Of a stretch of DNA of 64,000 bases, positions 1 through 64,000 are shown piece after piece; position 1 is the stretch's first letter, and every line of letters starts with the position of its first letter. The notes under the pieces were generated by a model, which worked only from the letters and a program-made list of their open reading frames with translations, made no database searches and was not told where the DNA came from. The DNA is taken from positions 886 through 64,885 of the forward strand of contig CAMQVI010000004.1 of NCBI GenBank assembly GCA_947038195.1, read 5' to 3'. The position numbers and the translations under genes were made by a program. The DNA is from an uncultured Brevinema sp. (lineage in GTDB: Bacteria > Spirochaetota > Brevinematia > Brevinematales > Brevinemataceae).

Positions 1-484
1 TGAGCTTTAATTCTAGCAAAAGTTCTTTGGAGGTGCCTAGGGCACCTTTTTGGGCGTATTGAGGGCTTTGTTTAACGGCTGTTTTAAAATGGATGTTACC
101 TTTACCGCCTCGGCCACCTTTAAGTACAATATATTCGTTAACACCATCTGATAAATCAACGATAACTTTTTTATTGCCTTCTGTGTCTATTTCGGATACA
201 ATAGTTCCTGGTGGTACTTCGAGGATGGTATCATGCCCTTGTTTTCCGTAACAAAGTCCTCCCATACCATCAGCACCGGGGAGAGCGCTGAATTTTTGTC
301 CGTTATGGAATTTAGCTAAGGTGTTGAGCTGGGGATTGACTTTAAAGATAACACTTCCACCATCTCCCCCATCTCCTCCGTCAGGCCCACCTTCAGCAAC
401 AAATTTTTCACGGCGAAAAGAGGCAGATCCATCTCCACCCTTACCTGAGCTCGTAACTATTTGTACTTCGTCTTTAAAAATCAT
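1..484 (-). CDS. obg: GTPase Obg/CgtA, N-terminal Obg-fold part only (gene continues beyond window start)
   Basis: Absent from the ORF track because it runs off the edge. Reverse translation from ATG at 484..482 gives MIFKDEVQIVTSSGKGGDGSASFRREKFVAEGGPDGGDGGDGGSVIFKV..., the glycine-rich Obg N-terminal signature. Confidence 0.85.
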   Translation of the reverse strand, partial: MIFKDEVQIVTSSGKGGDGSASFRREKFVAEGGPDGGDGGDGGSVIFKVNPQLNTLAKFHNGQKFSALPGADGMGGLCYGKQGHDTILEVPPGTIVSEIDTEGNKKVIVDLSDGVNEYIVLKGGRGGKGNIHFKTAVKQSPQYAQKGALGTSKELLLELKL

Positions 485-493
485 TGTATATCC

Positions 494-940
494 TTAATTA
501 TGTGTTCCCGTGCTACCAAATCCACCTTCACCTCTTTCTGTAATTGATAGTTCTTCAACAGGTGTGAATTGTGCCTGTAATACAGGGGCGATGACAGCTT
601 GAGCAATACGCATTTCTGGGCTAATCTCAAAATCCTTTCCACTTAGGTTTAGTAAAAGAATTTTAATCTCTCCTCTATAGTCAGCATCGATAGTACCTGG
701 CCCATTAGGGATGATTAGACCTTTAGAGGCTAAGCCACTACGAGCTCTAATCTGCATTTCATATCCACTAGGAATAGCTGAAGACAATCCTGTGGGGATC
801 ATGGCAACTTGACCGTGAGGAATTAATATAGCATTATCTAATAAGGCATATAAATCAGCTCCAGCAGAATCAGAAGTCTGATAGGTGGGTAATTTAGCCC
901 TTGGGTCTAATTTTTTTATTTCGATGGTTATTTGCTTCAT
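494..940 (-). CDS. dut: dUTP diphosphatase
   Basis: 148 aa. Trimeric dUTPase motifs AGADL, RSGLA, GTIDADYRGE and the C-terminal GGFGSTG. Confidence 0.93.
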   Translation of the reverse strand: MKQITIEIKKLDPRAKLPTYQTSDSAGADLYALLDNAILIPHGQVAMIPTGLSSAIPSGYEMQIRARSGLASKGLIIPNGPGTIDADYRGEIKILLLNLSGKDFEISPEMRIAQAVIAPVLQAQFTPVEELSITERGEGGFGSTGTHN

Positions 941-1052
941 GGGGACTCCAATTTTATTTATTATACTCTATATTTCATAACATTTTCAAGGCATGTCATG
1001 AAGTCCTTTTTTCTTTTTTAGGGAAAAGCATTAAGGGGATTTCTTTATAAAT

Positions 1053-3539
1053 TTAAAGAGGTCTTTTCACTTTAAAGAATTTTTCTACACGAGTAAGAAT
1101 CTCTGTGGGGGACAGGTATAAAGAATTAGCGGGTTTGGCTGTTTCTACAAAGTTTTTTCCGTAGAAAGGTTTAGAAAAAATACGCCCATCTAAGACGAGT
1201 AAAATACCTCTATCTTTTTTAGAACGGATGAGTCGACCTATACCTTGTTTGTATTTAAGGACAGCTCTTGGAACTGAATATTCTGTAAAAGAATTTCTAC
1301 CTTCTTCTTCTATGAGACGACAGATGGCTTTAGTTAGAGGGTGGTAAGGACTGTCAAAAGGCAATTTATCGATGATTAATAATCTAAGATGATCCCCCTG
1401 CACGTCTACCCCTTCCCAAAAACTAGCTGTTCCAAAGAGAACACTATAGTCTTTAGCACGCATGGTATTGATGAGGTGCTCTCTAGAGTATTCTCCTTGT
1501 TTAAGGGGATGTAGTCCAGCACTATAGAAATCGTCGCCGAGTACTTCATAAGCCATATTCATAGCTTTACGAGAAGTGAAGAGCAATAAAGCTCCTCCCC
1601 CTGACATAAAGACAGCTTGACGGACTAAATCTAGTTTTTCTTGTTCTTGTTTTCCAGAGGAGAGAAATGATTCGTTTACAACGAGGACTGCCATTTGATT
1701 TTTGTAGTCAAAGGGGCTAGGAAGTACCGCAGAATCGATATTTTTTTCTTCTACATAGTTTAATCCTATACCATCTTTAAAGAAATCAAATTTTTTGTTT
1801 ATAGATAAGGTGGCAGAAGCAAAAATCGTGAAATCTTTAGGTCTGAAAATATGTCTTGCTAAGAAATCTCCGACACTAGCTGGCCCTGCTGAGAAAGTAA
1901 TAGCATTGCCCATCAGTTCCATTTGTTTTACGGCAACAGCATCGGCGTCTAAATTGTTGAAGATTTTTTCGAAAGTTTGTCTCATGTCGTGGAGTGCAGT
2001 GTTATGAATGGCTATCACTTTTAAGATTTCTAATATACGGGCATCAGGGATCGCTTCTTCTGTTTTTTCTATGAGCTTGGTGGTATTTACTTCGATTCGG
2101 CGAATCTCGTCAAATAAAGTACTTAATAAATTTTTGGCAGCTTTCCAATGGGGAGTATTGAGAATTTCTTGATTGATTTCTGTTGATAATTCTACTTTTC
2201 CATGGAGTATATCTCTAAATTGTGATTCTCTGTCTTTTAAGCTCTGAGAAAGAGATAGAATACCATTAGATATGGTCGCAAAAATATCGGATAATTCAGG
2301 GAAACGATCGAGGGCAGATCTATCTCTTAGAAGACCTAATTGTCCAAAAAATCTATCTCCTTTTTGTCTATAAAGACGAGAGAAACGCCAAACAATAGAG
2401 CCAAAAGAAAAACTTTCTGCCATTGATTGTAAGGTAATATTCGATAAGGAGTGTGCCTCATCCAGTACTAAACCAGAGAAATGAGGTATAGTAGGCATAA
2501 AACCATTCTCGTCGTCAATAGCAGCAAGGAGTAAAGCGTGATTCCCTATTAAAATATGAGAAGCTTCTGCAGTCATTCGTGCTTTATAATAAAAACACTC
2601 TGTATAGAAGGGGCATTCTTTTCTAGGGCAATTAGGGGTAGCTGCAGATATTTCTTCCCATAGATCATTGGAGATACGTTCTGGGATTTCGGCACGAAGT
2701 CCTTCTGTAGTGTTTTCAGCCCACGTGTTGATAAGTTCTATTTGGTTAGCTATGCTGGAAGGGTTGTCAAATAGGGATAAGGTTTTGTCTTCTTCTGTTT
2801 GTAATTCGTGAAGATTTTTAGGACAGAGATAATTAGCACGTCCTACAAGAACAGCAAAACGAGGTCTTATCCCTGTAACTCTTTCTACTATAGTAGATAC
2901 TAATTCGGCATCTTTTTGAGCAATTTGATTTTGGAGATTGATGGTGTGAGTCGTTACAAAAACTCTTTTTTCAGATTGTACTGCCCACAAGGCAGCAGGA
3001 ATAAGATAGGCTAAGGATTTACCCGTACCTGTACCAGCTTCTGCCATAAGAATTTGGTCTTCGTTAATGGCGTGGACGATTTTTTGAACTAACATTTCTT
3101 GCTCTTTTCTTTCTTCGTACATACCCATATATTCTGCTAAAAGCCCTTTTTCTTGGAAAAGTCCTACCACTTGATTTTCGGAGAGAAAAACACGAGGTTT
3201 AGGCTTGTAGACGATATTGACTTCAGAACAATCGTTATTAATAATGTAAAAACCTAGTTTTCTAGTAGCAAGGAGGGATGCAATATTGATGTCGGGATTG
3301 GAGGCTCTAAGATCCCCTGATGGGTGATTGTGGATTACGAGATCGCCTTTTAAGCCTTCTGCTAAAGGGGCTGGGACGGATTCTTCGTTGCCGAAGGCAA
3401 TAGCTTCAAACTCAGAAACAATACCCTCTTTATCTACCCAAGCCACAAAAAAAACTTCATCTCCATGATGACTTTCTATAATTTGAGCGATTTCACGTGC
3501 AATATTAGGATGAAATAAGCTAGAAGTGTCTTGATACAC
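1053..3539 (-). CDS. dinG: DinG/XPD-family FeS DNA helicase with N-terminal RadC-like JAB (MPN) domain
   Basis: Walker A AGTGTGKS, DEAH box VLDEAHS, Cys cluster YLCP...NCPRKECPFYTEC. The first ~115 aa carry IHNHPSGDLRASNPD (HNHPSG..S..D). Confidence 0.85.
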   Translation of the reverse strand: MYQDTSSLFHPNIAREIAQIIESHHGDEVFFVAWVDKEGIVSEFEAIAFGNEESVPAPLAEGLKGDLVIHNHPSGDLRASNPDINIASLLATRKLGFYIINNDCSEVNIVYKPKPRVFLSENQVVGLFQEKGLLAEYMGMYEERKEQEMLVQKIVHAINEDQILMAEAGTGTGKSLAYLIPAALWAVQSEKRVFVTTHTINLQNQIAQKDAELVSTIVERVTGIRPRFAVLVGRANYLCPKNLHELQTEEDKTLSLFDNPSSIANQIELINTWAENTTEGLRAEIPERISNDLWEEISAATPNCPRKECPFYTECFYYKARMTAEASHILIGNHALLLAAIDDENGFMPTIPHFSGLVLDEAHSLSNITLQSMAESFSFGSIVWRFSRLYRQKGDRFFGQLGLLRDRSALDRFPELSDIFATISNGILSLSQSLKDRESQFRDILHGKVELSTEINQEILNTPHWKAAKNLLSTLFDEIRRIEVNTTKLIEKTEEAIPDARILEILKVIAIHNTALHDMRQTFEKIFNNLDADAVAVKQMELMGNAITFSAGPASVGDFLARHIFRPKDFTIFASATLSINKKFDFFKDGIGLNYVEEKNIDSAVLPSPFDYKNQMAVLVVNESFLSSGKQEQEKLDLVRQAVFMSGGGALLLFTSRKAMNMAYEVLGDDFYSAGLHPLKQGEYSREHLINTMRAKDYSVLFGTASFWEGVDVQGDHLRLLIIDKLPFDSPYHPLTKAICRLIEEEGRNSFTEYSVPRAVLKYKQGIGRLIRSKKDRGILLVLDGRIFSKPFYGKNFVETAKPANSLYLSPTEILTRVEKFFKVKRPL

Positions 3540-3568
3540 TAAAACTCCTTTGATAATAAAAAAAAAGG

Positions 3569-3592
3569 GGAGAAGATTCTCCCCTTTTTCGT
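3569..3592. terminator. Bidirectional hairpin GGGGAGAAGATTCTCCCC flanked by A-run and T-run
   Basis: aaaaaaaaaggggagaagattctcccctttttcg, lying between the EAL/HDOD gene stop and the dinG start. Confidence 0.6.
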
Positions 3593-3601
3593 TTTTAAGG
3601 A

Positions 3602-4858
3602 TTAAAAATCGTCGGCTAATGTTTTGGAGAATTTGAGAGCCTCTAAAGATACTTCGTTGATAATATCTGGGGTAAGAGCAAAACGTTCAGAATGACTGTT
3701 AATAACATCTACATTACAGCATTCTATAGATTTAGTAAGACTTAAAAGCTCACCTAATTTTCCAGTGCCTTTAAGTAGGGCATCAGAAATAGATTCGGAT
3801 AGATGAAGTTCTTTAACAAGCTCTTCAATAGGGGTGTGTAATAAAGCATCACAGAGAGACAAAAGTCCAACTAAGAAAGCTTCATCTCTTAATTGTTTAG
3901 GAGCTTTAGAATCAGAGGACTTGAGGAGGAGCTCCATTGTTTTACCTCTTTGAGAAGCAGTAAGAAATAAAGGATCATTACGGAGACCAACCTCGCTTTC
4001 GCCATTACTTCTTTGGGAGTATAATAATAAAAGAAACCATTGGGATAAAGATCTAGTACCTAAAAGAGCTATCGCCTGCTTTATAGAGGTGATTTCTTGG
4101 ATAGGGGAAACACTAGAAGAGTTTACAATTTTTAAAAGAGATATAATAAGCTCTGGGTAGAGTTTTATAGTATGTTCTACTTCGTCAATAGAATTCCCTT
4201 GTTGGATAGCACGGATAACAGCTAAAATACCTTGTATGGATGGGCTGATAGCCTTCCCTTCAATAATATCAGGCTTGGTGAAAAAGTACCCTTGGAAATA
4301 CTGGTAGCCGAGATCCATGCATATTTGGAACATTTCTTGAGTTTCTACTTTTTCGGCTAAAAGGGCTACTTTGTAAGGTTTTAATAATGAAGTTTTTTTC
4401 TGCAAGTCTTCTAAAGTGGTGTCCATTACATCTACTTTAACAATCTGAACTTCTTTAAGGATAGGGTCCCAATGTTCTAATTGATCTTCGGTGATAATAA
4501 AATCATCCAAAGCAAAAACGTATGCTTGCTGTTTGAATTTTTTAATAAACCGAACTAACTCTTGGGAAGGTTCTTGTGTTTCAAGGATTTCTATAACAAA
4601 ACGTTTAGGGGGGATGAGATTTAATAATCCCAATCGAAGAATGTCTATCCCTATATTGACAAATCCTCTCTTATTCCCTAATACGTTGTCTACAGACATC
4701 ATGGATAGGGTGTTGGCCACAACGTTAGCAGTCGCCTCTGTGTCGCAGTTAATAGGACTATTGTCCGTAGAACGGAACAAAAGCTCGTAAGCGATAACTT
4801 CCTGTTCTCTGTTAAGAATAGATTGTCTGCCTAGTAAAATATTCATGTCTTTCCTCAT
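3602..4858 (-). CDS. EAL-domain plus HDOD-domain signalling protein (c-di-GMP related)
   Basis: EAL-family motifs YELLFR, LDDF, VKVD, AEKVET, QGYFFTKP. The C-terminal half is HDOD-like. Confidence 0.75.
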   Translation of the reverse strand: MRKDMNILLGRQSILNREQEVIAYELLFRSTDNSPINCDTEATANVVANTLSMMSVDNVLGNKRGFVNIGIDILRLGLLNLIPPKRFVIEILETQEPSQELVRFIKKFKQQAYVFALDDFIITEDQLEHWDPILKEVQIVKVDVMDTTLEDLQKKTSLLKPYKVALLAEKVETQEMFQICMDLGYQYFQGYFFTKPDIIEGKAISPSIQGILAVIRAIQQGNSIDEVEHTIKLYPELIISLLKIVNSSSVSPIQEITSIKQAIALLGTRSLSQWFLLLLYSQRSNGESEVGLRNDPLFLTASQRGKTMELLLKSSDSKAPKQLRDEAFLVGLLSLCDALLHTPIEELVKELHLSESISDALLKGTGKLGELLSLTKSIECCNVDVINSHSERFALTPDIINEVSLEALKFSKTLADDF

Positions 4859-5027
4859 TAATGGTTAATGATATTAATTATATATTATTTATTATAGATG
4901 AGATTTCTTTTTTTTTCAAGCCTTAATCCAAATATATTGTCTTTTATCTTTATTAAGTTTCAAAAAGAAATGACGATAAAAAGATAAGCCTATTTTTTAA
5001 AATAGTATGCCAGGAGCCAGTGAAATA

Positions 5028-5477
5028 ATGAAATTAAAAGTCCTCTTACCTTTTTTGTATCTTACGATTGCTTTCTTTGTAGCTTTTTTTATTTTTGGGA
5101 AACCAGGAATCTTATACAATATCTATCGCTCTAAAGAAGAAGTAAGATTGCTAGATACTGTTTGGAAATCTTATATTGAAATAGAAGAAATGACGAGAGA
5201 ATACTATAGATTGGTAGAAATGAAAACTCCAAATCAGGCTTTTTTAATTGAGCAAGGGCGAAAACTACAAGATGTTTTAGTATTTAAAATAGACGAAGAA
5301 AGAAAGGAAATCTATCCCCAAGATTTATTAATAGAACAAGAAAAAAAGCTCTTTTTCAGCATAGGTTTTATTGCTATAATAGTATTGTTATCAGGATATA
5401 TTGGCCTTTTTCTCATAACATATATTGCTAAAAAGAAAACACAAGCTCGCCAAGAGAATGAGGGATTTATAGAATGA
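5028..5477 (+). CDS. Small membrane protein (N- and C-terminal TM, central coiled-coil-like region), function unknown
   Basis: The track ORF starts at 5007. AGGAG at 5012..5016 favours the ATG at 5028 (MKLKVLLPFLYL...). 4-nt overlap with the next gene. Confidence 0.55.
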   Translation: MKLKVLLPFLYLTIAFFVAFFIFGKPGILYNIYRSKEEVRLLDTVWKSYIEIEEMTREYYRLVEMKTPNQAFLIEQGRKLQDVLVFKIDEERKEIYPQDLLIEQEKKLFFSIGFIAIIVLLSGYIGLFLITYIAKKKTQARQENEGFIE

Positions 5478-6502
5478 TTATATATAAATTATTTCGCTAT
5501 ATTATATTTTTATTATTATTAGGTACAACGGCTATGTATTTAATGAGACATACAGTAGAAATACCTTCTTTTTTGGGAAACTATTTTAGCATCTTAGATA
5601 AAGCACACCTTAGTATAAGAAAGAGCATGCTAGGCAATAGTGAAGAAATGCTCGCTCAAGATCTGCAAAAAGAAGGAGACAATCTAGTTTTATCATATCA
5701 GGAGTTGAGTGAAGATTTTTTTAATGACATTGGTTTAGAAACGGCTCTGTTTGCTGCCTTAGGGAGAAATTTTACAGATCTTCATTACATGATAGAAGCA
5801 TATTTAACGCATTATCCCGAATTTAAAGATGTCACTGTCTATGAAAACGACAACTTGATTTATAAGTACAACAGCTCAAAACGTCCTTCAGATTTTGCCT
5901 TGCGTTACAATAAAAATGTTTATGGAGAAAATTTAGTTTTAGAGATTGAGTATGATGCTACTATTTTACAAGATAGTGTTAATAAATTCACTCAAGCAAT
6001 TATAATAAAAAATCAAAACACTTTCTATTATAATCGTAAGGACAAATCAATAACCATACCTTTTCTCAATATGATAGAAGGGTATTATAATCCTATTGAT
6101 CCTGCTTCAAAATTACCCAATGGTAAAATGTTATACTCCTACAAACTAAACGATGAGTTTAGATTTCCCCTCACCCTTTTTATCGTTTCTGAAAATAAGA
6201 CGCAAGGGGTGGACTGGATCAATATGTTATGGGCTTTGATTTTTCCTGCTATATGGCTCGCTTTATTTTTTATGGACAGATTTTTATCCCATTTTATTTA
6301 CCAAAAAACTCAGATGCGTAAACAACATCAAGCGATGAGCCAAATGGCAAATTTCAAGGATGATAATCACGAAAAAGAAGATTCTTTAGCATGGCTAGAT
6401 AGATTTATTAAAATAGAAGAATTAACAGATAAAGAAATAGCTCATCAAGAGCAAGTAAATGAATTAATAAAAAAAAATAACAGAGGTTCTGAAGATCAAT
6501 GA
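5474..6502 (+). CDS. Membrane protein with extracytoplasmic domain between two TM segments, function unknown
   Basis: 342-aa ORF, start and stop both overlap neighbours by 4 nt. N-terminal TM plus TM at INMLWALIFPAIWLALFF. Confidence 0.55.
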   Translation: MIIYKLFRYIIFLLLLGTTAMYLMRHTVEIPSFLGNYFSILDKAHLSIRKSMLGNSEEMLAQDLQKEGDNLVLSYQELSEDFFNDIGLETALFAALGRNFTDLHYMIEAYLTHYPEFKDVTVYENDNLIYKYNSSKRPSDFALRYNKNVYGENLVLEIEYDATILQDSVNKFTQAIIIKNQNTFYYNRKDKSITIPFLNMIEGYYNPIDPASKLPNGKMLYSYKLNDEFRFPLTLFIVSENKTQGVDWINMLWALIFPAIWLALFFMDRFLSHFIYQKTQMRKQHQAMSQMANFKDDNHEKEDSLAWLDRFIKIEELTDKEIAHQEQVNELIKKNNRGSEDQ

Positions 6503-7251
6503 AGAGAATAGGTATTCTTTTGATAACACTTTTTGCTGTAAATAATCTTAGTTTTGCTTATGTCGTATCTTGGCGTTATAAACACGAGTCGTCTTTATTT
6601 CTTACCGATGTTAGAGGCTTGATCGAATCTAATTATTCTATGATGCCTGACCCAGATACCACAACACATTACTTGCGTATAGAAGATGTTGTTGCCCCAG
6701 AGGGGAATGATTTCGAACAACTTTTTGTAGAATTTACCAAAATACGTTTTAGCTCTCATATAGTTGTGAAAATATACGATACCTTCACGGACGAACAACT
6801 GGCAGAAATTACTTTTTATGAAAAAGGTTTGAAATCTTTAGGGAAATACGGAGCTTTATCGGATAGAGTGTATCTTGTCGTAGAATTATATGGCAAAGAT
6901 GTAGAATTACGGTCTGTGGGTTTTAATATTAATAAAAGTATTATTCTTGAAGAAGAAGAATTTAGGATTAGTGATAGTAGAATTTATGCAAAAAAAGACA
7001 ATCTTCATATCAGCCTTTCTTTATCTGAGGAAGCAGAGGTTTCTCTTTATCTCTATACGGGTGAAGGGGGCTTAGAAGAGCGAATTCTTAGTAAGGAAGT
7101 TTTGGGGGTAGGGGACTATGAATTTCAGTGGGATCCTCTCGAATCAGATGATATCCCTACAGAAGGGTCTCCCTATTATGTATGGATAAGGGCAATAAAT
7201 TTACGTTCTTCCCCTGTAGAATATATTAGGGAATTTTACCTCATCCCTTAA
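6499..7251 (+). CDS. Secreted protein with C-terminal FlgD-Ig-like beta-sandwich region, function unknown
   Basis: Signal peptide MKRIGILLITLFAVNNLSFA. The C-terminal EVSLYLYTGEGG...GDYEFQWD...YYVWIRA resembles FlgD-Ig-like folds (weak). Confidence 0.5.
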   Translation: MKRIGILLITLFAVNNLSFAYVVSWRYKHESSLFLTDVRGLIESNYSMMPDPDTTTHYLRIEDVVAPEGNDFEQLFVEFTKIRFSSHIVVKIYDTFTDEQLAEITFYEKGLKSLGKYGALSDRVYLVVELYGKDVELRSVGFNINKSIILEEEEFRISDSRIYAKKDNLHISLSLSEEAEVSLYLYTGEGGLEERILSKEVLGVGDYEFQWDPLESDDIPTEGSPYYVWIRAINLRSSPVEYIREFYLIP

Positions 7252-7295
7252 AATATTTAGAAAATAATAGTTCATCTCTAAAAAGGTACTAAATA

Positions 7296-8165
7296 ATGCA
7301 AGAATTAATCTTATTCTTAGAACGTTTATATTACGAAAAAAACTATTCTCCCCATACGATAAAAGCTTATAAAGAAGATATTAGTTTATTTCTCTTATTT
7401 TTAGATGAACAGAATCTTCGCTTCGAGGAAGTATCCCCTTATTTTGTAACGACATGGCTGGAACATTTGGAAAAATTCAATCTCTCCCCTAAAACTCTAT
7501 CAAGAAGATTGAGTTCTCTGAGGAGTTTTTTTAATTTTCTTTGTCTTAAAAAGATCCTTAACAAAAACCCATTTTTATTATTCACTTCTCCTAAAATGAG
7601 CAAAAAAATTCCTAGCACTTTAAGTGTTAAAGAAATTAATCATGTTTTTGATAGTATGCCCATAGATACTATTTTAGAAAGACGAAATAGACATATATTA
7701 ATGTTTTTATATATGACGGGGATCCGCTCTGAAGAATTGTGCAATCTTCAATGTGAGGGTGTTTTGTGGAGCCAAAATCTTTTAAGGGTTATGGGAAAGG
7801 GAAGTAAAGAACGATTGGTCCCTCTTATCCCCTTAGCTAAAGATATTTTAACTCAATGGCTTATAGATAGAAAAGAGTTGGATAAAAAAAATTCCAATGC
7901 ACTTTTTATATCCCAAAATGGAAATCCTCTCACAACTTCAATGATAAGAAAAATAGTAAGCTCTATTAAACCTCATATATCTAAAGGTTTTCACCCCCAC
8001 GCATTTCGTTATACTTTTGCCTCTCAACTTTTAGAGTCAGGAGCTAATCTTCGCCATATCCAAGAGTTATTAGGTCACGCTAATCTATCTGTAACACAGC
8101 GTTATACAAAACTTTCTATTAAAGATTTGAAAAACAAGTATCAGCAATTTCATCCCCACGCTTAA
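7296..8165 (+). CDS. xerD: Tyrosine site-specific recombinase, XerC/XerD type
   Basis: 289 aa. Catalytic box HPHAFRYTFASQLLESGANLRHIQELLGHANLSVTQRYT, plus an N-terminal SAM-like core-binding domain. Confidence 0.85.
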   Translation: MQELILFLERLYYEKNYSPHTIKAYKEDISLFLLFLDEQNLRFEEVSPYFVTTWLEHLEKFNLSPKTLSRRLSSLRSFFNFLCLKKILNKNPFLLFTSPKMSKKIPSTLSVKEINHVFDSMPIDTILERRNRHILMFLYMTGIRSEELCNLQCEGVLWSQNLLRVMGKGSKERLVPLIPLAKDILTQWLIDRKELDKKNSNALFISQNGNPLTTSMIRKIVSSIKPHISKGFHPHAFRYTFASQLLESGANLRHIQELLGHANLSVTQRYTKLSIKDLKNKYQQFHPHA

Positions 8166-8221
8166 TTTTTTTACTATTTTTCATTTTTTTCACATATATT
8201 TCGAATCTAATATTTTTCTAC

Positions 8222-8250
8222 TTGACTTTTATTGTATATAATTCTATAAT
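8222..8250 (+). promoter_or_regulatory. Sigma70-type promoter TTGACT-17-TATAAT
   Basis: TTGACT at 8222..8227, 17-nt spacer, TATAAT at 8245..8250. About 60 nt upstream of the STAS gene. Confidence 0.55.
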
Positions 8251-8310
8251 ATTTATAGATAATTGTACAGAAATTGTTTTATAATTTATACAGAATCGTA
8301 GGAGTATGCA

Positions 8311-8634
8311 GTGAAATATACAAGCTCAAGTCATGGTCAATATTGTGTTATTAGAGTAGAAGAAAATTTAGTAAATGACCCTGTCGCTAATGAATTCAAA
8401 CAAGTAATTTACGATCTTATGGATAAAGGTGAAAAATTTATTGCCATTGATTGTTCAGAGATGCAGTTTATTGGTAGTTCTGGAATAGGAAAACTTTTAT
8501 TAGCCTATAAAAGAATTACAGACCTCGGTGGAAAAATCGCCGTAATAAATCTTCACCCTGAAATGAAAGACTTATTTATTGCTTTTAAATTGCAAGAGTT
8601 TTTAGTAATTTGTGATTCTTTGGACGATTTATAA
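8311..8634 (+). CDS. STAS-domain anti-sigma-factor antagonist (SpoIIAA/RsbV-like)
   Basis: 107 aa, GTG start after AGGAG. DCSEMQFIGSSGIGKLL contains the conserved phosphorylatable Ser context. Confidence 0.8.
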   Translation: MKYTSSSHGQYCVIRVEENLVNDPVANEFKQVIYDLMDKGEKFIAIDCSEMQFIGSSGIGKLLLAYKRITDLGGKIAVINLHPEMKDLFIAFKLQEFLVICDSLDDL

Positions 8635-8656
8635 TCTTTGTATTTAGGGCTAACAA

Positions 8657-11101
8657 ATGTATGTGATATTATTAGCCTTATGTGGGGCGATTTCTATTCT
8701 TATTCTGGTGTTTCTCAAGTTCCCTCTTTTTGTTTTTACCTTTTTATTAGGTATTTTTTTTGCAGGACCAGTAATAATATTAATTTATAATTATCGGCGA
8801 GCTTATTTTTATAATTCTACACTTCTGTCAAGTAGTGTTTTTCGTTATCTATTGTTGCCTAATGGCCTTATGAGATATCGTAAAAAAGTCCTTAAATATA
8901 TACCCTCTCTTCACGACTATCAAGTTTTTTTTCTTTATAATGATAAGGTAGAAATGCGTACCCACAAAGAAGTCAATATAGGGAAAGAAGAAAAAGTTAT
9001 TCTAGAAAGTATTACTCAAAAAGCCCTCAAAACTCCTTATATTGTTCCTGTCAAATCTTTTCTTCCTTTTATGCACTCAGAAAAATATTGTACAGCTTAT
9101 GCTTATGATCTTTCTTTTTTTAATAAAAGAGTTTTGATTTTAATTTATACAGATCGTAAATATATACGAACCCCTCTCTTCAATGAAAGGCTAGGGGTGA
9201 CTAATGATATTGTGTCTTTAGTGGGAATCATCTCTGAATTTTCAAGAGGAAACCATGGCTTGATGAAACTTCTTAAAGAAAGTGTGTTGAGCTCTCCTTA
9301 TGCTGTAGCTGTGTGTAATCCTATGGGGGATGTGGTCTTTGGAAATGACGCTTTATACACCATGTTTTATGGCTCTGTCCCTAATATGATGGGGCATATA
9401 GGTGCAGAAGTCTATATGCTCCTATTAGATGGTAAACGTATTGGTCAATCTTTCAATCTTCAAGGGCGACGGATTCAAGTAGAAGGTTCCCCTCTTAGTA
9501 ATAAAAACTTTTTAATTACTAATATCCTCCTAGTCTTTTATGACGAACAGGTAGAATTCCAAAGAGAAATGCTAGGTGAGGCGAACTCTCTAAGACGCTT
9601 TACTTCAGGGTCTTCTATTGTAGGGGCGGCGATGTTTACTCAAGAGGGAATCATTCTCTATAGTAACGAAGCTTTTATGCGTAGTTTAGATGTTTTTAAA
9701 GTGAGAGAAGCCAAACAAAAAGATATTTATGAGCTTTTTTATCTAACTGCTGAATACTATGAAAAATTAGTAGAGACAGTGATGTCTGGAAAAGAACATA
9801 GAACAGCCCTCGTAAGTAAAGAAAATGAACAAGAATTCCAAGTGCTATTCAAAGGAGTGGTATTTGGTGATAAAACAATTATTGAAGTAGTCCTCGAAGG
9901 TGAATCTATTTATCAAAATAATATGTCTCTCTTGGATAAAGAAACCCAAGATATATATGAAGAACTACAAACGGCTAGAAGTGTTCAAGAACATATTCTA
10001 TCCTTGCCTACTATTTATAGACCTGGTGTGGCAGTAGACACTCTCTACATACCCTCTAGGCAATTAAGTGGGGACTTTTTCACTCTTATTCCCTTTGAAG
10101 ATGACCAAATGGGATTTTTAATTGCGGACGTTTCTGGACACGGAGTATCAGCCTCTTTAATTACTGCGGCTTTAAAGATATTGATAGAGTTTGCCCCTAA
10201 AGATCCCAATGGACTTCCTAAAATCATGTCCTATTTTAACACTTATTTAGCTGATATTCTTCCAGAAGGAAGTTTTGTGACCCTATTTTATGGTATTATC
10301 GATTATAAAGATTACACTTTGAGATATATTAATTGTGGACATCCTTTCCCTATTATTCAAGATACAGTCTTAGGAGAAACGAGAATTTTAGAAGGAATGG
10401 GCTATCCTTTAGGGGGGCTTTTGAATGTCTCTTTTGAAGATCTCGTCTACACGATACAATTGCCAAGTAAATGTAAAATATTCTTATATACAGATGGGAT
10501 TTTACAACATCTTAAAGGCTCTATGAAAGATAAATTACAAAAAATATCGAGTCTTATTCAAACTCAAAAAGCTATTAACGAAAAAGACATGCTCCAGAAT
10601 ATTTACCAACGCCTTATTTCTCGTAATTCGCCTATCCCTGAAGACGATGTAAGTATGATGCTCGTAAGTTTAGATAAAACTCAAACCAAGAAACATCATC
10701 TTTATGTTTCTTCTACTATATTAGAAGCAGATGCTGTTATTACGGAGATTGGATCTTATATCCAAAAAGAAGCCAATCTAGATCCAGGGTTTTATTGGAA
10801 GATACATACCTGTTTTTATGAGGCTCTGTTAAATGCTGTTGTACACGGGAACAAATATAATACACAGAGAAAAGTCTATATAGAGTTTCGTATTGTAGAG
10901 GGGCTTATTGTTATCAGAATAAGGGATGAGGGGAATGGTTTTGACTATAATCATATTCCAGATCCTTTTGATCCTGAAAATATTCTGAAAGATTTTGGAC
11001 GAGGGATTACAATGGTAAGGACTCTTGCTGACAAGGTGAAATTCAACGAAAAAGGAAATGAAGTGACGATGTTCTTTAAAACAAATAAGGATGATAAATG
11101 A
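8657..11101 (+). CDS. Membrane-anchored sensor with PP2C/SpoIIE phosphatase and C-terminal RsbW/SpoIIAB-like HATPase kinase domain
   Basis: Two N-terminal TM segments. PP2C motifs SGDFF, ADVSGHGVSASL, LYTDGI, DDVSMMLV. HATPase N-box EALLNAVVHGN, G1 DEGNGFD, G2 GRGITMV. Confidence 0.8.
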   Translation: MYVILLALCGAISILILVFLKFPLFVFTFLLGIFFAGPVIILIYNYRRAYFYNSTLLSSSVFRYLLLPNGLMRYRKKVLKYIPSLHDYQVFFLYNDKVEMRTHKEVNIGKEEKVILESITQKALKTPYIVPVKSFLPFMHSEKYCTAYAYDLSFFNKRVLILIYTDRKYIRTPLFNERLGVTNDIVSLVGIISEFSRGNHGLMKLLKESVLSSPYAVAVCNPMGDVVFGNDALYTMFYGSVPNMMGHIGAEVYMLLLDGKRIGQSFNLQGRRIQVEGSPLSNKNFLITNILLVFYDEQVEFQREMLGEANSLRRFTSGSSIVGAAMFTQEGIILYSNEAFMRSLDVFKVREAKQKDIYELFYLTAEYYEKLVETVMSGKEHRTALVSKENEQEFQVLFKGVVFGDKTIIEVVLEGESIYQNNMSLLDKETQDIYEELQTARSVQEHILSLPTIYRPGVAVDTLYIPSRQLSGDFFTLIPFEDDQMGFLIADVSGHGVSASLITAALKILIEFAPKDPNGLPKIMSYFNTYLADILPEGSFVTLFYGIIDYKDYTLRYINCGHPFPIIQDTVLGETRILEGMGYPLGGLLNVSFEDLVYTIQLPSKCKIFLYTDGILQHLKGSMKDKLQKISSLIQTQKAINEKDMLQNIYQRLISRNSPIPEDDVSMMLVSLDKTQTKKHHLYVSSTILEADAVITEIGSYIQKEANLDPGFYWKIHTCFYEALLNAVVHGNKYNTQRKVYIEFRIVEGLIVIRIRDEGNGFDYNHIPDPFDPENILKDFGRGITMVRTLADKVKFNEKGNEVTMFFKTNKDDK

Positions 11102-11961
11102 CCGTATACCATACTCCTATTTTAGCAGAAGAAATCATAAACTTTCTTAATATCAAACCCAATAGTAACATAGCTGATTTGACTACAGGAGAAGGTGGGC
11201 ATTCTTCTATGATAGCCCCTCTTAATAGAGATGGCTCGTTGCTCTGCTTGGATAGAGATAGGATTATCCTAGAAAAAGCACAAGAGCGCTTAAACGAATT
11301 TCAACATATTACTTATATTTGTGATACCTATGACAATCTTAGCGAAGTAAGAAATAAAAACAATCTACCTTCTTTTGATGGTATTCTTATTGATATGGGT
11401 GTTTCCATGTTTCATTTTAAAGGAGCTAATAGAGGTTTTTCTTTTGAAGATGAAACCTTAGATATGAGATTGAGTGTAGATGCTACTAAATCGGCTGAAT
11501 TAGTAGTTAATACTTATTCGGAGCAAGATTTAGCTGATATTTTTTACTATTATGGAGAAGAGTATTATTCTCGTCGTTATGCAAGAGAAATTGTTAGAGA
11601 AAGACCTTTTCATTCTGCTAAAGAATTATCGTCCTATTTAATGAAAACAATTGGGAAGCATGGAAGAACACATCCTGCTACAAAAATATTTCAAGCTTTA
11701 CGCATATATGTTAATGAAGAGCTAGATATTGCCGAAAATATGTTAAGGATTATCGTAGAAAATTTGAGTCCAGAGGGTATTTTATGCATTCTCACTTTTC
11801 ATTCTTTAGAAGATAGACTCGTGAAAAAATCTTTCAAATATCACGCTCAACAAGGATTAGGCAGTATTTTAACTCCTAAACCTATGAAACCTTCTTTGGA
11901 AGAGATTAAAAAAAATCCTGCAGCACGTAGTGCAAAATTAAGAATATTCAAGAGGGTTTAA
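11098..11961 (+). CDS. rsmH: 16S rRNA (cytosine1402-N4)-methyltransferase RsmH/MraW
   Basis: HTPILAEE, TTGEGGHS, LIDMGVS, FHSLEDRLVK, NPAARSAKLR. ATGA overlap with the upstream gene. Confidence 0.92.
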   Translation: MTVYHTPILAEEIINFLNIKPNSNIADLTTGEGGHSSMIAPLNRDGSLLCLDRDRIILEKAQERLNEFQHITYICDTYDNLSEVRNKNNLPSFDGILIDMGVSMFHFKGANRGFSFEDETLDMRLSVDATKSAELVVNTYSEQDLADIFYYYGEEYYSRRYAREIVRERPFHSAKELSSYLMKTIGKHGRTHPATKIFQALRIYVNEELDIAENMLRIIVENLSPEGILCILTFHSLEDRLVKKSFKYHAQQGLGSILTPKPMKPSLEEIKKNPAARSAKLRIFKRV

Positions 11962-11964
11962 ACT

Positions 11965-12207
11965 ATGTTTCGTTTTTTTTCTATATTTATAATGCTGACA
12001 ATTTTCGCATTGTTATTTACAGAACAAAGAATAGAATCTCGAGAGATATCTTTAGAAATCACTAAGCTTTCTAAAGATATAGAAACACTTAACTCGAGAA
12101 AACAAGAACTAACGGTGCTTATTGAACAAGAAAGAAGTCGTCTTGTTAAACAATCTAGAAATATGGGAAAACCTTTGTCTCCTAAAGATGTGCTTATTAT
12201 AAAATAA
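11965..12207 (+). CDS. ftsL: FtsL-like cell-division protein
   Basis: 80 aa, a single TM followed by a coiled coil, in the canonical position after rsmH. Confidence 0.65.
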   Translation: MFRFFSIFIMLTIFALLFTEQRIESREISLEITKLSKDIETLNSRKQELTVLIEQERSRLVKQSRNMGKPLSPKDVLIIK

Positions 12208-12217
12208 AGGAGGGAAC

Positions 12218-13471
12218 GTGTTAAATCATAGTTCTTTTTTCTATCTACTTATACTATTACTCCCTCTCCCTGTTTATGCTGAATACTTATTTATTTCTTC
12301 AGATCCTATAGGAGCAAAAGTCTACACCTTAGACAAAGAAGGTAAAAAAACTAAAAAAAACTATATAGGCACAACTCCTCTTAAAACAACTAACTTTACT
12401 CAAGAAACCCAAATTCTCTTAATAAAAGATAGACATGCAGATCAAACTAATACTATAAAATCTTCTAATAAAATACGAAATGAACATTTTATTCTTAGAG
12501 CTTTATCCTTCCAGATACTCTTTCCCCATGCAGAAACGGCTACTCTTGATGTTGGTAAAAAAATACAACTACCTTTAGAAGGGGTATTACAATTACCTTA
12601 TGGAAGCTACAATTTCGATTACGAAAACGATCTTATTGTAGAGTATAAAAGTCCTTATATTCCTTATGTTGCTTTTTTTACTACATTAACCCTAGTCTCT
12701 ATAACTGCTGCTATAACAACTGGAATATTGGGGCAACAAGCTTATGAGAAGTATAAAGATGCAACCTCTACTGAAGATTTGCTCTCAGGATTATCGACTA
12801 TAGGTACAATGGATGCTATTATGTGGTCTAGTGTTGCTATAGGGACAGGAAGCCTTATAGGAATGTCTATTACAGCTGCTTACGAAGTGAAAGATCAAAA
12901 AAGAATTAAACGCTTTAATGGATTGAATTTAGGGAATACCACACTTAACAGTAGTGTTAGTGATTTCCAAGAGATCGTATTATTAAGCTCTCGGAATCAT
13001 CCGGATACTCTAGATAAAATGGACGATTTCCTTAAAAAATATGAAGCAGAAGACACTCCTTTTATAGCAGAAATATATGTGAAAAGAGCAGGAATTTATA
13101 TTTTACAGGGAAAGCGCTATAGACAGGCCATAAACGACCTTAAAAAAGTAATAGAAGTTTATCCATCTTTAGAAACCTATGAAATCGCTCATAAGTTATT
13201 AGGTGATATTTATGCCATTAGAGGAGAGTACAAAGATTCCTATAAGTACTACCAAGAAACACTCAAAGTACTCAATAAATATCAGTATAATGATATTAAA
13301 ATGGCAGAATTAGAGGTCCTTTATCAGATTACTATTAAAGGAACAAAAGCCCAAAAAGAGGAATTTTTATTAAACACAGAAAATTTAACAAGTCTTACTA
13401 GGGATAATAGAGCTATAGTAGAAAAATGGCGTGAAGAATTTTTACCTACATCTGCTACACCCACTCTGTAG
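12218..13471 (+). CDS. PEGA-domain / two-TM / TPR-like envelope protein
   Basis: GTG start after AAGGAGGG. Signal peptide, then ISSDPIGAKVY...YIGTTPL (PEGA). TM hairpin near aa 150-220. C-terminal TPR-like helices. Confidence 0.65.
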   Translation: MLNHSSFFYLLILLLPLPVYAEYLFISSDPIGAKVYTLDKEGKKTKKNYIGTTPLKTTNFTQETQILLIKDRHADQTNTIKSSNKIRNEHFILRALSFQILFPHAETATLDVGKKIQLPLEGVLQLPYGSYNFDYENDLIVEYKSPYIPYVAFFTTLTLVSITAAITTGILGQQAYEKYKDATSTEDLLSGLSTIGTMDAIMWSSVAIGTGSLIGMSITAAYEVKDQKRIKRFNGLNLGNTTLNSSVSDFQEIVLLSSRNHPDTLDKMDDFLKKYEAEDTPFIAEIYVKRAGIYILQGKRYRQAINDLKKVIEVYPSLETYEIAHKLLGDIYAIRGEYKDSYKYYQETLKVLNKYQYNDIKMAELEVLYQITIKGTKAQKEEFLLNTENLTSLTRDNRAIVEKWREEFLPTSATPTL

Positions 13472-13501
13472 TGCCTAAATAAATATAACAAACAAACAAA
13501 T

Positions 13502-13532
13502 AAAAAGACAGGATTTGAACCCCTGTCTTTTT
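13502..13532 (+). terminator. Intrinsic terminator after the PEGA/TPR gene
   Basis: aagacagg-N9-cctgtctt followed by ttttatttgttt. Confidence 0.7.
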
Positions 13533-13552
13533 ATTTGTTTAAAATACAATCT

Positions 13553-13581
13553 AAAAAACCCTCCATTACGGAGGGTTTTTT
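13553..13581 (-). terminator. Intrinsic terminator after rpsI
   Basis: ccctcc-attac-ggaggg flanked by an A-run and a T-run, immediately 3' of the rpsI stop on the minus strand. Confidence 0.75.
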
Positions 13582-13583
13582 GA

Positions 13584-13988
13584 TTAACGTTTTGAGTACT
13601 GTTCTCTTTTTCGTGATTTACGGAGGCCGTATTTTTTACGTTCAACCATTCTATCATCTCTAGTAAGAAATCCTTTAGTTTTTAAAGTAGGTCTGTATTT
13701 GTCTTTATCGAGCTCGTTAAGTGCTCTAGCAATACCATGACGGATAGCCTCAGCTTGACCATTGACTCCACCGCCTTTGACGGTACAGAAAATGTCAAAT
13801 TGTCCTGTGGTTTCTGTAATAGCAAAAACTTCGAAAATTTGATCTCTAAAAAATTCTGGAAAATATTCTTTGTAATCTTTTTTATTTACCGTAAAAGATC
13901 CTGTTCCGTTAGGAGTAAGAAATACACGGGCAACACTAGTTTTACGGCGTCCTGTTGCATAGACACGGGTATCTTTTTTAACTGCCAT
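13584..13988 (-). CDS. rpsI: 30S ribosomal protein S9
   Basis: 134 aa with [13 protein letters not shown] and a C-terminal [17 protein letters not shown]. Confidence 0.95.
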
Positions 13989-13999
13989 ATCGTATCTCC

Positions 14000-14437
14000 T
14001 TAAAATTCGTGGTGGACTATAAATCCACTAGGTGCTTTTTTGTATTCAGAACCTTCAACAATAATAAGCTTTTTAATCATACGACGAGCTAGACGATTTT
14101 TAGGGAGCATCGCTTTTATAGCTTTTTCAAGAGGAAACCAAGGTTTCTTTTCCATCATTTGTCTGTGACTGAATTCTCTCAATCCACCCATCCATCCTGT
14201 ATGATGTCTGTACACTTTGGTATTTTCTTTTCTTCCTGTAAGTACAAATTGGTAAGCATTAATGATTACTACAAAATCTCCATCATCAACGTGAGGAGTG
14301 AAAGAAGGCTTATGCTTCCCTTGTAGTATACGAGCAGCTTCTGCTGCAATGCGTCCAAGAGGCTTTCCTTGCGCGTCAATAACACGCCATTTACGGGAAA
14401 TCTCTGGAGCTTTAGTGTGCGTAGTTTTAAAGCTCAT
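14000..14437 (-). CDS. rplM: 50S ribosomal protein L13
   Basis: 145 aa with [35 protein letters not shown], the L13 signature, upstream of rpsI. Confidence 0.95.
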
Positions 14438-14566
14438 AGAATACTATCCTTAATATTTTTTTGCTCTATGATCCACAAGGAGGTGCGAATCATAAATAAT
14501 GGGACTAGATATTATAACAAAGAATTTAGATAAAATCAAGACTATTTCAATAAAAAAATATACTAT

Positions 14567-16768
14567 TTAAAGCTTTTTATAAGATAATAGCACAGAATTC
14601 CCAATTACTGTTAAAGAACTGAAGCTCATAGCTACCTCTGCTACTATAGGGTGCAATAAGCCTGTAAAAGCTAGAGGAATAGCAATAACATTATAAAAGA
14701 AGGCCCAAAATAAATTTTCTTTGATTTTTTTGAAAGTAGCAGTGGCTAGCTTAAAACTGAGAACCAAAGAGGTAAGGGAACCTGTAACAAGAATTAAATC
14801 TCCTGCTTCTGCAGCTATATCAGTCCCTGTTCCCATTGCAATACCAACATCAGAAGCTTCCAAAGCGGCTGCATCGTTAATTCCATCACCTACAAAACAT
14901 ACTTTATAGCCTTGTTTTTGAAGAGATTGCACGGTGTCTAATTTTTGTTTAGGGGTACTTTCAGATACCACAGAGCTAATGTCGAGCTCTTTAGCTATGG
15001 TCATCGCTGCGTTTTTATGATCTCCCGTAATCATGATAATTCTTTTACCCATATCTTTTAAGAGTCTAACACTTTCTTTGGCTTCGGGATTTAATTTATC
15101 CGCAAAGCTAATAATAGCTTCACATGTTTTTTTGCTTTGGTCGGATAAACAGATTAAACTTTCCCCTAGGTTTTGGTGATGATCGATTTGGGTTTGGAGC
15201 TGAGGGGAAATAATGATATCTTGTTCTTGGGTAGCTTTAAGCGACCCTGCAAACCACTCTGTATCTTGGTGATGTCCAGAGATGCCTTGTCCAGGGGTAT
15301 TTATAGAATCGATAAAACTAATGGGGCTTATATTATTTTCTTTAGCGTAATTCATTACTGCTAAGGCAAGGGGGTGGGTAGATATAGTTTCTAAGCCTGC
15401 TAGAATTTCTATAATTTCTTTTGTACTAGCTCTTTCTGCTGTAATAGAAGTGAGTTTGGGCTTACCTATGGTGAGGGTTCCTGTCTTATCCATAGCAATA
15501 ATATCAATGTTAGTGAGATTTTGAACGGCAGCCCCCCTTCTGATGAGTATGCCTTTTTTAGCCCCTAGAGTAGAGCCATTGACTAAAGCCATGGGAGTAG
15601 CTAAGCCTAAGGCACAAGGACAAGCAATCACTAGGACGGCAATTCCAGAAGAAATAGCAGCAGCGATACGGGTACTTTCGAGACTCTCTAAACCGAAACG
15701 AGCTAAAATATGAGGGAAAAATTCAGGAAAAGCAAACCAAATAGAAAAACTTAAAAAAGAAAGAGTGAGAATAATAGGAACAAAAACGGTAGTAACTTTG
15801 TCCGCTAGAATTTGTATAGGGACTTTGGTTCCTTGTGCTTCTTGTACTAGTCTTATTGTTTGAGCTAATAAACTATTTTTAGACTCTTTTTCTACTTTTA
15901 CAGTGATGAAGCCATCTATATTAAGAGATGCCCCATAAACATAATCACCTTCTTGTTTTTCTATAGGAAGAGATTCGCCAGTGAGAAAACTCTCGTCGAC
16001 ACTAGTACGCCCAGAGACAATAACCCCGTCACTAGAGATTTTTTCTCCTGCTTTAATTTGTATTCGATCGCCTATTACTAAGCTAGCGATAGGCACGTCT
16101 TCTGTTTGTCCATTTTCTAATACTTTATGAGCTGTTTTATTTCCAAAATTAGCGAGAGCACTTACCACTCTAGAAGCAGACCCTCTTGCCATCGTTTCTA
16201 AGAATCGACCCGTGAGATTTACGGCAATAAGCATAGCCGCAGTCATAGAATAGTTAGGAATAGCAATGCCGAAGAAAGGGAGTAGAGAGCTTATCCATGC
16301 CGCCAATGCTCCTAAGGCTATTAAAACGTCCATTCCCATTGTACCACTCACTAAGGAGGCATAGGCACTTTTTAGAATAGGAAACCCAGGAATGAAAATA
16401 GTCAATCCTGCAACAATGAGCCCTAGAAAAGGGGGAACCCCCGATACAAACATAGGGATCACTAAAAGGAGGGAGAAAAACCAAGAAAGAATAACAGAAA
16501 GAAGGAGTGGTCTTAAAGAGGCACTCTTATAGCCCTCTTCTTCTTCTCCATCAGAACTAAGCCCAAAACCCATATTATGGGCGACTTGCATCATTTTTTG
16601 CTCATTAATGACATGAGAAAAATACTGTATATGTGCTGTCCCTGAAGCGAAATTTACAGTACAATTTTGTACTCCGTCAGTCATAGATAGTTTTTTTTCC
16701 AATCTACTAGAACAAGCAGTACAATGCATCCCTTCTACTTTGAAAATCTGAGATTTATATTCAGGCAT
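14567..16768 (-). CDS. copA: Copper-translocating P1B-type ATPase
   Basis: HMA domain GMHCTACSSRLE, CPC motif ACPCALGLATP, DKTGTLT, GDGINDAAAL. Confidence 0.92.
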   Translation of the reverse strand: MPEYKSQIFKVEGMHCTACSSRLEKKLSMTDGVQNCTVNFASGTAHIQYFSHVINEQKMMQVAHNMGFGLSSDGEEEEGYKSASLRPLLLSVILSWFFSLLLVIPMFVSGVPPFLGLIVAGLTIFIPGFPILKSAYASLVSGTMGMDVLIALGALAAWISSLLPFFGIAIPNYSMTAAMLIAVNLTGRFLETMARGSASRVVSALANFGNKTAHKVLENGQTEDVPIASLVIGDRIQIKAGEKISSDGVIVSGRTSVDESFLTGESLPIEKQEGDYVYGASLNIDGFITVKVEKESKNSLLAQTIRLVQEAQGTKVPIQILADKVTTVFVPIILTLSFLSFSIWFAFPEFFPHILARFGLESLESTRIAAAISSGIAVLVIACPCALGLATPMALVNGSTLGAKKGILIRRGAAVQNLTNIDIIAMDKTGTLTIGKPKLTSITAERASTKEIIEILAGLETISTHPLALAVMNYAKENNISPISFIDSINTPGQGISGHHQDTEWFAGSLKATQEQDIIISPQLQTQIDHHQNLGESLICLSDQSKKTCEAIISFADKLNPEAKESVRLLKDMGKRIIMITGDHKNAAMTIAKELDISSVVSESTPKQKLDTVQSLQKQGYKVCFVGDGINDAAALEASDVGIAMGTGTDIAAEAGDLILVTGSLTSLVLSFKLATATFKKIKENLFWAFFYNVIAIPLAFTGLLHPIVAEVAMSFSSLTVIGNSVLLSYKKL

Positions 16769-16867
16769 GAAACACCTCTTTTTTATTTGTTTTATTAATT
16801 ATACTAATTTAATTATAGCATAGTTTTAACATGTGATTCAATCTTAAGCTTAAATATTAAAAAATAC

Positions 16868-16896
16868 TTGAAAAAAGAAAAAGAAAAGGATATAAT
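16868..16896 (+). promoter_or_regulatory. Sigma70-type promoter TTGAAA-17-TATAAT
   Basis: TTGAAA at 16868..16873 and TATAAT at 16891..16896. The downstream AGGAG before the ATG at 16926 suggests that is the true start. Confidence 0.5.
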
Positions 16897-16925
16897 AAAT
16901 GCATAGGATAGGAGTTATATTTAAT

Positions 16926-18386
16926 ATGTTTCTAAGCTCATCTCTGCTCTTCCGATTGACGGTTCTTCCCATAACTTATTTTTTCGCTATTATTTTTTTG
17001 TGGTCTTTTTTAGGTGTTCATGTTTTTTGGTTAGGTGTTCCTATAATAATAATAAACACTCTTTTTTTCTCAGCGCCCTTCTTGAATTATGGCGTAGTAG
17101 TAGCGTTTTCTCTTTTAACAATATATAGTATAAATGTGCCCATACTTTCTCTATTGCAAGATTTTTCTTTTTGGGGAATACAAGCAACAAGCTTATGTAT
17201 GGCTATAGTTAGTAGTATTTTTCAAAATAGATATGTTCCTTATAGCGCTGTGAAAGGGCAAAAAAAGATAGATAAAATTCTCTTTAAAAAAGATAAGGCT
17301 ATTGTGAAAATAAATTGTATTTTACATACTATAGAAGATATTAGCAAAGATGCTAGTGAAATTTATGGTTGGCGTCATAAAGAGCTACTCCATAAACCTC
17401 TTACCTTTATTTATCCTGTGGATATTATTGATAGTCCTCCCAAAGGATTTTGGGAAGACTTAGAAAACAGCGGGGCTTGGCATGGCTTTATAGACGTGAA
17501 GGAAAAAAATGGTGTTATTTACGAAGAAAGAGCCTTTTATACAGCGACTAAAAATGAAGAGGGAGAGATTGTTTTTATAGAAAAGAAAATAGTAGAAGTG
17601 TTTTCTAAAAACACTTGGACAAAGAGTTTTGACTGTTTCACCCTGTTTTATGAAGAAAGCCCTCTTCCCATGGCTGTAATTAACAAATCCCATATTGTAG
17701 AACAAACAAATGCTATTTTTTTACGATCTCTTGTTGTCAAACCTATTTTTGAGTATAGTAAGTTTGCTGATCTTTTTCTAGAAGAGCAGAGAGAACAGAT
17801 TGTAGTTTCACTAAATAGAGCGTTTGATGGGGAAAAAAATAGTTTTAAAGGAATAGTTGAAGAGCTAGATGGGGGGATGGCAGCAAAATTTATTTTCATC
17901 CCTTATAAAGATCCAAAATACCTAGAAATCACTAGGGTTTTATTTATCCTCAATATTCTTGATAAACAAGAGGTCTCGTCTGTTCCTGTGGTTTTGGAAG
18001 AAAAAATGGATGTTCTGGCTCTTTTAAAGCTCTCCTTAACCAAGATATACGGATTAGATCCTACTCATAAATTAAAACTCTATGGACACTCCCTCCCTTC
18101 TATACTTCTTGTAAAAAGAATCTGGGAAAATATTTTTGATACTATAGTAGGGGCAGCTATGCACTATGAGGGGGAGAAAGCTCTTGTATTTTCTTGTGTA
18201 CCTAAATCGGGACAACTGTTTTTTGAAATATCTTTTTCACATATCCCCTATGTAGAATATAGACGTCTTAAAGAAGAAGAACATTTTAAAAAGATAGAGA
18301 AGATTATTTTAGAAGAGAGTGGGAATGTTTTTTTTATGGGTGGAAAAAAAGCAGAAGTGATATTGTGCTTTTCTGTAAAAGAATAA
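16926..18386 (+). CDS. Polytopic membrane protein with cytoplasmic PAS-like region(s), no recognisable output domain
   Basis: The track ORF starts at 16899. An RBS favours the ATG at 16926 (MFLSSSLLFRL...). About 4 TM segments, then about 370 soluble aa with PAS-like segments. Confidence 0.55.
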   Translation: MFLSSSLLFRLTVLPITYFFAIIFLWSFLGVHVFWLGVPIIIINTLFFSAPFLNYGVVVAFSLLTIYSINVPILSLLQDFSFWGIQATSLCMAIVSSIFQNRYVPYSAVKGQKKIDKILFKKDKAIVKINCILHTIEDISKDASEIYGWRHKELLHKPLTFIYPVDIIDSPPKGFWEDLENSGAWHGFIDVKEKNGVIYEERAFYTATKNEEGEIVFIEKKIVEVFSKNTWTKSFDCFTLFYEESPLPMAVINKSHIVEQTNAIFLRSLVVKPIFEYSKFADLFLEEQREQIVVSLNRAFDGEKNSFKGIVEELDGGMAAKFIFIPYKDPKYLEITRVLFILNILDKQEVSSVPVVLEEKMDVLALLKLSLTKIYGLDPTHKLKLYGHSLPSILLVKRIWENIFDTIVGAAMHYEGEKALVFSCVPKSGQLFFEISFSHIPYVEYRRLKEEEHFKKIEKIILEESGNVFFMGGKKAEVILCFSVKE

Positions 18387-18404
18387 ATATTTTATATAAA
18401 AGCA

Positions 18405-18433
18405 TTGCATGAAAAAACATTTTATGCTATACT
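18405..18433 (+). promoter_or_regulatory. Promoter TTGCAT-17-TATACT for the tRNA gene
   Basis: TTGCAT at 18405..18410 and TATACT at 18428..18433, 20 nt before the tRNA 5' end. Confidence 0.5.
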
Positions 18434-18453
18434 ATATGATATTAATTTATATT

Positions 18454-18527
18454 GGGCCTGTAGCTCAGATGGTTAGAGCAACCGACTCATAATCGGTGGG
18501 TCGAGGGTTCGATCCCCTCCGGGCCCC
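18454..18527 (+). tRNA. tRNA with CAU anticodon, probably tRNA-Ile2 (lysidine-modified); elongator tRNA-Met not excluded
   Basis: Cloverleaf read by hand: acceptor GGGCCTG/CGGGCCC, D-arm TAGCTCAGATGGTTAGAGCA, anticodon arm ACCGA-CTCATAA-TCGGT (CAT at 18488..18490), T-arm GAGGG-TTCGATC-CCCTC. The anticodon stem-loop CGACUCAUAAUCG resembles E. coli ileX. No encoded CCA. Confidence 0.9.
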
Positions 18528-18530
18528 AAT

Positions 18531-18563
18531 ACTTCCTAGCAAATTTCGTTAGGAAGTTTTTTT
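18531..18563. terminator. Hairpin acttccta-N11-taggaagt plus T-run after the tRNA
   Basis: Read directly. It also abuts the stop of the convergent EamA gene. Confidence 0.65.
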
Positions 18564-19497
18564 ATACCTTTTTATTGAAAATACAAAGGTAAGATCCACT
18601 AAGAATAATACTAGCTCCTAAGACTTGCTGGGAGTCTATTGTTTCCCCCATAAGGAGATAGGCAAATAGAGCAGAAAAAATAGGAATAAGTAATTGTAAA
18701 ATATTAAAAGTAGCAACGCCTTGGGTTTTAATAATAGAAAATCCTAAAAGCATTCCTACTGTTATTCCATACATACCAGCAAAGATTAAAATGCCTATTT
18801 GCATGGTAGAACTATTATTAAGATTGTAAATACTACCTGTGAAAAAGGTAATAGATAAGAGGATAGTACCTGTGAGCAGAGAGTTTATTGTTCCAATTAA
18901 AAGAACAGGGATGGTTTTGGAAAGGTATTTTATAATATTGCTTAGAAATATCTGAGCAATCATACTAACAATCAGATATAGTGCTCCCTCAGAGATGAAG
19001 GTGCCTTGAGAAGCTGACCCTTGAAATACAAAAAGAAGCGAGCCTATAAGGCAAATACTCATACCCATGAGGAATTTTTTATTGAGACTTCTCTCTCTCT
19101 CATCTTTATAGAGGGCACAGGAGAGGAGGGTGCTTAAAGGAATTCCAAAAGTCGTAAAAACGCTCCCTGTAAAAGCAGAAGTTAAAGACAATCCTTTAAT
19201 AAAGCAGACCATATTAATAGCCATAGTACAAGAGGATACTCCTAAAAGTAATAAAACTTTTGGGTTTTTACCTATAGCGCCTAGAGTGGTGGGGAATTGA
19301 GAACGAAAGCGAATTAGAGCAATGATGAGAAGGACAATGCCTCCTGATAAAAATCGTATAGCGTTATTATTAATAGCTGAAAAATGTAAACTGGTATAAC
19401 GGAGTAAAGGTACTGCAAATCCAGATAAAATCAAGAATCGCAATGAGTGTGTGAAATGAGAAAGCATAAGAGGGTCTTTATGATGGGTAGATTTCAT
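18562..19497 (-). CDS. EamA/DMT-family transporter
   Basis: About 10 TM segments. The track start at 19524 is GTG. AGGAG-N6-ATG supports a start at 19497 (MKSTHHKD...). Confidence 0.75.
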   Translation of the reverse strand: MKSTHHKDPLMLSHFTHSLRFLILSGFAVPLLRYTSLHFSAINNNAIRFLSGGIVLLIIALIRFRSQFPTTLGAIGKNPKVLLLLGVSSCTMAINMVCFIKGLSLTSAFTGSVFTTFGIPLSTLLSCALYKDERERSLNKKFLMGMSICLIGSLLFVFQGSASQGTFISEGALYLIVSMIAQIFLSNIIKYLSKTIPVLLIGTINSLLTGTILLSITFFTGSIYNLNNSSTMQIGILIFAGMYGITVGMLLGFSIIKTQGVATFNILQLLIPIFSALFAYLLMGETIDSQQVLGASIILSGSYLCIFNKKV

Positions 19498-19581
19498 AAA
19501 TATCTCCTCTAATTTTTTTGTCACCTATATACAGGGACTATATTAAGTATTTCTCTAAAAAATGGTGGCTTACAAAGATCT

Positions 19582-20361
19582 TCAGTGAGTGTTAACACTT
19601 CCCATGAGATGTGATATTTCTTGAGCAGACGCTAATAGCTCTTTAATATGGAATACATGGAGCTCTTCAGACCATCTTGCTATGGGCATAGAAATGCTAA
19701 GAGCGGCACATATGTGATTTTGATAATCAAAAATAGGGACAGCAACACATCTAATATGAAACTCGTGCTCTTCATTGTCTTCGGCATAGCCTTGTTCTTT
19801 GACTAGTAGAAGGTGTTTTTTGAATTCCTCAGTAGAAGTGATTGTGTGTTCAGTAAACTTAAAGAGAGTGATTTCTTTGATAATACTATCTATAAGATCA
19901 TCATTTTCGTACGCTAAAAGAACTTTTCCCAACCCTGTACAGTGTAAAGGAGCTAATTTTCCTACTTGAGAATAGAGGCGTAGAGAATGGTGGGAATCTA
20001 TTTTATGAATGTAGATACAATCTGTGTGGTCTCTTATCGCTAAATGCACTGTTTCTTTGACTTTGTCCCCTAAAGTCTGCATGATAGGAAAAGCTAATTC
20101 TGTAATATTATAATGTAATAGAATATCAGAACAGATAGATGCTAAGCGTAAAGTCAATCCATATTGCTGAGTTTTAGGGTTTTGATGAGCATAGCCTAAA
20201 TCACATAAGGTAGATAGACATTTATAAGCCATAGTACTACTCATATTGGTCTGCAAACCTATATCTTTCAAAGACATTTCTTTGTGAGTAGAGAGCAGTT
20301 TAATGATGGCAAAAGCTTTAATAATTAATCCTGCTTGGGTGGGTGATTTGGGTGTATCCAT
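19582..20361 (-). CDS. IclR-family transcriptional regulator (KdgR-like)
   Basis: 259 aa with an N-terminal wHTH and a C-terminal IclR effector domain. Divergent from the eda-kdgK operon. Confidence 0.8.
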   Translation of the reverse strand: MDTPKSPTQAGLIIKAFAIIKLLSTHKEMSLKDIGLQTNMSSTMAYKCLSTLCDLGYAHQNPKTQQYGLTLRLASICSDILLHYNITELAFPIMQTLGDKVKETVHLAIRDHTDCIYIHKIDSHHSLRLYSQVGKLAPLHCTGLGKVLLAYENDDLIDSIIKEITLFKFTEHTITSTEEFKKHLLLVKEQGYAEDNEEHEFHIRCVAVPIFDYQNHICAALSISMPIARWSEELHVFHIKELLASAQEISHLMGSVNTH

Positions 20362-20603
20362 TTTTGTCCTACTTTAAAGTAATTGTTTTCTATTCTTATT
20401 TTATAAGAGAAATGTATTTTATGCAATAGGGAAAGCAATAAAAAATAGGCACAAGTGTTTTGAAATATGTAACTGTTTATAATATATGAAATTAAAAAAT
20501 ATAATATTTTTAATAAATTAAGTATTGAAAATTTGTGAATTTGATTTATAATAAATGTAAATAATAAATACAAATAGTAAATCAAATTATTTAAGGAGAT
20601 CAA

Positions 20604-21239
20604 ATGTCTGTATTAGAAAAATATATGCTTGCTAAAATTATACCAGTAGCTGTTGTGGATAATGAAAAAGAATTACGAAATTTAGCTGATTTATGTTCAA
20701 AATATGTACCTGCTGTTGAGCTTACCATGCGTACACCCTATGCAAAAACAGCTTTAGAGATTCTACATAAAGAATATTCTCATCTATCCTGCGCTGCTGC
20801 TACAATACTTAGTGTGGAACAAGCGGAAGAGGCAATAGCCACGGGGACTAAGATAATAATTAGCCCTGGGTTCACTCCTAAATTAGTAGAGCATTGCGCC
20901 GCTAAAGGCTATCAATATGTTCCTGGGGTGGCAAGTGCTGCAGAATTAGAATTTTGTCTTTCTCATGGTTTCAAAATATTAAAATTCTTTCCAGCAGAAG
21001 CTGCAGGAGGAATCAAATGGCTTAAAGCGGTAGGACCAGTATATAAACATATGGGCGTTACGTTCATGCCTCTAGGCGGAGTAAACATGGATAATGTTAC
21101 AGAATATTTAAAACTCAGTAATGTTATTGCCTGCGGTGGCTCGTGGTTATGCCCTAAGGATCTTATGGAAAAGGGAAATTGGGAAGAAATTGAAAAAAGA
21201 TTCAAAGAAATGCAAGATTTGCTAAAGGGGTTATCATAA
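20604..21239 (+). CDS. eda: 2-dehydro-3-deoxy-phosphogluconate (KDPG/KHG) aldolase
   Basis: 211 aa. VELTMRTP, ISPGFTP, KFFPAEAAGG, PLGGV and a C-terminal CGGSWL, all Eda-family motifs. Confidence 0.88.
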   Translation: MSVLEKYMLAKIIPVAVVDNEKELRNLADLCSKYVPAVELTMRTPYAKTALEILHKEYSHLSCAAATILSVEQAEEAIATGTKIIISPGFTPKLVEHCAAKGYQYVPGVASAAELEFCLSHGFKILKFFPAEAAGGIKWLKAVGPVYKHMGVTFMPLGGVNMDNVTEYLKLSNVIACGGSWLCPKDLMEKGNWEEIEKRFKEMQDLLKGLS

Positions 21240-22267
21240 TGAAGTATATTGTAGGATTTGGAGAAGTAATGCTTCGCTTAACAGCACCTGATTATGAGAG
21301 ATTATTGCAATCTCCTCAATTAAAAGCGACAATGGGGGGCGGTGAGGCTAATGTTTGTGTATCTTGTTCTCGCTTTGGATTGCCCTCTCGTTATGTTTCT
21401 GCATTTCCTAAAAATATGTTAGGGGAAAAAGCAGAGGAACTATTATTAGGACAAAAAATAGATACTTCAGCTATTGCATGGACTGGAAAAAGAATGGGAA
21501 TCTATTTTGTAGAAAGAGGCTCAAATCAAAGAGGGTCTACCGTTTTATACGATAGGGAAGATTCTGCTATTAGTAATGCAAAACCTACTGATTTTGATTG
21601 GGATAAAGTTTTTGAAAATGCTGAGTATTTTCACATTTCTGGAATTACTCCTGCACTTAGCCAAAATGCAGCAGATTTAACCTTATATGCGGTAAAAGAA
21701 GCTAAAAAACATGGCGTGAAAGTATCCTGTGATCTTAATTATAGAAAAAAACTATGGGCTTACGGTAAAAAATCATCTGAAGTAATGCCTGCTATTGTGG
21801 AACATGTGGATCTACTTATTGCAAATGAAGAAGATATTCAATTATCTTTAGGAATTGATTTTACAGCAGATGTCACTAAAGGGCATTTGGAAGCAAAGGA
21901 TTATGAACCCCTTATGAAAGAAGTCTGTAAAAGATACCCTCATTTATTGGGAGTAGCCACTACTTTGAGAGAAAGTGTCAGCGCGAATCATAATGATTGG
22001 AGAGCTATATTTTATACAGGTAATAAATTACATGTTTCTAAGAGATACAATATCACTGATATTGTAGATAGAGTGGGAGGCGGAGATTCTTTCGCTGCAG
22101 GTTTACTTAGTGGGCTTAGATTTTATACAAATCCCCAAGAGTCTTTAGAGTTTGCTGTGGCAGCTTCTTGCTTAAAACACACTATAGACGGAGATTGGAA
22201 TTTAGTTAGTAAAAAAGAAGTCTTGGATCTTATGGAAGGAGATGGTTCTGGAAGAGTGCAACGATAA
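21239..22267 (+). CDS. kdgK: 2-dehydro-3-deoxygluconokinase (PfkB family)
   Basis: 342 aa. GGGEANV N-terminal motif and VDRVGGGDSFAAGLL C-terminal PfkB motif. 1-nt overlap with eda. Confidence 0.85.
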   Translation: MKYIVGFGEVMLRLTAPDYERLLQSPQLKATMGGGEANVCVSCSRFGLPSRYVSAFPKNMLGEKAEELLLGQKIDTSAIAWTGKRMGIYFVERGSNQRGSTVLYDREDSAISNAKPTDFDWDKVFENAEYFHISGITPALSQNAADLTLYAVKEAKKHGVKVSCDLNYRKKLWAYGKKSSEVMPAIVEHVDLLIANEEDIQLSLGIDFTADVTKGHLEAKDYEPLMKEVCKRYPHLLGVATTLRESVSANHNDWRAIFYTGNKLHVSKRYNITDIVDRVGGGDSFAAGLLSGLRFYTNPQESLEFAVAASCLKHTIDGDWNLVSKKEVLDLMEGDGSGRVQR

Positions 22268-22335
22268 GGGAAAACTCTAATTTTATATACTTACAAACAG
22301 ATTTGAAATAATATTATTAAAAATAGGAGGTCATT

Positions 22336-23784
22336 ATGAGTCAAGCTCAAATGATTATTGGTTTATTAGTATACGTTGGTGGTCTAATGTTTTTAGGTTG
22401 GTATATTCCAAGAAAACAATCTGGTGCAGAAGATTTTTTATTAGGGGGTCGTGGATTACCTTTTATATTAGTTTTTGGAACCACAATGGCAACAATGGTA
22501 GGCACAGGATCTACGATGGGTGCTGTCGGTAATGCCTATTATAATGGCTGGGCAGGGGTTTTAGTCGGAATAGGTGGATCCTTAGGATTTTTTCTACTAA
22601 CTTATATTTTTGTTGATGCCAGAAATGACAATTTTGTCACAGAAACAGAAGAACTAGCTTCTTATTATCAGAACAATAAACTCTTGAAAATAGTAATTTC
22701 TATTATGTTAACATTAGCTTCAATTGGTTGGTTAGGCGCTCATCTAATGGGGGGAAGTACTTATCTTGCTCATATTACAGGGCTTGACATGAATTTATCT
22801 CGTATCATTATGGCGTTCACTTTTGCTATTTATATAGTAGTGGGTGGCTATTTAGCAGTTGTTTGGACAGATACTATCCAAGCCTTTATTCTATTCTTTG
22901 GATTTATTGCCATGGCTATTGTATCTCTTATAAAAGCTGGTGGTATGGAAGGTATTAGTGCTGCTATGCCTGCAGAAAACTTCTCTTTTTTAGGAATAGA
23001 TAAGATTGGTTTGATTCCAGCAATCTCCGTTATCGTTGCGATTGCTACAAGTCCTTTATCTGTACCATCTTTCCGTCAACGTATATATAGTGCAAAAGAC
23101 ACAGCAACAGCTAAAAAAGCTTTTTTAACAACTTCTATTGCTTTTTTACTTTTTGCTGTAACACCTGCAATAGTTGGTATGTCAGCTTATGCTATCAATC
23201 CAAACATCGCTGATTCTAACTTTGTATTCCCTTACATGGCAACCTCTGTATTTCCTCCTTTTATAGGTTTGGCAATTTTAATTTGTGGTATGTCAGCAAC
23301 TATTTCATCAGGGGATTCTGATGCTATGACAGGTATTACAATACTTGTAACAGATGTCTATCAATTGATGACAGGAAAAGCTCTTCCAGCAGATAAAGTC
23401 GTTAATGTTTCTAAAATGATGGCATTCGTAGTGGTTGGAGCTGCTTTAGCATTTACTTGGTTTGCTAAAGATATTTTAGGCTATATCCAAACGATGATCT
23501 CTACTTTACTTACTGGTGTTGCCGTTGCAGGAATTTTTGGCCGTTATTGGAAAAGATCCACATGGCAAGGGGCTTTAGCTGCTATTATTACAGCTAGTTT
23601 AACTTCTTTCTTTGTTTCAGGAAATAAAGATTTAATAGCTTTCTGGGGCGGTCCTATAATACCAGCGTGGATTGTATCTTCATTAGCACAAGTTATTGTA
23701 TCTTTATTAACACCTATGCCACCTCGTGATCGTGCAGAAATTTTAAAAGAAATTCACACAGAACGTCAAGGAATGGGACTTTAA
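22336..23784 (+). CDS. Sodium:solute symporter (SSS) family transporter
   Basis: 482 aa, about 13 TM segments, strong RBS AGGAGG. SSS-like N-terminal pattern DFLLGGRGLP. Confidence 0.8.
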   Translation: MSQAQMIIGLLVYVGGLMFLGWYIPRKQSGAEDFLLGGRGLPFILVFGTTMATMVGTGSTMGAVGNAYYNGWAGVLVGIGGSLGFFLLTYIFVDARNDNFVTETEELASYYQNNKLLKIVISIMLTLASIGWLGAHLMGGSTYLAHITGLDMNLSRIIMAFTFAIYIVVGGYLAVVWTDTIQAFILFFGFIAMAIVSLIKAGGMEGISAAMPAENFSFLGIDKIGLIPAISVIVAIATSPLSVPSFRQRIYSAKDTATAKKAFLTTSIAFLLFAVTPAIVGMSAYAINPNIADSNFVFPYMATSVFPPFIGLAILICGMSATISSGDSDAMTGITILVTDVYQLMTGKALPADKVVNVSKMMAFVVVGAALAFTWFAKDILGYIQTMISTLLTGVAVAGIFGRYWKRSTWQGALAAIITASLTSFFVSGNKDLIAFWGGPIIPAWIVSSLAQVIVSLLTPMPPRDRAEILKEIHTERQGMGL

Positions 23785-23796
23785 TCACCGATTTAT

Positions 23797-23846
23797 AACT
23801 CTACCTTATAACATAAGATTACATGTCTTTTTTATAGGGTAGAGTT
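23797..23846 (+). terminator. 15-bp stem (one G-U) with 20-nt loop between symporter and dehydratase; attenuator or terminator
   Basis: aactctaccttataa ... ttatagggtagagtt followed by ttttatttat. Confidence 0.35.
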
Positions 23847-23873
23847 TTATTTATATCACGTAAGGGGCGTAAA

Positions 23874-25625
23874 ATGAAAAGAAATATCAAAGATATGCCT
23901 AGTCAGCTTATTCGTAATATAGCACCAGAGATGGATCCCTTAAAAATAGGAATGGGTTGGTCTGTTGAAGATTTAGCGAAAATGCATGTCTTTATACAAA
24001 GTACTTTTGGACATAGTCATCCAGGAAGTGCTCATTTGATGCCTTTAGTACAATCAGCCTTCGATGAAGTAGAAAAATTTGGGGCAAAAGGAAATATGTT
24101 TTTTGCCACAGATATGTGTGATGGACAAGCTCAAGGGCATGATGGTATGAATTATTCTCTACCTTCAAGAGAATTTATTGCAAATATGATAGAATGTCAA
24201 TGTGGAGCAACAGCTTTTGATACTTCCATTTATATATGTTCTTGTGATAAAGGTGTTCCAGCACATTTACAGGCTTTAGCGAGATTAGATATTCCAGCAA
24301 TTATTTTGACTGGAGGAGTGATGCAAGCTGGACCAAATATGCTTACCTTAGAACAAGTTGGTATGTACTCTGCTCAGTATCAACGTGGTGAAATTACCAA
24401 AGCTGAGTTTGCTTATGCAAAGCATAATGCTTGTCCAAGTTGTGGAGCATGTTCCTTTATGGGCACAGCTGCTACTATGCAAGTTATGGCAGAAGCTTTA
24501 GGCATGAGTTTACCTGGCACGGCAATGATGGCTGTTGATATGGATCAATTAAAAGAAGTTGCTAAAGATGTTGCTCAAGCAGCAATCAATCTAGCATTTG
24601 AAAATATAAAACCTTCTATGATTATGACAGAAAAAGCCTTCGAAAATGCTATTATGGTGCATTCAGCAATCGCTGGATCGACTAATAGTTTATTACATTT
24701 GCCAACCATAGCAAGAGAATTGGGAATGACTCTTAATATGGAAAAATTTGATGAAATTCATCGTAAAATCAACTTTATTGCAAACATAAGACCAAGTGGT
24801 TTTTATCCAGGATCATTCTTCCACAAAGCGGGCGGTGTCCCAGCTATCATGAAAGAAATACAAAAACATCTGCATTTAGATGTCCTAACAGTAACAGGTA
24901 AAACATTGGGTGAGAATTTAGAAAACTTAGAAAAATCTGATTACTTTGAAAAATGTAATGAAGAATTAGCCAAACTAAATGTTAAAAAAGATGATGTCAT
25001 CAAAGCTTATGACACCCCTATACAGCAAGGTGGAGCAGTAGCTATTCTCAAAGGCAACTTAGCACCAGAAGGTGCTGTTGTCAAACACTCTGCCCTTCCT
25101 ATAGAAATGAAAAAAGCTGTGTTGAGAGCTGTTCCTTTTGATAAAGAAGAAGATGCTTTACAAGCAGTACTTAATAAAACAATCCAACCTGGTGATGCTG
25201 TAATTATTAGATATGAAGGACCTAAAGGTTCTTGTATGCCTGAGATGTTTTATACAACAGAGGCCATAGCTTCTGATAAAGACTTACGAGCTACGATTGC
25301 TTTGTTGACAGATGGTAGATTTTCAGGGGCAACAAGAGGGCCTGCAATTGGTCATATTTCTCCTGAAGCAGCAGTAGGTGGTCCTATCGCTTTGGTGGAA
25401 CTTGGAGATTTATTAGAAATAAATATCGAAAATAGGTCCCTTAATATTGTAGGGGTTCAAGGCAAAGAACTATCATTAGCAGAGATAGAACTTATTCTAC
25501 AAGAAAGAAAATCCAAATGGATCCCTAAACAAAAAGCTATGAAAAGAGGTGCTTTATCATTGTATTCAGCATTTGCTGTTTCTGCCATGAAAGGTGGATA
25601 TATAGATGTTAATAATAAAGATTAG
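23874..25625 (+). CDS. IlvD/Edd-family sugar-acid dehydratase
   Basis: 583 aa. FeS ligand contexts DMCDGQAQG, CSCDKGVPA, CPSCGACSFMGTA. C-terminal TDGRFSGATRG. Confidence 0.85.
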   Translation: MKRNIKDMPSQLIRNIAPEMDPLKIGMGWSVEDLAKMHVFIQSTFGHSHPGSAHLMPLVQSAFDEVEKFGAKGNMFFATDMCDGQAQGHDGMNYSLPSREFIANMIECQCGATAFDTSIYICSCDKGVPAHLQALARLDIPAIILTGGVMQAGPNMLTLEQVGMYSAQYQRGEITKAEFAYAKHNACPSCGACSFMGTAATMQVMAEALGMSLPGTAMMAVDMDQLKEVAKDVAQAAINLAFENIKPSMIMTEKAFENAIMVHSAIAGSTNSLLHLPTIARELGMTLNMEKFDEIHRKINFIANIRPSGFYPGSFFHKAGGVPAIMKEIQKHLHLDVLTVTGKTLGENLENLEKSDYFEKCNEELAKLNVKKDDVIKAYDTPIQQGGAVAILKGNLAPEGAVVKHSALPIEMKKAVLRAVPFDKEEDALQAVLNKTIQPGDAVIIRYEGPKGSCMPEMFYTTEAIASDKDLRATIALLTDGRFSGATRGPAIGHISPEAAVGGPIALVELGDLLEINIENRSLNIVGVQGKELSLAEIELILQERKSKWIPKQKAMKRGALSLYSAFAVSAMKGGYIDVNNKD

Positions 25626-25651
25626 CTAAAATATTATAAGAGAGGTATACT

Positions 25652-26869
25652 ATGTATACTTATTTAATTAAAAATGCTCATGTGATCGACCCAAAGTCAA
25701 AAACTTCTGAGATTAAAGATCTCGCTATAATCAAAAATACTATTGCTAAAATAGCTTCTAATATCACAGGAGATGCTGAGTATATTATTGACGCAACAGG
25801 TTTATATTTGACTCCAGGCTTGATAGATGCTCATGCTCATTGTTACCATACGACAGGTATTCCTCAAGCGTGGGCTGGGGATAATGGTATTCAAGCTGAT
25901 GCTTTTTCTTTTAGAAATGGCTGTACTACCATGATTGATACAGGATCTAGTGGCTGTCTAAATTTTTCTCATTTTAAGGCAACAGTAATAGATAGAGTAA
26001 AAACCAAAGTATTCGTCCTATTGAATATCGCTGATTGGGGTATGAACACCCTACTAACAGAGCAGTTTCCAGAATTGTTTCAAATTGATAAGTGTATAGA
26101 AGTGGCTAAACAATATCCTGAAATTGTAGGAATCAAAATAGCTCATTATTGGCATCCTGGTTGGGAACATGTAGATTTAGGCTTAAAAGTGGGAAAAGCT
26201 GCTAAATTGCCTTTGATGGTGGATTTTGGTCGATTCAAAAAAGAAAGACCAGTGCATGAATTATTAAAACGTTTACGTAAAGGGGATATTTTAACTCATT
26301 GTTATAGAGCTCCTGTACCTGTTATTAATAGTAAAGGACAAGTTTTTTCTTATCTTCGTGAAGCTAGAGAAAGAGGAGTTTTGTTTGATTTAGGTCATGG
26401 ACAAGGTTCTTTTTTGTTTAGAAATGCGCTTCCAGCTATTCAACAAGATTTTAAACCAGATTTTGTATCAACTGATTTACACGGAACAAGTATGAATGAA
26501 GCCTGTCAGGATATGTTGACAGTAATGTCAAAATGTCTAGCAATGGGCATGAGTTTTGAAGAAATAATAGCATCTGCTACCATAAAACCAGCTAAAGCTT
26601 TTTCTTTACCATCACCTATTGGTGTATTAGAAGAAGGGGGAAATGCAGATATTGCTCTCTTTTCTATCGCTGAAGGCAAATACGCCTATAAAGATATTTG
26701 TGGTGGAGTTTTACCTTCTACAAAGCGTATTTATTGTGAAATGACCTTTGCTAATGGAGAATTACTATGGGATTATAATGCTCGTTGTGGTGTAGCCTAC
26801 CAAGAATTGCCAGATTTATGTGGAATAGATCCTATTTATGAAGAATATACCCCACCAACGGAGAACTAA
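25652..26869 (+). CDS. Metal-dependent amidohydrolase/deacetylase (dihydroorotase-like superfamily)
   Basis: 405 aa with PGLIDAHAHCYH (HxH metal site), plus later His/Asp motifs (THCY, DLGHG, STDLHG). Confidence 0.8.
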   Translation: MYTYLIKNAHVIDPKSKTSEIKDLAIIKNTIAKIASNITGDAEYIIDATGLYLTPGLIDAHAHCYHTTGIPQAWAGDNGIQADAFSFRNGCTTMIDTGSSGCLNFSHFKATVIDRVKTKVFVLLNIADWGMNTLLTEQFPELFQIDKCIEVAKQYPEIVGIKIAHYWHPGWEHVDLGLKVGKAAKLPLMVDFGRFKKERPVHELLKRLRKGDILTHCYRAPVPVINSKGQVFSYLREARERGVLFDLGHGQGSFLFRNALPAIQQDFKPDFVSTDLHGTSMNEACQDMLTVMSKCLAMGMSFEEIIASATIKPAKAFSLPSPIGVLEEGGNADIALFSIAEGKYAYKDICGGVLPSTKRIYCEMTFANGELLWDYNARCGVAYQELPDLCGIDPIYEEYTPPTEN

Positions 26870-26871
26870 AA

Positions 26872-27999
26872 ATGTCCATATATGAAAAACTAGGGATAAG
26901 CCCTTTAATAAATGCTGCTGGCACATATACTGCTATCGGTGGATCTCGCATGAGTGAAAAAACATTGTCTGATATGAATGAGGCCGCCCAATCTTTTGTT
27001 GATATTAGAAAACTACAAGCATCAGTAAACAAACGCCTAGCTGTTTTAACAAATAACGAAGCTGCCGCTGTATGTAATGGAGCTGCTTCAGGATTGTATA
27101 TCTGTTGTGCGACTTGTATTACCCTACTCTATAAAAAATCTTATAATTATCTTAGTAAAAAACAAATAGAAGAGTCTGAATTCATTGTTTTCCGTGCTCA
27201 TAGAAATCCGTATGATTGGGGACTTCGTTTGATGGGTGTTACCGTTAAAGAACTCGGTTTTCCTAATATTATTCAAGCCGCTACCGCAGAAGAATTGGAA
27301 GCGAGTATTTCAGAAAAAACAGCAGGGATTTTCTTTGCCTACAGTGCTCCACATGGTTGGATAGCAGATGGAGAATTAGATCTCAAATCAACAATAGCAA
27401 TAGCCAAAAAATACGATATTCCTGTCGTTGTAGACGCAGCTGCTCAATTACCCTATAAAGAAAATCTATGGCATCTCACTAAAGATCTAGGAGCTACTGT
27501 AGCATTATTTAGTGGTGGTAAGGAACTAAGAGGCCCTCAATCCTCAGGTTTGATTGTTGGAGAGAAAAAATTCCTAGATACTTTCGTACAGCATAATTTC
27601 CCTAATTATGGACCTGGACGTATGCTCAAAACAGGTAGAGAAGAAATTATAGGACTATTATCTGCCGTAGAACAATATATTGCTGAAGATACAGAAAAAC
27701 GTATACAATGGTGCGAAGAACAAGTGCAAAAATTAATCGCCTTTGCTCAATCAAGTACTGTGTATGATATTGTTAAATCTTTCCCTAATGAAGCTGGACA
27801 ACCTATTCCTAGAGCAGAAATAAAATTAACCAATAATCAAAATCTTTCATCAGTAGTAGAGTTATTAGCTGCTCACAAACCTTCTATCTATACTGCCTTA
27901 GAAAGAGGACTATTATTTGTCAATCCAACTTGCTTATATGAAGGAGAAACAGAAATTATTATCCAAGCATTAAATCAAATTCAAGACAAACTAAAATAG
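26872..27999 (+). CDS. SelA-like PLP-dependent enzyme (DgaE-like amino-sugar-acid ammonia-lyase candidate)
   Basis: 375 aa. FSGGKELRGPQSSGLIVG parallels the SelA PLP-lysine motif FSGDKLLGGPQAGIIVG. No Sec machinery nearby. Confidence 0.75.
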   Translation: MSIYEKLGISPLINAAGTYTAIGGSRMSEKTLSDMNEAAQSFVDIRKLQASVNKRLAVLTNNEAAAVCNGAASGLYICCATCITLLYKKSYNYLSKKQIEESEFIVFRAHRNPYDWGLRLMGVTVKELGFPNIIQAATAEELEASISEKTAGIFFAYSAPHGWIADGELDLKSTIAIAKKYDIPVVVDAAAQLPYKENLWHLTKDLGATVALFSGGKELRGPQSSGLIVGEKKFLDTFVQHNFPNYGPGRMLKTGREEIIGLLSAVEQYIAEDTEKRIQWCEEQVQKLIAFAQSSTVYDIVKSFPNEAGQPIPRAEIKLTNNQNLSSVVELLAAHKPSIYTALERGLLFVNPTCLYEGETEIIIQALNQIQDKLK

Positions 28000-28011
28000 A
28001 GAGGTATTCTA

Positions 28012-28401
28012 ATGTCATGTAAAAAAGTCCCCAAAAAAGCAATTCAGCATCTTACGGCTGGACCATACTCACCAGTATTGGAGGTGGAGTTTGATAAATT
28101 AATATTAATATCTGGACAAGCTCCTATTAATATGGAAGGTATGGTAGTAGGAGACACGATAGAAGAGCAAACAAGATTTACGATGGAAAATTGTATTAAA
28201 CAATTAGCTTTTGCTGATTGTACCCTAGATGACGTTTTTAAAGTGAACGTATATCTTACGGATTTAGATTTGTGGCCAAGATTTAATGAGGTTTATGTAG
28301 AATATTTCAACAAACCACTACCTGTACGTACAGCGGTACAAACAGGTTTACTGTATACGTTTTTAGTAGAAATAGAAATGTGGGCAGCAAAAAAGAAATA
28401 A
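28012..28401 (+). CDS. RidA/YjgF-family enamine/imine deaminase
   Basis: 129 aa. GPYSPV, ISGQ, VNVYL.D and a C-terminal PVRTAVQ..L....VEIE, YjgF-family motifs. Confidence 0.85.
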   Translation: MSCKKVPKKAIQHLTAGPYSPVLEVEFDKLILISGQAPINMEGMVVGDTIEEQTRFTMENCIKQLAFADCTLDDVFKVNVYLTDLDLWPRFNEVYVEYFNKPLPVRTAVQTGLLYTFLVEIEMWAAKKK

Positions 28402-28418
28402 GTATTTTGATGATAAAA

Positions 28419-28450
28419 AGATAGGGATAATAAATATCTCTATCTTTTTT
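28419..28450 (+). terminator. Intrinsic terminator closing the sugar-acid operon
   Basis: agatagggat-N7-atctctatct (one mismatch) followed by tttttt. Confidence 0.6.
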
Positions 28451-28477
28451 ACAAAAATAAGTACTGAGAGGAATAAA

Positions 28478-28640
28478 ATAGATCTTAAAAATACAGAAAA
28501 TATTGCAAGTCAGATAATCAGAAAGAAAGCTCAAGAGACGGAGCCCTAAAAATAGGAATAGAGTGGACTCAAGAATATTTGGGTGAAATACATATTTTTA
28601 TAGTGCCCATAGCTATCGGGACGGTAGCGATTATGTAAGC
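28478..28640 (+). pseudogene. Decayed 5' fragment of a second IlvD/Edd-family dehydratase gene
   Basis: agtcagataatcagaaag...gagccctaaaaataggaatagagtgg aligns with the start of the intact gene at 23901.. (agtcagcttattcgtaat...gatcccttaaaaataggaatgggttgg). Translation is SQIIRKKAQETEP, then a 1-nt deletion, then LKIGIEWTQEYLGEIHIFI, versus SQLIRNIAPEMDPLKIGMGWSVEDLAKMHVFI. Confidence 0.5.
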
Positions 28641-28689
28641 ATTAGTAATGACAGTAATAGTCGCATTCAATCAGTGAAGGGGGAATATT

Positions 28690-29685
28690 ATGAAAGCATT
28701 AGTGTATGCTGTGAGACCAGATGAAATTGACTTTTTTGAACAGTTTTCTAAGGAACTAAATTTAGATATAGACCTTTGTTCTAGTAATTTAACAGAAGAT
28801 ACGGTAGAACAAGCTAAAGGATATCAAACAGTAATATTTTTAGCAGAATGCAAAGTAACGGGGAAAGTATTAGAGAGTCTCAAAAGCTTTGGAATAAACC
28901 ATATAGTGTCCCGATCAGTTGGAGTTGACAATGTAGATTGGGAGAAAGCTAATGAATTGGATATTAAAATAGCAAATGTTCCAGCCTATTCTCCTAATTC
29001 AGTCAGTGAGTTTGTATTAACTTCGACTCTAGTGTTATTACGTAATTACCACCATTATTTGGATAGAGTACAAAATCAAGATTTTACAATTACTGGTTTA
29101 GTCGCTAAAGAAATTAGAAATCAAGTGGTGGCTATTATTGGGGTTGGAAAAATAGGATTTGAAACGGTGAAAAATTTCACAGGTTTTGGTCCAAAAGAAA
29201 TATTGCTATATGACCCTTTTGAGAAAGAAGAAGTGAAAAAATATGGGCGGTATACGTCTTTAGAGGAAATCTATAAATCTAGTGATATTATTGTGTATCA
29301 TATTCCTTTATTAAAAGATACTGTGAATATAATATCTAAGAAAAACATTGACAAGATGAAAAAAGGTGTGATTTTAATTAATGTTAGCCGAGGGGGCATC
29401 ATGAATGCATCTGATCTTTTAGATGGAATTAATGAGGGGAAAATAGCAGGGGCAGCTGTAGATGTGTACGACAATGAACTATCTTATTTTCGACATGACT
29501 GGAGAGAAAAAAATATTCCTGATACAACTCTTGTAAAATTACTAGCCCACCCTCAAGTAATAGTTACACCTCACGCTGCTTTCTATACGGATGAAGCTGT
29601 TTCTAATATGGTTTCTATTTCTTTGGGGAATGTAAAAGAGTTTTTTGATACAGGTAATTCTAAAAATATAGTTAATAAAAAATAA
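28690..29685 (+). CDS. ldhA: D-lactate / D-2-hydroxyacid dehydrogenase (NAD-dependent)
   Basis: 331 aa. Rossmann motif IIGVGKIGF, and the catalytic region NVSRGG...D and TPHAAFYT. Confidence 0.85.
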   Translation: MKALVYAVRPDEIDFFEQFSKELNLDIDLCSSNLTEDTVEQAKGYQTVIFLAECKVTGKVLESLKSFGINHIVSRSVGVDNVDWEKANELDIKIANVPAYSPNSVSEFVLTSTLVLLRNYHHYLDRVQNQDFTITGLVAKEIRNQVVAIIGVGKIGFETVKNFTGFGPKEILLYDPFEKEEVKKYGRYTSLEEIYKSSDIIVYHIPLLKDTVNIISKKNIDKMKKGVILINVSRGGIMNASDLLDGINEGKIAGAAVDVYDNELSYFRHDWREKNIPDTTLVKLLAHPQVIVTPHAAFYTDEAVSNMVSISLGNVKEFFDTGNSKNIVNKK

Positions 29686-29749
29686 TCTACTTATACTTTT
29701 GGTGGAATCAAATAAAACTTCCAAAAGGAAAATGACTAAAAATAGAAAT

Positions 29750-29790
29750 AAAAAAAGCTAGAGATATTTATTATCTCTAGCTTTTTTTTA
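29750..29790. terminator. Bidirectional terminator agctagagata-tttat-tatctctagct with flanking A-run and T-run
   Basis: Perfect 11-bp stem between the convergent ldhA and SDR genes. Confidence 0.8.
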
Positions 29791-29791
29791 C

Positions 29792-30613
29792 TTATTTAAT
29801 ATTATTGATTTTTAATCCTGTAACAAAGTCAATAATACCATCACCTAGCCAATGTTTCCCCCATATAGCAAACTTCCCGTCGAAATTTGGGACATAGCGA
29901 AATTTGGGTCGAGAGGTATTTAATATTTTGAGTACGGTATTGGAAATGGAGCTAGCTTTGGCAGACCCTAAGGGCATATTTTCCATAGTAGTCATGAGAT
30001 TATTGATTTGTGAAGCGTAAGGGGATTCTGAAGATTCTTTACATCGCTCAAGAGCCACTTTCCCAAATTCTGACTCTACTCTTCCAGGTTCTATCAAAAC
30101 TACTTTAATTCCAAAAGGTTTTAACTCTACACGTAAAGCATCACTTAACCCTTCTACGGCATATTTGGAAGAAGAATACCACGCTAAAAATGGAAAAGCC
30201 ACTTTCCCTACCACGGATGAGATATTAATAATAATTCCACTTTTTTGAGATCTCATGGTGGGTAAGACAGCCTTGCTCATTTGGGCTAGCCCAAAGACAT
30301 TGACATCAAATAATTGTTTAGCTTGCTCCATGGTACTTTCTTCCAAAGAACCATAAAATCCATAACCAGCATTGTTAATAAGAATATCTATAGAGGATTC
30401 TTTTTTTAAGACTTCTGATACTGCTCTATCGATATCCTCTTGAGAGGTGACATCCATTTTAATAGGATAGCCTCCTTTTTCAGAGATGTCATTCATCATT
30501 TCTATACGACGAGCAAATCCATATACGGTGTACCCTTTTTGAAGTAAGGAAAGGGCTATTTCTTTCCCTAGACCAGAGGATGCCCCCGAGATAAGTGCGA
30601 CTTTATTTTTCAT
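29792..30613 (-). CDS. Short-chain dehydrogenase/reductase (SDR) family oxidoreductase
   Basis: 273 aa. ISGASSGLG cofactor motif, NNAG, and YSSSK catalytic Tyr-Lys. Confidence 0.85.
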   Translation of the reverse strand: MKNKVALISGASSGLGKEIALSLLQKGYTVYGFARRIEMMNDISEKGGYPIKMDVTSQEDIDRAVSEVLKKESSIDILINNAGYGFYGSLEESTMEQAKQLFDVNVFGLAQMSKAVLPTMRSQKSGIIINISSVVGKVAFPFLAWYSSSKYAVEGLSDALRVELKPFGIKVVLIEPGRVESEFGKVALERCKESSESPYASQINNLMTTMENMPLGSAKASSISNTVLKILNTSRPKFRYVPNFDGKFAIWGKHWLGDGIIDFVTGLKINNIK

Positions 30614-30688
30614 ATATTCTCCTTAATATTATTTAATAGCTTACTTATAAGTATACTACAAGACAGCGTATCGTTCAATGGATATCAT

Positions 30689-30722
30689 AAAAAAAGCCAA
30701 GATTCTTAAGAACCTTGGCTTT
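30689..30722 (-). terminator. Intrinsic terminator after the thiolase gene
   Basis: The minus strand reads agccaaggttcttaagaatcttggct followed by ttttttt. Confidence 0.7.
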
Positions 30723-30738
30723 TATCTAGCTTAGTAGT

Positions 30739-31944
30739 TTATATTTTTTTGAGGATAATCGCAGTACCCATACCACCACCAATACAAAGAGATGCTAAAC
30801 CGTAATTGGCATTACGTTTGATCATTTCATAAATGAGGGTTACAGTAATACGAGCTCCAGATGCTCCCACAGGATGTCCAATGGCAATAGCGCCTCCATT
30901 GACATTACAACGACTTATAATATCTTCTTTGGACATGCCAGAAGATTCAGAAAGTAAATGTACAACACCTAAAGCTTGAGCAGCAAAAGCTTCGTTTAAT
31001 TCTAAAAGCTCCATATCTTGGAGTTTAAGATTAGCTTGAGCAAGAGCTTTAGTGATAGCAGGTGCAGGTCCTAATCCCATCGTTTCAGGATCACAACCAG
31101 CTTGTCCAATGGCTACTATTTCCATAATAGGGGTGAGATTGTATTTTTTAAGCCCTTCTTCGCTTACTACCAAGAAAGCAGCAGCACCATCATTAATACC
31201 TGATGCGTTACCAGCTGTTACAGATCCTTCTTTATTAAAGGCAGGACGTAATCCAGCTAATACTTCAAGGGTGGTTTTACGGTTAGGGTATTCATCAGTA
31301 TCCACTACTTCTACCCCTTTACGGGTTTTCACTTCTACAGAAACGATTTCATCTTTAAAACGTCCACTGTCTACAGCAGCAATAGCTTTTTGTTGAGACC
31401 CAAAAGCAAATTTATCTTGTTCTTCACGAGAAATATTAAATTTTGCAGCAATATTTTCTGCTGTGATTCCCATATGATAGCCACCAAAACCATCAGTTAA
31501 AGCATCTAATACAAGGTGGTCTTTAGCGCTTATATCACCCATTTTATGTCCAGCACGAACATTAGCAGGGATTAGGAAAGGAGCATTAGACATGCTTTCT
31601 GTACCACCAGCAATAATCATATCAGCAAGTCCAGCTTTGATAGTAGTGAAAGCACTCATAAGAGATTTCATACCACTACCACAGATCATATTAAGTCCAT
31701 AAGCTGGGACTGATTTGGGGATGCCAGCATTAACAGATGCTTGACGAGCAATACCTTGCTTTTGTCCTGCCATGAGGACGTTCCCAAGCACTACTTCTTC
31801 AATATTTTCTAAAGGGATTTTTTTATCTTTTAAGATAGCTTTAATAGCAGTAGTTCCTAGATCTCCAGGACTAACACTAGCTAGAGCTCCATTGAAAGAG
31901 CCTACAGGGGTTCTTTTTGCGTCAACAATATATACTTTTGACAT
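30739..31944 (-). CDS. thlA: Acetyl-CoA C-acetyltransferase (thiolase II)
   Basis: 401 aa. Active-site contexts NMICGSGMKS, NEAFAAQ, GHPVGASG and CIGGGMG. Confidence 0.93.
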   Translation of the reverse strand: MSKVYIVDAKRTPVGSFNGALASVSPGDLGTTAIKAILKDKKIPLENIEEVVLGNVLMAGQKQGIARQASVNAGIPKSVPAYGLNMICGSGMKSLMSAFTTIKAGLADMIIAGGTESMSNAPFLIPANVRAGHKMGDISAKDHLVLDALTDGFGGYHMGITAENIAAKFNISREEQDKFAFGSQQKAIAAVDSGRFKDEIVSVEVKTRKGVEVVDTDEYPNRKTTLEVLAGLRPAFNKEGSVTAGNASGINDGAAAFLVVSEEGLKKYNLTPIMEIVAIGQAGCDPETMGLGPAPAITKALAQANLKLQDMELLELNEAFAAQALGVVHLLSESSGMSKEDIISRCNVNGGAIAIGHPVGASGARITVTLIYEMIKRNANYGLASLCIGGGMGTAIILKKI

Positions 31945-31972
31945 GATTATCTCCTAATAACATATTTATACT

Positions 31973-32032
31973 AATATAATGCAATTTTATATCCATATAT
32001 TTTTTTATATGGATATAAAATTGCATTATATT
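31973..32032. repeat. Perfect 27-bp inverted repeat separated by TTTTTT, immediately upstream of the thiolase start
   Basis: aatataatgcaattttatatccatata (31973..31999), tttttt, tatatggatataaaattgcattatatt (32006..32032). Confidence 0.9.
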
Positions 32033-32044
32033 GTTATTTTAAAT

Positions 32045-32096
32045 AAATATAAAAAAGAATGACAAAGATATAATAAATAATTATACCTTTGTCATT
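32045..32096 (-). terminator. Hairpin aatgacaaag-N19-ctttgtcatt plus T-run (minus strand) after the MaoC-like gene
   Basis: Arms at 32058..32067 and 32087..32096. The minus-strand continuation is cttttttatattt. Confidence 0.5.
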
Positions 32097-32103
32097 AGCT
32101 TAA

Positions 32104-32511
32104 TTAATCTTTTTTAAGAAGAGTAGCTTTTCCAGTGACAACTTCTTTTCCGTCTTGATTGACAACAATAGTTTTCAAGACAACACGGTTTTTTTCAGAA
32201 ATGAGTTCTTCAATCTCACAGATAGCAGTGATGGTATCTCCAATAAATACAGGAGCCATAAATTTAAGCTCTTGTGACATGTAGATAGCACCTTCTCCTG
32301 GGAGTTTGGTGCCTAATACAGCAGAAATCAATCCAGCACTAATCATTCCATGAGCGATTCTTTTCCCAAAAATGGAATTTTTACCAGCTTCTTCATCCAT
32401 ATGTATAGGATTGAAGTCTAAAGAAACCTCAGCGAATTTTTGTATATCTTCGTTGGTGATTGTTTTTTTGACTTCTTCTTTCATTCCTACTTTAAATTCT
32501 GAATATTTCAT
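32104..32511 (-). CDS. MaoC-like (R)-specific enoyl-CoA hydratase (PhaJ-type hot-dog fold)
   Basis: 135 aa. FAEVSLDFNPIHMDEEAGK.SIFG.RIAHGM, the MaoC dehydratase signature. Confidence 0.85.
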   Translation of the reverse strand: MKYSEFKVGMKEEVKKTITNEDIQKFAEVSLDFNPIHMDEEAGKNSIFGKRIAHGMISAGLISAVLGTKLPGEGAIYMSQELKFMAPVFIGDTITAICEIEELISEKNRVVLKTIVVNQDGKEVVTGKATLLKKD

Positions 32512-32529
32512 AGTCTATTCCTTATGGTT

Positions 32530-33555
32530 TTATTTGAGTGCGTCAATAAGACCGTTAATTACAGGTTCGAGGTCACAGACTAGTCCTAAATCAGCTATTT
32601 TGAAAATAGGAGCGTCTTTGTCTTTATTGACAGCAATAATAAGACCAGACTCTTCCATACCAGCAGCATGTTGAATAGCACCAGAAATACCGAAAGCAAA
32701 GTAAACTTCAGGTCTAACAGTTTTACCTGTTTGTCCTACTTGTATACCATGATCAGCCCATCCCATATCTACTAGCCCTCTAGAGGAACCAACACCACCG
32801 TTAAGTTTGTCAGCAAGAACACTTAATTTTTTGAAGAGTTCTTCTTTTTTAATACCACGTCCACCAGCAACAAGAATAGCTTGTTCTGTGATGTCTTTAG
32901 CATCGGATTTTTCTTTGACTTCTTCAAGTACTTCTACTTTGAAACGTTTAGCATCAAAAGAAACTTTAACTTCTACTACTTCACCTTTAAGTGATGTATT
33001 TGCTTCTGTTTTTTGCATAACTCCAGGGCGAACGGTAGACATTTGTGGTCTATTGTCAGGACATACGATAGTAGCAATAAGATTACCACCGAAAGTAGGT
33101 CTTGTCATAAGAAGGTCTTTGTTATCGGTAACAACGATTTTGTCATCGTAACCTTCTACTGTTTTCATTTCGAGGAGGGTACAATCTGCAGTGAGTCCTG
33201 TATTTAATTTTACGGACATACGAGGGGCTAAATCTCTACCAGTGGTAGTAGCACCAATAAGTACAATGTTGGGTTTTAAACCATCTAATACAGTAAAGAG
33301 AGCTTGAGAATAAGGTTCTGTACTATATGCTTTTAAGTGAGCATCTTCTACGTAAACTACTTTGTCAGCACCGTAGGAAATAAGAGTATCAGCCATGGGC
33401 TTAACTTTATCACCAAGAACGATAGCGACGACTTTTTGATCAGAAACTTTAGCTAATTTTTTAGCTTCACAAATTAATTCTAATCCCACAGATTGAATTT
33501 CTCCGTGTCTTTGCTCTACGAATACAGCAATATCTTTATAATCTTTGATATTCAT
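32530..33555 (-). CDS. etfA: Electron transfer flavoprotein alpha subunit
   Basis: 341 aa. C-terminal FAD-binding VYFAFGISGAIQHAAGM and IIAVNKD..APIF. Confidence 0.92.
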   Translation of the reverse strand: MNIKDYKDIAVFVEQRHGEIQSVGLELICEAKKLAKVSDQKVVAIVLGDKVKPMADTLISYGADKVVYVEDAHLKAYSTEPYSQALFTVLDGLKPNIVLIGATTTGRDLAPRMSVKLNTGLTADCTLLEMKTVEGYDDKIVVTDNKDLLMTRPTFGGNLIATIVCPDNRPQMSTVRPGVMQKTEANTSLKGEVVEVKVSFDAKRFKVEVLEEVKEKSDAKDITEQAILVAGGRGIKKEELFKKLSVLADKLNGGVGSSRGLVDMGWADHGIQVGQTGKTVRPEVYFAFGISGAIQHAAGMEESGLIIAVNKDKDAPIFKIADLGLVCDLEPVINGLIDALK

Positions 33556-33565
33556 ATCTATGTTC

Positions 33566-34348
33566 CTATATAATATGTATTTCTTTTAGCTTTTCTACAA
33601 TAAGTTTTACTGCATCTTGAGGACTGACTTCTTGAATAGTTCCACTACCCTTAGCACCTTTGGTGAAAGATTTGTGTACTTTAGTAGGAGAGCCTTTTAG
33701 TCCGATTTTTTCATCAGCAATATTTACTTTTGCAGCATCCCAAACTTCTACTTCTTTACCATAGGCATCAACAATACCAGCTACACGCATGTAACGAGGT
33801 GTGTTAGCGTCAGATAAAAGAGTGAAAAGACAAGGGGTACTAACTTTTAACATTTGATAACCATCTTCTACAGCTCTTTTGATTTTAAAAGAAACTCCGT
33901 CAGAAGTGGATATATCATGAACGTAAGATACTTGAGGAAGATCCATAATCTCAGCGATTTGGGGTCCTACTTGAGCAGTATCTCCGTCAATAGCTTGACG
34001 TCCTGTGATAATAAGGTCTGCGTTAATTAATTTTAAGGCAGAAGCAAGAGCGTTGGAAGTAGCTAAAGTATCCGCACCAGCAAATTTTCTGTCGGTGAGT
34101 AGGATAGCTTTATCAGCACCCATAGCATAAGCTTCTCTTAAGATAAGGTCTGCTTGTGGGGGTCCCATAGTGATAACTACCACTTCAGCTCCCAATTGGT
34201 CTTTTAATTTTAATGCTTCTTCTAATCCAGCTTTATCATCTGGATTCATAATACTGACTACCCCGTCACGTATCATAGCTCCTGTATTAGGATCTAAACG
34301 TACTTCGGTGGTGTCGGGAACTTGTTTTATACAAACAGCGATTTTCAT
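33566..34348 (-). CDS. etfB: Electron transfer flavoprotein beta subunit
   Basis: 260 aa. MKIAVCIKQVPD, LIITGRQAIDGDTAQVGP. Confidence 0.92.
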   Translation of the reverse strand: MKIAVCIKQVPDTTEVRLDPNTGAMIRDGVVSIMNPDDKAGLEEALKLKDQLGAEVVVITMGPPQADLILREAYAMGADKAILLTDRKFAGADTLATSNALASALKLINADLIITGRQAIDGDTAQVGPQIAEIMDLPQVSYVHDISTSDGVSFKIKRAVEDGYQMLKVSTPCLFTLLSDANTPRYMRVAGIVDAYGKEVEVWDAAKVNIADEKIGLKGSPTKVHKSFTKGAKGSGTIQEVSPQDAVKLIVEKLKEIHII

Positions 34349-34377
34349 AAAAACTCCTATTTTACAATAAGGGGGAC

Positions 34378-35523
34378 TTATCTAGTAAGTGCTCCACCGA
34401 TAACCATACGTTGAACTTCAGATGTACCTTCATAAATTTCAGTAATCTTAGCATCACGCATCAATCTTTCTACTGGGTATTCACGGGTGTAACCGTATCC
34501 ACCGTGTAATTGGACAGCGTCTGTTGTAACTCTCATTGCTGTTTCGGAAGCAAATAATTTAGCCATAGCTGCATCAACAGAATAAGCTATTTTATTACTT
34601 TTTTTCCAAGCTGCTTTATAAACGAGCATACGAGCTGCTTCTATAGTAGTTCCCATATCAGCAATTTTAAATTGAGTATTTTGGAAGAAAGAAATAGGTT
34701 TATTAAATTGTTTTCTTTCTTTGGTATAAGAAATAGTGTGATCTAAAGCACCTTGAGCAAGTCCAAGAGCTTGTGCAGCGATACCGATACGCCCACCATC
34801 TAAGGTTTTCATAGCAATACCAAAGCCTTTACCGATGGCTCCTAGTAAATTAGTAGCAGGAATACGACAATCTTCGAATATTAATTCGCAAGTAGCAGAT
34901 CCTTTAATACCTAATTTTTTCTCTTTTTTACCTACAGAGAATCCAGGTCTATCAGCTTCTATGATAAACGCAGTGATTCCTTTAGTTCCAAGACTCTTAT
35001 CTGTCATAGCAAAAATAACATAAACGTGAGCATAACCTGCATTAGTAATGAAGATTTTAGATCCGTTAATAATCCATTCTTGTTTAGCTTCATCAAATAC
35101 AGCAGTGGTTTGTTGACCAGAAGCATCTGTACCAGCATTAACTTCTGTTAATCCAAAAGCTCCAAGCCATTCTCCACTAGCCATTTTAGGGATAAATCTT
35201 TCTTTTTGTTCAGGAGTGCCATTTTCATATATAGGCATCATTCCTAGTGATGTGTGGGCAGATAATACTACCCCTGTGGTACCACATGCTCTTGAAAATT
35301 CTTCAACAGCCATGGCGTAGATTAAAGAATCTCCACCTGCTCCGCCAAATTCTTTTGCAACAGGAATTCCGAAGAGACCGACTGCTTTCATCTTTTCGAC
35401 GATTTCTACAGGAAAGCGTTCTTCTTCATCGATTTCGGCGGCTAAAGGCTCTACCTCTTTACTTACAAATTCTCTGATCATTTGTAAGTAAAGTTCTTGG
35501 GTTTTTGATAATGAAAAATCCAT
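34378..35523 (-). CDS. bcd: Acyl-CoA dehydrogenase (butyryl-CoA dehydrogenase type)
   Basis: 381 aa. GLTE.NAGTDA, ITNAG, QLHGGYGYTREYPVERLMRDAKITEIYEGTSEVQR. Confidence 0.92.
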   Translation of the reverse strand: MDFSLSKTQELYLQMIREFVSKEVEPLAAEIDEEERFPVEIVEKMKAVGLFGIPVAKEFGGAGGDSLIYAMAVEEFSRACGTTGVVLSAHTSLGMMPIYENGTPEQKERFIPKMASGEWLGAFGLTEVNAGTDASGQQTTAVFDEAKQEWIINGSKIFITNAGYAHVYVIFAMTDKSLGTKGITAFIIEADRPGFSVGKKEKKLGIKGSATCELIFEDCRIPATNLLGAIGKGFGIAMKTLDGGRIGIAAQALGLAQGALDHTISYTKERKQFNKPISFFQNTQFKIADMGTTIEAARMLVYKAAWKKSNKIAYSVDAAMAKLFASETAMRVTTDAVQLHGGYGYTREYPVERLMRDAKITEIYEGTSEVQRMVIGGALTR

Positions 35524-35562
35524 TCTACTCTCTCTTAGTTTATTTTGTGTTTTTTATAAAAA

Positions 35563-36279
35563 TTATATTGTCAATCCGCCGTCAACACCAAGACATTGTC
35601 CTGTGATGAAACAAGCTTCGTCACTAGCAAGGAATAATACTGCATTTGCAACATCTTGAGGCAATCCCATGCGTCCAAGAGGTGTTTTAGCTTTCATTCC
35701 ATCAATCACTTTTTCAGGAAGATTTACAGTCATAGGGGTTTCGACAAATCCAGGAGCAACAGCATTAGCACGAACTTGAGCACCTTTACGTGCAAATTCT
35801 TTAGCCCAACCTTTAGCCATTCCAATTACACCAGCTTTAGTAGCTATGTAGTTAGTTTGTCCGATATTTCCATATACTCCAACAACAGAAGCCATGTTAA
35901 TGATACTTCCAGATCCATTCTCCATCATAACAGGAGCAATAAATTGAGTCATGTTAAATACACCTTTGAGGTTGATAGCAATGACTTTATCCCATTGTTC
36001 TTCTGTCATTTTTCCGATGAGAGCATCTCCTGTGATACCAGCATTGTTTACGAGAATATCAATATTTCCTTTTTTAGCGAGTTCTGCAACACATTTCTCG
36101 ATTCCAGCTCTATCTGTTACGTTTAATTCAATAAAATTAACGTTAGGAACAGTAGATGTTCCTTTAGCTAAATCAGTAGCGTATACTGTAGCGCCTTCTT
36201 TAGCGAGTGTTTCAGCGATAGTTAATCCAATACCTCTAGCTGCCCCTGTGACAACAGCGACTTTTCCTTTTAATCTCAT
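35563..36279 (-). CDS. FabG/PhaB-like 3-oxoacyl (acetoacetyl-CoA) reductase, SDR family
   Basis: 238 aa. VTGAARGIG, NNAG, YIATKAG, and a C-terminal ITGQCLGVDGG. Confidence 0.85.
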   Translation of the reverse strand: MRLKGKVAVVTGAARGIGLTIAETLAKEGATVYATDLAKGTSTVPNVNFIELNVTDRAGIEKCVAELAKKGNIDILVNNAGITGDALIGKMTEEQWDKVIAINLKGVFNMTQFIAPVMMENGSGSIINMASVVGVYGNIGQTNYIATKAGVIGMAKGWAKEFARKGAQVRANAVAPGFVETPMTVNLPEKVIDGMKAKTPLGRMGLPQDVANAVLFLASDEACFITGQCLGVDGGLTI

Positions 36280-36359
36280 AAGATTCTCCTTATATTATAT
36301 GTGAAAATGATTTATGCTTTTCACGAGCCTATATCATCTTGCATTTAAATGTTATCTAT

Positions 36360-36387
36360 ATTATAACAAACTTTTTTATTTTTGCAA
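36360..36387 (-). promoter_or_regulatory. Promoter TTGCAA-16-TATAAT for the fabG-bcd-etfBA-maoC operon
   Basis: The minus strand reads ttgcaa aaataaaaaagtttgt tataat. A 7-bp hairpin gtgaaaa/ttttcac lies in the 5' UTR. Confidence 0.45.
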
Positions 36388-36483
36388 GCCTTTATTTCGA
36401 TATTATTTATTTTTGTAATATTTTTTTTGTGATTATCGAACACATCATAAATTCTCATTTTTCACCCTTGAAAACAGGGGGTA

Positions 36484-36511
36484 TTGACATATATAATATA
36501 TGCTTTATAAT
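36484..36511 (+). promoter_or_regulatory. Promoter TTGACA-16-TATAAT
   Basis: TTGACA at 36484..36489 and TATAAT at 36506..36511, about 20 nt before RBS AAGGAG and the ATG at 36532. Confidence 0.55.
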
Positions 36512-36531
36512 ATTAACAGAAAGGAGAAAGT

Positions 36532-37386
36532 ATGAATTTTATAATAAAGAATAGAGTCTTAACAGTAGCTATTAGTACTAAAGGTGCAGAATTCCAATCT
36601 ATTTTGCATAAAGATTGTGAATATTTATGGCAAGGGGACCCTAAAGTTTGGGCAGGAAGAGCACCTTTATTATTCCCTATTGTGGGAGGCTTAAAAAATA
36701 AAGAATATCTTCATAAAGGAAAAAAATACTCTATGCCCAACCATGGGATAGCTCGTATTAATGATTTTAAAATCAGCCAAATTTCAGATCAAGAGATACT
36801 TTGTACTCTTGTAGATAATAAAGCAACGAGAGCAATGTATCCTTTTTCTTTTAAGCTAGAGATTACTTATAAAGTAATAGAGCATAAGATTCACATAGAT
36901 CATCGTTTTACTAATACCTCCGATGAGGTGATGCCTTTTGTTTTTGGTTTACACCCTGCTTTTAATTTACATGATAGCCTTGAAAATTCTCATATTCAAT
37001 TTGATAATGAATCCCTTATATCTACTTTAGATACAGAAGAGGGGTTCTTCGTCTCTAAAACAAGAGATTATGGGGTAAAAACCCTTAATTTCAATAAACA
37101 TTCTTTTGATAAAGATAATACCATTGTATTTGATAACCTCAAATCAAGGCAAGCAAAGCTTATGTTCAAAAATAGCGATAGGGCTATAAGCATGAAATGG
37201 ACGGATGATTTACCCATTTTAGCTATATGGTCTAAAGCAGGAGCTCCTTATATTTGTATAGAGCCTTGGTGCGGGATAGCTGATTGCGCTGAAGACACTA
37301 TTAATGAGTTATCTCAAAAAAGAGGTATGATTTTACTGGGCGTAGACGAATCCAAAGATATTGCTTATGAGATAGAAGTTTTTTAA
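36532..37386 (+). CDS. Aldose 1-epimerase family protein (LacX/YihR-like)
   Basis: 284 aa. W.GRAPLLFPIVG, HG(I)AR, GLHPAF, EPW, mutarotase-fold motifs. Confidence 0.8.
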   Translation: MNFIIKNRVLTVAISTKGAEFQSILHKDCEYLWQGDPKVWAGRAPLLFPIVGGLKNKEYLHKGKKYSMPNHGIARINDFKISQISDQEILCTLVDNKATRAMYPFSFKLEITYKVIEHKIHIDHRFTNTSDEVMPFVFGLHPAFNLHDSLENSHIQFDNESLISTLDTEEGFFVSKTRDYGVKTLNFNKHSFDKDNTIVFDNLKSRQAKLMFKNSDRAISMKWTDDLPILAIWSKAGAPYICIEPWCGIADCAEDTINELSQKRGMILLGVDESKDIAYEIEVF

Positions 37387-37826
37387 GAAGGGTCTCCACT
37401 AATAATCTTTATAAACTCGTCCTTATTAGTAACTTGTAGAAGCTTAGAAAGTGTTTTTTCTTGTCCTATAATATCTGCTAAAGTCATAATGGTTATGATT
37501 TGAGCTTCTGCATCTGAGGCACATAGGGTAAAGATAAGATGTACAGGAATTTCTGTATTTGGAAACAACACACCTTGTTCGAGTTTTAAAAAGCTAAGTC
37601 CTGTCTTGAGAGCTCCATTTTCTGGTCTAGAATGAGGTATAGCAACTCCATCAGTGAGTATAATAAAAGAGCCGAACTCTAGAATATCATCTATCATTGC
37701 TTCTACATATGATTCTTCTATGAAGTTTTGATCTAAAAGGGGGGTGCTGGATTTCCGTATAGCTTCTTCCCATGAGGATGCTTTTTCGAGAAATAAGATT
37801 CTATCTTGAATAAGGTCTAATAGCAT
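37383..37826 (-). CDS. PTS EIIA component, fructose/mannitol/nitrogen (EIIA-2) type
   Basis: 147 aa. GVAIPHSRPE contains the phosphorylatable His context of PTS_EIIA_2. Its 3' end overlaps the epimerase gene by 4 nt. Confidence 0.8.
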   Translation of the reverse strand: MLLDLIQDRILFLEKASSWEEAIRKSSTPLLDQNFIEESYVEAMIDDILEFGSFIILTDGVAIPHSRPENGALKTGLSFLKLEQGVLFPNTEIPVHLIFTLCASDAEAQIITIMTLADIIGQEKTLSKLLQVTNKDEFIKIISGDPS

Positions 37827-37964
37827 AAAATACTCCTAATTTTATTAGTTATAATTTTTTATATTATATTATAATTCTATTTTAAAAATTTTAAAACTAT
37901 TTGACTGATATATTTGATAGATAATTAATTCTTTTATAATAAAATTTTCTTCTGTGTAATAACC

Positions 37965-37993
37965 TTGACAATCCTACTATTATTGGTTATAAT
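37965..37993 (+). promoter_or_regulatory. Promoter TTGACA-17-TATAAT
   Basis: TTGACA at 37965..37970 and TATAAT at 37988..37993, upstream of the zinc-ribbon gene. Confidence 0.55.
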
Positions 37994-38041
37994 GATAGTT
38001 AATAATTCTAAATGCTATATAAAAGTATTGGAGAGGTAATA

Positions 38042-38776
38042 ATGGATCGTATATCCCGTATTCGTCATATCATTCGTTGGCAGGATCTTTATCAAGAAAA
38101 AAAAGTTATTGTTTCTACCTATGAAGGTAGTGAACAAAAGTTCACCAAACTACAAGGTGATAATAATTTAGCTCAAGAAAACAAACAAAAGCTAACAGAA
38201 CTAAGTGCGACATTATCAGAAAAAATCACTCAGGAAGAAACGCATTTGGATCATATTCTCAATCAAATAGATAGTATGGAAAAAGACAGAGACAATCTCA
38301 AAATGTCCAGACAGATCAAATCTTGGGAAAAAGATATGGATAGACTTGCTCAAGATAGAGCAGTTATTGAAGCTCAATTTTATTATGATAAATCTAAAAT
38401 GGGTGATATATCTCAAGAATTAGAAAACTTGGAAGGAAATCTATCGACTATGAGTGGGGAAATTGGACAGCTTGAAACTCATATTAATGGACTTAAATCA
38501 GAAACAAAAGACGAAAGAAAAAAAATAGAGGTAGAAATTGAAGAGATTTCTTCTCAATTTGATTCTCATTTCGTAGAATATTTCGAGCGAATTCTTTCTA
38601 AAAATAGAGGGATTGTTCTCGCAGAAATTGAAGATGATACGTGCTCTGGTTGTAATATTTTATTACCTACTGCTTTTTATAGTGGTACTATTATTCAGTC
38701 TGAAGAAGATTCTTCTCTGCTTCAGTGTCCTAATTGTTTTCGTTATCTTTACGATAAAGAAGATATTACCCTCTAA
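38042..38776 (+). CDS. Coiled-coil protein with C-terminal C4 zinc ribbon (DUF164-like)
   Basis: RBS GGAGAGG precedes the ATG at 38042 (track start 38012). Long heptad-like region, then CSGCN...CPNC. Confidence 0.7.
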   Translation: MDRISRIRHIIRWQDLYQEKKVIVSTYEGSEQKFTKLQGDNNLAQENKQKLTELSATLSEKITQEETHLDHILNQIDSMEKDRDNLKMSRQIKSWEKDMDRLAQDRAVIEAQFYYDKSKMGDISQELENLEGNLSTMSGEIGQLETHINGLKSETKDERKKIEVEIEEISSQFDSHFVEYFERILSKNRGIVLAEIEDDTCSGCNILLPTAFYSGTIIQSEEDSSLLQCPNCFRYLYDKEDITL

Positions 38777-38795
38777 ACACAACTATAAAAATAAA

Positions 38796-38823
38796 AGCCT
38801 CTTTATATAAAGAGGCTTTTTCT
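38796..38823. terminator. Bidirectional terminator aagcctcttta-ta-taaagaggctt
   Basis: Flanked by an A-run and a T-run, between convergent genes. Confidence 0.75.
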
Positions 38824-38832
38824 GTGTTTAAA

Positions 38833-41010
38833 TTAAAATTTTAGTTTGAAATTAGCAAACCACTCTTTATTTTGAGGATTTACTTCCATTCCTAAATAAA
38901 TCTGCTTACTATAAAGATACCACCCCATAATTCCTGTGGATAAAATAGCACCTGCAATAGCAGAATATAAAGTGGCTTGGCTAGCTACTTTAAAACTATT
39001 TCTTTGTGTTTCGTAGTTGTTAAGCGTTGCTGTTTCAGCAGGTGTGGCTGGGGTACCGTATTGAGAGATAATACCGTTTAATTCTTCTGCTCGTGCTTGG
39101 GTATAGATACTCGCCCCTAAAACTCCCAAGGTAGCAAACCATGAGATATAGGTAGCCGCTAAAAGCCCTTTTTGAGCAGGAGTCCTGTAGGCTGTTTCAT
39201 AGCTTTTAAATTGAGCGTCAAAATGTACAGAAGATTTTTTTTCTGTAAGGGTAATATTTTTATATACAGAATTTCTATTAGAGCTGAGGTTGGCACTAGG
39301 GTCAAGGATTTCTATTCTATATTTTGTTTCTAGGCTTAAATTACTAATAATAAGAGGTGCTTTTCCCTTATACAGAGAGTTAATAAATACTTCTGCATCA
39401 GGAAGAGAAGCTGTGATAGATATAGTTCCTGAATTATTTAAGGAACTGAGGGAATACGTTACCCTATTGGTTTGTTTAGGTATGATGTCTATAAGGATTT
39501 CTTCTGTATTAAATCCTTCTTTCAAAAAGCGTAAACGTTGTTGCCCTAAAGGGGCAGTGGGGTAAATGAGAGGGGTAGACCCTATATAAAAACCATTGAG
39601 GTAAACCAAGGTATCGGGTGGGGTAGTGTTAACTTGGAGTACAGTATAAGGCCTATTAACAATAGTAGCATGAAAGTATTTAAGCCATGTTGTCAGCTCT
39701 GTAGGGATTTCCTGCTCGGGGACTCGAAGCCTCAAATTAAGAGGTCTTTTCCGTATTGTCAAATCTTTGTCCGGGGTGTTTGGTCTACTATCTCTAAAAT
39801 TAGTGGAGACAGTTTCAAACTCATCTTTTAAACGAGGGGATACCTTAGGTTTTTCAAAAGGGGTACGAATAGAATTAGCTTTATAGGATTGAAGGTCTGT
39901 TAAACGGGCTTCTAATTTTAAGATATTAGATAAAGAAGGGGGTTGGGTATTGTATTTTTGTTCCCACCAGGCTTGTCCTGTACTTTCTGGGGGGTAAATC
40001 TGCATTCTAATATCAGCTATCGCAGGTTGGGTAAGAGAGGCACTTTGTATAGTGCGAAAATTCCCTGTTATATGATAAAAATATTCAAAAGGCTCTGTAG
40101 GCTCTGTAGATATTTCCAAATCAGGAGCTTCATTAGTAGAATCTGGAACTTTTAACAGGGCTTTCCTTTGATTAGCTCTCCATTGGGCGGGATCATCCGT
40201 TTTTAGCTTATAATCTTTGAAAGATATAGCATCTTCTTCTGTGGCTCGTCTAATTTCAATAGGAAAAAAACTAAGGTAATTAGTTAATTCGGGGAATTCT
40301 TCATAGAGTAGAAGAAGCATATTAGTAGGAGTAAGAAGATTTTTATTGACGATTACAACATTGGTTAGGATTTCATTTGTTTTTGTAATAAGAACCTCAT
40401 TAGAAGTGAAATTAGTAACTTGTTCCCCTTCTTCATAAGCGGTATTAGTAGTAACTCGATAATAATTAGTGTTGGTGGTAGTTACAGCATCATACTGAGT
40501 TTCTTGGGTGGGTACGACTAAGAGGTAGTTTGTCAGATAAGAGAAGTAAGAAGCATCAGGATCGACAGCTTCATCATCTTCGTCCTCATCATCATCTTCT
40601 TCTTCGTCATCTTCTTCTTCATCATCATTGATACCGTTATTGTTGGTATCGTTATCATTAGTATCATCGTCGTCGTCATCGTTTGTAGAAATGGTACTTT
40701 GAAAAAGATTGGAAAGCTCTGAAGATACATAGAAAGGCATCCCTTCAAAAGGAATATAAGCGAGGGTATAGCGTAGGGGTTCTAACATGGCTTCGATAGT
40801 GTCGGGGATTGCTTGCTCTAAATACGCTCTATTTGTATCTCTAGGCGAGAGATTGTTAAAAGGGTGTAATACCACTGTAACTTTTTTAGGGAAAGTATTG
40901 ACAAGAGCATTTTCGAGATTGCTTCTATACTCGATTTCCTCCCGTTGAGGAATGCGATAGCAAGCATTCAGCGATAAAAAAAGAAGAAAGGAAATAATAT
41001 ATTTTTTCAT
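38833..41010 (-). CDS. Large lipoprotein with Asp/Glu-rich tract, two PEGA domains and C-terminal TM hairpin
   Basis: Lipobox LSLNAC. NDDDDDDTNDND...DDEEEDDEEEDDDEDEDDE. PEGA-like VNTTPPDTLVYLNGFYIGSTPL and SLPDAEVFINSLYKGKAPL. Two TM segments near the C-terminus. Confidence 0.7.
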   Translation of the reverse strand: MKKYIISFLLFLSLNACYRIPQREEIEYRSNLENALVNTFPKKVTVVLHPFNNLSPRDTNRAYLEQAIPDTIEAMLEPLRYTLAYIPFEGMPFYVSSELSNLFQSTISTNDDDDDDTNDNDTNNNGINDDEEEDDEEEDDDEDEDDEAVDPDASYFSYLTNYLLVVPTQETQYDAVTTTNTNYYRVTTNTAYEEGEQVTNFTSNEVLITKTNEILTNVVIVNKNLLTPTNMLLLLYEEFPELTNYLSFFPIEIRRATEEDAISFKDYKLKTDDPAQWRANQRKALLKVPDSTNEAPDLEISTEPTEPFEYFYHITGNFRTIQSASLTQPAIADIRMQIYPPESTGQAWWEQKYNTQPPSLSNILKLEARLTDLQSYKANSIRTPFEKPKVSPRLKDEFETVSTNFRDSRPNTPDKDLTIRKRPLNLRLRVPEQEIPTELTTWLKYFHATIVNRPYTVLQVNTTPPDTLVYLNGFYIGSTPLIYPTAPLGQQRLRFLKEGFNTEEILIDIIPKQTNRVTYSLSSLNNSGTISITASLPDAEVFINSLYKGKAPLIISNLSLETKYRIEILDPSANLSSNRNSVYKNITLTEKKSSVHFDAQFKSYETAYRTPAQKGLLAATYISWFATLGVLGASIYTQARAEELNGIISQYGTPATPAETATLNNYETQRNSFKVASQATLYSAIAGAILSTGIMGWYLYSKQIYLGMEVNPQNKEWFANFKLKF

Positions 41011-41052
41011 TTCATCATTATAGGTTAAATTATTGTTTTTATCAAATTTTAG

Positions 41053-41691
41053 CTACTTCTTTCGGAGATTGGCATAGATCGTGTGAGGAGATATTTTCAG
41101 ATGCTCCGCAAGGAGCTCTGTGCTGCCTCTTAATCGAAAAAATCCTTTCTCATCAAGGTTATAAATTATGGTTTTATTTTTGTCTTGATGAGGAATATTA
41201 TTATCCAGAAGAACATTTCGTTCTACTTTTTGTAAAAGATCCACCATCATATTTTCCACAGAAGCACTAAATATTTCTGTCTCTTGCCCTTCTGCAGAGA
41301 TAGGATCGTCTGAAGAAAATACTTTTATGAGATCAGATATTTTCATATCTAAATTAAAATTAACACACATTAAGCCTATGAGTTTATCTTGGTTGTAGAT
41401 AGGGGTGGTTATACATTTTAAAGTGTTATTATCTAGCCCTTTACTATAATAAGGGAGAATATCTTCTTTGTTTTTGCTTTTATGAACCATTTCTAAAGCT
41501 AAATTAGTAATGGGTGCCCCTAGGCTGCGACCTGAAATATGCCCATTTTCTATAGCAATAACGCATTTTTCTAAATTTTCTAGGGAATGTACTACAAATT
41601 CACAATTTGTTCCAAATAACTTAGCCAAATCTTTTATCGTTTTCGTATAAGAATTTATAATGATTGTATCTTCTTGAGTGAAATCTACCAT
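41053..41691 (-). CDS. YheO/DauR-like PAS-domain transcriptional regulator
   Basis: 212 aa with an N-terminal YheO-like PAS region and a C-terminal HTH (GSTELLAEHLKISPHTIYANLRK). Divergent from the ridA-tpl operon. Confidence 0.65.
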   Translation of the reverse strand: MVDFTQEDTIIINSYTKTIKDLAKLFGTNCEFVVHSLENLEKCVIAIENGHISGRSLGAPITNLALEMVHKSKNKEDILPYYSKGLDNNTLKCITTPIYNQDKLIGLMCVNFNLDMKISDLIKVFSSDDPISAEGQETEIFSASVENMMVDLLQKVERNVLLDNNIPHQDKNKTIIYNLDEKGFFRLRGSTELLAEHLKISPHTIYANLRKK

Positions 41692-41867
41692 AAACTTCTC
41701 CTTTTATTTATTATACAATTCTTTTGATTTTTAATCAACAGTTTGTTTTTTGAAAAAATTTGAATATATATCTCTTTGTATATGAGCTAATTAAAAATTT
41801 ATTTAAAACAATCAAATAAAACTTGATTTAATAAAATAACATTGTATAATAAATAAAAAGAGTGAGG

Positions 41868-43693
<1,826 letters not shown>

Positions 43694-43721
43694 TTTAATA
43701 AAAAATTAAAGGGTTTGTATA

Positions 43722-44960
43722 ATGTCAGAAAATATGAAAAAACCATCTATCTTAGGTGGTGCGATGATAGTAGCGGGGACTTCTATAGGGGCGGGTATGT
43801 TAGCCCTCCCTACTGTTTCTGCAGGAATGTGGCTTGGGTGGAGTGGCGTTTTACTTTTATTAACTTGGTTTTGTATGCTACGCTCTAGTCAAGCAATTTT
43901 AGAAGTAAATCTTCATTTTGAACCAGGTGCTAGTTTCCATTCTTTAGTAAAGGACACTCTAGGGACTACATGGAGTATTATTAATGGACTTTCTATTTCT
44001 TTTGTTCTATATATACTAGTTTATGCATACATTAGTGGGGGAAGCTCTATGGTTTCTTACCTCTTTGAGGCAATGGCAGGGGTTACCATAGATAGAAAAT
44101 TAGCTAGTGCTCTTTTTGCAATAGTTTTAATTGTTTGTGTGTGGGCAAGTACATGGTTAGTGGATAGGCTCTCTGTGATTATGATGATGGTTATGGTGGG
44201 AGCATTCTTTATCTCTATGTCTGGTATGATACCTACCATATCTATGGCTAATATCTTAGATATAGATGGTACCAAAGATGGTCGATTCATCTATATCTGG
44301 GCAGCAGTTTCTACGTATTTAACTTCTTTCTGCTTCCATGGTAGTGTACCTAGTCTTGTTAAATACTTTGGTAAAGAACCTGTTAAAATATACAAATGTC
44401 TTATCTATGGAACAATTATAACTCTAGTTTGTTATATTATTTGGATTTTAGTGGCTAGTGGAAGTGTTTCTAGAGAAGGATTTAAAGCTGTTATTGCTGC
44501 TGGTGGAAATGTAAGTACCTTAGTTCAAGCAGCAAATTCAAGTATATCTAGCAATTTAATAGTAAGAGCTTTGGATACTTTTACATCTTTAGCTGTGGCG
44601 ACATCTTTTCTAGGGGCTGGTTTGGGTCTATTTGACTATTTAGCCGATCTCTTTAAGTTTGATGATACCCCTATAGGTAGAGGTAAGACAACTCTTATTA
44701 CTTTTATTCCTCCTATGATAGGGGGGATATTCTTTCCAGAAGGATTTATTGTTGCTATTGCTTGGGCAGGATTGTTTTCTGTTATTTGGTCTGTGATTGT
44801 TCCAAGTCTTATGGTAATGAAAGCTAGAGAAAAATATGGGGTTGGGATGTATACTTCATCCAAAGGTAATTTCATTCCTTATTTTCTTATAGCATACGGA
44901 ATTATTGCTGGAGTTTTCCATATCCTAGTGGTCTTTAAGTTTCTTCCAGAGTTTCATTAA
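43722..44960 (+). CDS. tyrP: Aromatic amino acid permease, TyrP/Mtr/TnaB (HAAAP) family
   Basis: 412 aa, about 11 TM segments. N-terminal SILGGAMIVAGTSIGAGMLALP matches the TyrP/Mtr signature. Confidence 0.8.
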   Translation: MSENMKKPSILGGAMIVAGTSIGAGMLALPTVSAGMWLGWSGVLLLLTWFCMLRSSQAILEVNLHFEPGASFHSLVKDTLGTTWSIINGLSISFVLYILVYAYISGGSSMVSYLFEAMAGVTIDRKLASALFAIVLIVCVWASTWLVDRLSVIMMMVMVGAFFISMSGMIPTISMANILDIDGTKDGRFIYIWAAVSTYLTSFCFHGSVPSLVKYFGKEPVKIYKCLIYGTIITLVCYIIWILVASGSVSREGFKAVIAAGGNVSTLVQAANSSISSNLIVRALDTFTSLAVATSFLGAGLGLFDYLADLFKFDDTPIGRGKTTLITFIPPMIGGIFFPEGFIVAIAWAGLFSVIWSVIVPSLMVMKAREKYGVGMYTSSKGNFIPYFLIAYGIIAGVFHILVVFKFLPEFH

Positions 44961-44980
44961 TTATAATTTATGCTGTAAAA

Positions 44981-45009
44981 AGATCCTCAATATTATTGAG
45001 GATCTTTTT
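44981..45009 (+). terminator. Intrinsic terminator after the permease gene
   Basis: gatcctcaata/tattgaggatc stem followed by ttttt. Confidence 0.75.
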
Positions 45010-45050
45010 ATTATGGTATAAAAAATTGATTATTATAGTTTTTATATTAT

Positions 45051-45447
45051 AATATAAAAAAGGAGTATTTATATGAAAAAACAAATTGCTACAGACAAAG
45101 CGCCAAAGGCAATAGGGCCTTACTCACAGGCTATTATAGCCAATGGAATGTTATATGTCTCTGGTCAGATTCCAGTCAATCCTACTACAGGAGAAGTGAG
45201 CAGTGACATCAGCGAACAAACAAAACAAAGTATGGAAAATATCAAGGCTATTCTTACAGAAGCGGGTACTGACTTTACTAAAGTAGTACGTTGTGGAATA
45301 TTTATTAAAAATATGGATGATTTCGCTAAGATTAATGAAGTGTATGGTTCTTATTTTACAGAGCCTTATCCAGCGAGAGCTACGGTAGAAGTAGCTCGTC
45401 TCCCTAAAGACGTCTTAGTAGAGATAGAAGCTATGGCGATTGTGTAA
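45051..45447 (+). repeat. Direct repeat copy 2 (RBS plus ridA)
   Basis: Collinear with 41868..42266. Confidence 0.9.
45073..45447 (+). CDS. ridA: RidA-family enamine/imine deaminase, copy 2
   Basis: 124 aa, differing from copy 1 at 6 residues. Has its own TTGATT-16-TATAAT promoter-like sequence upstream. Confidence 0.9.
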
Positions 45448-45464
45448 TAGAATATTTTAAAAAA

Positions 45465-45496
45465 TAAAAAAGCTCCTCATATGAGGGGCTTTTTAT
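45465..45496. terminator. Bidirectional hairpin gctcctcat/atgaggggc with flanking A-run and T-run
   Basis: Between the convergent ridA copy 2 and the ThiD-family gene. Confidence 0.65.
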
Positions 45497-45508
45497 TATT
45501 TAAAATAT

Positions 45509-46339
45509 TTAAATTTCTAAGTAATCTGGTCTATCTTCTCTAAACCAATTATGATCTACAGGACCTACACCACTCCCCAAACTACTAATAATTGTAGATT
45601 CTAAGGCTTTAGTGATAAATTTTTTGGCTCTTCTGACGCTTGTCTCTAAGGAACGTCCTTGAGCCAATGAGGCTACAATAGCAGCAGATAGAGTGCATCC
45701 TGTCCCATGGGTGTGAGGGGTATTTACTCTAGGAGTGGCAAGAAAAATCATTTCTTTCCCTTGTTCCACAAAAATATCAGTAGAATCCTCTGTGCTATAA
45801 TGTCCCCCCTTAATAATCGCAGATTTGATTCCCATGTCTAAAATACGCTTTGCAATTTCGATTTGGGGTAGGGTGGTTTTAGCGGGGTCTTCTCCTATAA
45901 TAACCATAGCTTCAGGAAGGTTAGGGGTAATAATAGTAGCTAAAGGTATGAGCCTTTTAATCGTGGCTTGAATGGCAGAAGGACTGAGCATAGGGTGATT
46001 GTTTTTGAGCATCATAACAGGGTCGAGAACGATAGGGATATCTTGAGCATGTTCTTCTAGGTAATCTGCTACCATGTGGATCACGTCTTCTTCTATAAGG
46101 ATTCCTATTTTAATAGCTTTGGGGCGTAAATCTTCAAAAATCACGTCTATTTGATGTTTAATGGTGGGGGTATCTATCATAAGACGTTTTTGCACGCCCA
46201 GAGTGTTTTGAACAGCAACAAGAGTAAGAGCAGTCATACCATAGCACCCAAAAGCACTAAAAGTTTTTATATCGGCTAACATACCAGCAGCACCAGAATT
46301 ATCTAATCCTGCAATAGTTAAAATAGGGTATTGGAGCAT
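45509..46339 (-). CDS. ThiD/PdxK-family kinase (hydroxymethylpyrimidine/phosphomethylpyrimidine or pyridoxal kinase), paralogue A
   Basis: 276 aa. ILTIAGLDNSGAAG, KIG(I)L, VLDPVM, GTGCTLSAAI. Confidence 0.85.
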   Translation of the reverse strand: MLQYPILTIAGLDNSGAAGMLADIKTFSAFGCYGMTALTLVAVQNTLGVQKRLMIDTPTIKHQIDVIFEDLRPKAIKIGILIEEDVIHMVADYLEEHAQDIPIVLDPVMMLKNNHPMLSPSAIQATIKRLIPLATIITPNLPEAMVIIGEDPAKTTLPQIEIAKRILDMGIKSAIIKGGHYSTEDSTDIFVEQGKEMIFLATPRVNTPHTHGTGCTLSAAIVASLAQGRSLETSVRRAKKFITKALESTIISSLGSGVGPVDHNWFREDRPDYLEI

Positions 46340-46379
46340 AATTTTTTATCCTTAATATTTATATTATTATAGATTAAAT

Positions 46380-47210
46380 TTATATAGTTAAAAAACGGGG
46401 TTTTTCTTCTCTAAACCAATTATGATCTACAGGACCTACTCCAGCCCCTAGGCTTTGTTTTTTGGTAGATGCTAGGGCGTGAGTGAGGAAGTTTTTAGCG
46501 ATTTTTACACTTTCCTCTACACTATACCCTCGAGCCAGAGCAGCAGCCGTTGCAGCAGATAGAGTGCAGCCTGTTCCATGGGTGTGAGGGGTATCAATTC
46601 TTGGCGTACGGAGATAAACCATAGCCTTGCCTTGTTCTATAAAAATATCTGTAGAATCTTTGGTATCGTAGTGCCCTCCCTTAATAATAGCAGCCTTTAC
46701 GCCTATATCAAGGAATCTTTGAGCAATTTCTTCTTGGCTTAGGATGACTTTGGTGGGGTCTTCTCCTATAATAATCATCGCTTCAGGAATGTTGGGTGTA
46801 ATAATAGTCGCTAAAGGAACTAATCTCTCAACGAGAGCTTTGGTAGCGGTGGGAGAAAGTAAAGAGATATTACCTTTGCACATCATTACAGGATCGAGGA
46901 CTATAGGAATATCTTGAGCATTTTTTTCTAAATAGTCGGCTACCATAAGAATAATTTCTTCATTAAGGAGCATTCCTATTTTGACAGCTTTGGGACGCAT
47001 ATCTTCAAAAATTGTTTCTATTTGTCCTTTTATAATAGGAAGATCAATAACAAAACGATCCTTTACTCCTAAAGAGTTTTGTACAGCGACAAGGGTAATA
47101 GCACTCATACCATAACAGCCAAAGGCACTAAAAGTTTTAGTGTCTGCTAGCAAGCCAGCTCCACCAGAATTATCTAAACCAGCAATAGTGAGAATAGGAT
47201 ATTGAATCAA
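46380..47210 (-). CDS. ThiD/PdxK-family kinase, paralogue B
   Basis: The track start at 47225 is a TTG inside a GGAGG RBS. A TTG at 47210 gives MIQYPILTIAG..., collinear with paralogue A (MLQYPILTIAG). Confidence 0.85.
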   Translation of the reverse strand: MIQYPILTIAGLDNSGGAGLLADTKTFSAFGCYGMSAITLVAVQNSLGVKDRFVIDLPIIKGQIETIFEDMRPKAVKIGMLLNEEIILMVADYLEKNAQDIPIVLDPVMMCKGNISLLSPTATKALVERLVPLATIITPNIPEAMIIIGEDPTKVILSQEEIAQRFLDIGVKAAIIKGGHYDTKDSTDIFIEQGKAMVYLRTPRIDTPHTHGTGCTLSAATAAALARGYSVEESVKIAKNFLTHALASTKKQSLGAGVGPVDHNWFREEKPRFLTI

Positions 47211-47280
47211 TGTAGTTTCCTCCAAAATGTTTCTATATTATACTATAATTATTATATAAATAAAAGAAAAATTACCATTT

Positions 47281-47327
47281 AAAAAACACTAGGGGCTACC
47301 TTTCTTTAAGATTGGCAGCCCCTAGTG
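47281..47327 (-). terminator. Intrinsic terminator closing the riboswitch-controlled operon
   Basis: The minus strand reads cactaggggctgcc-N13-ggtagcccctagtg followed by tttttt. Confidence 0.75.
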
Positions 47328-47349
47328 TAGGGTATATGTGGTTTTTTTA

Positions 47350-48879
47350 TTATCTTACATTTATCTCTGTAACGAGATTATTAACTATTTTCAGTTTATA
47401 AGTCGTTCCCTTATAGGAATATTTTAAATCAGAGTGGTTTGGCGACGTGTAGGAGATGTCTGTATCAATCCACACACTCTTAGGAGAGGAATTGATATCA
47501 AAAGTCACTTCAACGTAGCGTTTCTCTATTACGGCGGTCGCTTTTAGTTTACTTGGGTCAAGGGATTTCTCTTCATCTACACTTGAAGGTGGTCGTCCAG
47601 GTATAAAACTGATCCTAGTATACAAGTACTTAATCCGTCTCCCAGAATCATCAGAATTGTTAAACATCCCATAGTGTAATTTCCCACTTACAATAGGAGG
47701 TAGAACAATAGGAGGAGGAGGAGGTGTGTTCACATCAATTTTAACATATACAATTTTATTATTGGCTATGGTAATACTATGTTTCCACTCTTTATCCCCC
47801 ACAGCTACAGTATATGTAATAATACTATCCCCTGTATACTTTTGGGCACTGTCTATATATAAGTCACGAGTGTAGTTAAAAGTAATTTTTGTTATAGTAC
47901 CCGTTGCTGTCCCAACTACTCTCATGTCTTTTCCTGATAAGGCAGTTTCTGCTGCTCCAGTTTTTAAGTAGCGAGCGTCTATGTCATCATTATCAAACAT
48001 AGCCACTGTTAGAGGTCTAGGAGCTGGTGGGGCAATATTTTTTCGCTCTCTTTCAGCAATAGCCACGACTTCATGATTTTTTATGCTTAGGATATAGGAA
48101 TAACGGGTATTTGCTACGGTGATACTATAAGAAATAGTCCCATCTTTTTTGTTATAAGGCGTATTAGAATCAAAATAAATAATGGGCAACTTACCTCCAA
48201 GGATACGAGTTTGTCGGAAAGAATCATAACCAGGAACGGGATTAACTGCCTGCACTTTGAAGTCTTTTTGTGACCCACCATCATAGCTATATGATATAGT
48301 CATTCCTTCGAACATAGCTTCATCAAGGAAAGGAGGAATAGGCAGCTCAGCTCCTTCAGGGACAGCTATGGGGATTAGGTCTGAAGTATCCACAGATTTT
48401 CCGTCCCAATTGGCGATATTAGCGAAACCTCTAGCATTTCTCGTACGATAGATAATATCATTAGATATACGCACCACATACAGAGCGCCGTATAGTTTGG
48501 GGCTGGCTGATGAAGGCATATACATAATAGCTGTTTTTTCATCTACAAAATGAGCAGGGAATGTACTTAATTTAGAGACAGGGATATGAAGGACATAGTG
48601 CTTATCAGGATCCACATCATCCATATAATCCCATAAATCTCCATCTTTAAACCAAAAGTGCATATTTAGAGAGCCACCACCCCAGATATTAGCTCTCCCG
48701 TGCCATTTGTTATCTTCATGGATATCTTTTATTAATTCTGCCCAAGATGTGGCGTATATTGCTTGAACTGCAGGACTTATATCTACAGATTCAGAAAGAG
48801 TAGGGGGCTCAGGTATCAAGCTACATGATATAGCTGAAACACTTAGGAATAATCCTAAAACTAAATTTTTAATATTCAT
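47350..48879 (-). CDS. Lipoprotein, unknown family: N-terminal domain shared with the 185-aa neighbour plus three repeated C-terminal modules
   Basis: Lipobox SAISC. Pro-rich linkers APPAPRP and TPPPPPIVLPPIV. Repeated module endings YSYILSIKNHEVV / WKHSITIANNKIV / YKLKIVNNLVT. Confidence 0.75.
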   Translation of the reverse strand: MNIKNLVLGLFLSVSAISCSLIPEPPTLSESVDISPAVQAIYATSWAELIKDIHEDNKWHGRANIWGGGSLNMHFWFKDGDLWDYMDDVDPDKHYVLHIPVSKLSTFPAHFVDEKTAIMYMPSSASPKLYGALYVVRISNDIIYRTRNARGFANIANWDGKSVDTSDLIPIAVPEGAELPIPPFLDEAMFEGMTISYSYDGGSQKDFKVQAVNPVPGYDSFRQTRILGGKLPIIYFDSNTPYNKKDGTISYSITVANTRYSYILSIKNHEVVAIAERERKNIAPPAPRPLTVAMFDNDDIDARYLKTGAAETALSGKDMRVVGTATGTITKITFNYTRDLYIDSAQKYTGDSIITYTVAVGDKEWKHSITIANNKIVYVKIDVNTPPPPPIVLPPIVSGKLHYGMFNNSDDSGRRIKYLYTRISFIPGRPPSSVDEEKSLDPSKLKATAVIEKRYVEVTFDINSSPKSVWIDTDISYTSPNHSDLKYSYKGTTYKLKIVNNLVTEINVR

Positions 48880-48911
48880 TTTATTTTTTTCTCCGTACTA
48901 ATACTTATTTT

Positions 48912-49469
48912 TTAGGGCGTGTCTGCTAACAATTCCCATTTGTCGTCTGCTATGCTAGGGAAAGTCTTTTTATCCCAATTTTTTAGAGCTCCCAATCCTA
49001 TTTTAGGATTACTGCCTCTATAGATGGTATTATTAGAAACTCTTATTATGTGAAGGGCGCCTTCTCCTAAATCAGAATTTCCATAAATAGGGTATACCAT
49101 AAGGGCTGTTTTCCCGTCTATAAAGGAATAGGGGTATAGCGATTTATTCTCATTGTATAGTAATTTATAAAAAAGATGTGCGTCAGATCCGAAATCTGGG
49201 GTACTATTCCATAAATCGCCTGCATCTTTAAACAATAACTCTATATTTAATGCCCCAACTCCAAAAAGCTTACTATTACCTGTATAGCGATTTATATCTG
49301 TTATATCTTTAGTATTTTCTAACCACTCTCTATGATACTTAGCCTGTATGGCTGGGTCTGTATCTAAATTTTTGTCAAAAGCCTTGTTCTCTGGAATTAA
49401 ACTACAAGATACCATAAAAGTAATTAGTAGTAATCCAAAATTAATTTTATTAATTCTTTTAATATTCAT
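48912..49469 (-). CDS. Lipoprotein, unknown family (single-domain paralogue of the 509-aa protein N-terminus)
   Basis: Lipobox FMVSC. CSLIPE...DPAIQAKY..W......D......G.....G.GALN....FKDAGDLW aligns with the 509-aa protein. Confidence 0.75.
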   Translation of the reverse strand: MNIKRINKINFGLLLITFMVSCSLIPENKAFDKNLDTDPAIQAKYHREWLENTKDITDINRYTGNSKLFGVGALNIELLFKDAGDLWNSTPDFGSDAHLFYKLLYNENKSLYPYSFIDGKTALMVYPIYGNSDLGEGALHIIRVSNNTIYRGSNPKIGLGALKNWDKKTFPSIADDKWELLADTP

Positions 49470-49520
49470 TTTATATTTTTCTCCCCAGTAAAAACTAGGC
49501 TATGTTATTTTGAAAGGGGG

Positions 49521-51335
49521 CTAAAATTTATATTCTATTCCTAATTCTGCTCTAATCCCCGCATTATAAGGAGAATAGAGATTTTCTGGTATGGGTCTAT
49601 AAGATTGATTGGCAAGATTGAGAACATTAAAAATAAAAATCTTATAACGGAAATTCAAATCAAGATAATGGCGTGGTACCTCATCTACAATATATCCTTG
49701 ATTGGGCACCATAGCATGGAGACGGTAGCTCAAGCTGGCTAGCCATATATCGTCCATACTTCTAGCTGATAATTTGGCTGTCCATTTCCACATAGGTATA
49801 GTAGATGAAGAAAAACCGTCTTTATCTATACCCCAATGCCATGCTAAGGCTGTGTGAGCTGTTAATATCGTAGTATTTATGAGGTGCTTATATTCTCCTC
49901 CAATTTCGGCAGAGACATCGGTAACGGATTCGGAGTTCACAAGAACGTTGTCATCAGTAAGGCGAAAACTTCTTTTAAGCCACGAGTAAGAGAAGCTAGT
50001 ATAAAAGCGTCCTTTAGCTTGATTGACCCCTATTTCTAATCCTGTACGTAGTCCATCTTTAGGGAGTACTTGAGAATTAGGAAGAGGTGCAGTAGTGCCA
50101 AAGCCATAAGCTGTTGTAATATCTGGAACAATGTAAACACGGCTTATATGAGCAGAGCTATAAAAACCATTTTTATGCCTCAATCCCAAAGTAAAACTAG
50201 GGACTGGAGTATATAAACCCGTTTGGGCGAGTATCTGATTTAAGGAAAAATTAAAATCAAGGTTTATAGGGCGATTTTCTTCTTCTTTATAAATAGAAAC
50301 CCCAAATTCTGTTACAAGGCTAACAAAATGTTCTCCATTAACAGGCACCCCCAAGTAGTTATCTTTAGAAGCTCTAGACCCATCCTCTACGTTGTTATAC
50401 TCGTAACCAAAGGCAACATTATAATAAAAACGATCTATTTTATCTTTCGCCCCTAAGCTAACATTAAATTGATGATTGAGATAATCATTAGTAGTAGAGT
50501 CGCTTTGTACAAGGTGGTTATAGAGCGTGTAGTTAGCACTAAAGGTCATGATTTTATAATTATACCGTAGACCCATAATAAAATTATTTCTAGTCAATTC
50601 ATCTAAAGGAATTACACCTGTTCCTGTTTCTGAATAAGAATCAGTAAAGGTATTAGCGATAATAAATTCTAAATTTTTCCATACGGTTTTAGAAAGAAAA
50701 GAAAAACGTTCAAAACTAGAATTAGGATAAACTTCAAAATCATTACCATTATCAATAGCATAGTAATAATCAATAAATCCTATATCTCCTAAAATTCCGA
50801 AGAAAGTAGAACCATCTTTAAATGTTTTTTCGCCTTGAATTTTAGTGTATAAACTACCCGTAGTAGATCCTGTAGCTAAAATAGAAATAGAGTCTTCGTA
50901 ATTTATAGGAATACGAAAATCAATAAGACTTCCAGCATTCACCCCAAAAGGCACGAGATTTTGTTTGTAAATATCCACTCTTGTAGCAAAATCATAAGGT
51001 AAGAGATCTAATAAAATTTGCCCTTGACTAATAGAAGGGTCTTTAATGATAAAACCATCCAGACCTAAAATAGGAGGAGTGCTAGCTCCATCTACTCTTA
51101 AAGCTCCTATACGTCCTACTTCTGTAAATTCAGAAGTAACGGCGGCAGAATCAATAAGGTTGGCGGATGAGCCTTGAGTATTAAGGTCTGTACTTTGAAA
51201 ATTAAGTCCTGGTCTGTAATTTTGGGCGATATTTCTTTCTGTAGAAAGCCCAGATTCAAAATCACTATCTTGATCAGTTTCTTGTGTCCATAAAGTGTTG
51301 GTGAAGAATAATAAAAAAAGAATAATATAAGGCAT
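49521..51335 (-). CDS. Outer-membrane beta-barrel, TonB-dependent-receptor-like (BtuB-sized)
   Basis: RBS AAAGGA precedes the ATG at 51335 (track TTG start at 51356). Signal peptide, plug-like LRVDGAS...LGLDGFIIKD...RVDIYKQ...FGVNAGSLIDF, alternating beta-strand pattern, C-terminal ...LGIEYKF. Confidence 0.7.
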   Translation of the reverse strand: MPYIILFLLFFTNTLWTQETDQDSDFESGLSTERNIAQNYRPGLNFQSTDLNTQGSSANLIDSAAVTSEFTEVGRIGALRVDGASTPPILGLDGFIIKDPSISQGQILLDLLPYDFATRVDIYKQNLVPFGVNAGSLIDFRIPINYEDSISILATGSTTGSLYTKIQGEKTFKDGSTFFGILGDIGFIDYYYAIDNGNDFEVYPNSSFERFSFLSKTVWKNLEFIIANTFTDSYSETGTGVIPLDELTRNNFIMGLRYNYKIMTFSANYTLYNHLVQSDSTTNDYLNHQFNVSLGAKDKIDRFYYNVAFGYEYNNVEDGSRASKDNYLGVPVNGEHFVSLVTEFGVSIYKEEENRPINLDFNFSLNQILAQTGLYTPVPSFTLGLRHKNGFYSSAHISRVYIVPDITTAYGFGTTAPLPNSQVLPKDGLRTGLEIGVNQAKGRFYTSFSYSWLKRSFRLTDDNVLVNSESVTDVSAEIGGEYKHLINTTILTAHTALAWHWGIDKDGFSSSTIPMWKWTAKLSARSMDDIWLASLSYRLHAMVPNQGYIVDEVPRHYLDLNFRYKIFIFNVLNLANQSYRPIPENLYSPYNAGIRAELGIEYKF

Positions 51336-51370
51336 GATGGTCCTTTTATACTCCAAAGGGATAAGAAATC

Positions 51371-51648
51371 AAAAAACCGAAAAGATTAATACTTTTCGGG
51401 GATTTTAATAGAAAGGGATTATTACTAGATACACTAGTAGTGTAATACCAATCTTCCTTATTCCCGAGGAAGAAAATATTTTTCTAAAAACAAAAGCAGG
51501 TGTCCTGGCTCTCAGCTTACAAATACGCCTTCTCCATAAAATGAATGGCTTGTTGTATTTGCTACTACTGACTACAGTGTCGGGTAACGCATCGGAATTT
51601 AACCGATTTCCCTCTTAATTTTCTTATAACAGAAAAACTTTTATTTTT
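51371..51648 (-). promoter_or_regulatory. Cobalamin (B12) riboswitch with terminator-type expression platform
   Basis: The minus strand reads AGAGGGAAAUCGGUUAAAUUCCGAUGCGUUACCCGACACUGUAGUCAG ... GCCAUUCAUUUUAUGGAGAAGGCG ... GAGAGCCAGGACACCUGC (B12 box). Candidate P1 is AAAAAUAAAAG/CUUUUGUUUUU (51638..51648 with 51486..51496). Terminator CCGAAAAG-N7-CUUUUCGG plus U6 at 51371..51399. Confidence 0.85.
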
Positions 51649-51658
51649 AAGATATCCT

Positions 51659-51687
51659 ATTGTACTATGAAAGTGAATTCCTGTCAA
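51659..51687 (-). promoter_or_regulatory. Promoter TTGACA-17-TACAAT driving the riboswitch leader
   Basis: The minus strand reads ttgaca ggaattcactttcatag tacaat, ending about 10 nt before the riboswitch P1. Confidence 0.6.
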
Positions 51688-51732
51688 TAGGGATTTTATA
51701 TTAGTTACTTTTAGTTTTAACTCTATCTATTA

Positions 51733-52098
51733 CTATATAATAGATGAAAATTTATGATATTCTCTAATGTCTAAACGAGTTTTTGCAAAAAACAAATCTC
51801 GCTGATGGTAGGGATTATAATCCCATTCTATATGAAAAGGAGACAAGGTGACATTTTGGATTAATCCAAAATACGCTGCATAACGAAAAACTTCTTTAAT
51901 AATTTTTTCATAATCAGCACCTTGGTAGATCCCAAGTAAATTTTTAATTTCATAGTAGGATAAAGACAAAGTTTTAATAGGTGCATTTTCATAGCCACTA
52001 GGATGTTCTTCGAAAGCGAGCTGTTCTAATTTGTGTAAAGATAAAGAAATGTTTAGGTTTGCATAAATACCGTAGTAATTAAGACATGTGTCTAACAT
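51733..52098 (-). CDS. Hypothetical soluble protein, 121 aa
   Basis: ORF with a plausible RBS (AGGGG 6 nt upstream). No motif that I recognise. Confidence 0.4.
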   Translation of the reverse strand: MLDTCLNYYGIYANLNISLSLHKLEQLAFEEHPSGYENAPIKTLSLSYYEIKNLLGIYQGADYEKIIKEVFRYAAYFGLIQNVTLSPFHIEWDYNPYHQRDLFFAKTRLDIREYHKFSSII

Positions 52099-52294
52099 AA
52101 GAACCCCTATAGGATTTTATCAGAAAGGTAAGTTAATTCTGATTTGGTATCTTATTTTGCACAGTTTTTTATTTTTTGTCAAAAAAAAAGCATGTTTGTT
52201 TTTTATGAAAGTTAATTAAAAATGGACAATGATAAAAATAAGTACTATCTTTATGGTGGTTGTTCTAGCAAAGTATAATTCTTACACTCCTAAA

Positions 52295-52325
52295 CAAAAA
52301 ACCCTCGCATTGCGAGGGTTTTTTG
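52295..52325. terminator. Bidirectional terminator ccctcgca-t-tgcgaggg after uvrC
   Basis: A-run and T-run on either side, 13 nt from the uvrC stop. Confidence 0.8.
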
Positions 52326-52337
52326 TTTATATATATA

Positions 52338-54005
52338 TTATGATCTCATTTTTTTATCCATACGTCTATGGAGTTGGTACTGAGAAAAACGGTGAGATTC
52401 ATCTCTTACCCTCTGTATGAGGTGTAAAACAGGAGAGTTTTTGGGTAAAAGAGTACCGATCTTTTGTCTGGGTTTGAAAATTTCTTCTTCTTGTTTCGCA
52501 ATAGAAATAATATCTATATCTTTAATTTCTAATTTATCTAAAGCTTTTAGAGCAGAGCTTAGTTGCCCTTTACCCCCGTCTATAACAATGAGCTGAGGAA
52601 GGGTTTTCTTTTCGTCTAATAGTCTTTTATAACGTCTGTACACAGCCTCTTCCATAGCAATATAATCGTCTTGTTGATTTTCAGCCTTGATATTAAACAT
52701 TTTGTAAGAGGATTTATTAGGCTCCCCACCTTGGAATTGCACCATTACACCTGATGCTAAGGTGCCATCTAACTTAGCAATATCAAAACCCTCTATGATA
52801 GAAGGGAAGTTTTTGAGTTTTAATTCTTTTTGAAGATTGGTTAAGGTTTGGAGTAAATCTGGTTCTGATAGTATTTGCTCTAAGTGGACAAGTGCATTTT
52901 TTTCTGCCAAGGTTAACAGAGGATATTCTTGGCTATTTTCTTTAGTGGCACAACGTATTGTGATCGTAATATCATCTTCTTTAAGCCAATCACTTAATCC
53001 TTGTATCGTAGAGTCAAATTTTTCGTTGATTAAGATACTATGGGGCAAGGAATCATTAGCACTATATTTATTAATAATAAATTCTTCAAGAATTTCTTGA
53101 GTAGAGAATAGGGGTTTACTAGGGTCTTGCTTAACAATAAATCCCTCTTTTCCTGTGAGTTTACCCTGTCTTAACAAAGAAACCACAATTCCAAAAGTAC
53201 CATTTTTTTCTTCTATACCTATAATATCGATATCTTGGTCAGAAGTAATGTAGACATGTTGTTTTTCGTCTAGGGCATAGAGAGAATCCAATTGTTCTTT
53301 GTAAATTTGAGCTTTTTCAAAGAGCATTTCTTTAGCGGCAGCTTTCATTTTAGTTTTCAAGTCTTCGATGAGTGTGGCTTTATCACCCTTTAAAAAGTTG
53401 AGAGCCCCTTCTAGGTTTTCTTTATATTCCTCAGGGGAGATCTTGTTAATACAAGGGGCAGAACAGCGTCCCATATGATATTCTAAACATTCTTTTTTAG
53501 GAAGGATTTTACAAGTACGTAGCTGAAACATTTTTTGCAATATCTCTAAGGTAGCCCTCACGTTTCCTGCACTAGCATAAGGCCCAAAATACAAACCATC
53601 GTCCTCATATTTATTTCTCGTAATAAAAATTCTAGGAAAATCATCTTTTAAGGATACTTTAATATAAGGATAAAATTTTCCGTCTTTAAAATTAATATTA
53701 AATTTAGGGAGATGTTTTTTGATTAAAGTAGCTTCTAAAAATAAAGCTTCATTTTCATTATCAACGACAATAATATCAATATTTTTAATTTCTTGGACAA
53801 GGAGGTGTGTTTTTAAGTAAACAGGGGTTTTAATAAAATAAGAAGCCACTCTTTTACGAAGATTTTTAGCTTTTCCTATATATAAAATGGTATCATTACT
53901 ATCTTTATATATATAGACGCCAGGATTTTCTGGGATAGCACTTTTGGTTTCTGGGGTAAAAATTCCTGTAATTTGATGTATTTGGGAGGAAGTTTGTTTT
54001 TTCAT
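52338..54005 (-). CDS. uvrC: Excinuclease ABC subunit C
   Basis: 555 aa. GIY-YIG (PGVYIYKD...ILYIGKAKNLRKRV), UVR domain, and an endonuclease region IDGGKGQL. Confidence 0.92.
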   Translation of the reverse strand: MKKQTSSQIHQITGIFTPETKSAIPENPGVYIYKDSNDTILYIGKAKNLRKRVASYFIKTPVYLKTHLLVQEIKNIDIIVVDNENEALFLEATLIKKHLPKFNINFKDGKFYPYIKVSLKDDFPRIFITRNKYEDDGLYFGPYASAGNVRATLEILQKMFQLRTCKILPKKECLEYHMGRCSAPCINKISPEEYKENLEGALNFLKGDKATLIEDLKTKMKAAAKEMLFEKAQIYKEQLDSLYALDEKQHVYITSDQDIDIIGIEEKNGTFGIVVSLLRQGKLTGKEGFIVKQDPSKPLFSTQEILEEFIINKYSANDSLPHSILINEKFDSTIQGLSDWLKEDDITITIRCATKENSQEYPLLTLAEKNALVHLEQILSEPDLLQTLTNLQKELKLKNFPSIIEGFDIAKLDGTLASGVMVQFQGGEPNKSSYKMFNIKAENQQDDYIAMEEAVYRRYKRLLDEKKTLPQLIVIDGGKGQLSSALKALDKLEIKDIDIISIAKQEEEIFKPRQKIGTLLPKNSPVLHLIQRVRDESHRFSQYQLHRRMDKKMRS

Positions 54006-54107
54006 GGTCTTATTTTCTCAAACAATTCGTTTTTTTTCCGATTCATAATATAATTATATAAGATATCTCTTAAACAATCAAGAGAGTTTTTATGCTAAGG
54101 AATAATA

Positions 54108-55139
54108 ATGAAAATACTACACACCGCCGACCTCCACCTAAAAACTAAAGATCAGCTCACCATAGTCCAAAGTATTATAGATTTGGCAAAAAAAGAAAGA
54201 GTAGATTTGATCATTATTGCGGGAGATCTTTTTGATGCTACGGCTAATGGAAGAGTCCTTGAGACCGCGCTACTTCCTTTATGGAGTCATTTTGAGGGGG
54301 ATATTTTAGTAGTTCCTGGAAATCATGATTACAAATATCTTCAGCATAGAGACTCAGTAGCACCTAATGTCACCATTGCTCACAAAGCTCCCTACTCTGT
54401 GGCTAAAATAGAGGGAGTATATTTTGTATGTGTTCCCTACCAAGCTAATTGTAGTTTAGTAGATATTGAAATTCCTAGTTATGAACCGAGTATACTTATC
54501 ACCCATGGGACTTTTGGTGCTCAAAATTCAGAAAATTCTTATTTTCCTATTACATCCTCTGATGTAGGGGGAAAATACAGATACGTGGCTCTTGGTCACT
54601 ATCATACTTGGTTTGATAAATGGGTGGATGGCACCTTAGTTGTTAATCCTGGAGCACCTAGACAGACAAGAAAAACAGATAAAGGTCTTCGTTATGTATC
54701 TCTTGTAGATACTAATACTTGGATGATGGAAAGAGTGGCACTCTCCGTGTCTTTTGTGGAATATATAACTTTCCCTCTCTCTGTCATTGATTCAGAAGAA
54801 GATATAGAAGAAAGGTTATTAGCTGTTACCAAAACTCTAAAAACTAATCCTTATGCTACTTTAGAGATTGCCGTACAAGGTTCTGTTGTTTTTTCTAAAT
54901 TCTCTCTTTCCGAACATATTGATCAATGGAATACTTTTCTTAAAGATAATAATATTGATTCTCACCGTGTCCAATGGGATCTTTCTAAACTCACCCAAAT
55001 TTCTAAAGAATTAATGTACGCTTCGTTCACGAGATTGTTGGTGGATAAAATGTCAGACAACGAAGAAACAGACATTAATGATTTGGCACCATTTCTTTTT
55101 GAGCGTCTCCAGCAGGCTAATCAACAGCATTTAGAGTAA
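54108..55139 (+). CDS. Calcineurin-like metallophosphoesterase (SbcD/Mre11-like nuclease N-terminal domain)
   Basis: HTADLHL, AGDLFD, PGNHD, THG, GHYH motifs. The C-terminal ~120 aa are unassigned. No SbcC-like partner adjacent. Confidence 0.75.
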   Translation: MKILHTADLHLKTKDQLTIVQSIIDLAKKERVDLIIIAGDLFDATANGRVLETALLPLWSHFEGDILVVPGNHDYKYLQHRDSVAPNVTIAHKAPYSVAKIEGVYFVCVPYQANCSLVDIEIPSYEPSILITHGTFGAQNSENSYFPITSSDVGGKYRYVALGHYHTWFDKWVDGTLVVNPGAPRQTRKTDKGLRYVSLVDTNTWMMERVALSVSFVEYITFPLSVIDSEEDIEERLLAVTKTLKTNPYATLEIAVQGSVVFSKFSLSEHIDQWNTFLKDNNIDSHRVQWDLSKLTQISKELMYASFTRLLVDKMSDNEETDINDLAPFLFERLQQANQQHLE

Positions 55140-55232
55140 TTATTTTAAAAATATTTTGATTTCCTTTATTTTCATGCTATACTTTAATTGAAGATATAAA
55201 ATATCAACAATTAATTTTTTTAGGAGAGGTTA

Positions 55233-55814
55233 ATGAGTTTAGTTAACAAACCAGCACCAGATTTCACAGCTCAAGCTGTAGAGAAAGGGGAGATTAAAGA
55301 TATGCGGCTTTCTGATTTTAAAGGACAGCCTATTTTATTTTTCTTTTATCCTTTAAATTTCACTTTTGTTTGCCCAACAGAACTGCACGCTTTTAGTGAC
55401 AGTATGGAAGAGTTCGAAAAACGTGGAGTAAAAGTTATTGCCTGTTCTGTGGACTCAGTGATGTCCCATAAAGCATGGCTTAATACCCCTAGAGATAAAG
55501 GTGGGATTGAACACGTCGTGTACCCAATCGTCTCTGACTTAACCAAAACTATTTCTCGTGATTATGGTGTCTTAGTTGATGAAGGCGTAGCCCTTAGAGG
55601 TACTTTTTTAATCGATAAAGATTTTATTGTTCGTATGGAACAAGTTTACGACAAACCTTTAGGACGTTCTGTAGAGGAAACCTTGCGTGTTATTGATGCG
55701 TGGTTGTTCTTTGAAAAAAACGGGGAAGTGTGCCCTGCTAACTGGAAACCAGGTGATGACACCATGACAGAATCTGCTGCGGGTGTTAGTGATTACTTTG
55801 GTAAACATCATTAG
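55233..55814 (+). CDS. ahpC: Typical 2-Cys peroxiredoxin (AhpC)
   Basis: 193 aa. Peroxidatic FTFVCPTE and resolving EVCPANW. Confidence 0.93.
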   Translation: MSLVNKPAPDFTAQAVEKGEIKDMRLSDFKGQPILFFFYPLNFTFVCPTELHAFSDSMEEFEKRGVKVIACSVDSVMSHKAWLNTPRDKGGIEHVVYPIVSDLTKTISRDYGVLVDEGVALRGTFLIDKDFIVRMEQVYDKPLGRSVEETLRVIDAWLFFEKNGEVCPANWKPGDDTMTESAAGVSDYFGKHH

Positions 55815-55879
55815 ATAAACATAAAAGTGGTGCCTTTCGCCAGAAAGGTGCCCTTATTTTTAATAATAGCGAGTGTAAA

Positions 55880-56851
55880 ATGGATTTAAAGTTAAATTTG
55901 TCACTATTTTCTTCTGTTAAAGTTAATTTAGAAGAAAATGAAATATATGATGCCCTTATTATAGGTGGGGGTCCAGCGGCTATGAATGCCTTACTTTATT
56001 GTGGAAGAAAACGCCTTAAAGTAGGTATGATTACCCAAGATATAGGAGGGCAAATTATAAAAAGCTCTTCTATAGAAAATTGGCTAGGAGATGCAGACAT
56101 TAGAAGTTCTGTACTTGTCAACCGATTTTATGACCATGTCCAAAAATTTGAACTACCTATTAAGTTAGAAACCCAAGTGAAAGCGATAGAAACAGAAGGA
56201 AAGATAAAAAAAGTCAGTTGTAATAACGGTATGAGCTTTCAAGCGAAATCTATTATTATTGCAACGGGCAAGTCCCCTCGTTTACTAGGGATCCCTGGGG
56301 AAGAACAATTTACAGGTAAAGGGGTGGCTTATTGTACTACTTGTGATGGGCCTGCCTTTATTGATAAAAAAGTCATCGTTGTTGGTGGGGGAAATTCAGG
56401 AGTAGAAGCTGCTATTGATATGCTTAGCTATGCTAAAGAAGTAGTCATTGTACAAAATCTCTCTGAATTAACAGCTGACTCTGTCCTAGCGGAGAAAGTC
56501 CTCCATGATAGCAGAGTACATGTTATTTACGATTCTGTTTGTGTCCGTATAGAGGGGAATGACGGTGTTGAAAAACTAGTTGTTCTAAATACTGTCCAAA
56601 ATCAAGAAAGTGCCATTAAAACAGATGCCGTATTTGTAGAAATTGGACTAATCCCTACGAGTGGATTTGTTCCAGACAGCATTAAAAACAAAGGTGGAGA
56701 AATCATTGTAAAAAATGATTGTTCTACTGCTATTTCTGGGATCTTTGCTGCAGGCGATGTTACAGATGTGCCTTTCAAACAAGTTGTAATAGCTGCTGGT
56801 GAAGGAGCAAAAGCCGCTCTAGCTACTTATAATTATATAATCACCCAATAA
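55880..56851 (+). CDS. AhpF C-terminal-module homologue (FAD/NAD(P)H disulfide reductase)
   Basis: IIGGGPAAMNA, redox CTTCDG, GGGNSGVEAAID, and AhpF-like GGQI...IENW and VPFKQVVIAAGEGAKAAL. Confidence 0.85.
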   Translation: MDLKLNLSLFSSVKVNLEENEIYDALIIGGGPAAMNALLYCGRKRLKVGMITQDIGGQIIKSSSIENWLGDADIRSSVLVNRFYDHVQKFELPIKLETQVKAIETEGKIKKVSCNNGMSFQAKSIIIATGKSPRLLGIPGEEQFTGKGVAYCTTCDGPAFIDKKVIVVGGGNSGVEAAIDMLSYAKEVVIVQNLSELTADSVLAEKVLHDSRVHVIYDSVCVRIEGNDGVEKLVVLNTVQNQESAIKTDAVFVEIGLIPTSGFVPDSIKNKGGEIIVKNDCSTAISGIFAAGDVTDVPFKQVVIAAGEGAKAALATYNYIITQ

Positions 56852-56866
56852 AAAAACGAGGAAAAT

Positions 56867-57505
56867 ATGATATTTGATGAAGCAACAACAAAACAATTAA
56901 CAGGTATTTTAGCCGACATGGATAAACCTGTAAAAATAATTCTCTTTAAAGGAGATAACGATAAAAGTAAAGAAACAGAAGAATTCGTAACGGATTTTTC
57001 TGCTTTTAACCCTAAAATGTCTCTAACTATTTATGATATAGATAAAGATACAGAAAAAGCTAAAGAATGGAACGCCTTCGCTAGTCCAGCTATCTATGTA
57101 ACGACAGAAGATGAAAGCCAAAAAGGAGTAGGATTCTATGGTACTCCTGGTGGTTATGAGATCAGCTCTTTTCTTATGTCCGTTTTAGAAGTATCAGGAA
57201 AACACATGGAAACGATTTCCGATGCCCATAAAACAATTATTGATTCCGTAAAAGAAGTACTTCATATCTATACTTATATTTCTCTTACTTGCCCCCTATG
57301 CCCTCAAGCGGTAATGAATATACACCGTTTGGCTATCACCAATCCTAATATTAGAGCTTACATGGTAGAAGGTCCCGCTTTCAAAGAATATGCACAAAAA
57401 TTTAATGTTCAAGCGCTTCCTACTATAATTTTTGGAGAAAGTGATAAAACCTTAGTGGGTGAAAATGCAAGAGATTTCAACCAATTAGTAGATCTTTTAA
57501 AATAA
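56867..57505 (+). CDS. AhpF N-terminal-domain homologue (double thioredoxin-fold, glutaredoxin-like PDO)
   Basis: 212 aa. LTCPLCPQAV redox CxxC. Collinear with the E. coli AhpF NTD (KPV.(I/L)I..., G.P.G.E..S......, SLSCHNCPD, ...PA/PT..). Confidence 0.75.
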   Translation: MIFDEATTKQLTGILADMDKPVKIILFKGDNDKSKETEEFVTDFSAFNPKMSLTIYDIDKDTEKAKEWNAFASPAIYVTTEDESQKGVGFYGTPGGYEISSFLMSVLEVSGKHMETISDAHKTIIDSVKEVLHIYTYISLTCPLCPQAVMNIHRLAITNPNIRAYMVEGPAFKEYAQKFNVQALPTIIFGESDKTLVGENARDFNQLVDLLK

Positions 57506-57525
57506 TTTTAATTATATAAAAAAAT

Positions 57526-57558
57526 TAAAAAACCTCCTAAATTTTAGGAGGTTTTTTA
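57526..57558. terminator. Bidirectional terminator aacctcctaaa-t-tttaggaggtt
   Basis: Perfect 11-bp stem flanked by an A-run and a T-run. Confidence 0.8.
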
Positions 57559-57578
57559 TTTTATACTAGTAATATAAT

Positions 57579-58004
57579 TTATTTTATAGTAGCAAAATGA
57601 ACAAAAGTATTATCACCAATCGCCCCAGCCTCTGTATTATGTAGAGCAGTTCTGTGAAGAATAGCACTAGCTGGATTTCTCTTAATCACTCTGTAACGTC
57701 TACTAGAAGCCCCTTCAGAGGGTATGTTTTCGTAATAAACCCCTTCCAGATCACTATTGTTTTTAGCTTTCACAAAAAACAATGCAGAAGTTGTGTAATC
57801 GCCCGGTGGTGTTGTATTATGAAATGTTTGGAAGGATGTTTTTATAGCCTTGAAGTTATAGGCACTAGCGTCAGTCCCAACACCGTTATAGTTTTTCCCA
57901 TCTAAGGCTTCTAAAAATTTATTTCCTTCTGGGGTGAAGTTATAATCAGGCTCTTGAGAGCAGGATATAGCGACAAATACCAATAATAATATATATTTTT
58001 TCAT
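57579..58004 (-). CDS. Small lipoprotein, unknown function
   Basis: 141 aa with lipobox VAISC. Confidence 0.6.
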   Translation of the reverse strand: MKKYILLLVFVAISCSQEPDYNFTPEGNKFLEALDGKNYNGVGTDASAYNFKAIKTSFQTFHNTTPPGDYTTSALFFVKAKNNSDLEGVYYENIPSEGASSRRYRVIKRNPASAILHRTALHNTEAGAIGDNTFVHFATIK

Positions 58005-58085
58005 TTTTCTCTCTTGATTTAAATAGAATTTGCTCTATAATTATAAAGAAAATTATTTTTTTTGTCAATGATATCATATCATATA

Positions 58086-58114
58086 TTGCAAAAAAAATAA
58101 TTTTCTTCTATAAT
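58086..58114 (+). promoter_or_regulatory. Promoter TTGCAA-17-TATAAT
   Basis: TTGCAA at 58086..58091 and TATAAT at 58109..58114, upstream of the HD-domain gene. Confidence 0.5.
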
Positions 58115-58154
58115 ATAGTACTATTGAAAGATGGTATAGTTGATAGGAGATAGC

Positions 58155-59402
58155 ATGATACGAAAAAGTCTTATCGTCAAATTATTTGACGGATTTACCA
58201 TGCAACGATGGAATGACCAGTTAAGACCCACAGAATTAGTAGAAATAGATAAACAAGCCCACGCTATTAGTCTAGCTTATTTCTTGGCGAAAGCAATAGA
58301 AGATGAAGAAAAAATTGATATGCAAGAACTTGTAGAATCTAGTGTTTTTCGCTATTTAGAACGTATTATTATTACAGATATTAAACCCCCTGTGTTTTCT
58401 CGTATTAAAGCAGATGAAAATCAATATAAGTCTTTAAGAGTTTTTGTAAAAGAATCAATGCTTCCTTATTTGGATGGATTGCCTGTAGAATTCATTCAAA
58501 AATTCAGCTATTGGTGTGATAATCCTAATATGTATGGAGATAGTCTCACTCAAAAAATCATAGAAATAGCCAAAGCCGATGCTAGCATTTGGGAATATGA
58601 GCTCCTTAAATCAGCCAACCCAGGGGGCTTTGGGATGCCAGAAATTGCCTCTGATATGGAATTACTCTACAATAAACATATAGAGCTCCGCAGGCATCTT
58701 GTGGCTAAATTAGAAACTAGACATATAAGAGAAGAAAATAAAATAAATCTCTTTGATAATGAAGATTATTCTTCTTACTCCCAATTAGTAAAAATGTTTG
58801 GACAAATGCGTTTTCAAGTTCGTTGGGCACAGCTATATAGACAGCCTCCAACAGCGGTTTTAGGACACTCTTTTTATGTGGCTATATTGACCTATTTCTT
58901 TTCTCTCTTGTCTGGAGCTTGCCCCAAAAGAATTTACAACAATTTTTTCACAGGGGTATTTCACGACTTGCCAGAAGTTTTCACAAGAGATATTATTTCT
59001 CCTTTAAAGGCCAATATCCCAGGTTTGGGAGACCTTCTTAAAACGATAGAACATGAAGAAATGAATAGAAAATTTAAAATGCTCATTCCCGAAAGATTGA
59101 GAACAGAGATGTTTTATTTTGTTGATGATGAGTTTACCGATTTTACCACCCAAAATAATAAAATAATAGAACACCCTAATGGAATAGAAAAAGAATTCAA
59201 CGAAGATCGATTCAATCCTAGAGATGGCACTATTGTACGTCTTGCCGACCATTTGGCGGCTTATTTAGAAGCAGATATGGCGCTAAATAATGGAGCGACT
59301 GCTTCAGACTTCATCAAAGCAAAAGAAAAAATTAGAGACACGTACTCACAGAAAAAGATAGCAGGATTAGACCTCGCCTCTTTATTCTTAGATTTCAAAT
59401 AA
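58155..59402 (+). CDS. HD-domain phosphohydrolase (enlarged YfbR-like)
   Basis: RBS AGGAGA precedes the ATG at 58155. QRWNDQ...KQAHA, FHDLPEVFTRDI (HD motif), RLADHLAAYLEA. Confidence 0.7.
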   Translation: MIRKSLIVKLFDGFTMQRWNDQLRPTELVEIDKQAHAISLAYFLAKAIEDEEKIDMQELVESSVFRYLERIIITDIKPPVFSRIKADENQYKSLRVFVKESMLPYLDGLPVEFIQKFSYWCDNPNMYGDSLTQKIIEIAKADASIWEYELLKSANPGGFGMPEIASDMELLYNKHIELRRHLVAKLETRHIREENKINLFDNEDYSSYSQLVKMFGQMRFQVRWAQLYRQPPTAVLGHSFYVAILTYFFSLLSGACPKRIYNNFFTGVFHDLPEVFTRDIISPLKANIPGLGDLLKTIEHEEMNRKFKMLIPERLRTEMFYFVDDEFTDFTTQNNKIIEHPNGIEKEFNEDRFNPRDGTIVRLADHLAAYLEADMALNNGATASDFIKAKEKIRDTYSQKKIAGLDLASLFLDFK

Positions 59403-59413
59403 GAGGAATTCGT

Positions 59414-60847
59414 ATGGAATTTGATAAAAAACAACTAGCAAAAATGGAAGATGATGATATAGCACTTTGGGGCGAGTATGCTGATAAAATTACGGCTACT
59501 GATAAAGAGTTTGCAGAGCAAATTTATCAAAAAATCCTCACCATAGATGGAGAGCATACGACTGCCCTTTCTAATTATGCCATTTTCCTACAAGACCTAG
59601 GACGTTATAAAGAAGCTAAATTGATTTATACCCGATTACTCCAATTAGAAAAAGATAACACAAATCTCACTTTCCGTTATGGAGCTTTTTGTGTCGTTGT
59701 AGGTGATTTAGAAACAGCTGATAAATTATTTACGAAACTCCTCGATCAGGAGCTTTTAGCAGCAGAACGCCTAATGGATAAAGCTAATGAATTAGCAGAA
59801 TTGGGAAAATACAGAGATGCCGAGTGGTATTATCGATTTATGATGAGACAGATCCCTGATGATCCTTTTATCCTCAATAACTACGCTTTATTATTAGCAG
59901 ACTTAGGGCGTTTTGAAGAAGCTGAAAATTATTTTAAAAAAGCACTTTTTGAAAATGATGAGCTAGGTTCTGATATTAGCATTGAATTTAACTATGGAAA
60001 TCTATTGTTTCTTTTAGATAGAATAGAAGAAGCCGAGTGGTATTACGATAAAGCTTTAGCTAAAGACCCAAAAGACCTCCCTGCTCTTAATAATTATGTG
60101 CTCTTATTGGTTCGTAAAGGGGAATTTCCAAAAGCAGAAGGGATTTTAAAACGTATTTTAGCCGTGAATCCTGCTGATATGATAGCCTTACAGACTTACT
60201 CCAATCTTCTCGTGAGAAGTAAAAAATATGAAGAGGCTATCCATTGTGCTCAGACCTTAGTGGATTCCTATCCTAATTTTGCCCCAGCTTATTATCAATT
60301 AGCATCCGTCCTTGCCGATTCTGATCGTTTGGAAGGAGCTCTAGCTATGCTTGATAAATCAATAGAAATAGACCCTACTAGTGTAGAAACTATCACCCTA
60401 AAAGCGGTAACTTTAGCCGATATGGACAAATACGAAGAAAGTCAAAAAATATTTGAAAAAGCCTTACTAGAATACCCCAATGATCCTATCCTTCGCTATC
60501 ATTATGCAGCGATGCTTTTTGATTGGGAGCGTTATGATGATGCAGAGAGATGGATAGTGGCTCTTATTGACCAAGACCCAGAACATGGGGAAGGTTTGAG
60601 TTTATTAGGCAGTATTCTAAAACAACAAGGCAAAGTCTACGAAGCAAGAATGCTTTTTGAACGTTCCTTAGAAAAAGACCCACACAATCCAGATATTTGG
60701 CTTCAAGCTGCTACCTTTTTTCATGATACAAGAGATTATGTAGAATCTGATAAATGCTTTGAAAAAGCCTTAGAGCTTTCTCCAGAAGATGATAGAATCT
60801 TAGAAGAAAAAGATCGTTGTACTAAAGAACGTTCTTCTGGTAAGTAA
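59414..60847 (+). CDS. Tetratricopeptide-repeat protein
   Basis: 477 aa with about 10 recognisable 34-aa TPR units (e.g. ...YAL(L/F)L.DLGR(Y/F)EEAE.YF.KAL...). Confidence 0.8.
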   Translation: MEFDKKQLAKMEDDDIALWGEYADKITATDKEFAEQIYQKILTIDGEHTTALSNYAIFLQDLGRYKEAKLIYTRLLQLEKDNTNLTFRYGAFCVVVGDLETADKLFTKLLDQELLAAERLMDKANELAELGKYRDAEWYYRFMMRQIPDDPFILNNYALLLADLGRFEEAENYFKKALFENDELGSDISIEFNYGNLLFLLDRIEEAEWYYDKALAKDPKDLPALNNYVLLLVRKGEFPKAEGILKRILAVNPADMIALQTYSNLLVRSKKYEEAIHCAQTLVDSYPNFAPAYYQLASVLADSDRLEGALAMLDKSIEIDPTSVETITLKAVTLADMDKYEESQKIFEKALLEYPNDPILRYHYAAMLFDWERYDDAERWIVALIDQDPEHGEGLSLLGSILKQQGKVYEARMLFERSLEKDPHNPDIWLQAATFFHDTRDYVESDKCFEKALELSPEDDRILEEKDRCTKERSSGK

Positions 60848-60856
60848 AGCAGATAT

Positions 60857-61828
60857 ATGATATATAAAGATCAAGAAAAACTTTTGAACTGGTTTTACCT
60901 AAACCAACGTTCCATGCCTTGGAGAGAAGATTCCAGCCCTTATAGAGTTTGGATTTCAGAAGTAATGCTCCAACAAACCACCGTAGCTACGGTCACTAAT
61001 TACTTTCTCCGTTTTATGGAAAAATTCCCCAATCTTTCCGATTTAGCACAGGCTAAGGAAGAAGAGGTTTTAACCCTATGGTCTGGTCTCGGTTACTATA
61101 CGAGGGCTAGGAATATTCTTAAAACAGCCCAGCTATTAAAAGAAGAGGAAAATTTTCCTAAAACTTATGAGGATTTACTAAAACTACCAGGGGTAGGACC
61201 TTACACAGCTGGAGCTATAGCGTCTATTGCTTTTGGACAAGCAGTCTCGCTTATTGATACCAATGTAGATAGGGTTTTGGGTAGGTATTACGCTTTAGAT
61301 AGAAGGGATGAAGATTTTGAAAAAGATTTAAGAGCAAAGGCTCAACAAATCATAGAACAAATAAAAACCAAGGACATTAGAGCTTGGAATCAAGCCATAA
61401 TGGAACTGGGAGCTATAATGTGTGGGGTGCATAAAGTAGGGTGCAGTACATGCCCCTTAAAAGAGAACTGTAAGGCTTTTTTATCTCATACCCCTCTTGC
61501 CTTTCCTGGAGATAAACCAAAAACAACTATTATAGATATTGTAGAATATGCCCTTCTTATAAAAAAAGATGATAAAATGCTTTTCACTAAAAATACAAAA
61601 AGACGTAAGGGCATGTATGATTTTCCTATCAGCACCCAGTCAATAGGCTTAGAAATAGGGGAAGTAAGTTACAGGATCTCTAATAATAAGGTAAAAAGAA
61701 TTTACTGCGAGCTAGAGAGCTCTGATTATCAATTACAAGAAAATGATCTATTTCTTCCTTATAATAATATTTGGGAGAACTACCCCTTAACCTCCCCCTG
61801 CAAAAAATTCTTACAGGGTAATTGTTAA
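60857..61828 (+). CDS. mutY: A/G-specific adenine DNA glycosylase
   Basis: PWR..SPY.VW(I)SE(V)MLQQT, HhH-GPD LPGVGPYTAGAIASIAF, FeS Cys cluster CGVHKVGCSTCPLKENC. Confidence 0.88.
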   Translation: MIYKDQEKLLNWFYLNQRSMPWREDSSPYRVWISEVMLQQTTVATVTNYFLRFMEKFPNLSDLAQAKEEEVLTLWSGLGYYTRARNILKTAQLLKEEENFPKTYEDLLKLPGVGPYTAGAIASIAFGQAVSLIDTNVDRVLGRYYALDRRDEDFEKDLRAKAQQIIEQIKTKDIRAWNQAIMELGAIMCGVHKVGCSTCPLKENCKAFLSHTPLAFPGDKPKTTIIDIVEYALLIKKDDKMLFTKNTKRRKGMYDFPISTQSIGLEIGEVSYRISNNKVKRIYCELESSDYQLQENDLFLPYNNIWENYPLTSPCKKFLQGNC

Positions 61829-61849
61829 CAATTATATTTTCAAAAATCA

Positions 61850-61878
61850 TTGACAAATAAGGTTAAATGTAGTAAAAT
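61850..61878 (+). promoter_or_regulatory. Promoter TTGACA-17-TAAAAT for the rpsP operon
   Basis: TTGACA at 61850..61855 and TAAAAT at 61873..61878. Confidence 0.55.
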
Positions 61879-61910
61879 ACTTGAAGTGATATTTTTTATG
61901 GAGGTCATTT

Positions 61911-62156
61911 GTGTCCACTAATATTCGTTTAATGCGTTTAGGTAAGAAAAAAGCTCCTTACTATCGTGTTGTTGTAGCTCATTCTAGAAATGCTCGTGAT
62001 GGAGCATATATTGAGAATCTTGGTACGTATAGACCTATTGAAGCTAAAGATCAAATTATGATTGACGTTAATCGTTATGATGAATGGGTCAAATTAGGTG
62101 CTATTGTATCTCAAACAGTAAAACAACTCGTTGCTAAGGCAAGAGCTGCTGTATAA
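61911..62156 (+). CDS. rpsP: 30S ribosomal protein S16
   Basis: GTG start after GGAGG. IRLMRLGKKKAPYYRVVVA.SR..RDG..IE.LG.Y.P. Confidence 0.95.
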   Translation: MSTNIRLMRLGKKKAPYYRVVVAHSRNARDGAYIENLGTYRPIEAKDQIMIDVNRYDEWVKLGAIVSQTVKQLVAKARAAV

Positions 62157-62167
62157 ATGGAGTCTGT

Positions 62168-62707
62168 ATGTCTTCAGATATAGCGCAAGATGAAATGATT
62201 GAAATAGGCAGGATTTTAAAACCTTTCGGTGTGAAAGGCGATTTAAAAGTTCAGCTTTATATAGATCAAGAATCTGATTTGAAAAAAGTTAAATCTTTTT
62301 ATATTAAAGATAAAAAAGAAAAAAGCGGTTTTAGAGGGCTAGGTTTTAGTTCTCTAAAGTTTTCAGAAACACCTGAATATGCTAAAGTCCAATTTATCGA
62401 TATAAAAGATAGAACAATGGCAGAGGCTTGGCGATTAGTACCAATCTACATCCCGAAAGATCTGTTAGATGCCCCGGAAGAAGGTGAGTTTTTTGTTAAA
62501 GACCTCCTAAATCTTGAAGCTTGGTATCAAAATGAAAAGATAGGAATTATTTTCAATCTTTTTGAAATCGGAGGACAAGAGATATTTGTTATTAAACAGG
62601 ACAACTTAACACAAGATTTAGCAGTTCCTTTTAATGATAGATATGTTGAATCCGTTGATTCAGAAAATCAAAAAATAGTTTTTAATCATTTAGATGAGTT
62701 GTTATAA
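62168..62707 (+). CDS. rimM: 16S rRNA processing protein RimM
   Basis: 179 aa. IGRILKPFGVKGDLKV, and a C-terminal PRC-barrel region, in the conserved rpsP-rimM-trmD order. Confidence 0.88.
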   Translation: MSSDIAQDEMIEIGRILKPFGVKGDLKVQLYIDQESDLKKVKSFYIKDKKEKSGFRGLGFSSLKFSETPEYAKVQFIDIKDRTMAEAWRLVPIYIPKDLLDAPEEGEFFVKDLLNLEAWYQNEKIGIIFNLFEIGGQEIFVIKQDNLTQDLAVPFNDRYVESVDSENQKIVFNHLDELL

Positions 62708-62712
62708 TTCCT

Positions 62713-63501
62713 ATGGAAAAAATAACAGTTTTATCACTTTTCCCCCAAATGATAACAGATGCTCTCTCATATGGTATCGTTAAAAGGGCGAAAGGGATAA
62801 TCTCTATTAATTCTCACAATCTAAGAGATTGGGGGGAAGGGACTTATCAAAAAGTAGATGACTTAAGTGTTGCTCCTGGACCTGGGATGCTTCTAAAAGC
62901 TAATGTAGTAGCGAATGCCTTAAAAGACTTAATTGACGATGAGGCTCATGTGATACATATGTCTCCAAGAGGTACTCCTCTTACCAGTCAAAAAGCATTA
63001 GAGTTATCTCAAAAAAAACATTTAGTAATTGTCGCCTCTCGTTATGAAGGTTTAGACCAAAGGGTAATCGATAATTATATAGATGAAGAAATCTCCATTG
63101 GAGATTATGTGCTTAGTGGAGGAGAATTAGCCAGTCTTGTGTTAATAGATTCTGTACTAAGGATGACAGGTGATATTTTAAGACCCGATGCGGTAGAGGA
63201 TGAATCCTTCCAAAAAGGACTATTAGAGTACCCTCACTACACAAAACCACTAGAATTTGAAAATAAAATGATTCCTGAATATTTAAAATCAGGAAATCAC
63301 AAACTAATAAACGAAACTCGTTTTATAGAGCAACTATACATTACTTGGTTGCGAAGACCAGATTTATTAAGAGATTACCCTTTATGTAAAGTAGAAACTA
63401 CTCATAAAAATCCCTTAACGAAAATCAAAAAACAAAATGATCTTTTAAAAAAGCGTTTACTTGCTTTTGAAAAAGTAATCCAGGAGAAAAGAGATGGATG
63501 A
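62713..63501 (+). CDS. trmD: tRNA (guanine37-N1)-methyltransferase
   Basis: SLFPQM, RDW..G.Y..VDD...(A)PGPGM, SRYEG.DQRV, IGDYVLSGGE, YPHYT(K)P. Confidence 0.93.
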   Translation: MEKITVLSLFPQMITDALSYGIVKRAKGIISINSHNLRDWGEGTYQKVDDLSVAPGPGMLLKANVVANALKDLIDDEAHVIHMSPRGTPLTSQKALELSQKKHLVIVASRYEGLDQRVIDNYIDEEISIGDYVLSGGELASLVLIDSVLRMTGDILRPDAVEDESFQKGLLEYPHYTKPLEFENKMIPEYLKSGNHKLINETRFIEQLYITWLRRPDLLRDYPLCKVETTHKNPLTKIKKQNDLLKKRLLAFEKVIQEKRDG

Positions 63502-64000
63502 GCAAGAAAAAAAAGCTACAGAAGAAACCACCGCTAATGCTGAAGTTTCTTCCGAAGAAGTTGCTGTAAAAACAGAAACTAGCGAAGCTGCAGAAACTGT
63601 AGTAGAAGAAGTAGCCGTAACTAAAGCTGCTAAAGGTTCTGCTAAAAAAGATGCAGGAAAAGAAAAGATTAAAAATACTTTACATGATATCGAAATGATG
63701 CTTCTTGCTGAAAACAATAACAACGAAAAATTTCCTAAATTTGGAGTTGGTGATACGATTCGTGTCAGTGTACGTATTTCAGAAGGTACTAAAGAAAGAG
63801 TACAGATTTATGAAGGTGTAGTCCTTTGTTTCAAACATGGAATGAACAGAAAAACTTTTATTGTTCGCCGTGTTAGTGCTGGGATTTCTATCGAACGTGT
63901 ATTTTCTTTCCATTCCCCTTATCTTTCACATATTGAGATTGTCCGTCGTGCCAAAGTACGTCGTGCTAAACTCTTCTTCTTGAGAGGACGCTTTGGTAAA
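63494..64000 (+). CDS. rplS: 50S ribosomal protein L19 with ~60-aa acidic N-terminal extension (3' end beyond window)
   Basis: Absent from the ORF track (no stop in the window). AGGAG at 63482..63486 precedes the ATG at 63494. Translation ends ...FPKFGVGDTIRVSVRISEGTKERVQIYEGVVLCFKHGMNRKTFIVRRVSAGISIERVFSFHSPYLSHIEIVRRAKVRRAKLFFLRGRFGK. Confidence 0.9.
   Translation, partial: MDEQEKKATEETTANAEVSSEEVAVKTETSEAAETVVEEVAVTKAAKGSAKKDAGKEKIKNTLHDIEMMLLAENNNNEKFPKFGVGDTIRVSVRISEGTKERVQIYEGVVLCFKHGMNRKTFIVRRVSAGISIERVFSFHSPYLSHIEIVRRAKVRRAKLFFLRGRFGK

Follow-up and report, generated by a model that had tools for sequence, protein, structure and literature searches.

To our knowledge, few bacterial proteins without a known activity are as widespread as RadC, whose function has been unknown for decades. 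A JAB-DinG fusion was described by Iyer et al. in 2011 (PMC3239186), who noted that close relatives of the helicase bear a 3'-5' exonuclease instead of the JAB domain and argued from this non-homologous domain displacement for a possible nuclease role of the JAB domain. The same authors reported that certain fusobacterial versions are without zinc ligands, and that other fusions of RadC (to HhH, primase and ArdC) are DNA-related. A 2025 review of the DinG family (Comput Struct Biotechnol J, section 3.8; PMC11981726) named the subgroup 'RadC-like DinG', with Desulfuromonas soudanensis and Kuenenia stuttgartiensis as exemplars, presented an AlphaFold3 model of it and noted its resemblance to JAMM peptidases. 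Our literature search for experiments on RadC or on RadC-like DinG found none, and the review states the same for RadC-like DinG. The protein analysed here, from an uncultured Brevinema sp., a genus with no entry in the review's table, belongs to this published subgroup, with which it shares the domain order, the E/HxH/D metal site, the four-Cys FeS domain, a YoaA-like core and a genome without HolC (provisionally, as set out below); nothing essential differs. Within the subgroup, the Brevinema clade stands out by Ala in place of Pro before S80 and by small insertions, specific to the lineage, in motor domain 1. Both the architecture and the function proposed for it in an earlier, sequence-only reading of this DNA had already been published in 2011 and 2025, and the gene is a further, well-conserved spirochaete example. 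Added here are the near-universal presence of the catalytic motif in representative clusters, the coexistence of the fusion with canonical RadC in many spirochaetes, and the existence of equally close helicases devoid of the JAB domain.

The gene lies on the minus strand of the window, a 64,000-nucleotide stretch of contig CAMQVI010000004.1, together with the following signals.

1053..3539, minus strand: RadC-like DinG gene, complete (828 aa plus stop), one ORF with a full-length AF2 model
3545..3550, minus strand: Shine-Dalgarno sequence AAGGAG, from reading of the sequence, with a spacer of 5 nt to the GTG
3561..3590, minus strand: intrinsic terminator belonging to the EAL-HDOD gene upstream, a 13-pair stem followed by a T-run, 21 nt before the GTG

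It is read as a single unbroken ORF of 828 codons from a GTG start codon at 3539..3537. The frame measures 877 aa from stop to stop and extends 49 codons 5' of the GTG, and no other start codon was found within these 49 upstream codons, so that the N-terminal domain cannot be skipped through an earlier start. A scan taking one genome per species recovered at least 346 related loci, and in 78 of the best 80 of these a Walker A motif followed in frame, 146-173 aa downstream; since the loci had been picked by the HNHPSG pattern, conservation of that motif among them is circular, whereas the in-frame helicase is not. Orthologues from many phyla were 813-886 aa in length. The sequence-only reading had claimed that a RadC-type JAB domain runs without a break into a DinG-type helicase, and had allowed that the true start might lie downstream. 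The continuity was borne out by the stop-free frame and by the same in-frame fusion in the related loci, and translation from a start that includes the N-domain by the Shine-Dalgarno sequence at the GTG and by alignment of the N-terminus with its orthologues from residue 1. An annotation artefact, in which a small JAB gene and a helicase gene are read as one or the start lies downstream, could draw on one related locus (L066) that stops after 124 aa with no in-frame Walker A, on a few other interrupted loci, and on the terminator only 21 nt 5' of the start. We regard it as the least credible of the explanations, given the frame and ribosome-binding site just described, the aligned N-termini, the 78 of 80 in-frame fusions and the confident AF2 modelling of the whole chain (pLDDT 88.5, pTM 0.83). 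Because the same in-frame architecture recurs in those 78 loci, the RadC-JAB/DinG fusion is confirmed as real and not a product of chance.

The N-terminal domain and the linker that follows it were delimited as below.

3195..3539, minus strand: RadC-type JAB/MPN+ domain, residues 1-115, from PF04002, phmmer, AF2 and Foldseek
3456..3458, minus strand: codon of Glu28, general base of the JAMM site; the glutamate is found in 43 of 43 homologues in the alignment
3291..3332, minus strand: JAMM zinc motif H70-N-H72-P-S-G-x4-S80-x2-D83, its position confirmed by script
3120..3194, minus strand: linker between JAB domain and helicase, residues 116-140, variable in the alignment; close relatives without the JAB domain start exactly here

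Residues 70-83 read HNHPSGDLRASNPD (3291..3332), and together with E28 they complete the JAMM set of the Brevinema protein (E28, H70, H72, S80 and D83, in the pattern E-x(n)-H-x-H-x7-S-xx-D on an MPN fold), of which E28, H70, H72 and D83 form a putative zinc centre. The motif residues named in the sequence-only reading (E28, the HNHPSG signature, AGTGTGKS, DEAH and the four Cys) were all re-located by script at the places given there. With the whole protein as query, the Pfam RadC model (PF04002) scored 20.7 bits, slightly below its cut-off of 22.1, while the isolated N-domain (residues 1-125) scored 26.6 bits against the same cut-off, and 15 of 15 aligned family members also matched RadC. In phmmer, a single PDB sequence fell below E=0.001, the RadC homologue 2QLC (E=7.5e-4). 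An AF2 model of residues 1-125 reached a pLDDT of 94.3, and in Foldseek 2QLC again ranked first, followed by Rpn11-like, PfJAMM1, AMSH, CSN5 and BubCD JAMM peptidases. The assignment of the N-terminus to the RadC-type JAB domains thus rests on both the Pfam score of the isolated domain and the best structural match of its model. The domain scan that had been proposed for the protein returned RadC, from the isolated N-domain, beside DEAD and Helicase_C_2.

Canonical RadC (YicR; PF04002, 2QLC) resembles the N-domain in its JAB fold and in the HNHPSG-x4-S-xx-D signature, and 2QLC is the best match in structure and in sequence. In contrast, canonical RadC carries an N-terminal HhH region and is about 220 aa long, and the Brevinema fusion has neither that HhH region nor that length. 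Whole-protein RadC models accordingly scored far below their cut-offs (TIGR00608, 14.5 against 133.85 bits; NF000642, 18.3 against 180), with only the JAB motif region aligning. On sequence grounds the N-domain of the fusion is a subfamily of its own, almost confined to DinG.

Alignment of 43 homologues showed no variation at E28, H70, N71, H72, P73, S74, G75, S80 or D83. A phmmer search with the N-domain alone against 1.84 billion representatives gave 497 clusters at E<=1e-3, and most of the 150 clusters listed from these 497 were 800-920 aa long. In this unbiased set, the full JAMM motif (H.H-x7-S-xx-D) was intact in about 76 of 77 full-length representative clusters, and E28 was found in essentially all 77. 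The catalytic residues of the JAB domain therefore appear to be under selection, as judged from their invariance in all 43 homologues and the retention of the motif in the clusters. Short matches to the N-domain were considered as stand-alone JAB proteins, and this was rejected, as most of the 17 inspected were truncated or frameshifted fusions reading into the helicase. Given these fragments and the in-frame Walker A of 78 of 80 loci, the covalent link to a DinG helicase is obligate for this JAB subfamily. The JAB domain could instead be non-catalytic, with a part in DNA binding, partner docking or autoregulation like that of inactive MPN- domains or of the pseudo-exonuclease of pExoDinG, and both the loss of zinc ligands in some fusobacterial versions mentioned above (PMC3239186) and the frequency of MPN- scaffolds in the eukaryotic complexes that match the fold lend this some colour. 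However, the zinc ligands, the Glu and the Ser are all kept in this protein, as in about 76 of the 77 clusters, which is unexpected of a pure scaffold; with the active site so conserved, a purely structural role is improbable.

The taxonomic survey suggested by the sequence-only reading showed the architecture to be widespread, as the at least 346 species loci indicate. Taxa with the fusion include Spirochaetota, Geobacteraceae/Desulfuromonadales, Sumerlaeota, KSB1, Dadabacteria and Nitrospirota, and further Acidimicrobiia, Calditrichota, Hydrogenedentes, Fusobacterium and Frackibacter. Two species amenable to laboratory genetics, Geobacter sulfurreducens and Treponema denticola, are among the carriers. 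The closest proteins come from Brevinema MAGs, with N-domain identities of 59-78%, and the identity to members from Geobacter and Desulfuromonas is 40-49%.

The remainder of the protein forms the helicase, with these features.

1053..3119, minus strand: DinG/YoaA-type SF2 5'-3' helicase core, residues 141-828, from NCBIfam and Foldseek
3015..3038, minus strand: Walker A (motif I), AGTGTGKS, residues 168-175; E167, A168, G169, T170, G171, G173 and K174 invariant
2595..2825, minus strand: FeS-cluster module, Cys239/Cys304/Cys309/Cys315, four Cys present, predicted from sequence
2451..2462, minus strand: motif II, DEAH, residues 360-363; D360, E361 and H363 invariant
1137..1604, minus strand: Helicase_C_2, residues 646-801, PF13307, 4.1e-39

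Cysteines 239, 309 and 315 were invariant among the 43 homologues, and C304 was present in most and replaced in a high-GC subgroup. The Pfam DEAD model matched the whole protein at 3e-12. Foldseek with the full-length model gave as its top match the E. coli DinG-ssDNA complex 6FWR (E=5e-41, TM 0.64/0.74, 731 columns), followed by S. aureus DinG, CasDinG and XPD, and the motifs together with the superposition on 6FWR identify the motor domains as DinG-type, Walker A and DEAH included, and show an Arch domain. The best NCBIfam model for the core was that of YoaA (NF053712; HolC-associated, E. coli) at 452.5 bits, but its cut-off is 680; ExoDinG (PRK08074, 418 bits) and DinG (PRK11747, 348 bits) followed, each of the three scoring below its own equivalog cut-off. 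YoaA is without an N-terminal domain and has HolC as its partner, whereas HolC (chi, PF04364) gave no match in the Brevinema genome.

Like the Brevinema protein, the ExoDinG proteins of Firmicutes (TIGR01407, PRK08074; S. aureus 9II8/8ZEF) place an accessory N-terminal hydrolase on a closely related DinG core, but theirs is an RNase H-fold DnaQ domain and that of Brevinema is a JAB domain. Alignments of the Brevinema protein to TIGR01407 and PRK08074 start at model positions 232 and 248, past the exonuclease part, and Pfam gave no match to RNase_T/DnaQ in it. The JAB domain may thus be a nuclease that has taken the place held in Firmicute ExoDinG by a DnaQ-like 3'-5' exonuclease, making the enzyme a helicase-nuclease, as in the published displacement argument (Iyer et al. 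2011; PMC3239186); when the sequence-only reading offered the fusion as an analogue of exonuclease-DinG, it came to this argument nearly word for word. The score of the core with PRK08074, close to the 452 bits of YoaA, an alignment that begins just past the exonuclease, and the DNA-related partners of other RadC fusions given at the outset (HhH, primase, ArdC) all speak for a nuclease. In a search with the helicase alone, the best 120 matches were nearly all of JAB-DinG length, the exceptions being five proteins of about 730-740 aa without a JAB domain. The N-termini of these five fall precisely at the linker and their scores match those of the JAB-DinGs of Geobacter; their existence weakens the displacement argument a little. 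Overall we consider that the JAB domain is unlikely to be a nuclease of this kind.

The gene lies in a 2.03-Mb genome that is 89% complete, so that statements on single copies and on the lack of HolC are provisional; within these limits, it is the only RadC-like match and the only match to PF13307 (Helicase_C_2) in the genome. Its neighbours are an EAL-HDOD gene upstream and dut (dUTPase) and obg (Obg) downstream, an arrangement kept only within Brevinema. When all ORFs of 79 orthologous loci were clustered by similarity, no universal neighbour emerged, only lineage-specific sets (Treponema-type and Geobacter-type); nor was a ubiquitin-like or other conserved partner found in these similarity clusters, in which family annotation covered the three genes flanking the fusion in the window. 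The absence of a universal neighbour argues for a stand-alone housekeeping gene and against a defence or mobile module. Thus, with no neighbour shared across lineages, a single copy in its own genome and no HolC there, the fusion gene looks like a housekeeping rather than a mobile gene.

A defence-system helicase, either CasDinG or another anti-phage DinG, was nevertheless suggested by PADLOC, whose typeIV_DinG models match the helicase core (best score 354.7 bits). In contrast, the NCBIfam model for CasDinG (type IV CRISPR Csf4, TIGR03117) reached 111 bits, its cut-off being 400, and in place of a cas context the gene has the housekeeping neighbours named above, with no recurrent cas or defence genes beside its orthologues in the 79 loci. 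In addition, the fusion is present as a single locus in each of at least 45 of 121 Spirochaetota genomes, and its four-Cys FeS module is intact whereas CasDinG bears pFeS domains (PMC11981726). The PADLOC matches were thus put down to generic DinG similarity and a defence reading was rejected on score and gene context; a defence role is very improbable.

Taken as an enzyme, the Brevinema protein is probably a RadC-like DinG in which an FeS helicase and an intact JAMM hydrolase act together in a general fork and repair role, the hydrolase being carried to a target bound to ssDNA. Its most likely role in Brevinema is that of a DinG/YoaA-type helicase serving the cell generally at replication forks and in repair, since it is the sole DinG-family helicase and the sole RadC-like protein found in the genome and has housekeeping neighbours. 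The helicase would translocate along ssDNA, driven by ATP, and would bring the tethered zinc hydrolase to a target that is bound to the translocated strand or obstructs it, and that the JAB domain would then cleave. Granted this explanation, the target may well be a peptide or isopeptide bond, which would amount to removal of a protein roadblock or a DNA-protein crosslink, although we rate this just short of an even prospect; a phosphodiester bond, after the published nuclease idea, would be a distinctly less probable target. A peptidase is thus somewhat more likely than a nuclease. This leaning draws on three points: the characterised JAB/MPN+ enzymes that match the fold of the N-domain are every one an (iso)peptidase (Foldseek; PMC11981726), the Ser of the JAMM motif is kept, and there is a precedent in FANCJ acting before SPRTN. 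Counting against the mechanism are the normal DNA-damage sensitivity of E. coli mutants of canonical RadC (Attaiech 2008, as cited in PMC11981726) and the lack, in the 79 loci, of a conserved neighbour hinting at a peptide substrate.

As cited in PMC10175854, FANCJ, a eukaryotic DinG-family helicase, unfolds DNA-protein crosslinks before their proteolysis by SPRTN (Yaneva 2023). The likeness to the Brevinema protein lies in the pairing of a 5'-3' FeS helicase of the DinG/XPD family with a zinc metalloprotease on a DNA-bound protein, and is a functional analogy only. FANCJ and SPRTN are two separate proteins, and SPRTN is a zincin and not a JAB enzyme, whereas in Brevinema the two parts form a single polypeptide, a JAB fusion known from sequence. 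Tentatively, and with rather more doubt than confidence, the fusion could be envisaged as a one-polypeptide bacterial counterpart of FANCJ and SPRTN, in which the motor unfolds a protein bound to ssDNA and the JAB domain cuts it. On this view, DinG would advance 5'-3' along ssDNA until it met a protein held there tightly or by a covalent bond, and would unfold that protein for cutting by the tethered RadC-type JAB metallopeptidase. Were this true, free-standing RadC proteins would be DNA-targeted peptidases. The suggestion made from the sequence that the fusion could help in assigning a function to RadC stands, as an idea published before. Irrespective of the bond cleaved, the helicase tether narrows the site of JAB action to a position on or beside ssDNA, a point already made in 2011 and 2025, and assays to tell a nuclease from a peptidase are then simple to design.

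The relation of the fused to the free form was followed in a sample of 121 Spirochaetota genomes, in which at least 25 carried both the fusion and a canonical RadC, at least 20 the fusion only and at least 60 a short RadC only; these counts are lower bounds, as 24 matches lay beyond those listed. Where the two forms were co-resident, the canonical RadC was about 225 aa in length. That the fusion replaces canonical RadC was considered and rejected, the pattern across the 121 genomes being non-complementary. With both present in at least 25 genomes, the fused and free forms of RadC are not simple substitutes for one another.

A helicase search using only the core of the RadC-like DinG protein encoded in the window recovered five proteins of about 730-740 aa (P0223, P0247, P0277, P0279 and P0294) that carry no JAB domain. 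Against the window helicase core their scores equalled those of the JAB-DinGs of Geobacter, and their N-termini coincide exactly with the linker that follows the JAB domain in the window protein, with the Walker A motif at residues 52-60. That such high-scoring helicases begin at the linker suggests, from sequence comparison, that the JAB domain has been gained or lost as a module in DinG helicases.

A few members of the JAB subfamily may stand alone or be fused to other partners. In two proteins from the N-domain search, P0058 (237 aa) and P0069 (295 aa), the JAB domain is C-terminal, behind unrelated N-terminal regions. At L066, a related locus from a complete MAG chromosome, the frame at 6001-6372 stops at 124 aa and lacks a Walker A motif. 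Within the RadC-like DinG proteins, alignment A1, comprising 43 homologues, set apart a high-GC subgroup (P0048-P0052) in which the second FeS cysteine is missing, C304 being replaced by Thr or Leu, and in which long insertions are found in the Arch region and ahead of the Helicase_C_2 domain.

The helicase gene lies among the following features.

494..940, minus strand, dut (dUTPase), after the helicase gene
3561..3590, strong intrinsic terminator, occupying the gap 5' of the helicase gene
3602-4858, EAL-HDOD gene, upstream of the helicase gene, matching HDOD and part of the EAL model

No sigma-70-like promoter was detected in the 62-nt gap between the EAL-HDOD and helicase genes (3540-3601), and the closest good promoter (4919->4891, 11/12 matches) precedes the EAL-HDOD gene. 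To be expressed, the helicase gene may thus need read-through of the terminator or a promoter within the EAL-HDOD gene. The EAL domain of the upstream protein is possibly degenerate, judging by a model match confined to the C-terminal half (positions 111-236 of 236).

A separate near-consensus promoter (989->960, TTGAAA-18-TATAAT) precedes dut, and among the compared orthologue loci linkage of the helicase gene to dut is kept within Brevinema only; dfp-dut adjoins radC/yicR in E. coli too.

Follow-up and report, generated by a model that had tools for sequence, protein, structure and literature searches.

A KdgR-type operon of Brevinema predicted to channel two kinds of sugar acid into 2-keto-3-deoxygluconate

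Gene content and organization of the locus

The window, i.e., the whole 64,000-nucleotide stretch analysed here, derives from Brevinema, a host-associated spirochaete of the gut type. Its ORF list contained an operon of metabolic genes and a divergent regulator gene, eight genes in all (Table 1), and each family assignment was backed by Pfam and NCBIfam profile searches. This analysis established which genes are present, their families, the residue patterns of their active sites and their linkage across phyla; the eight genes, the single nucleotide shared by eda and kdgK, the PLP-lysine and HxH motifs, and the terminator all lie where a preliminary description of this DNA had placed them.

Table 1. 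Positions in the window of the operon, its flanking genes and its candidate signals
Feature	Position	Strand	Basis or remark
IclR-family regulator, nearest KdgR	19582..20361	-	Divergent; Pfam IclR_C 177.6 bits and HTH_IclR
Candidate sigma-70 promoter, TTGAAA-16-TATAAT	20525..20552	+	Within the 242-bp divergent intergenic region 20362-20603
KDPG/KHG aldolase (Eda)	20604..21239	+	PF01081, 180 bits
2-keto-3-deoxygluconate (KDG) kinase, PfkB family (KdgK)	21239..22267	+	PfkB, 113 bits
Sodium:solute symporter (SSS), proposed (amino-)aldonate importer	22336..23784	+	PF00474, 131.6 bits
IlvD/Edd-family dehydratase	23874..25625	+	ILVD_EDD_N and ILVD_EDD_C
cog3964/EF_0837-related amidohydrolase, proposed N-deacetylase	25652..26869	+	PRK09237, 343.5 against cutoff 371
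Fold-type-I PLP enzyme, DgaE/Cap15/SelA-related clade	26872..27999	+	Profile scores, tree, AF2 model
RidA-family enamine/imine deaminase	28012..28401	+	PF01042, 88 bits
Intrinsic terminator at operon end	28415..28449	+	15-bp stem, then U-run
D-lactate-dehydrogenase-like 2-hydroxyacid dehydrogenase	28690..29685	+	2-Hacid_dh match

The top NCBIfam model for the regulator was KdgR, which it matched below the cutoff (212.6 bits, cutoff 275), and a divergent IclR gene was also found beside the operon in three other loci (L002, L004 and L061). The candidate promoter agrees with the consensus at 11 of 12 positions and is the top match between positions 19000 and 30000; its -10 element, ATTTATAAT, is unchanged in the window and the two other Brevinema loci L002 and L004, and its -35 element, TTGAAA, is common to the window and L004. 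A perfect 11-nt inverted repeat (20538-20548/20578-20588) overlaps this site, but no operator was called there because the region is too AT-rich. The terminator has a folding energy of -17.5 kcal/mol (z = -4.87 against shuffled sequences). The operon genes lie on the same strand with spacers of 2-89 nt, one promoter-like site and one terminator; their co-transcription, like the effector of the regulator, is a prediction. MAGs of Brevinema and of Brachyspira (L001, L002 and L005) show the gene order again, and the amidohydrolase-PLP-RidA core was found again across phyla; thus, the eight-gene arrangement is not due to chance.

Enzymes of the KDG core

Eda scored above the cutoff of the TIGR01182 eda model (200.1 against 156), and its motifs AVELTMRT and LKFFPAE, identified by inspection, carry what we take to be the counterparts of Glu45 and the Schiff-base Lys133 of the Escherichia coli enzyme. 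KdgK matched the kinase half of a KHG/KDPG-aldolase/kinase fusion model with 452 bits and a bifunctional KDG/KDGal kinase model with 229 bits, and the closest structure was the Thermotoga KDG kinase 2AFB (291 bits).

The IlvD-family dehydratase shows CDK, CxxCxxC-like and TDGRFSG motifs by inspection. Sequence comparison placed it nearer to true dihydroxyacid dehydratases (DHADs) than to known sugar-acid dehydratases, although its score of 500 falls short of the 618 required by the DHAD equivalog model. Its relatives of 63-67% identity reside in GntR-IlvD-GntP cassettes or adjoin IclR-Eda-PfkB genes, with no ilv genes around them, and in Clostridia and Fusobacteria members of the clade are accompanied by Eda/PfkB and by a transporter of the GntP or TctABC type. 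These GntR-IlvD-GntP and IclR-Eda-KdgK contexts suggest that the enzyme is probably an aldonate (gluconate-type) dehydratase producing KDG. The Brachyspira operon has an extra galactonate dehydratase (647 bits).

The amidohydrolase, PLP enzyme and RidA

The gene for the PLP enzyme and its relatives was surveyed at 80 loci from many phyla, 37 of which were fully flanked. A gene for a distinctive amidohydrolase of the cog3964 deacetylase type adjoins it in 31 of the 80. The amidohydrolase of the window fell below the TIGR03583 cutoff (207 against 432), and its closest structures were 8JE0, 2OGJ and 2ICS. The HxH motif (DAHAH, residues 59-63), Lys162, His216 and Asp275 are invariant, and the beta-5 His is replaced by Asp191 in 32 of 33 PLP-linked orthologues. 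As the cog3964 member 2OGJ was demonstrated experimentally to be a deacetylase (PMC4987910), we propose that the amidohydrolase may act as an N-deacetylase in this operon.

The PLP enzyme carries the motif FSGGKELRGPQ, of which Lys217 aligns with the PLP lysine of DgaE (Lys213), and is 27% identical to DgaE. Its scores stayed far below the NCBIfam cutoffs for TIGR01437 (183 against 385) and the DgaE equivalog (139 against 600). The AF2 model (pLDDT 89.5) gave TM scores of 0.82 to Cap15 and 0.79 to DgaE, and the clade was monophyletic in 198 of 200 bootstraps. SelA was rejected as the identity of this protein, as (i) the SelA equivalog score was 35 against a cutoff of 268, (ii) it branched apart from SelA in the tree, and (iii) the TM score to SelA was 0.63, against approximately 0.8 to DgaE and Cap15; the clustering with SelA that could have overturned the preliminary reading was not seen. 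Profiles, tree and structure together place the enzyme in a large sister clade, as an orthologue of neither SelA nor DgaE, so that the earlier term 'DgaE-like' does not hold in the orthologue sense.

The clade retains the PLP lysine but lacks Arg332 and Arg346 of DgaE, two of its three phosphate-binding arginines; both were absent in 122 of 135 family representatives and both present in just one. These residues are part of the named phosphate cluster of DgaE (PMC9529869). The clade also lacks the proton-donor pair His162/His163. In DgaE, His163 protonates C3, a step that may, according to the authors, prevent the release of a reactive intermediate (PMC9529869). For the enzyme of the window, we propose the role of a 2-amino-2-deoxy-aldonate ammonia-lyase whose substrate would be unphosphorylated; the absence of the phosphate-cluster arginines from the clade fits such a substrate. 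On the other hand, the fold family is chemically diverse: Cap15, to which the structural match was best, functions as an O2-dependent PLP monooxygenase-decarboxylase.

RidA accompanies the PLP gene in 36 of the 80 loci, directly 3' of it in 29, and a Rid protein is encoded within 8 kb in 29 of the 37 fully flanked loci. The RidA motifs PVRTAV, GPYSPV and VEIEMW, found by inspection, hold residues that we take to correspond to Arg105, Tyr17 and Glu120 of E. coli RidA. We count this linkage toward the lyase reading, since the clade lacks His162/His163 and RidA is adjacent here, whereas none was present in the true dga locus examined.

Putative pathway

With modest confidence, we favour reading the locus as a KdgR-type (IclR) catabolic operon in which two kinds of sugar acid converge on KDG; it most likely serves to import aldonic acids, i.e., oxidised sugars and amino sugars, and to feed them into central metabolism. 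We infer the catalytic activities, the substrate and the order of the steps as follows. In the first branch, an N-acylated 2-amino-2-deoxy-hexonate, most likely N-acetyl-D-glucosaminate (GlcNAc1A) and possibly the galacto isomer, would be taken up unphosphorylated via the SSS symporter and lose its acyl group to the cog3964 amidohydrolase. The DgaE-related PLP enzyme would then eliminate the 3-OH and amino groups, and RidA would assist the hydrolysis of the released enamine/imine to KDG and ammonia. In the second branch, an aldonate such as gluconate would be dehydrated directly to KDG by the IlvD-family enzyme. Both would end with phosphorylation of KDG by KdgK and cleavage of KDPG by Eda into pyruvate and glyceraldehyde-3-phosphate, and pyruvate could be reduced by the adjoining D-LDH-like enzyme. 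The preliminary description had drawn much the same route, which has gained comparative support from the missing Arg332/Arg346, the linkage to RidA, deacylases, kinases and aldolases, the deacetylase 2OGJ and the IlvD cassettes; its substrate is putative.

Neighbourhood survey and alternative readings

Consistent with the preliminary description, the PLP gene was tied across the 80 loci to RidA, deacylases and, recurrently, kinases and aldolases. SSS or TRAP transporters often lay near it, as did KDG kinase and aldolases of the KDPG or RraA type; among the 37 fully flanked loci, a carboxylate-type transporter was encoded in 29, an amidohydrolase in 20 and a 2-keto-3-deoxy-acid aldolase (Eda or RraA-like) in 16. 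In Ignavibacteria (L007), an SSS-PLP pair is flanked by a GH9-CE4 fusion, a GFO/IDH/MocA oxidoreductase and an Amidohydro_2 protein. An aldolase or kinase was found in just one-third to one-half of the PLP loci, approximately, and many carry YheO-type regulators, M20/M24 peptidases, D-aminoacylases, peptide-type ABC binding proteins, or alanine racemase and alanine dehydrogenase, for which reason the wider PLP family probably covers non-sugar substrates too. The same observations speak for two unrelated modules juxtaposed in the window, namely a gluconate/KDG operon (Eda-KdgK-SSS-IlvD, semi-phosphorylative Entner-Doudoroff) and an amidohydrolase-PLP-RidA trio acting on a non-sugar N-acyl beta-hydroxy (D-)amino acid; N-acetyl-D-serine, N-acetyl-D-threonine or a peptide-like compound, for example, would yield pyruvate or 2-oxobutyrate. 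D-Ser and D-Thr are indeed also deaminated by OngC, the PLP deaminase of the ong route described below (PMC9537276). Nevertheless, we regard this arrangement as rather unlikely: in the subclade of the window, the trio sits within a KDG operon under a single IclR/KdgR-type regulator (L002 and L005), a regulator of the same type governs only transporters and the trio in L004, and unrelated phyla, too, have KDG/KDGal kinases and aldolases next to these three genes (L020, L021, L022, L039, L059, L061 and L064).

The dehydrogenase gene downstream bears on a second alternative. The structures nearest to its product are D-LDHs (231 bits), and it is possibly an accessory enzyme reducing Eda-derived pyruvate. 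Its membership in the operon is uncertain because the gene is placed after the terminator; in Brevinema L002 and Brachyspira L005, both the IlvD and dehydrogenase genes are intra-operonic. This would suit a linear, non-elimination route, in which PLP-dependent transamination or oxidative deamination gives a 2-keto-aldonate, the D-2-hydroxyacid dehydrogenase reduces it to an aldonate, and IlvD, KdgK and Eda follow. Such a route would place every gene in a single chain, and non-lyase chemistry exists in the fold family, as in Cap15. However, it appears improbable, as no more than 4-5 of the 80 loci have IlvD alongside the PLP gene, and likewise for the dehydrogenase, far fewer than have RidA, the elimination marker, the dehydrogenase is much nearer to D-LDHs (264 bits) than to the 2-ketoaldonate reductase GhrB (85 bits), and the IlvD clade is found alone with GntP permeases.

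Still less probable is a kinase-first route, in which glucosaminate would first receive a C6 phosphate from the PfkB kinase and the resulting 6-phosphate would be the substrate of the PLP enzyme, just as it is of DgaE. Although the operon has a kinase and DgaE, the closest characterised relative, uses a 6-phosphate, the phosphate-cluster arginines are lacking clade-wide, a kinase is missing from most PLP loci, the kinase of the window is nearest to bona fide KDG kinases, and KdgK of the ong system barely phosphorylates GlcNAc1A (PMC9537276). Finally, a genuine selenocysteine synthase, or a chance cluster without co-expression, is highly improbable and already contradicted: a weak Pfam SelA match (24.4 bits) and the label of selenium transferase on homologues in some database records stand against the profile, tree and structure results, a length of 375 aa against 463 in E. 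coli SelA, and the compact operon structure and cross-genus gene order.

Relation to known pathways

Gluconate dehydratase modules combine an IlvD-family or enolase-family aldonate dehydratase with KdgK and Eda. The operon resembles such semi-phosphorylative Entner-Doudoroff modules in its IlvD dehydratase, KDG kinase and KDPG aldolase under an IclR/KdgR-type regulator, but differs in being fused with a putative amino-aldonate branch and in using an SSS symporter. The EF_0837/AHA_3915 neighbourhood of the TIGRFAMs description unites a TIGR03583 amidohydrolase, a TIGR01437 SelA-related enzyme and a KDGP aldolase with PTS/PRD genes. The window shares a cog3964-type amidohydrolase, a DgaE-family PLP enzyme and a 2-keto-3-deoxy-acid aldolase with it; however, both TIGRFAM scores are below cutoff as noted above, a symporter and a kinase stand in for the PTS, the amidohydrolase has the beta-5 His-to-Asp replacement, and RidA is added.

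In Salmonella and other enterobacteria, D-glucosaminate is broken down through a PTS pathway encoded by dgaABCDEF, in which DgaE is EC 4.3.1.29 (PMC9529869). The PLP enzyme of the window shares with DgaE the fold, a distant common ancestry, the PLP-lysine position and, presumably, alpha,beta-elimination on a D-configured 2-amino-aldonate to give a 2-keto-3-deoxy acid that is cleaved by an aldolase. In addition to the residues above, it lacks Arg297 of DgaE. Unlike dga, the window operon has neither a mannose-type PTS nor a sigma-54 regulator, its aldolase is of the Eda type (PF01081) rather than DgaF (PF07071), and it has RidA, an amidohydrolase and a kinase, none of which occurs in the dga locus examined.

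The closest precedent is the ong cluster for GlcNAc1A catabolism, reported almost only in Gammaproteobacteria, including Pseudoalteromonas prydzensis (PMC9537276; PMC12017989). Its route was established experimentally: uptake by OngIT (SSS), deacetylation by OngB, PLP-dependent deamination by OngC to KDG, and phosphorylation by KdgK, with the RidA protein OngD being genetically essential; kdgA lies within the cluster in Vibrio, Klebsiella and Serratia (PMC9537276). The wiring, which the preliminary description took to be undescribed, therefore has an exact counterpart in logic, including the SSS importer and essential RidA. By our reading, the window shares an SSS importer, a metal-dependent N-deacetylase, PLP-dependent deamination of a free amino-aldonate to KDG, RidA, KDG kinase, a repressor-controlled operon and, with some ong genera, an in-cluster KDPG aldolase. 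Nevertheless, the deacetylase (cog3964/EF_0837-type) is not homologous to the D-aminoacylase-type OngB, nor is the fold-type I, DgaE-related enzyme to the fold-type III OngC. The window operon also has the putative aldonate dehydratase of the IlvD type and resides in a host-associated spirochaete, and no gene for a chitinase, GH20 (OngA), LPMO or TonB receptor was found among the 30 of 48 window ORFs that were scanned, all annotated and of at least 150 aa.

An Endozoicomonas locus (L061) links the two systems. Its order, a divergent IclR gene and then PLP-RidA-OngB-like deacetylase-SSS-KDGal kinase-aldolase-PfkB kinase-Eda, is that of an ong-type cluster with an OngB-like deacetylase (489 bits to PpOngB), so that the DgaE-related enzyme holds the deaminase (OngC) position. 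The SSS encoded directly 3' of this deacetylase is 49% identical to that of the window, and those adjoining PLP-RidA genes in termite-gut Treponema, Vibrio and Maledivibacter are 38-48% identical to it. On the other hand, an OngC-type and a DgaE-related enzyme are encoded side by side in L003, which argues against a simple equivalence of the two. Judging from the sequences, what is new may be that both committed enzymes of an ong-type route have been replaced by unrelated families; marine bacteria are already known to follow this pathway logic, and in Brevinema the two key enzymes would come from different families.

Organisation of the operon and its control region

The operon locus is real, and the ORF list returned the gene map of the preliminary description unchanged in coordinates and strands, including the single nucleotide shared by eda and kdgK. 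Pfam and NCBIfam backed each of the family assignments made there, and both motifs on which these had leaned are present: FSGGKELRGPQ in the SelA-like PLP enzyme, with its lysine aligned to the PLP lysine of DgaE, and an HxH motif in the amidohydrolase. The terminator described at the end of the operon was also recovered. The operon genes are separated by spacers of 2-89 nt in the ORF list.

Features of the operon locus, in window coordinates
Feature	Position	Strand	Family support	Remarks
IclR gene	19582-20361	-	Pfam, NCBIfam	divergent from the operon
Candidate promoter	20525-20552	+		TTGAAA-16-TATAAT; best promoter-like site in 11 kb
eda	20604-21239	+	Pfam, NCBIfam	
kdgK	21239-22267	+	Pfam, NCBIfam	1 nt in common with eda
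SSS symporter gene	22336-23784	+	Pfam, NCBIfam	
IlvD/Edd-family gene	23874-25625	+	Pfam, NCBIfam	
Amidohydrolase gene	25652-26869	+	Pfam, NCBIfam	HxH motif DAHAH
SelA-like PLP enzyme gene	26872-27999	+	Pfam, NCBIfam	motif FSGGKELRGPQ
RidA gene	28012-28401	+	Pfam, NCBIfam	
Intrinsic terminator	28415-28449	+		15-bp hairpin and U-run; -17.5 kcal/mol, z = -4.87

The -10 element of the candidate promoter is kept in two further Brevinema loci. The surrounding region is very AT-rich, and a 45-nt imperfect direct repeat (71%; 20476-20520 and 20545-20589) overlaps the promoter, over which an 11-nt perfect inverted repeat (20538-20548 and 20578-20588) also lies. Both repeats are possible regulator sites. 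A search of the AT-rich spacer for KdgR/IclR operators yielded AT-rich palindromes and the 45-nt direct repeat only, none of which was convincing. KdgR was the best model for the IclR protein, with a score (212.6) below the cutoff of 275, and an Rfam search detected no riboswitch or leader within the operon locus.

Just past the operon terminator lies a D-lactate-dehydrogenase-like gene (28690-29685, + strand). Because its homologues sit inside the operon in another Brevinema (L002) and in Brachyspira (L005), this gene may belong functionally to the system.

The PLP enzyme falls into a sister clade of DgaE

The preliminary description had likened the SelA-like protein to DgaE of the enterobacterial D-glucosaminate PTS pathway (dga). 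The likeness stands as regards the fold and the PLP lysine; orthology does not, as the two proteins share 27% identity and the window protein scored below the cutoffs of both DgaE models (139 versus 600 for NF047797 and 183 versus 385.3 for TIGR01437). A neighbour-joining tree with SelA as its root united the window protein with 34 relatives in a group, hereafter the PLP clade, that was monophyletic in 198 of 200 bootstraps and sister to DgaE plus Cap15, and DgaE was itself monophyletic in 200 of 200, so the window protein is placed outside the DgaE clade. The phylogenetic comparison with DgaE and SelA, proposed earlier as a check, thus gave no clustering with SelA, the outgroup. An AlphaFold model of the protein (pLDDT 89.5) matched Cap15 (8T7J, TM 0.82) and DgaE (7LC0, TM 0.79) best, the latter value indicating the overall DgaE fold in the model, as compared with a TM of ~0.63 to SelA. 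The SelA model TIGR00474 gave 34.8 against a cutoff of 267.9, and the protein comprises 375 aa versus 463 aa in E. coli SelA. Identity as SelA is ruled out by score, length, tree and structure, and orthology to DgaE by cutoffs, residues, gene context and tree. Since Cap15 is an O2-dependent PLP monooxygenase-decarboxylase, membership in the fold does not fix the chemistry of the PLP enzyme.

The window stems from a Brevinema spirochaete, and its PLP protein is 97% identical to a protein of an uncultured Brevinema MAG. The family comprises 374 clusters at 50% identity (E <= 1e-30), and relatives occur in at least 207 species-representative genomes from more than 10 phyla.

In DgaE, Lys213 is the PLP lysine, His162 and His163 have been called strictly conserved, His163 being the stereospecific C3 proton donor, and Arg301, Arg332 and Arg346 make up the phosphate cluster (PMC9529869). 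Lys217 of the window protein aligns to Lys213 and is invariant in all 135 family representatives, and the PLP clade also retains His110 (DgaE His112) and Arg314 (DgaE Arg301). The columns of His162 and His163 are occupied in the clade by G-G-W or gaps, with no conserved His in that loop; the lone His161 of the window protein belongs to an insertion, and a Brevinema orthologue of 82% identity has Asn instead. DgaE Arg297 is replaced by Gln in the clade, and Arg332 and Arg346 are replaced in all 35 aligned members (NPT or NPM versus DPR, position 346 being Thr or Met). DgaE orthologues and Cap15 keep all the arginines; across the family, 122 of the 135 representatives have neither Arg332 nor Arg346, and a single one has both. 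Judged from the alignment, this lack of arginines is the pattern expected for an enzyme with a phosphate-free substrate.

Other enzymes of the operon

The structures nearest to the amidohydrolase are the cog3964 members 8JE0, 2OGJ, 2ICS (EF_0837) and 8WZY, and PpOngB (9KB1), the deacetylase of the ong pathway discussed below, was not among its structure matches at E <= 1e-5. A citing paper presents 2OGJ as an experimental deacetylase without dihydroorotase activity (PMC4987910); a literature search on 8JE0 and 8WZY found nothing. The window protein scored below the model cutoffs (343.5 versus 371 and 207 versus 432). In the orthologues linked to PLP genes, the HxH motif, Lys162 (beta-4), His216 (beta-6) and Asp275 (beta-8) are invariant, and the beta-5 His of 2OGJ corresponds to Asp191 in 32 of 33, within the motif MVDFGxFKKERP. 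The PLP-linked amidohydrolases are best treated as a putative distinct subfamily, set apart by Asp in place of the beta-5 His.

RidA exceeded the cutoff of PF01042 (88 bits) and stayed below that of TIGR00004 (77.5 versus 106). Inspection of its translation located the catalytic Arg in PVRTAV, which we take to be E. coli RidA Arg105. KdgK is nearest to the KDG kinase (KDG, 2-keto-3-deoxygluconate) of Thermotoga.

The IlvD-like protein is by sequence nearest to dihydroxy-acid dehydratases (DHADs), and scored 500 against the cutoff of 618 for the DHAD equivalog TIGR00110. Its clade (63-67% identical) includes GntR-IlvD-GntP cassettes in Ilyobacter and a common gut lineage, as well as the order IclR-Eda-PfkB-GntR-GntR-TctBCA-IlvD in Alkaliphilus, and ilv genes were absent from the loci of this clade that we examined. 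Despite the proximity to DHADs, a housekeeping role in branched-chain amino acid synthesis is judged unlikely from these gene contexts. Among 80 loci carrying a PLP homologue, only those of Brevinema, Brachyspira and one Treponemataceae MAG have IlvD as well, and the Brachyspira operon additionally includes a galactonate dehydratase (647 bits versus a cutoff of 311). Because of such added aldonate genes, the spirochaete operons look like hubs pooling several aldonates at the KDG/KDGal node.

Gene neighbourhoods of the PLP clade

The 80 loci come from Spirochaetota, Synergistota, Bacillota, Planctomycetota, Chloroflexota, Pseudomonadota, Elusimicrobiota, Bacteroidota, Ignavibacteriota and Lentisphaerota. 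The PLP gene adjoins, on the same strand, an amidohydrolase of the window type in 31 of them and RidA in 29. In the subset of 37 loci flanked on both sides by 6 kb or more, a Rid protein was present in 29, a carboxylate-type transporter likewise in 29 (TRAP 17, SSS 8, peptide/opine-type ABC 6), an amidohydrolase in 20 (window type 16, D-aminoacylase type 7), a 2-keto-3-deoxy-acid aldolase in 16 (Eda 11, RraA-like 8) and a KdgK homologue in five. Among the typical orders are TRAP-Amido-PLP-RidA-(RraA)-Eda-KdgK, seen in Oscillospiraceae (L020, L059), and Amido-PLP-RidA-Eda-KdgK, seen in a further locus (L022). The control dga locus of Klebsiella (L086) consists of a sigma-54 activator, EIIABCD(Man), DgaE and DgaF, with no RidA, amidohydrolase or kinase.

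The most telling locus of those examined is that of Endozoicomonas (L061), in which a divergent IclR gene faces PLP-RidA-OngB-like deacetylase-SSS-DgoK-aldolase-PfkB kinase-Eda. The deacetylase matches PpOngB at 489 bits and is the only clearly OngB-like enzyme among those compared. Eight termite-gut Treponema and Endomicrobium MAGs carry a D-aminoacylase gene beside PLP-RidA-SSS; we rejected these D-aminoacylases as OngB orthologues, since they match 3GIP/1M7J (226 bits) better than PpOngB (186 bits) and fall into the generic D-aminoacylase family.

The wider PLP family is heterogeneous. Loci of the Lachnospiraceae type combine the PLP gene with M20/M24 peptidases, SDR and GFO/IDH/MocA oxidoreductases, and in Synergistota loci its partners are YheO regulators and ABC systems of the peptide type. 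No glycosidase recurred among the neighbours, save one GH9-CE4 fusion in an Ignavibacteria locus (L007, 1990-13407), where SSS-PLP is flanked by this fusion (CE4, polysaccharide deacetylase), a GFO/IDH/MocA oxidoreductase and a 646-aa Amidohydro_2 protein. The gene content of L007 may suggest an oxidative route from amino sugars to amino-aldonates.

In two other Brevinema loci the same operon includes orphan EIIC genes of the cellobiose/chitobiose PTS family (TIGR00410, 346-381 bits), which have neither EIIA nor EIIB as a neighbour (L002, 7425-8717; L004, 1271-2572 and 4161-5459); these are absent from the window. The EIIC proteins may import a beta-linked disaccharide or the corresponding aldonic acid.

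Putative pathway and its relation to known systems

The preliminary description knew of no report of this wiring. The same wiring has, however, been demonstrated experimentally in the ong pathway of Pseudoalteromonas prydzensis, in which N-acetyl-D-glucosaminate (GlcNAc1A) from LPMO-oxidised chitin is imported by the SSS transporter OngIT, deacetylated by the D-aminoacylase-like OngB and deaminated by the fold-type III PLP enzyme OngC to KDG, which KdgK then phosphorylates (PMC9537276). In vivo, the RidA protein OngD is indispensable; Vibrio, Klebsiella and Serratia also carry a kdgA aldolase within the cluster, and the cluster has been reported almost only from Gammaproteobacteria (PMC9537276). 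The earlier pathway reading is reasonable, albeit of a pathway type already known.

At the family level, the window operon shares with ong the SSS importer, RidA, KDG kinase and KDPG aldolase. Nevertheless, OngB has a D-aminoacylase fold whereas the window amidohydrolase matches cog3964 structures, and OngC belongs to fold-type III whereas the window PLP enzyme is a SelA/DgaE-related protein of fold-type I. The operon differs from dga in lacking the mannose-family PTS (DgaABCD), the DgaF aldolase and the sigma-54 activator. The literature searched contained no description of a DgaE-related variant of the ong-type pathway, and the novelty may lie in a non-orthologous replacement of deacetylase and deaminase by a widespread, misannotated enzyme pair.

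From the observed gene content, residue patterns and linkage, we infer the following activities. The SSS symporter would import an N-acyl amino-aldonate, a plain aldonate or both, the amidohydrolase would take off the acyl group, and the PLP enzyme would subject the free amino-aldonate to alpha,beta-elimination. As the PLP clade lacks His163 of DgaE, the enamine would exit the active site and RidA would complete the conversion to KDG. In DgaE itself, the H163A mutant builds up a 293-nm transient. IlvD would convert an aldonate to KDG, and KdgK and Eda would finish the pathway. We give this scheme as a whole slightly better than an even chance of being correct, and place less confidence in GlcNAc1A as the exact substrate. 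No chitinolytic genes were found among the annotated window ORFs (30 ORFs of >=150 aa). Amino-sugar oxidation is hinted at in L007, a near relative, through the neighbours of SSS-PLP.

The substrate might instead be a non-sugar N-acyl hydroxy-amino-acid. This stays a serious rival, albeit an unlikely one, because a Treponemataceae MAG (L003) has alanine racemase and alanine dehydrogenase in a locus where an OngC-type enzyme adjoins the DgaE-related one. The row at 2715-7176 in L003 comprises an amidohydrolase, a YjgF-like protein, the OngC-type fold-III enzyme, its DgaE-related neighbour and RidA, and thus combines deaminases of two types with two Rid proteins. A chain of transaminase, reductase and IlvD is less probable than a non-sugar substrate, and a route in which the kinase acts first is the most improbable of these.

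Other features of the window

A perfect 17-bp bidirectional terminator (29750-29788) separates the D-lactate-dehydrogenase-like gene from a butyrate-type set on the - strand (29792-35523) made up of SDR, thiolase, ETF alpha and beta, and acyl-CoA dehydrogenase. A beta-eliminating lyase of the tryptophanase/tyrosine phenol-lyase type followed by a Trp/Tyr permease (42308-44960, +) likely forms indole or phenol. A cobalamin riboswitch (51478-51657, -; 107.5 bits) precedes ORFs at 49521-51356, 48912-49469 and 47350-48879 (all -), of which those of 611 and 509 aa matched no Pfam family. B12 may regulate these two genes of unknown family, whose products perhaps capture or import the vitamin. Upstream of the operon locus, a single tRNA-Met (CAT; 18454-18527, +) lies between genes for a PAS-like membrane protein and an EamA transporter, and a 342-aa ORF with no Pfam match (5474-6502, +) belongs to a + strand run (5007-8165) whose last gene encodes an XerC/D-type integrase (7296-8165).

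Implications

Oxidised amino sugars arise when LPMOs attack chitin and when microbes oxidise glucosamine. To our knowledge, only two systems have been described for their breakdown, the PTS-based dga pathway of enterobacteria and the ong pathway of Gammaproteobacteria. It is attractive, although we regard it as somewhat short of probable, to read the PLP clade as fold-type I, RidA-dependent lyases of unphosphorylated 2-amino-2-deoxy-aldonates, which together with the Asp-variant cog3964 deacetylase would constitute a second, independently evolved route. If this is the case, the clade is large and misannotated, and its dependence on RidA follows from the loss of the internal proton donor His163, which would offer a mechanistic reason for the essential OngD in the known pathway. 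The oxidised amino sugars entering this route would include glucosaminate or LPMO-derived GlcNAc1A, and its users would be anaerobes and host-associated bacteria, with Brevinema, Brachyspira, termite-gut Treponema, Synergistota and Clostridia among them.

If the locus works as proposed, many anaerobic and gut lineages would possess a third enzyme set for the same end, and estimates of the consumers of oxidised chitin products would widen. The loss of His163, linked to the gain of RidA, would then provide a concrete idea of when PLP eliminases need RidA.

Follow-up and report, generated by a model that had tools for sequence, protein, structure and literature searches.

Three genes on the minus strand of the 64,000-nucleotide stretch of DNA analysed here (the window; contig CAMQVI010000004.1 of an uncultured Brevinema sp.) probably encode a B12-repressed system for corrinoid uptake across the Brevinema outer membrane, in which a barrel protein works with a new lipoprotein partner. 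The operon encodes a 604-aa barrel, a 185-aa lipoprotein and a 509-aa lipoprotein, as in the original prediction, with the ATG of the barrel gene at 51335. The riboswitch, the promoter and the terminators, the transporter-like fold of the barrel, the restricted lipoprotein family and the invariable linkage of this family to a riboswitch and a barrel were all established directly.

The leader of the operon carries a complete set of regulatory elements. With cmsearch, the predicted cobalamin riboswitch was recovered at 51478..51657 (minus strand) as a full-length match to RF00174 (model positions 1-189), which scored 107.5 bits, far above the gathering score of 31.5 (E 6e-26), and in which GAGCCAGGACACCUGC aligns to the B12 box. 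This was the only riboswitch found in the window. Directly upstream, the proposed sigma-70-type promoter TTGACA-17-TACAAT was found at 51659..51687 (minus strand), with 11 of 12 positions matching and its end 2 nt 5' of the aptamer. Promoter-like sites overall show no excess over chance (30 found vs 28.7 expected); this one is the top-scoring site of the region, and an identical TTGACA-17-TACAAT also lies directly 5' of the aptamer in three other loci (L004, L005 and L007). Downstream of the aptamer, a hairpin (UCUUCCU-CGGGAAU-AAGGAAGA; 51452..51473, minus strand) is a candidate P13/L13 kissing-loop element: its loop, CGGG, complements CCCG in loop L5 of the aptamer, and TTCCTCGGG..TAAGG is invariant in all eight aligned Brevinema leaders. 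By analogy with the established architecture of cobalamin riboswitches, this hairpin would act as the P13/L13 kissing loop. It is followed by an attenuator, 35 nt 5' of the ATG, in the form of an intrinsic-terminator hairpin (CCGAAAAG-loop-CUUUUCGG) and U6 (51371..51399, minus strand), which had also been anticipated. Its stem (51399..51377) and the ensuing T6 tract are kept in 7/8 leaders, while the loops vary. A conserved L5-complementary hairpin and then a conserved hairpin with U6 form an expression platform for RF00174, through which the aptamer would switch expression of the genes. The same arrangement of riboswitch and gene recurs in other loci, as an RF00174 match lies 5' of the barrel wherever a locus includes upstream DNA (nine matches in L001-L011, and also L012 and L017).

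At its other end, the three-gene unit is closed by an intrinsic terminator (47281..47328, minus strand), made of a perfect 15-bp stem (47328..47286) and a U-tract that runs to 47281. It is as strong as had been claimed (z = -5.2; none of 200 shuffles folds equally well) and was missed by a simple scan because its loop is long. Two ThiD genes downstream were considered as further members of the operon and ruled out, because the strong terminator and an AT-rich gap lie in between and because ThiD genes are not at the corresponding position in most other loci. Among the window ORFs of at least 150 aa that were checked, none is a Btu or cobalamin-biosynthesis gene and eight have no Pfam match. The window also holds ORFs of 342 and 250 aa, similar in length to two ORFs beside the L007 operon; on comparison, the 342-aa ORF showed no similarity to the 343-aa ORF of L007.

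The first gene (49521..51335, minus strand; an alternative reading of 611 aa starts at a TTG upstream of the ATG) encodes an outer-membrane protein with a signal peptide, a plug-like N-terminal region, a barrel and a C-terminal ...EYKF. Outer-membrane barrels usually end in an aromatic residue, and so does this one. By sequence, the protein has no match in Pfam, NCBIfam or the PDB, and direct comparison with PF00593, TIGR01779 and NF007926 gave no match at E <= 1-10; just 11 relatives were found among 5.8 billion proteins. In the AlphaFold (AF2) model, whose confidence is low (mean pLDDT 54), about 22 strands lie between residues 149 and 603; the blocks that make up the barrel have pLDDT 55-84, and the first 144 residues are not folded. 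When this model was searched with Foldseek, the best 50 of 188 matches (E <= 0.001) were all TonB-dependent transporters, with E down to 8e-14, and the matches listed include E. coli BtuB and the Bacteroides BtuB2 and BtuB3. The query-normalised TM-score to BtuB (2gsk) is 0.56, and FrpB, OprC and ZnuD are matched equally well. The BtuB-like barrel of the original prediction is thus borne out at the level of fold, with a 22-strand outer-membrane barrel suggested jointly by the low-confidence model and Foldseek.

The plug is more elusive. The N-terminal ~120 aa are strongly conserved in the barrel family and plug-like, and two of seven homologues give in-register matches to Plug (PF07715) below threshold (16.9 and 13.9 bits vs a cut-off of 23.9). 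Homology to Plug nevertheless stays unproven, because comparison of the barrel family with the canonical Brevinema-type receptor in hhalign yielded a probability of 0.4, BLASTP of the plug regions gave no match, and real plugs, when scored with a profile of the N-terminal region, fell inside the shuffled-sequence range (ranks 108 and 510 of 1925). A strand motif resembling I-P-I-x-S is found in most barrel homologues and is absent from the window protein, and the family shows no clearly conserved TonB box. Altogether, the model points to a very divergent TonB-dependent-transporter-like barrel.

The two lipoproteins share a domain that is specific to Brevinema. The 185-aa protein (48912..49469, minus strand) carries a single copy of this domain, to which the N-terminal domain of the 509-aa protein (residues ~20-180; 48340..48822, minus strand) is paralogous. 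The predicted kinship is clear, with 39% identity over 169 aa (E 2e-34), and both proteins have a signal peptide that ends in a lipobox Cys. The C-terminal part of the 509-aa protein (47350..48339, minus strand, to the stop codon) consists of about three beta-rich repeats with Pro-rich linkers between them; stretches 54-196 and 157-329 of this region both match a 247-aa stand-alone lipoprotein of L006, and the region is also related to the C-termini of P0025-27. The shared domain, of ~150 aa, is modelled as one helix and then ~9 beta-strands at pLDDT 82-95, and the C-terminal repeats at pLDDT < 50.

That these lipoproteins belong to no characterised family, as originally noted, was upheld by every search. 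Neither Pfam nor NCBIfam gave a match at E <= 1, the PDB gave no relevant sequence or profile match, and a Foldseek search of the PDB with the whole 509-aa model had a best E of 0.05, so that no match passed E <= 0.001, with no Btu protein among the 50 matches listed. Resemblances of this model to a lipocalin (4inn, E ~1) and to the MCC BT domain were too weak to count. The lipoproteins have no sequence match to BtuG, BtuH, BtuJ/DUF4465 or BtuK, and no fold match to them among the 50 listed; the domain resembles no known B12 binder. Its family is small (23 representatives among 1.84 billion proteins) and the named members are all Brevinema or Brevinemataceae. All members have a lipobox; the domain is single, duplicated or triplicated, or is found in fusion with repeat modules. 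A scan of genomes gave one lipoprotein locus and both metagenome scans gave none.

In every locus with readable context, members of this family lie directly 3' of, and adjoining, a barrel gene under cobalamin-riboswitch control, so that the co-occurrence with B12 riboswitches expected elsewhere was seen in every other locus examined. A second type of locus exists, in which the domain follows a canonical receptor with Plug and TonB_dep_Rec domains; an RF00174 riboswitch, at 49-50 bits, and a TonB gene are also present there. In L013 and L016 this receptor scores below the BtuB equivalog cut-offs. L016 comes from sample ERZ4740281, as does L001, which is identical to the window, and by this shared accession, rather than by a closed genome, the two loci would be in one genome. 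The TonB_C protein of this second type of locus and the window locus come from one sample; neither ExbB nor ExbD was found in the DNA of the loci examined. A split B12-dependent MetH lies ~3 kb from the L016 locus, indicating a demand for B12. A sub-threshold aptamer, or lipoproteins of a characterised family with no riboswitch linkage in other genomes, would count against the original prediction; nothing of the kind that was tested in silico was found, and the prediction is supported.

From these observations, we infer how the operon works, including its switching mechanism, the TonB dependence of the barrel, the surface location of the lipoproteins and their direct binding of corrinoids. Transcription would begin at the TTGACA/TACAAT promoter and, when cobalamin is bound to the aptamer, the P13 hairpin would dock on L5 through the kissing loop; in this docked state, the CCGAAAAG/CUUUUCGG-U6 terminator would form and transcription would stop short of the genes. 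Under B12 scarcity, read-through would allow the three proteins to be made. The two lipoproteins, at the cell surface with the barrel, would then capture corrinoids and pass them to it, in parallel to the role of BtuG for BtuB in Bacteroides, and the divergent, TonB-energised and plugged 22-strand barrel would carry them into the periplasm.

The lipoproteins could instead help the barrel in an accessory or structural capacity, for example as its lid or stabiliser, as an assembly factor, or as a variable shield that protects against phage, bacteriocins or the immunity of the host. They would then have no high-affinity corrinoid site of their own, and the barrel alone would bind B12. We consider this rather unlikely, and it has several observations in its favour. 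The barrels of L008 and L009 have no adjacent lipoprotein, which indicates that the lipoprotein is not obligatory in cis. Copy number, fusions and repeat number are also highly variable, even among strains, since the long lipoprotein has 509 or 516 aa in some and is a 386-aa allele in L002, and one paralogue is frameshifted in L017. Moreover, two lipoproteins of Bacteroides operons, BtuK2 and BtuL, do not bind cobamides (PMC13616437). Against this, conservation of the lipoprotein domain is good, with several positions invariant, and the domain is kept beside two types of barrel that have no detectable sequence similarity to each other, and for this reason a role directed at the ligand fits better than a contact specific to one barrel.

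An improbable alternative to surface capture is that the lipoproteins face the periplasm and replace BtuF, shuttling corrinoids from the barrel to an inner-membrane importer encoded elsewhere. Neither the operon nor the window ORFs checked include a BtuF or BtuCD gene, and the proteins are lipid-anchored, for which sorting to the surface or to the periplasm is not readable from sequence in spirochetes. However, tandem and triple copies, repeats joined by Pro-rich linkers and length polymorphism among strains are typical of exposed surface proteins, and the lipoproteins have no sequence or fold match to BtuF or the class III periplasmic binding proteins (PF01497), nor any similarity to periplasmic binding protein folds. 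It is more improbable still that the B12-regulated operon imports a cargo other than complete corrinoids (cobalt, a precursor, or a nutrient needed according to B12 status). This might be suggested by the matches of the barrel to FrpB, OprC and ZnuD, by the scores of the L013/L016 receptor and by the wider use of cobalamin riboswitches, which regulate cobalt transporters and B12-independent isozymes as well. However, the placing of a TonB-dependent-type barrel under RF00174 control is classic for BtuB, the MetH beside the second locus is B12-dependent and no cobalamin-biosynthesis gene is found in any locus examined.

Corrinoid uptake with lipoprotein capture at the surface remains the reading that we favour, and it leads to a bolder proposal, which we put forward tentatively, at somewhat less than even chances. 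The Brevinemataceae may have evolved corrinoid capture independently, with a lipid-anchored surface B12 binder of ~150 aa and new fold, duplicated, triplicated or fused to repeat stalks, that serves two barrels without detectable mutual sequence similarity, one of them a TonB-dependent-type transporter beyond all sequence models. This would be a convergent, second invention of the BtuB-BtuG principle outside Bacteroidota. To our knowledge, lipoprotein-assisted B12 capture has so far been worked out only in Bacteroidota, and a convergent counterpart in a lineage of host-associated spirochetes would, if true, mark it as a general strategy and provide a new corrinoid-binding fold, usable as a B12 probe or sequestrant. 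This hypothesis is directly testable with small, soluble domains. More generally, the operon exposes a blind spot of annotation, in that its transporter-like 22-strand barrel goes undetected in sequence searches of Pfam, NCBIfam and the PDB. Since the riboswitch and the structure model alone reveal the barrel, riboswitch-guided discovery has assigned a probable function to three genes that would otherwise be listed as hypothetical.

Compared with known systems, the Brevinema barrel is like E. coli BtuB (TIGR01779 / NF007926; PDB 1nqe, 2gsk) in its length of ~600 aa, its control by a cobalamin riboswitch and, in the model, its 22-strand fold (query-normalised TM-score 0.54-0.56). Unlike E. coli BtuB, which has no lipoprotein partner, it comes with lipoproteins, has no detectable sequence similarity to BtuB, and its plug and TonB box are not demonstrable. 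The pairing of a barrel with a lipid-anchored, ligand-capturing partner follows the logic of TbpA/TbpB and HpuA/HpuB of Neisseria and of SusC/SusD, although these differ in ligand and regulation and gave no sequence or fold match among the PDB matches listed. TbpB is two-lobed, and the tandemly duplicated Brevinema domain recalls its lobes. The closest parallel is found in the cobamide uptake loci of Bacteroides thetaiotaomicron, BtuB-BtuG with BtuH/J/K/L (PMC10404256, PMC6143338, PMC13616437). There are clear differences, as the Brevinema system is from Spirochaetota (Brevinemataceae) and not Bacteroidota, its barrel escapes every sequence model, and its lipoprotein domain, of one helix and ~9 strands, contrasts with the 7-bladed propeller of BtuG and BtuK and is not matched in sequence by the DUF4465 (BtuJ) family. 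Nevertheless, in both lineages a cobalamin riboswitch lies 5' of a TonB-dependent-type barrel gene immediately followed by at least one lipoprotein gene, paralogues of the lipoproteins exist and each organism has more than one such locus; in Bacteroides the surface lipoproteins cognate to a barrel capture B12 on its behalf, as their Brevinema counterparts may do.

The operon is preceded on the minus strand by a full-length cobalamin aptamer (51478..51657), which scores 107.5 bits against RF00174, the Rfam cobalamin riboswitch (gathering score 31.5, E 6e-26), with its B12 box aligned, and which is the single riboswitch of the whole window in an Rfam scan. The original prediction had placed this riboswitch just 3' of a TTGACA-17-TACAAT promoter and upstream of a hairpin and U6 terminator, and all three elements were recovered. 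The promoter (51687..51659, minus strand), with 11 of 12 positions matched, ranks first in a region where promoter-like sites are not enriched as a class (30 found vs 28.7 expected); the identical motif adjoins the aptamer in three further lineages (L004, L005 and L007). The attenuator, a hairpin CCGAAAAG-loop-CUUUUCGG followed by U6, lies downstream of the aptamer at 51399..51371 (minus strand), 35 nt 5' of the ATG at 51335. When leaders from eight distinct Brevinema lineages were aligned, the aptamer core was nearly invariant, and the terminator stem and U-tract were kept in seven of the eight, with variable loops. The alignment also revealed an invariant hairpin directly 3' of the aptamer (UUCCU-CGGG..U-AAGGAA; 51473..51452, minus strand), whose loop sequence, CGGG, complements the CCCG in aptamer loop L5. 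An L5-L13 kissing loop is an established feature of cobalamin riboswitches and the hairpin appears to be arranged as one, a pairing that we infer for the window itself. The leader is most likely a transcriptional OFF switch.

Three minus-strand ORFs of the expected lengths follow, encoding the barrel protein (604 aa from the ATG, 49521..51335) and lipoproteins of 185 aa (48912..49469) and 509 aa (47350..48879). The strong terminator proposed to close the unit is a 15-bp perfect stem with a U-tract at 47328..47281 (minus strand; z = -5.2, 0/200 shuffles folding as well), in a window of about 35% G+C. Gene order is the same in metagenome contigs L001 and L003, where the barrel protein is identical in sequence to that of the window. 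Between uvrC and the riboswitch promoter, a 121-aa ORF without family match is found on the operon strand (51733..52098); its position is occupied (107-136 aa) in all window-type loci with upstream DNA fetched, and in L017, the most divergent locus, it shows 48% identity over its C-terminal half. Directly past the operon terminator, paralogous genes for HMP/HMP-P kinases (ThiD-type) stand as a tandem pair (45509..47225, minus strand); at gathering thresholds, Rfam detected no TPP riboswitch anywhere in the window. In L011, a ThiD gene likewise lies 3' of the lipoproteins. Elsewhere (5007..7251, plus strand), three consecutive ORFs of 156, 342 and 250 aa without Pfam match adjoin a XerC/D-type tyrosine recombinase gene (7296..8165).

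Searches with the 604-aa protein returned nothing from Pfam or NCBIfam at E <= 1, and no sequence in the PDB matched, even when the family profile was used. Only 11 relatives (48-61% identity) were found in a 5.8-billion-protein collection, and an additional one, 40% identical, is encoded in L017. Given the alignment of these 11 sequences, AlphaFold2 produced a low-confidence model (mean pLDDT 54; 55-84 in the barrel blocks; nothing modelled for residues 1-144) in which ~22 strands run from residue 149 up to the C-terminal ...EYKF, consistent with the BtuB-sized outer-membrane barrel that had been proposed. Compared with the PDB by Foldseek, this model gave 188 matches at E <= 0.001 and all 50 matches listed are TonB-dependent transporters (E down to 8e-14), among them FrpB, Bacteroides BtuB3/BtuB2, OprC, ZnuD and E. 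coli BtuB (2gsk; query-normalised TM-score 0.56). Conservation in the family is highest in an N-terminal region of ~120 residues, where a plug-like pattern (..LR.DG...ILG.DGF....DLLPYDFA.RVDIYKQNLVPFG.NAGS.IDFRIP) can be seen by eye against a canonical receptor (IRG...LVLVNG...... and 38 further letters). Pfam Plug hits two of seven homologues, in register and sub-threshold (16.9 and 13.9 bits vs a cut-off of 23.9); hhalign of the barrel family against a canonical receptor and BLASTP of the plug regions were non-significant, as was a profile-versus-shuffle test (ranks 108 and 510 of 1925). Most homologues, the window protein excepted, have an I-P-I-x-S TonB-box-like motif. Thus, we call it a putative, very divergent protein of the TonB-dependent-transporter type: a barrel is seen in its predicted structure, plug and TonB box are tentative, and sequence models place it outside the family. 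For the package as a whole, the favoured and reasonably probable reading is B12-repressed corrinoid uptake across the outer membrane, in which the barrel would translocate the corrinoid with energy from TonB and the lipoproteins would capture it at the surface or hand it on.

Each lipoprotein has a signal peptide that terminates at a lipobox cysteine and, as predicted, they are paralogous (39% identity over 169 residues, E 2e-34) and of no identified family: neither matches any Pfam or NCBIfam family, nor any PDB sequence. Their shared domain of ~150 aa has the consensus ..DP.IQA.YK..W...TK.I.....Y.G.ADIWGGG.L...F.F...G.LW......H.L......SF.D..TAIM.MP.SASPKL.G.LYVVRISN.TIYRTK...GF..I..WDGK.V. 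and an exhaustive HMMER search with its profile across 1.84 billion cluster representatives returned only 23 proteins (22 at E <= 1e-10), without a tail of distant relatives. Every member with a taxonomic name belongs to Brevinema or Brevinemataceae, and every full-length member examined has a lipobox. Proteins of the family carry one copy of the domain (172-209 aa), a tandem pair (328-368 aa) or three copies (P0021, 523 aa); in others it is joined to beta-rich repeat modules at the C-terminus. In the 509-aa protein, the last 330 residues form about three repeats with Pro-rich linkers, related to a stand-alone 247-aa lipoprotein of L006. A close strain (L002, 7764..8924) has a 386-aa allele with one C-terminal repeat fewer (vs window 47350..48339, minus strand) and other strains have 516 aa, a length variation such as surface-exposed proteins are expected to show. 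That the lipoproteins bind corrinoids directly is, taken on its own, tentative, at a little under an even chance; a non-binding accessory or shield role is an unlikely alternative for them, and that of a periplasm-facing, BtuF-like shuttle is more doubtful still. In the AlphaFold2 model of the 509-aa protein, residues 30-180 (pLDDT 82-95) form a helix (36-50) and then about nine strands, and the repeats fall below pLDDT 50. Foldseek against the PDB gave nothing significant (best E 0.05, lipocalin only at E about 1), and BtuG, BtuH, BtuJ, BtuK, BtuF and TbpB-type structures were all absent from the 50 matches listed.

Function as surface factors in corrinoid uptake is read from conserved context, and the linkage of the family to B12 riboswitches holds at two locus types. 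In the window type, whose named homologues come from "Brevinema sp." and "Brevinemataceae bacterium" MAGs, RF00174 (81-108 bits) lies 5' of every barrel homologue with upstream DNA (L001, L002, L004-L009, L011, L012, L017), and lipoprotein-family genes lie directly 3' of the barrel in the window, L002, L004-L007, L010-L012 and L017. The sole exceptions are L008 and L009, one lineage, where a convergent PEGA-domain gene comes directly after the barrel and no lipoprotein gene intervenes (8771..8825 and 2531..2585, respectively). In L017, from a divergent Brevinema sp., one paralogue is in 45-aa and 140-aa fragments (7387..7956), apparently by frameshift or stop, beside an intact 192-aa paralogue. 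L005 also has a purine riboswitch (RF00167, 66 bits; 14825..14922, minus strand) 5' of a xanthine/uracil permease gene. In L007, a JGI Brevinema-like contig, a DUF454 gene and two exporter-type ABC proteins (ABC_membrane and ABC_tran) lie ~2 kb past the operon (5071..8942); the exporter-type fold is also that of Rv1819c/BacA-type B12 importers, so that these might, speculatively, supply the inner-membrane step that the operon lacks.

In the second type (L013-L016), tandem-domain members (P0013, P0014, P0038) lie directly 3' of a canonical receptor (673-693 aa, Pfam Plug and TonB_dep_Rec_b-barrel) with no similarity to the window's barrel detectable by hhalign; RF00174 precedes this receptor too (49-50 bits), and a TonB_C protein comes after the lipoproteins. 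In L016 (7587..12932), these genes encode a 673-aa receptor, two tandem-domain lipoproteins (348 and 365 aa) and a TonB_C protein of 197 aa. About 3 kb downstream, on the opposite strand, MetH is encoded as a split B12-dependent enzyme (856 and 271 aa, with B12-binding and Met_synt_B12 domains). L016 and the window-identical L001 share a sample accession (ERZ4740281) in a series that appears per-MAG, and are therefore probably from the same organism. The domain thus tracks cobalamin-riboswitch-controlled barrels of two classes without detectable mutual sequence similarity, which argues for a role linked to the ligand or uptake process rather than to one particular barrel. That the system takes up a different substrate is highly improbable. 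Among the checked window ORFs of at least 150 aa (8 of them without Pfam match), Btu and cobalamin-biosynthesis genes were not seen. Altogether, the feature is real and its original interpretation as a candidate corrinoid-capture system is correct.

A literature search found no paper linking Brevinema with TonB; the five naming both Brevinema and cobalamin deal with the gut microbiome, as studies or reviews, and the spirochete papers found on cobalamin riboswitches or TonB-dependent receptors are without exception about Leptospira. The known system that comes nearest in logic is that of Bacteroides, BtuB-BtuG(-H/J/K/L) (PMC10404256, PMC6143338; review PMC13616437). In tests of sequence and fold, the Brevinema lipoproteins matched none of BtuG, BtuH, BtuJ and BtuK, and BtuB sequence models did not recover the 604-aa barrel, so that by membership the system is outside the BtuB-BtuG family. 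The riboswitch-barrel-lipoprotein design for B12 uptake is already known; in Brevinema it is built from lineage-restricted, sequence-orphan parts.
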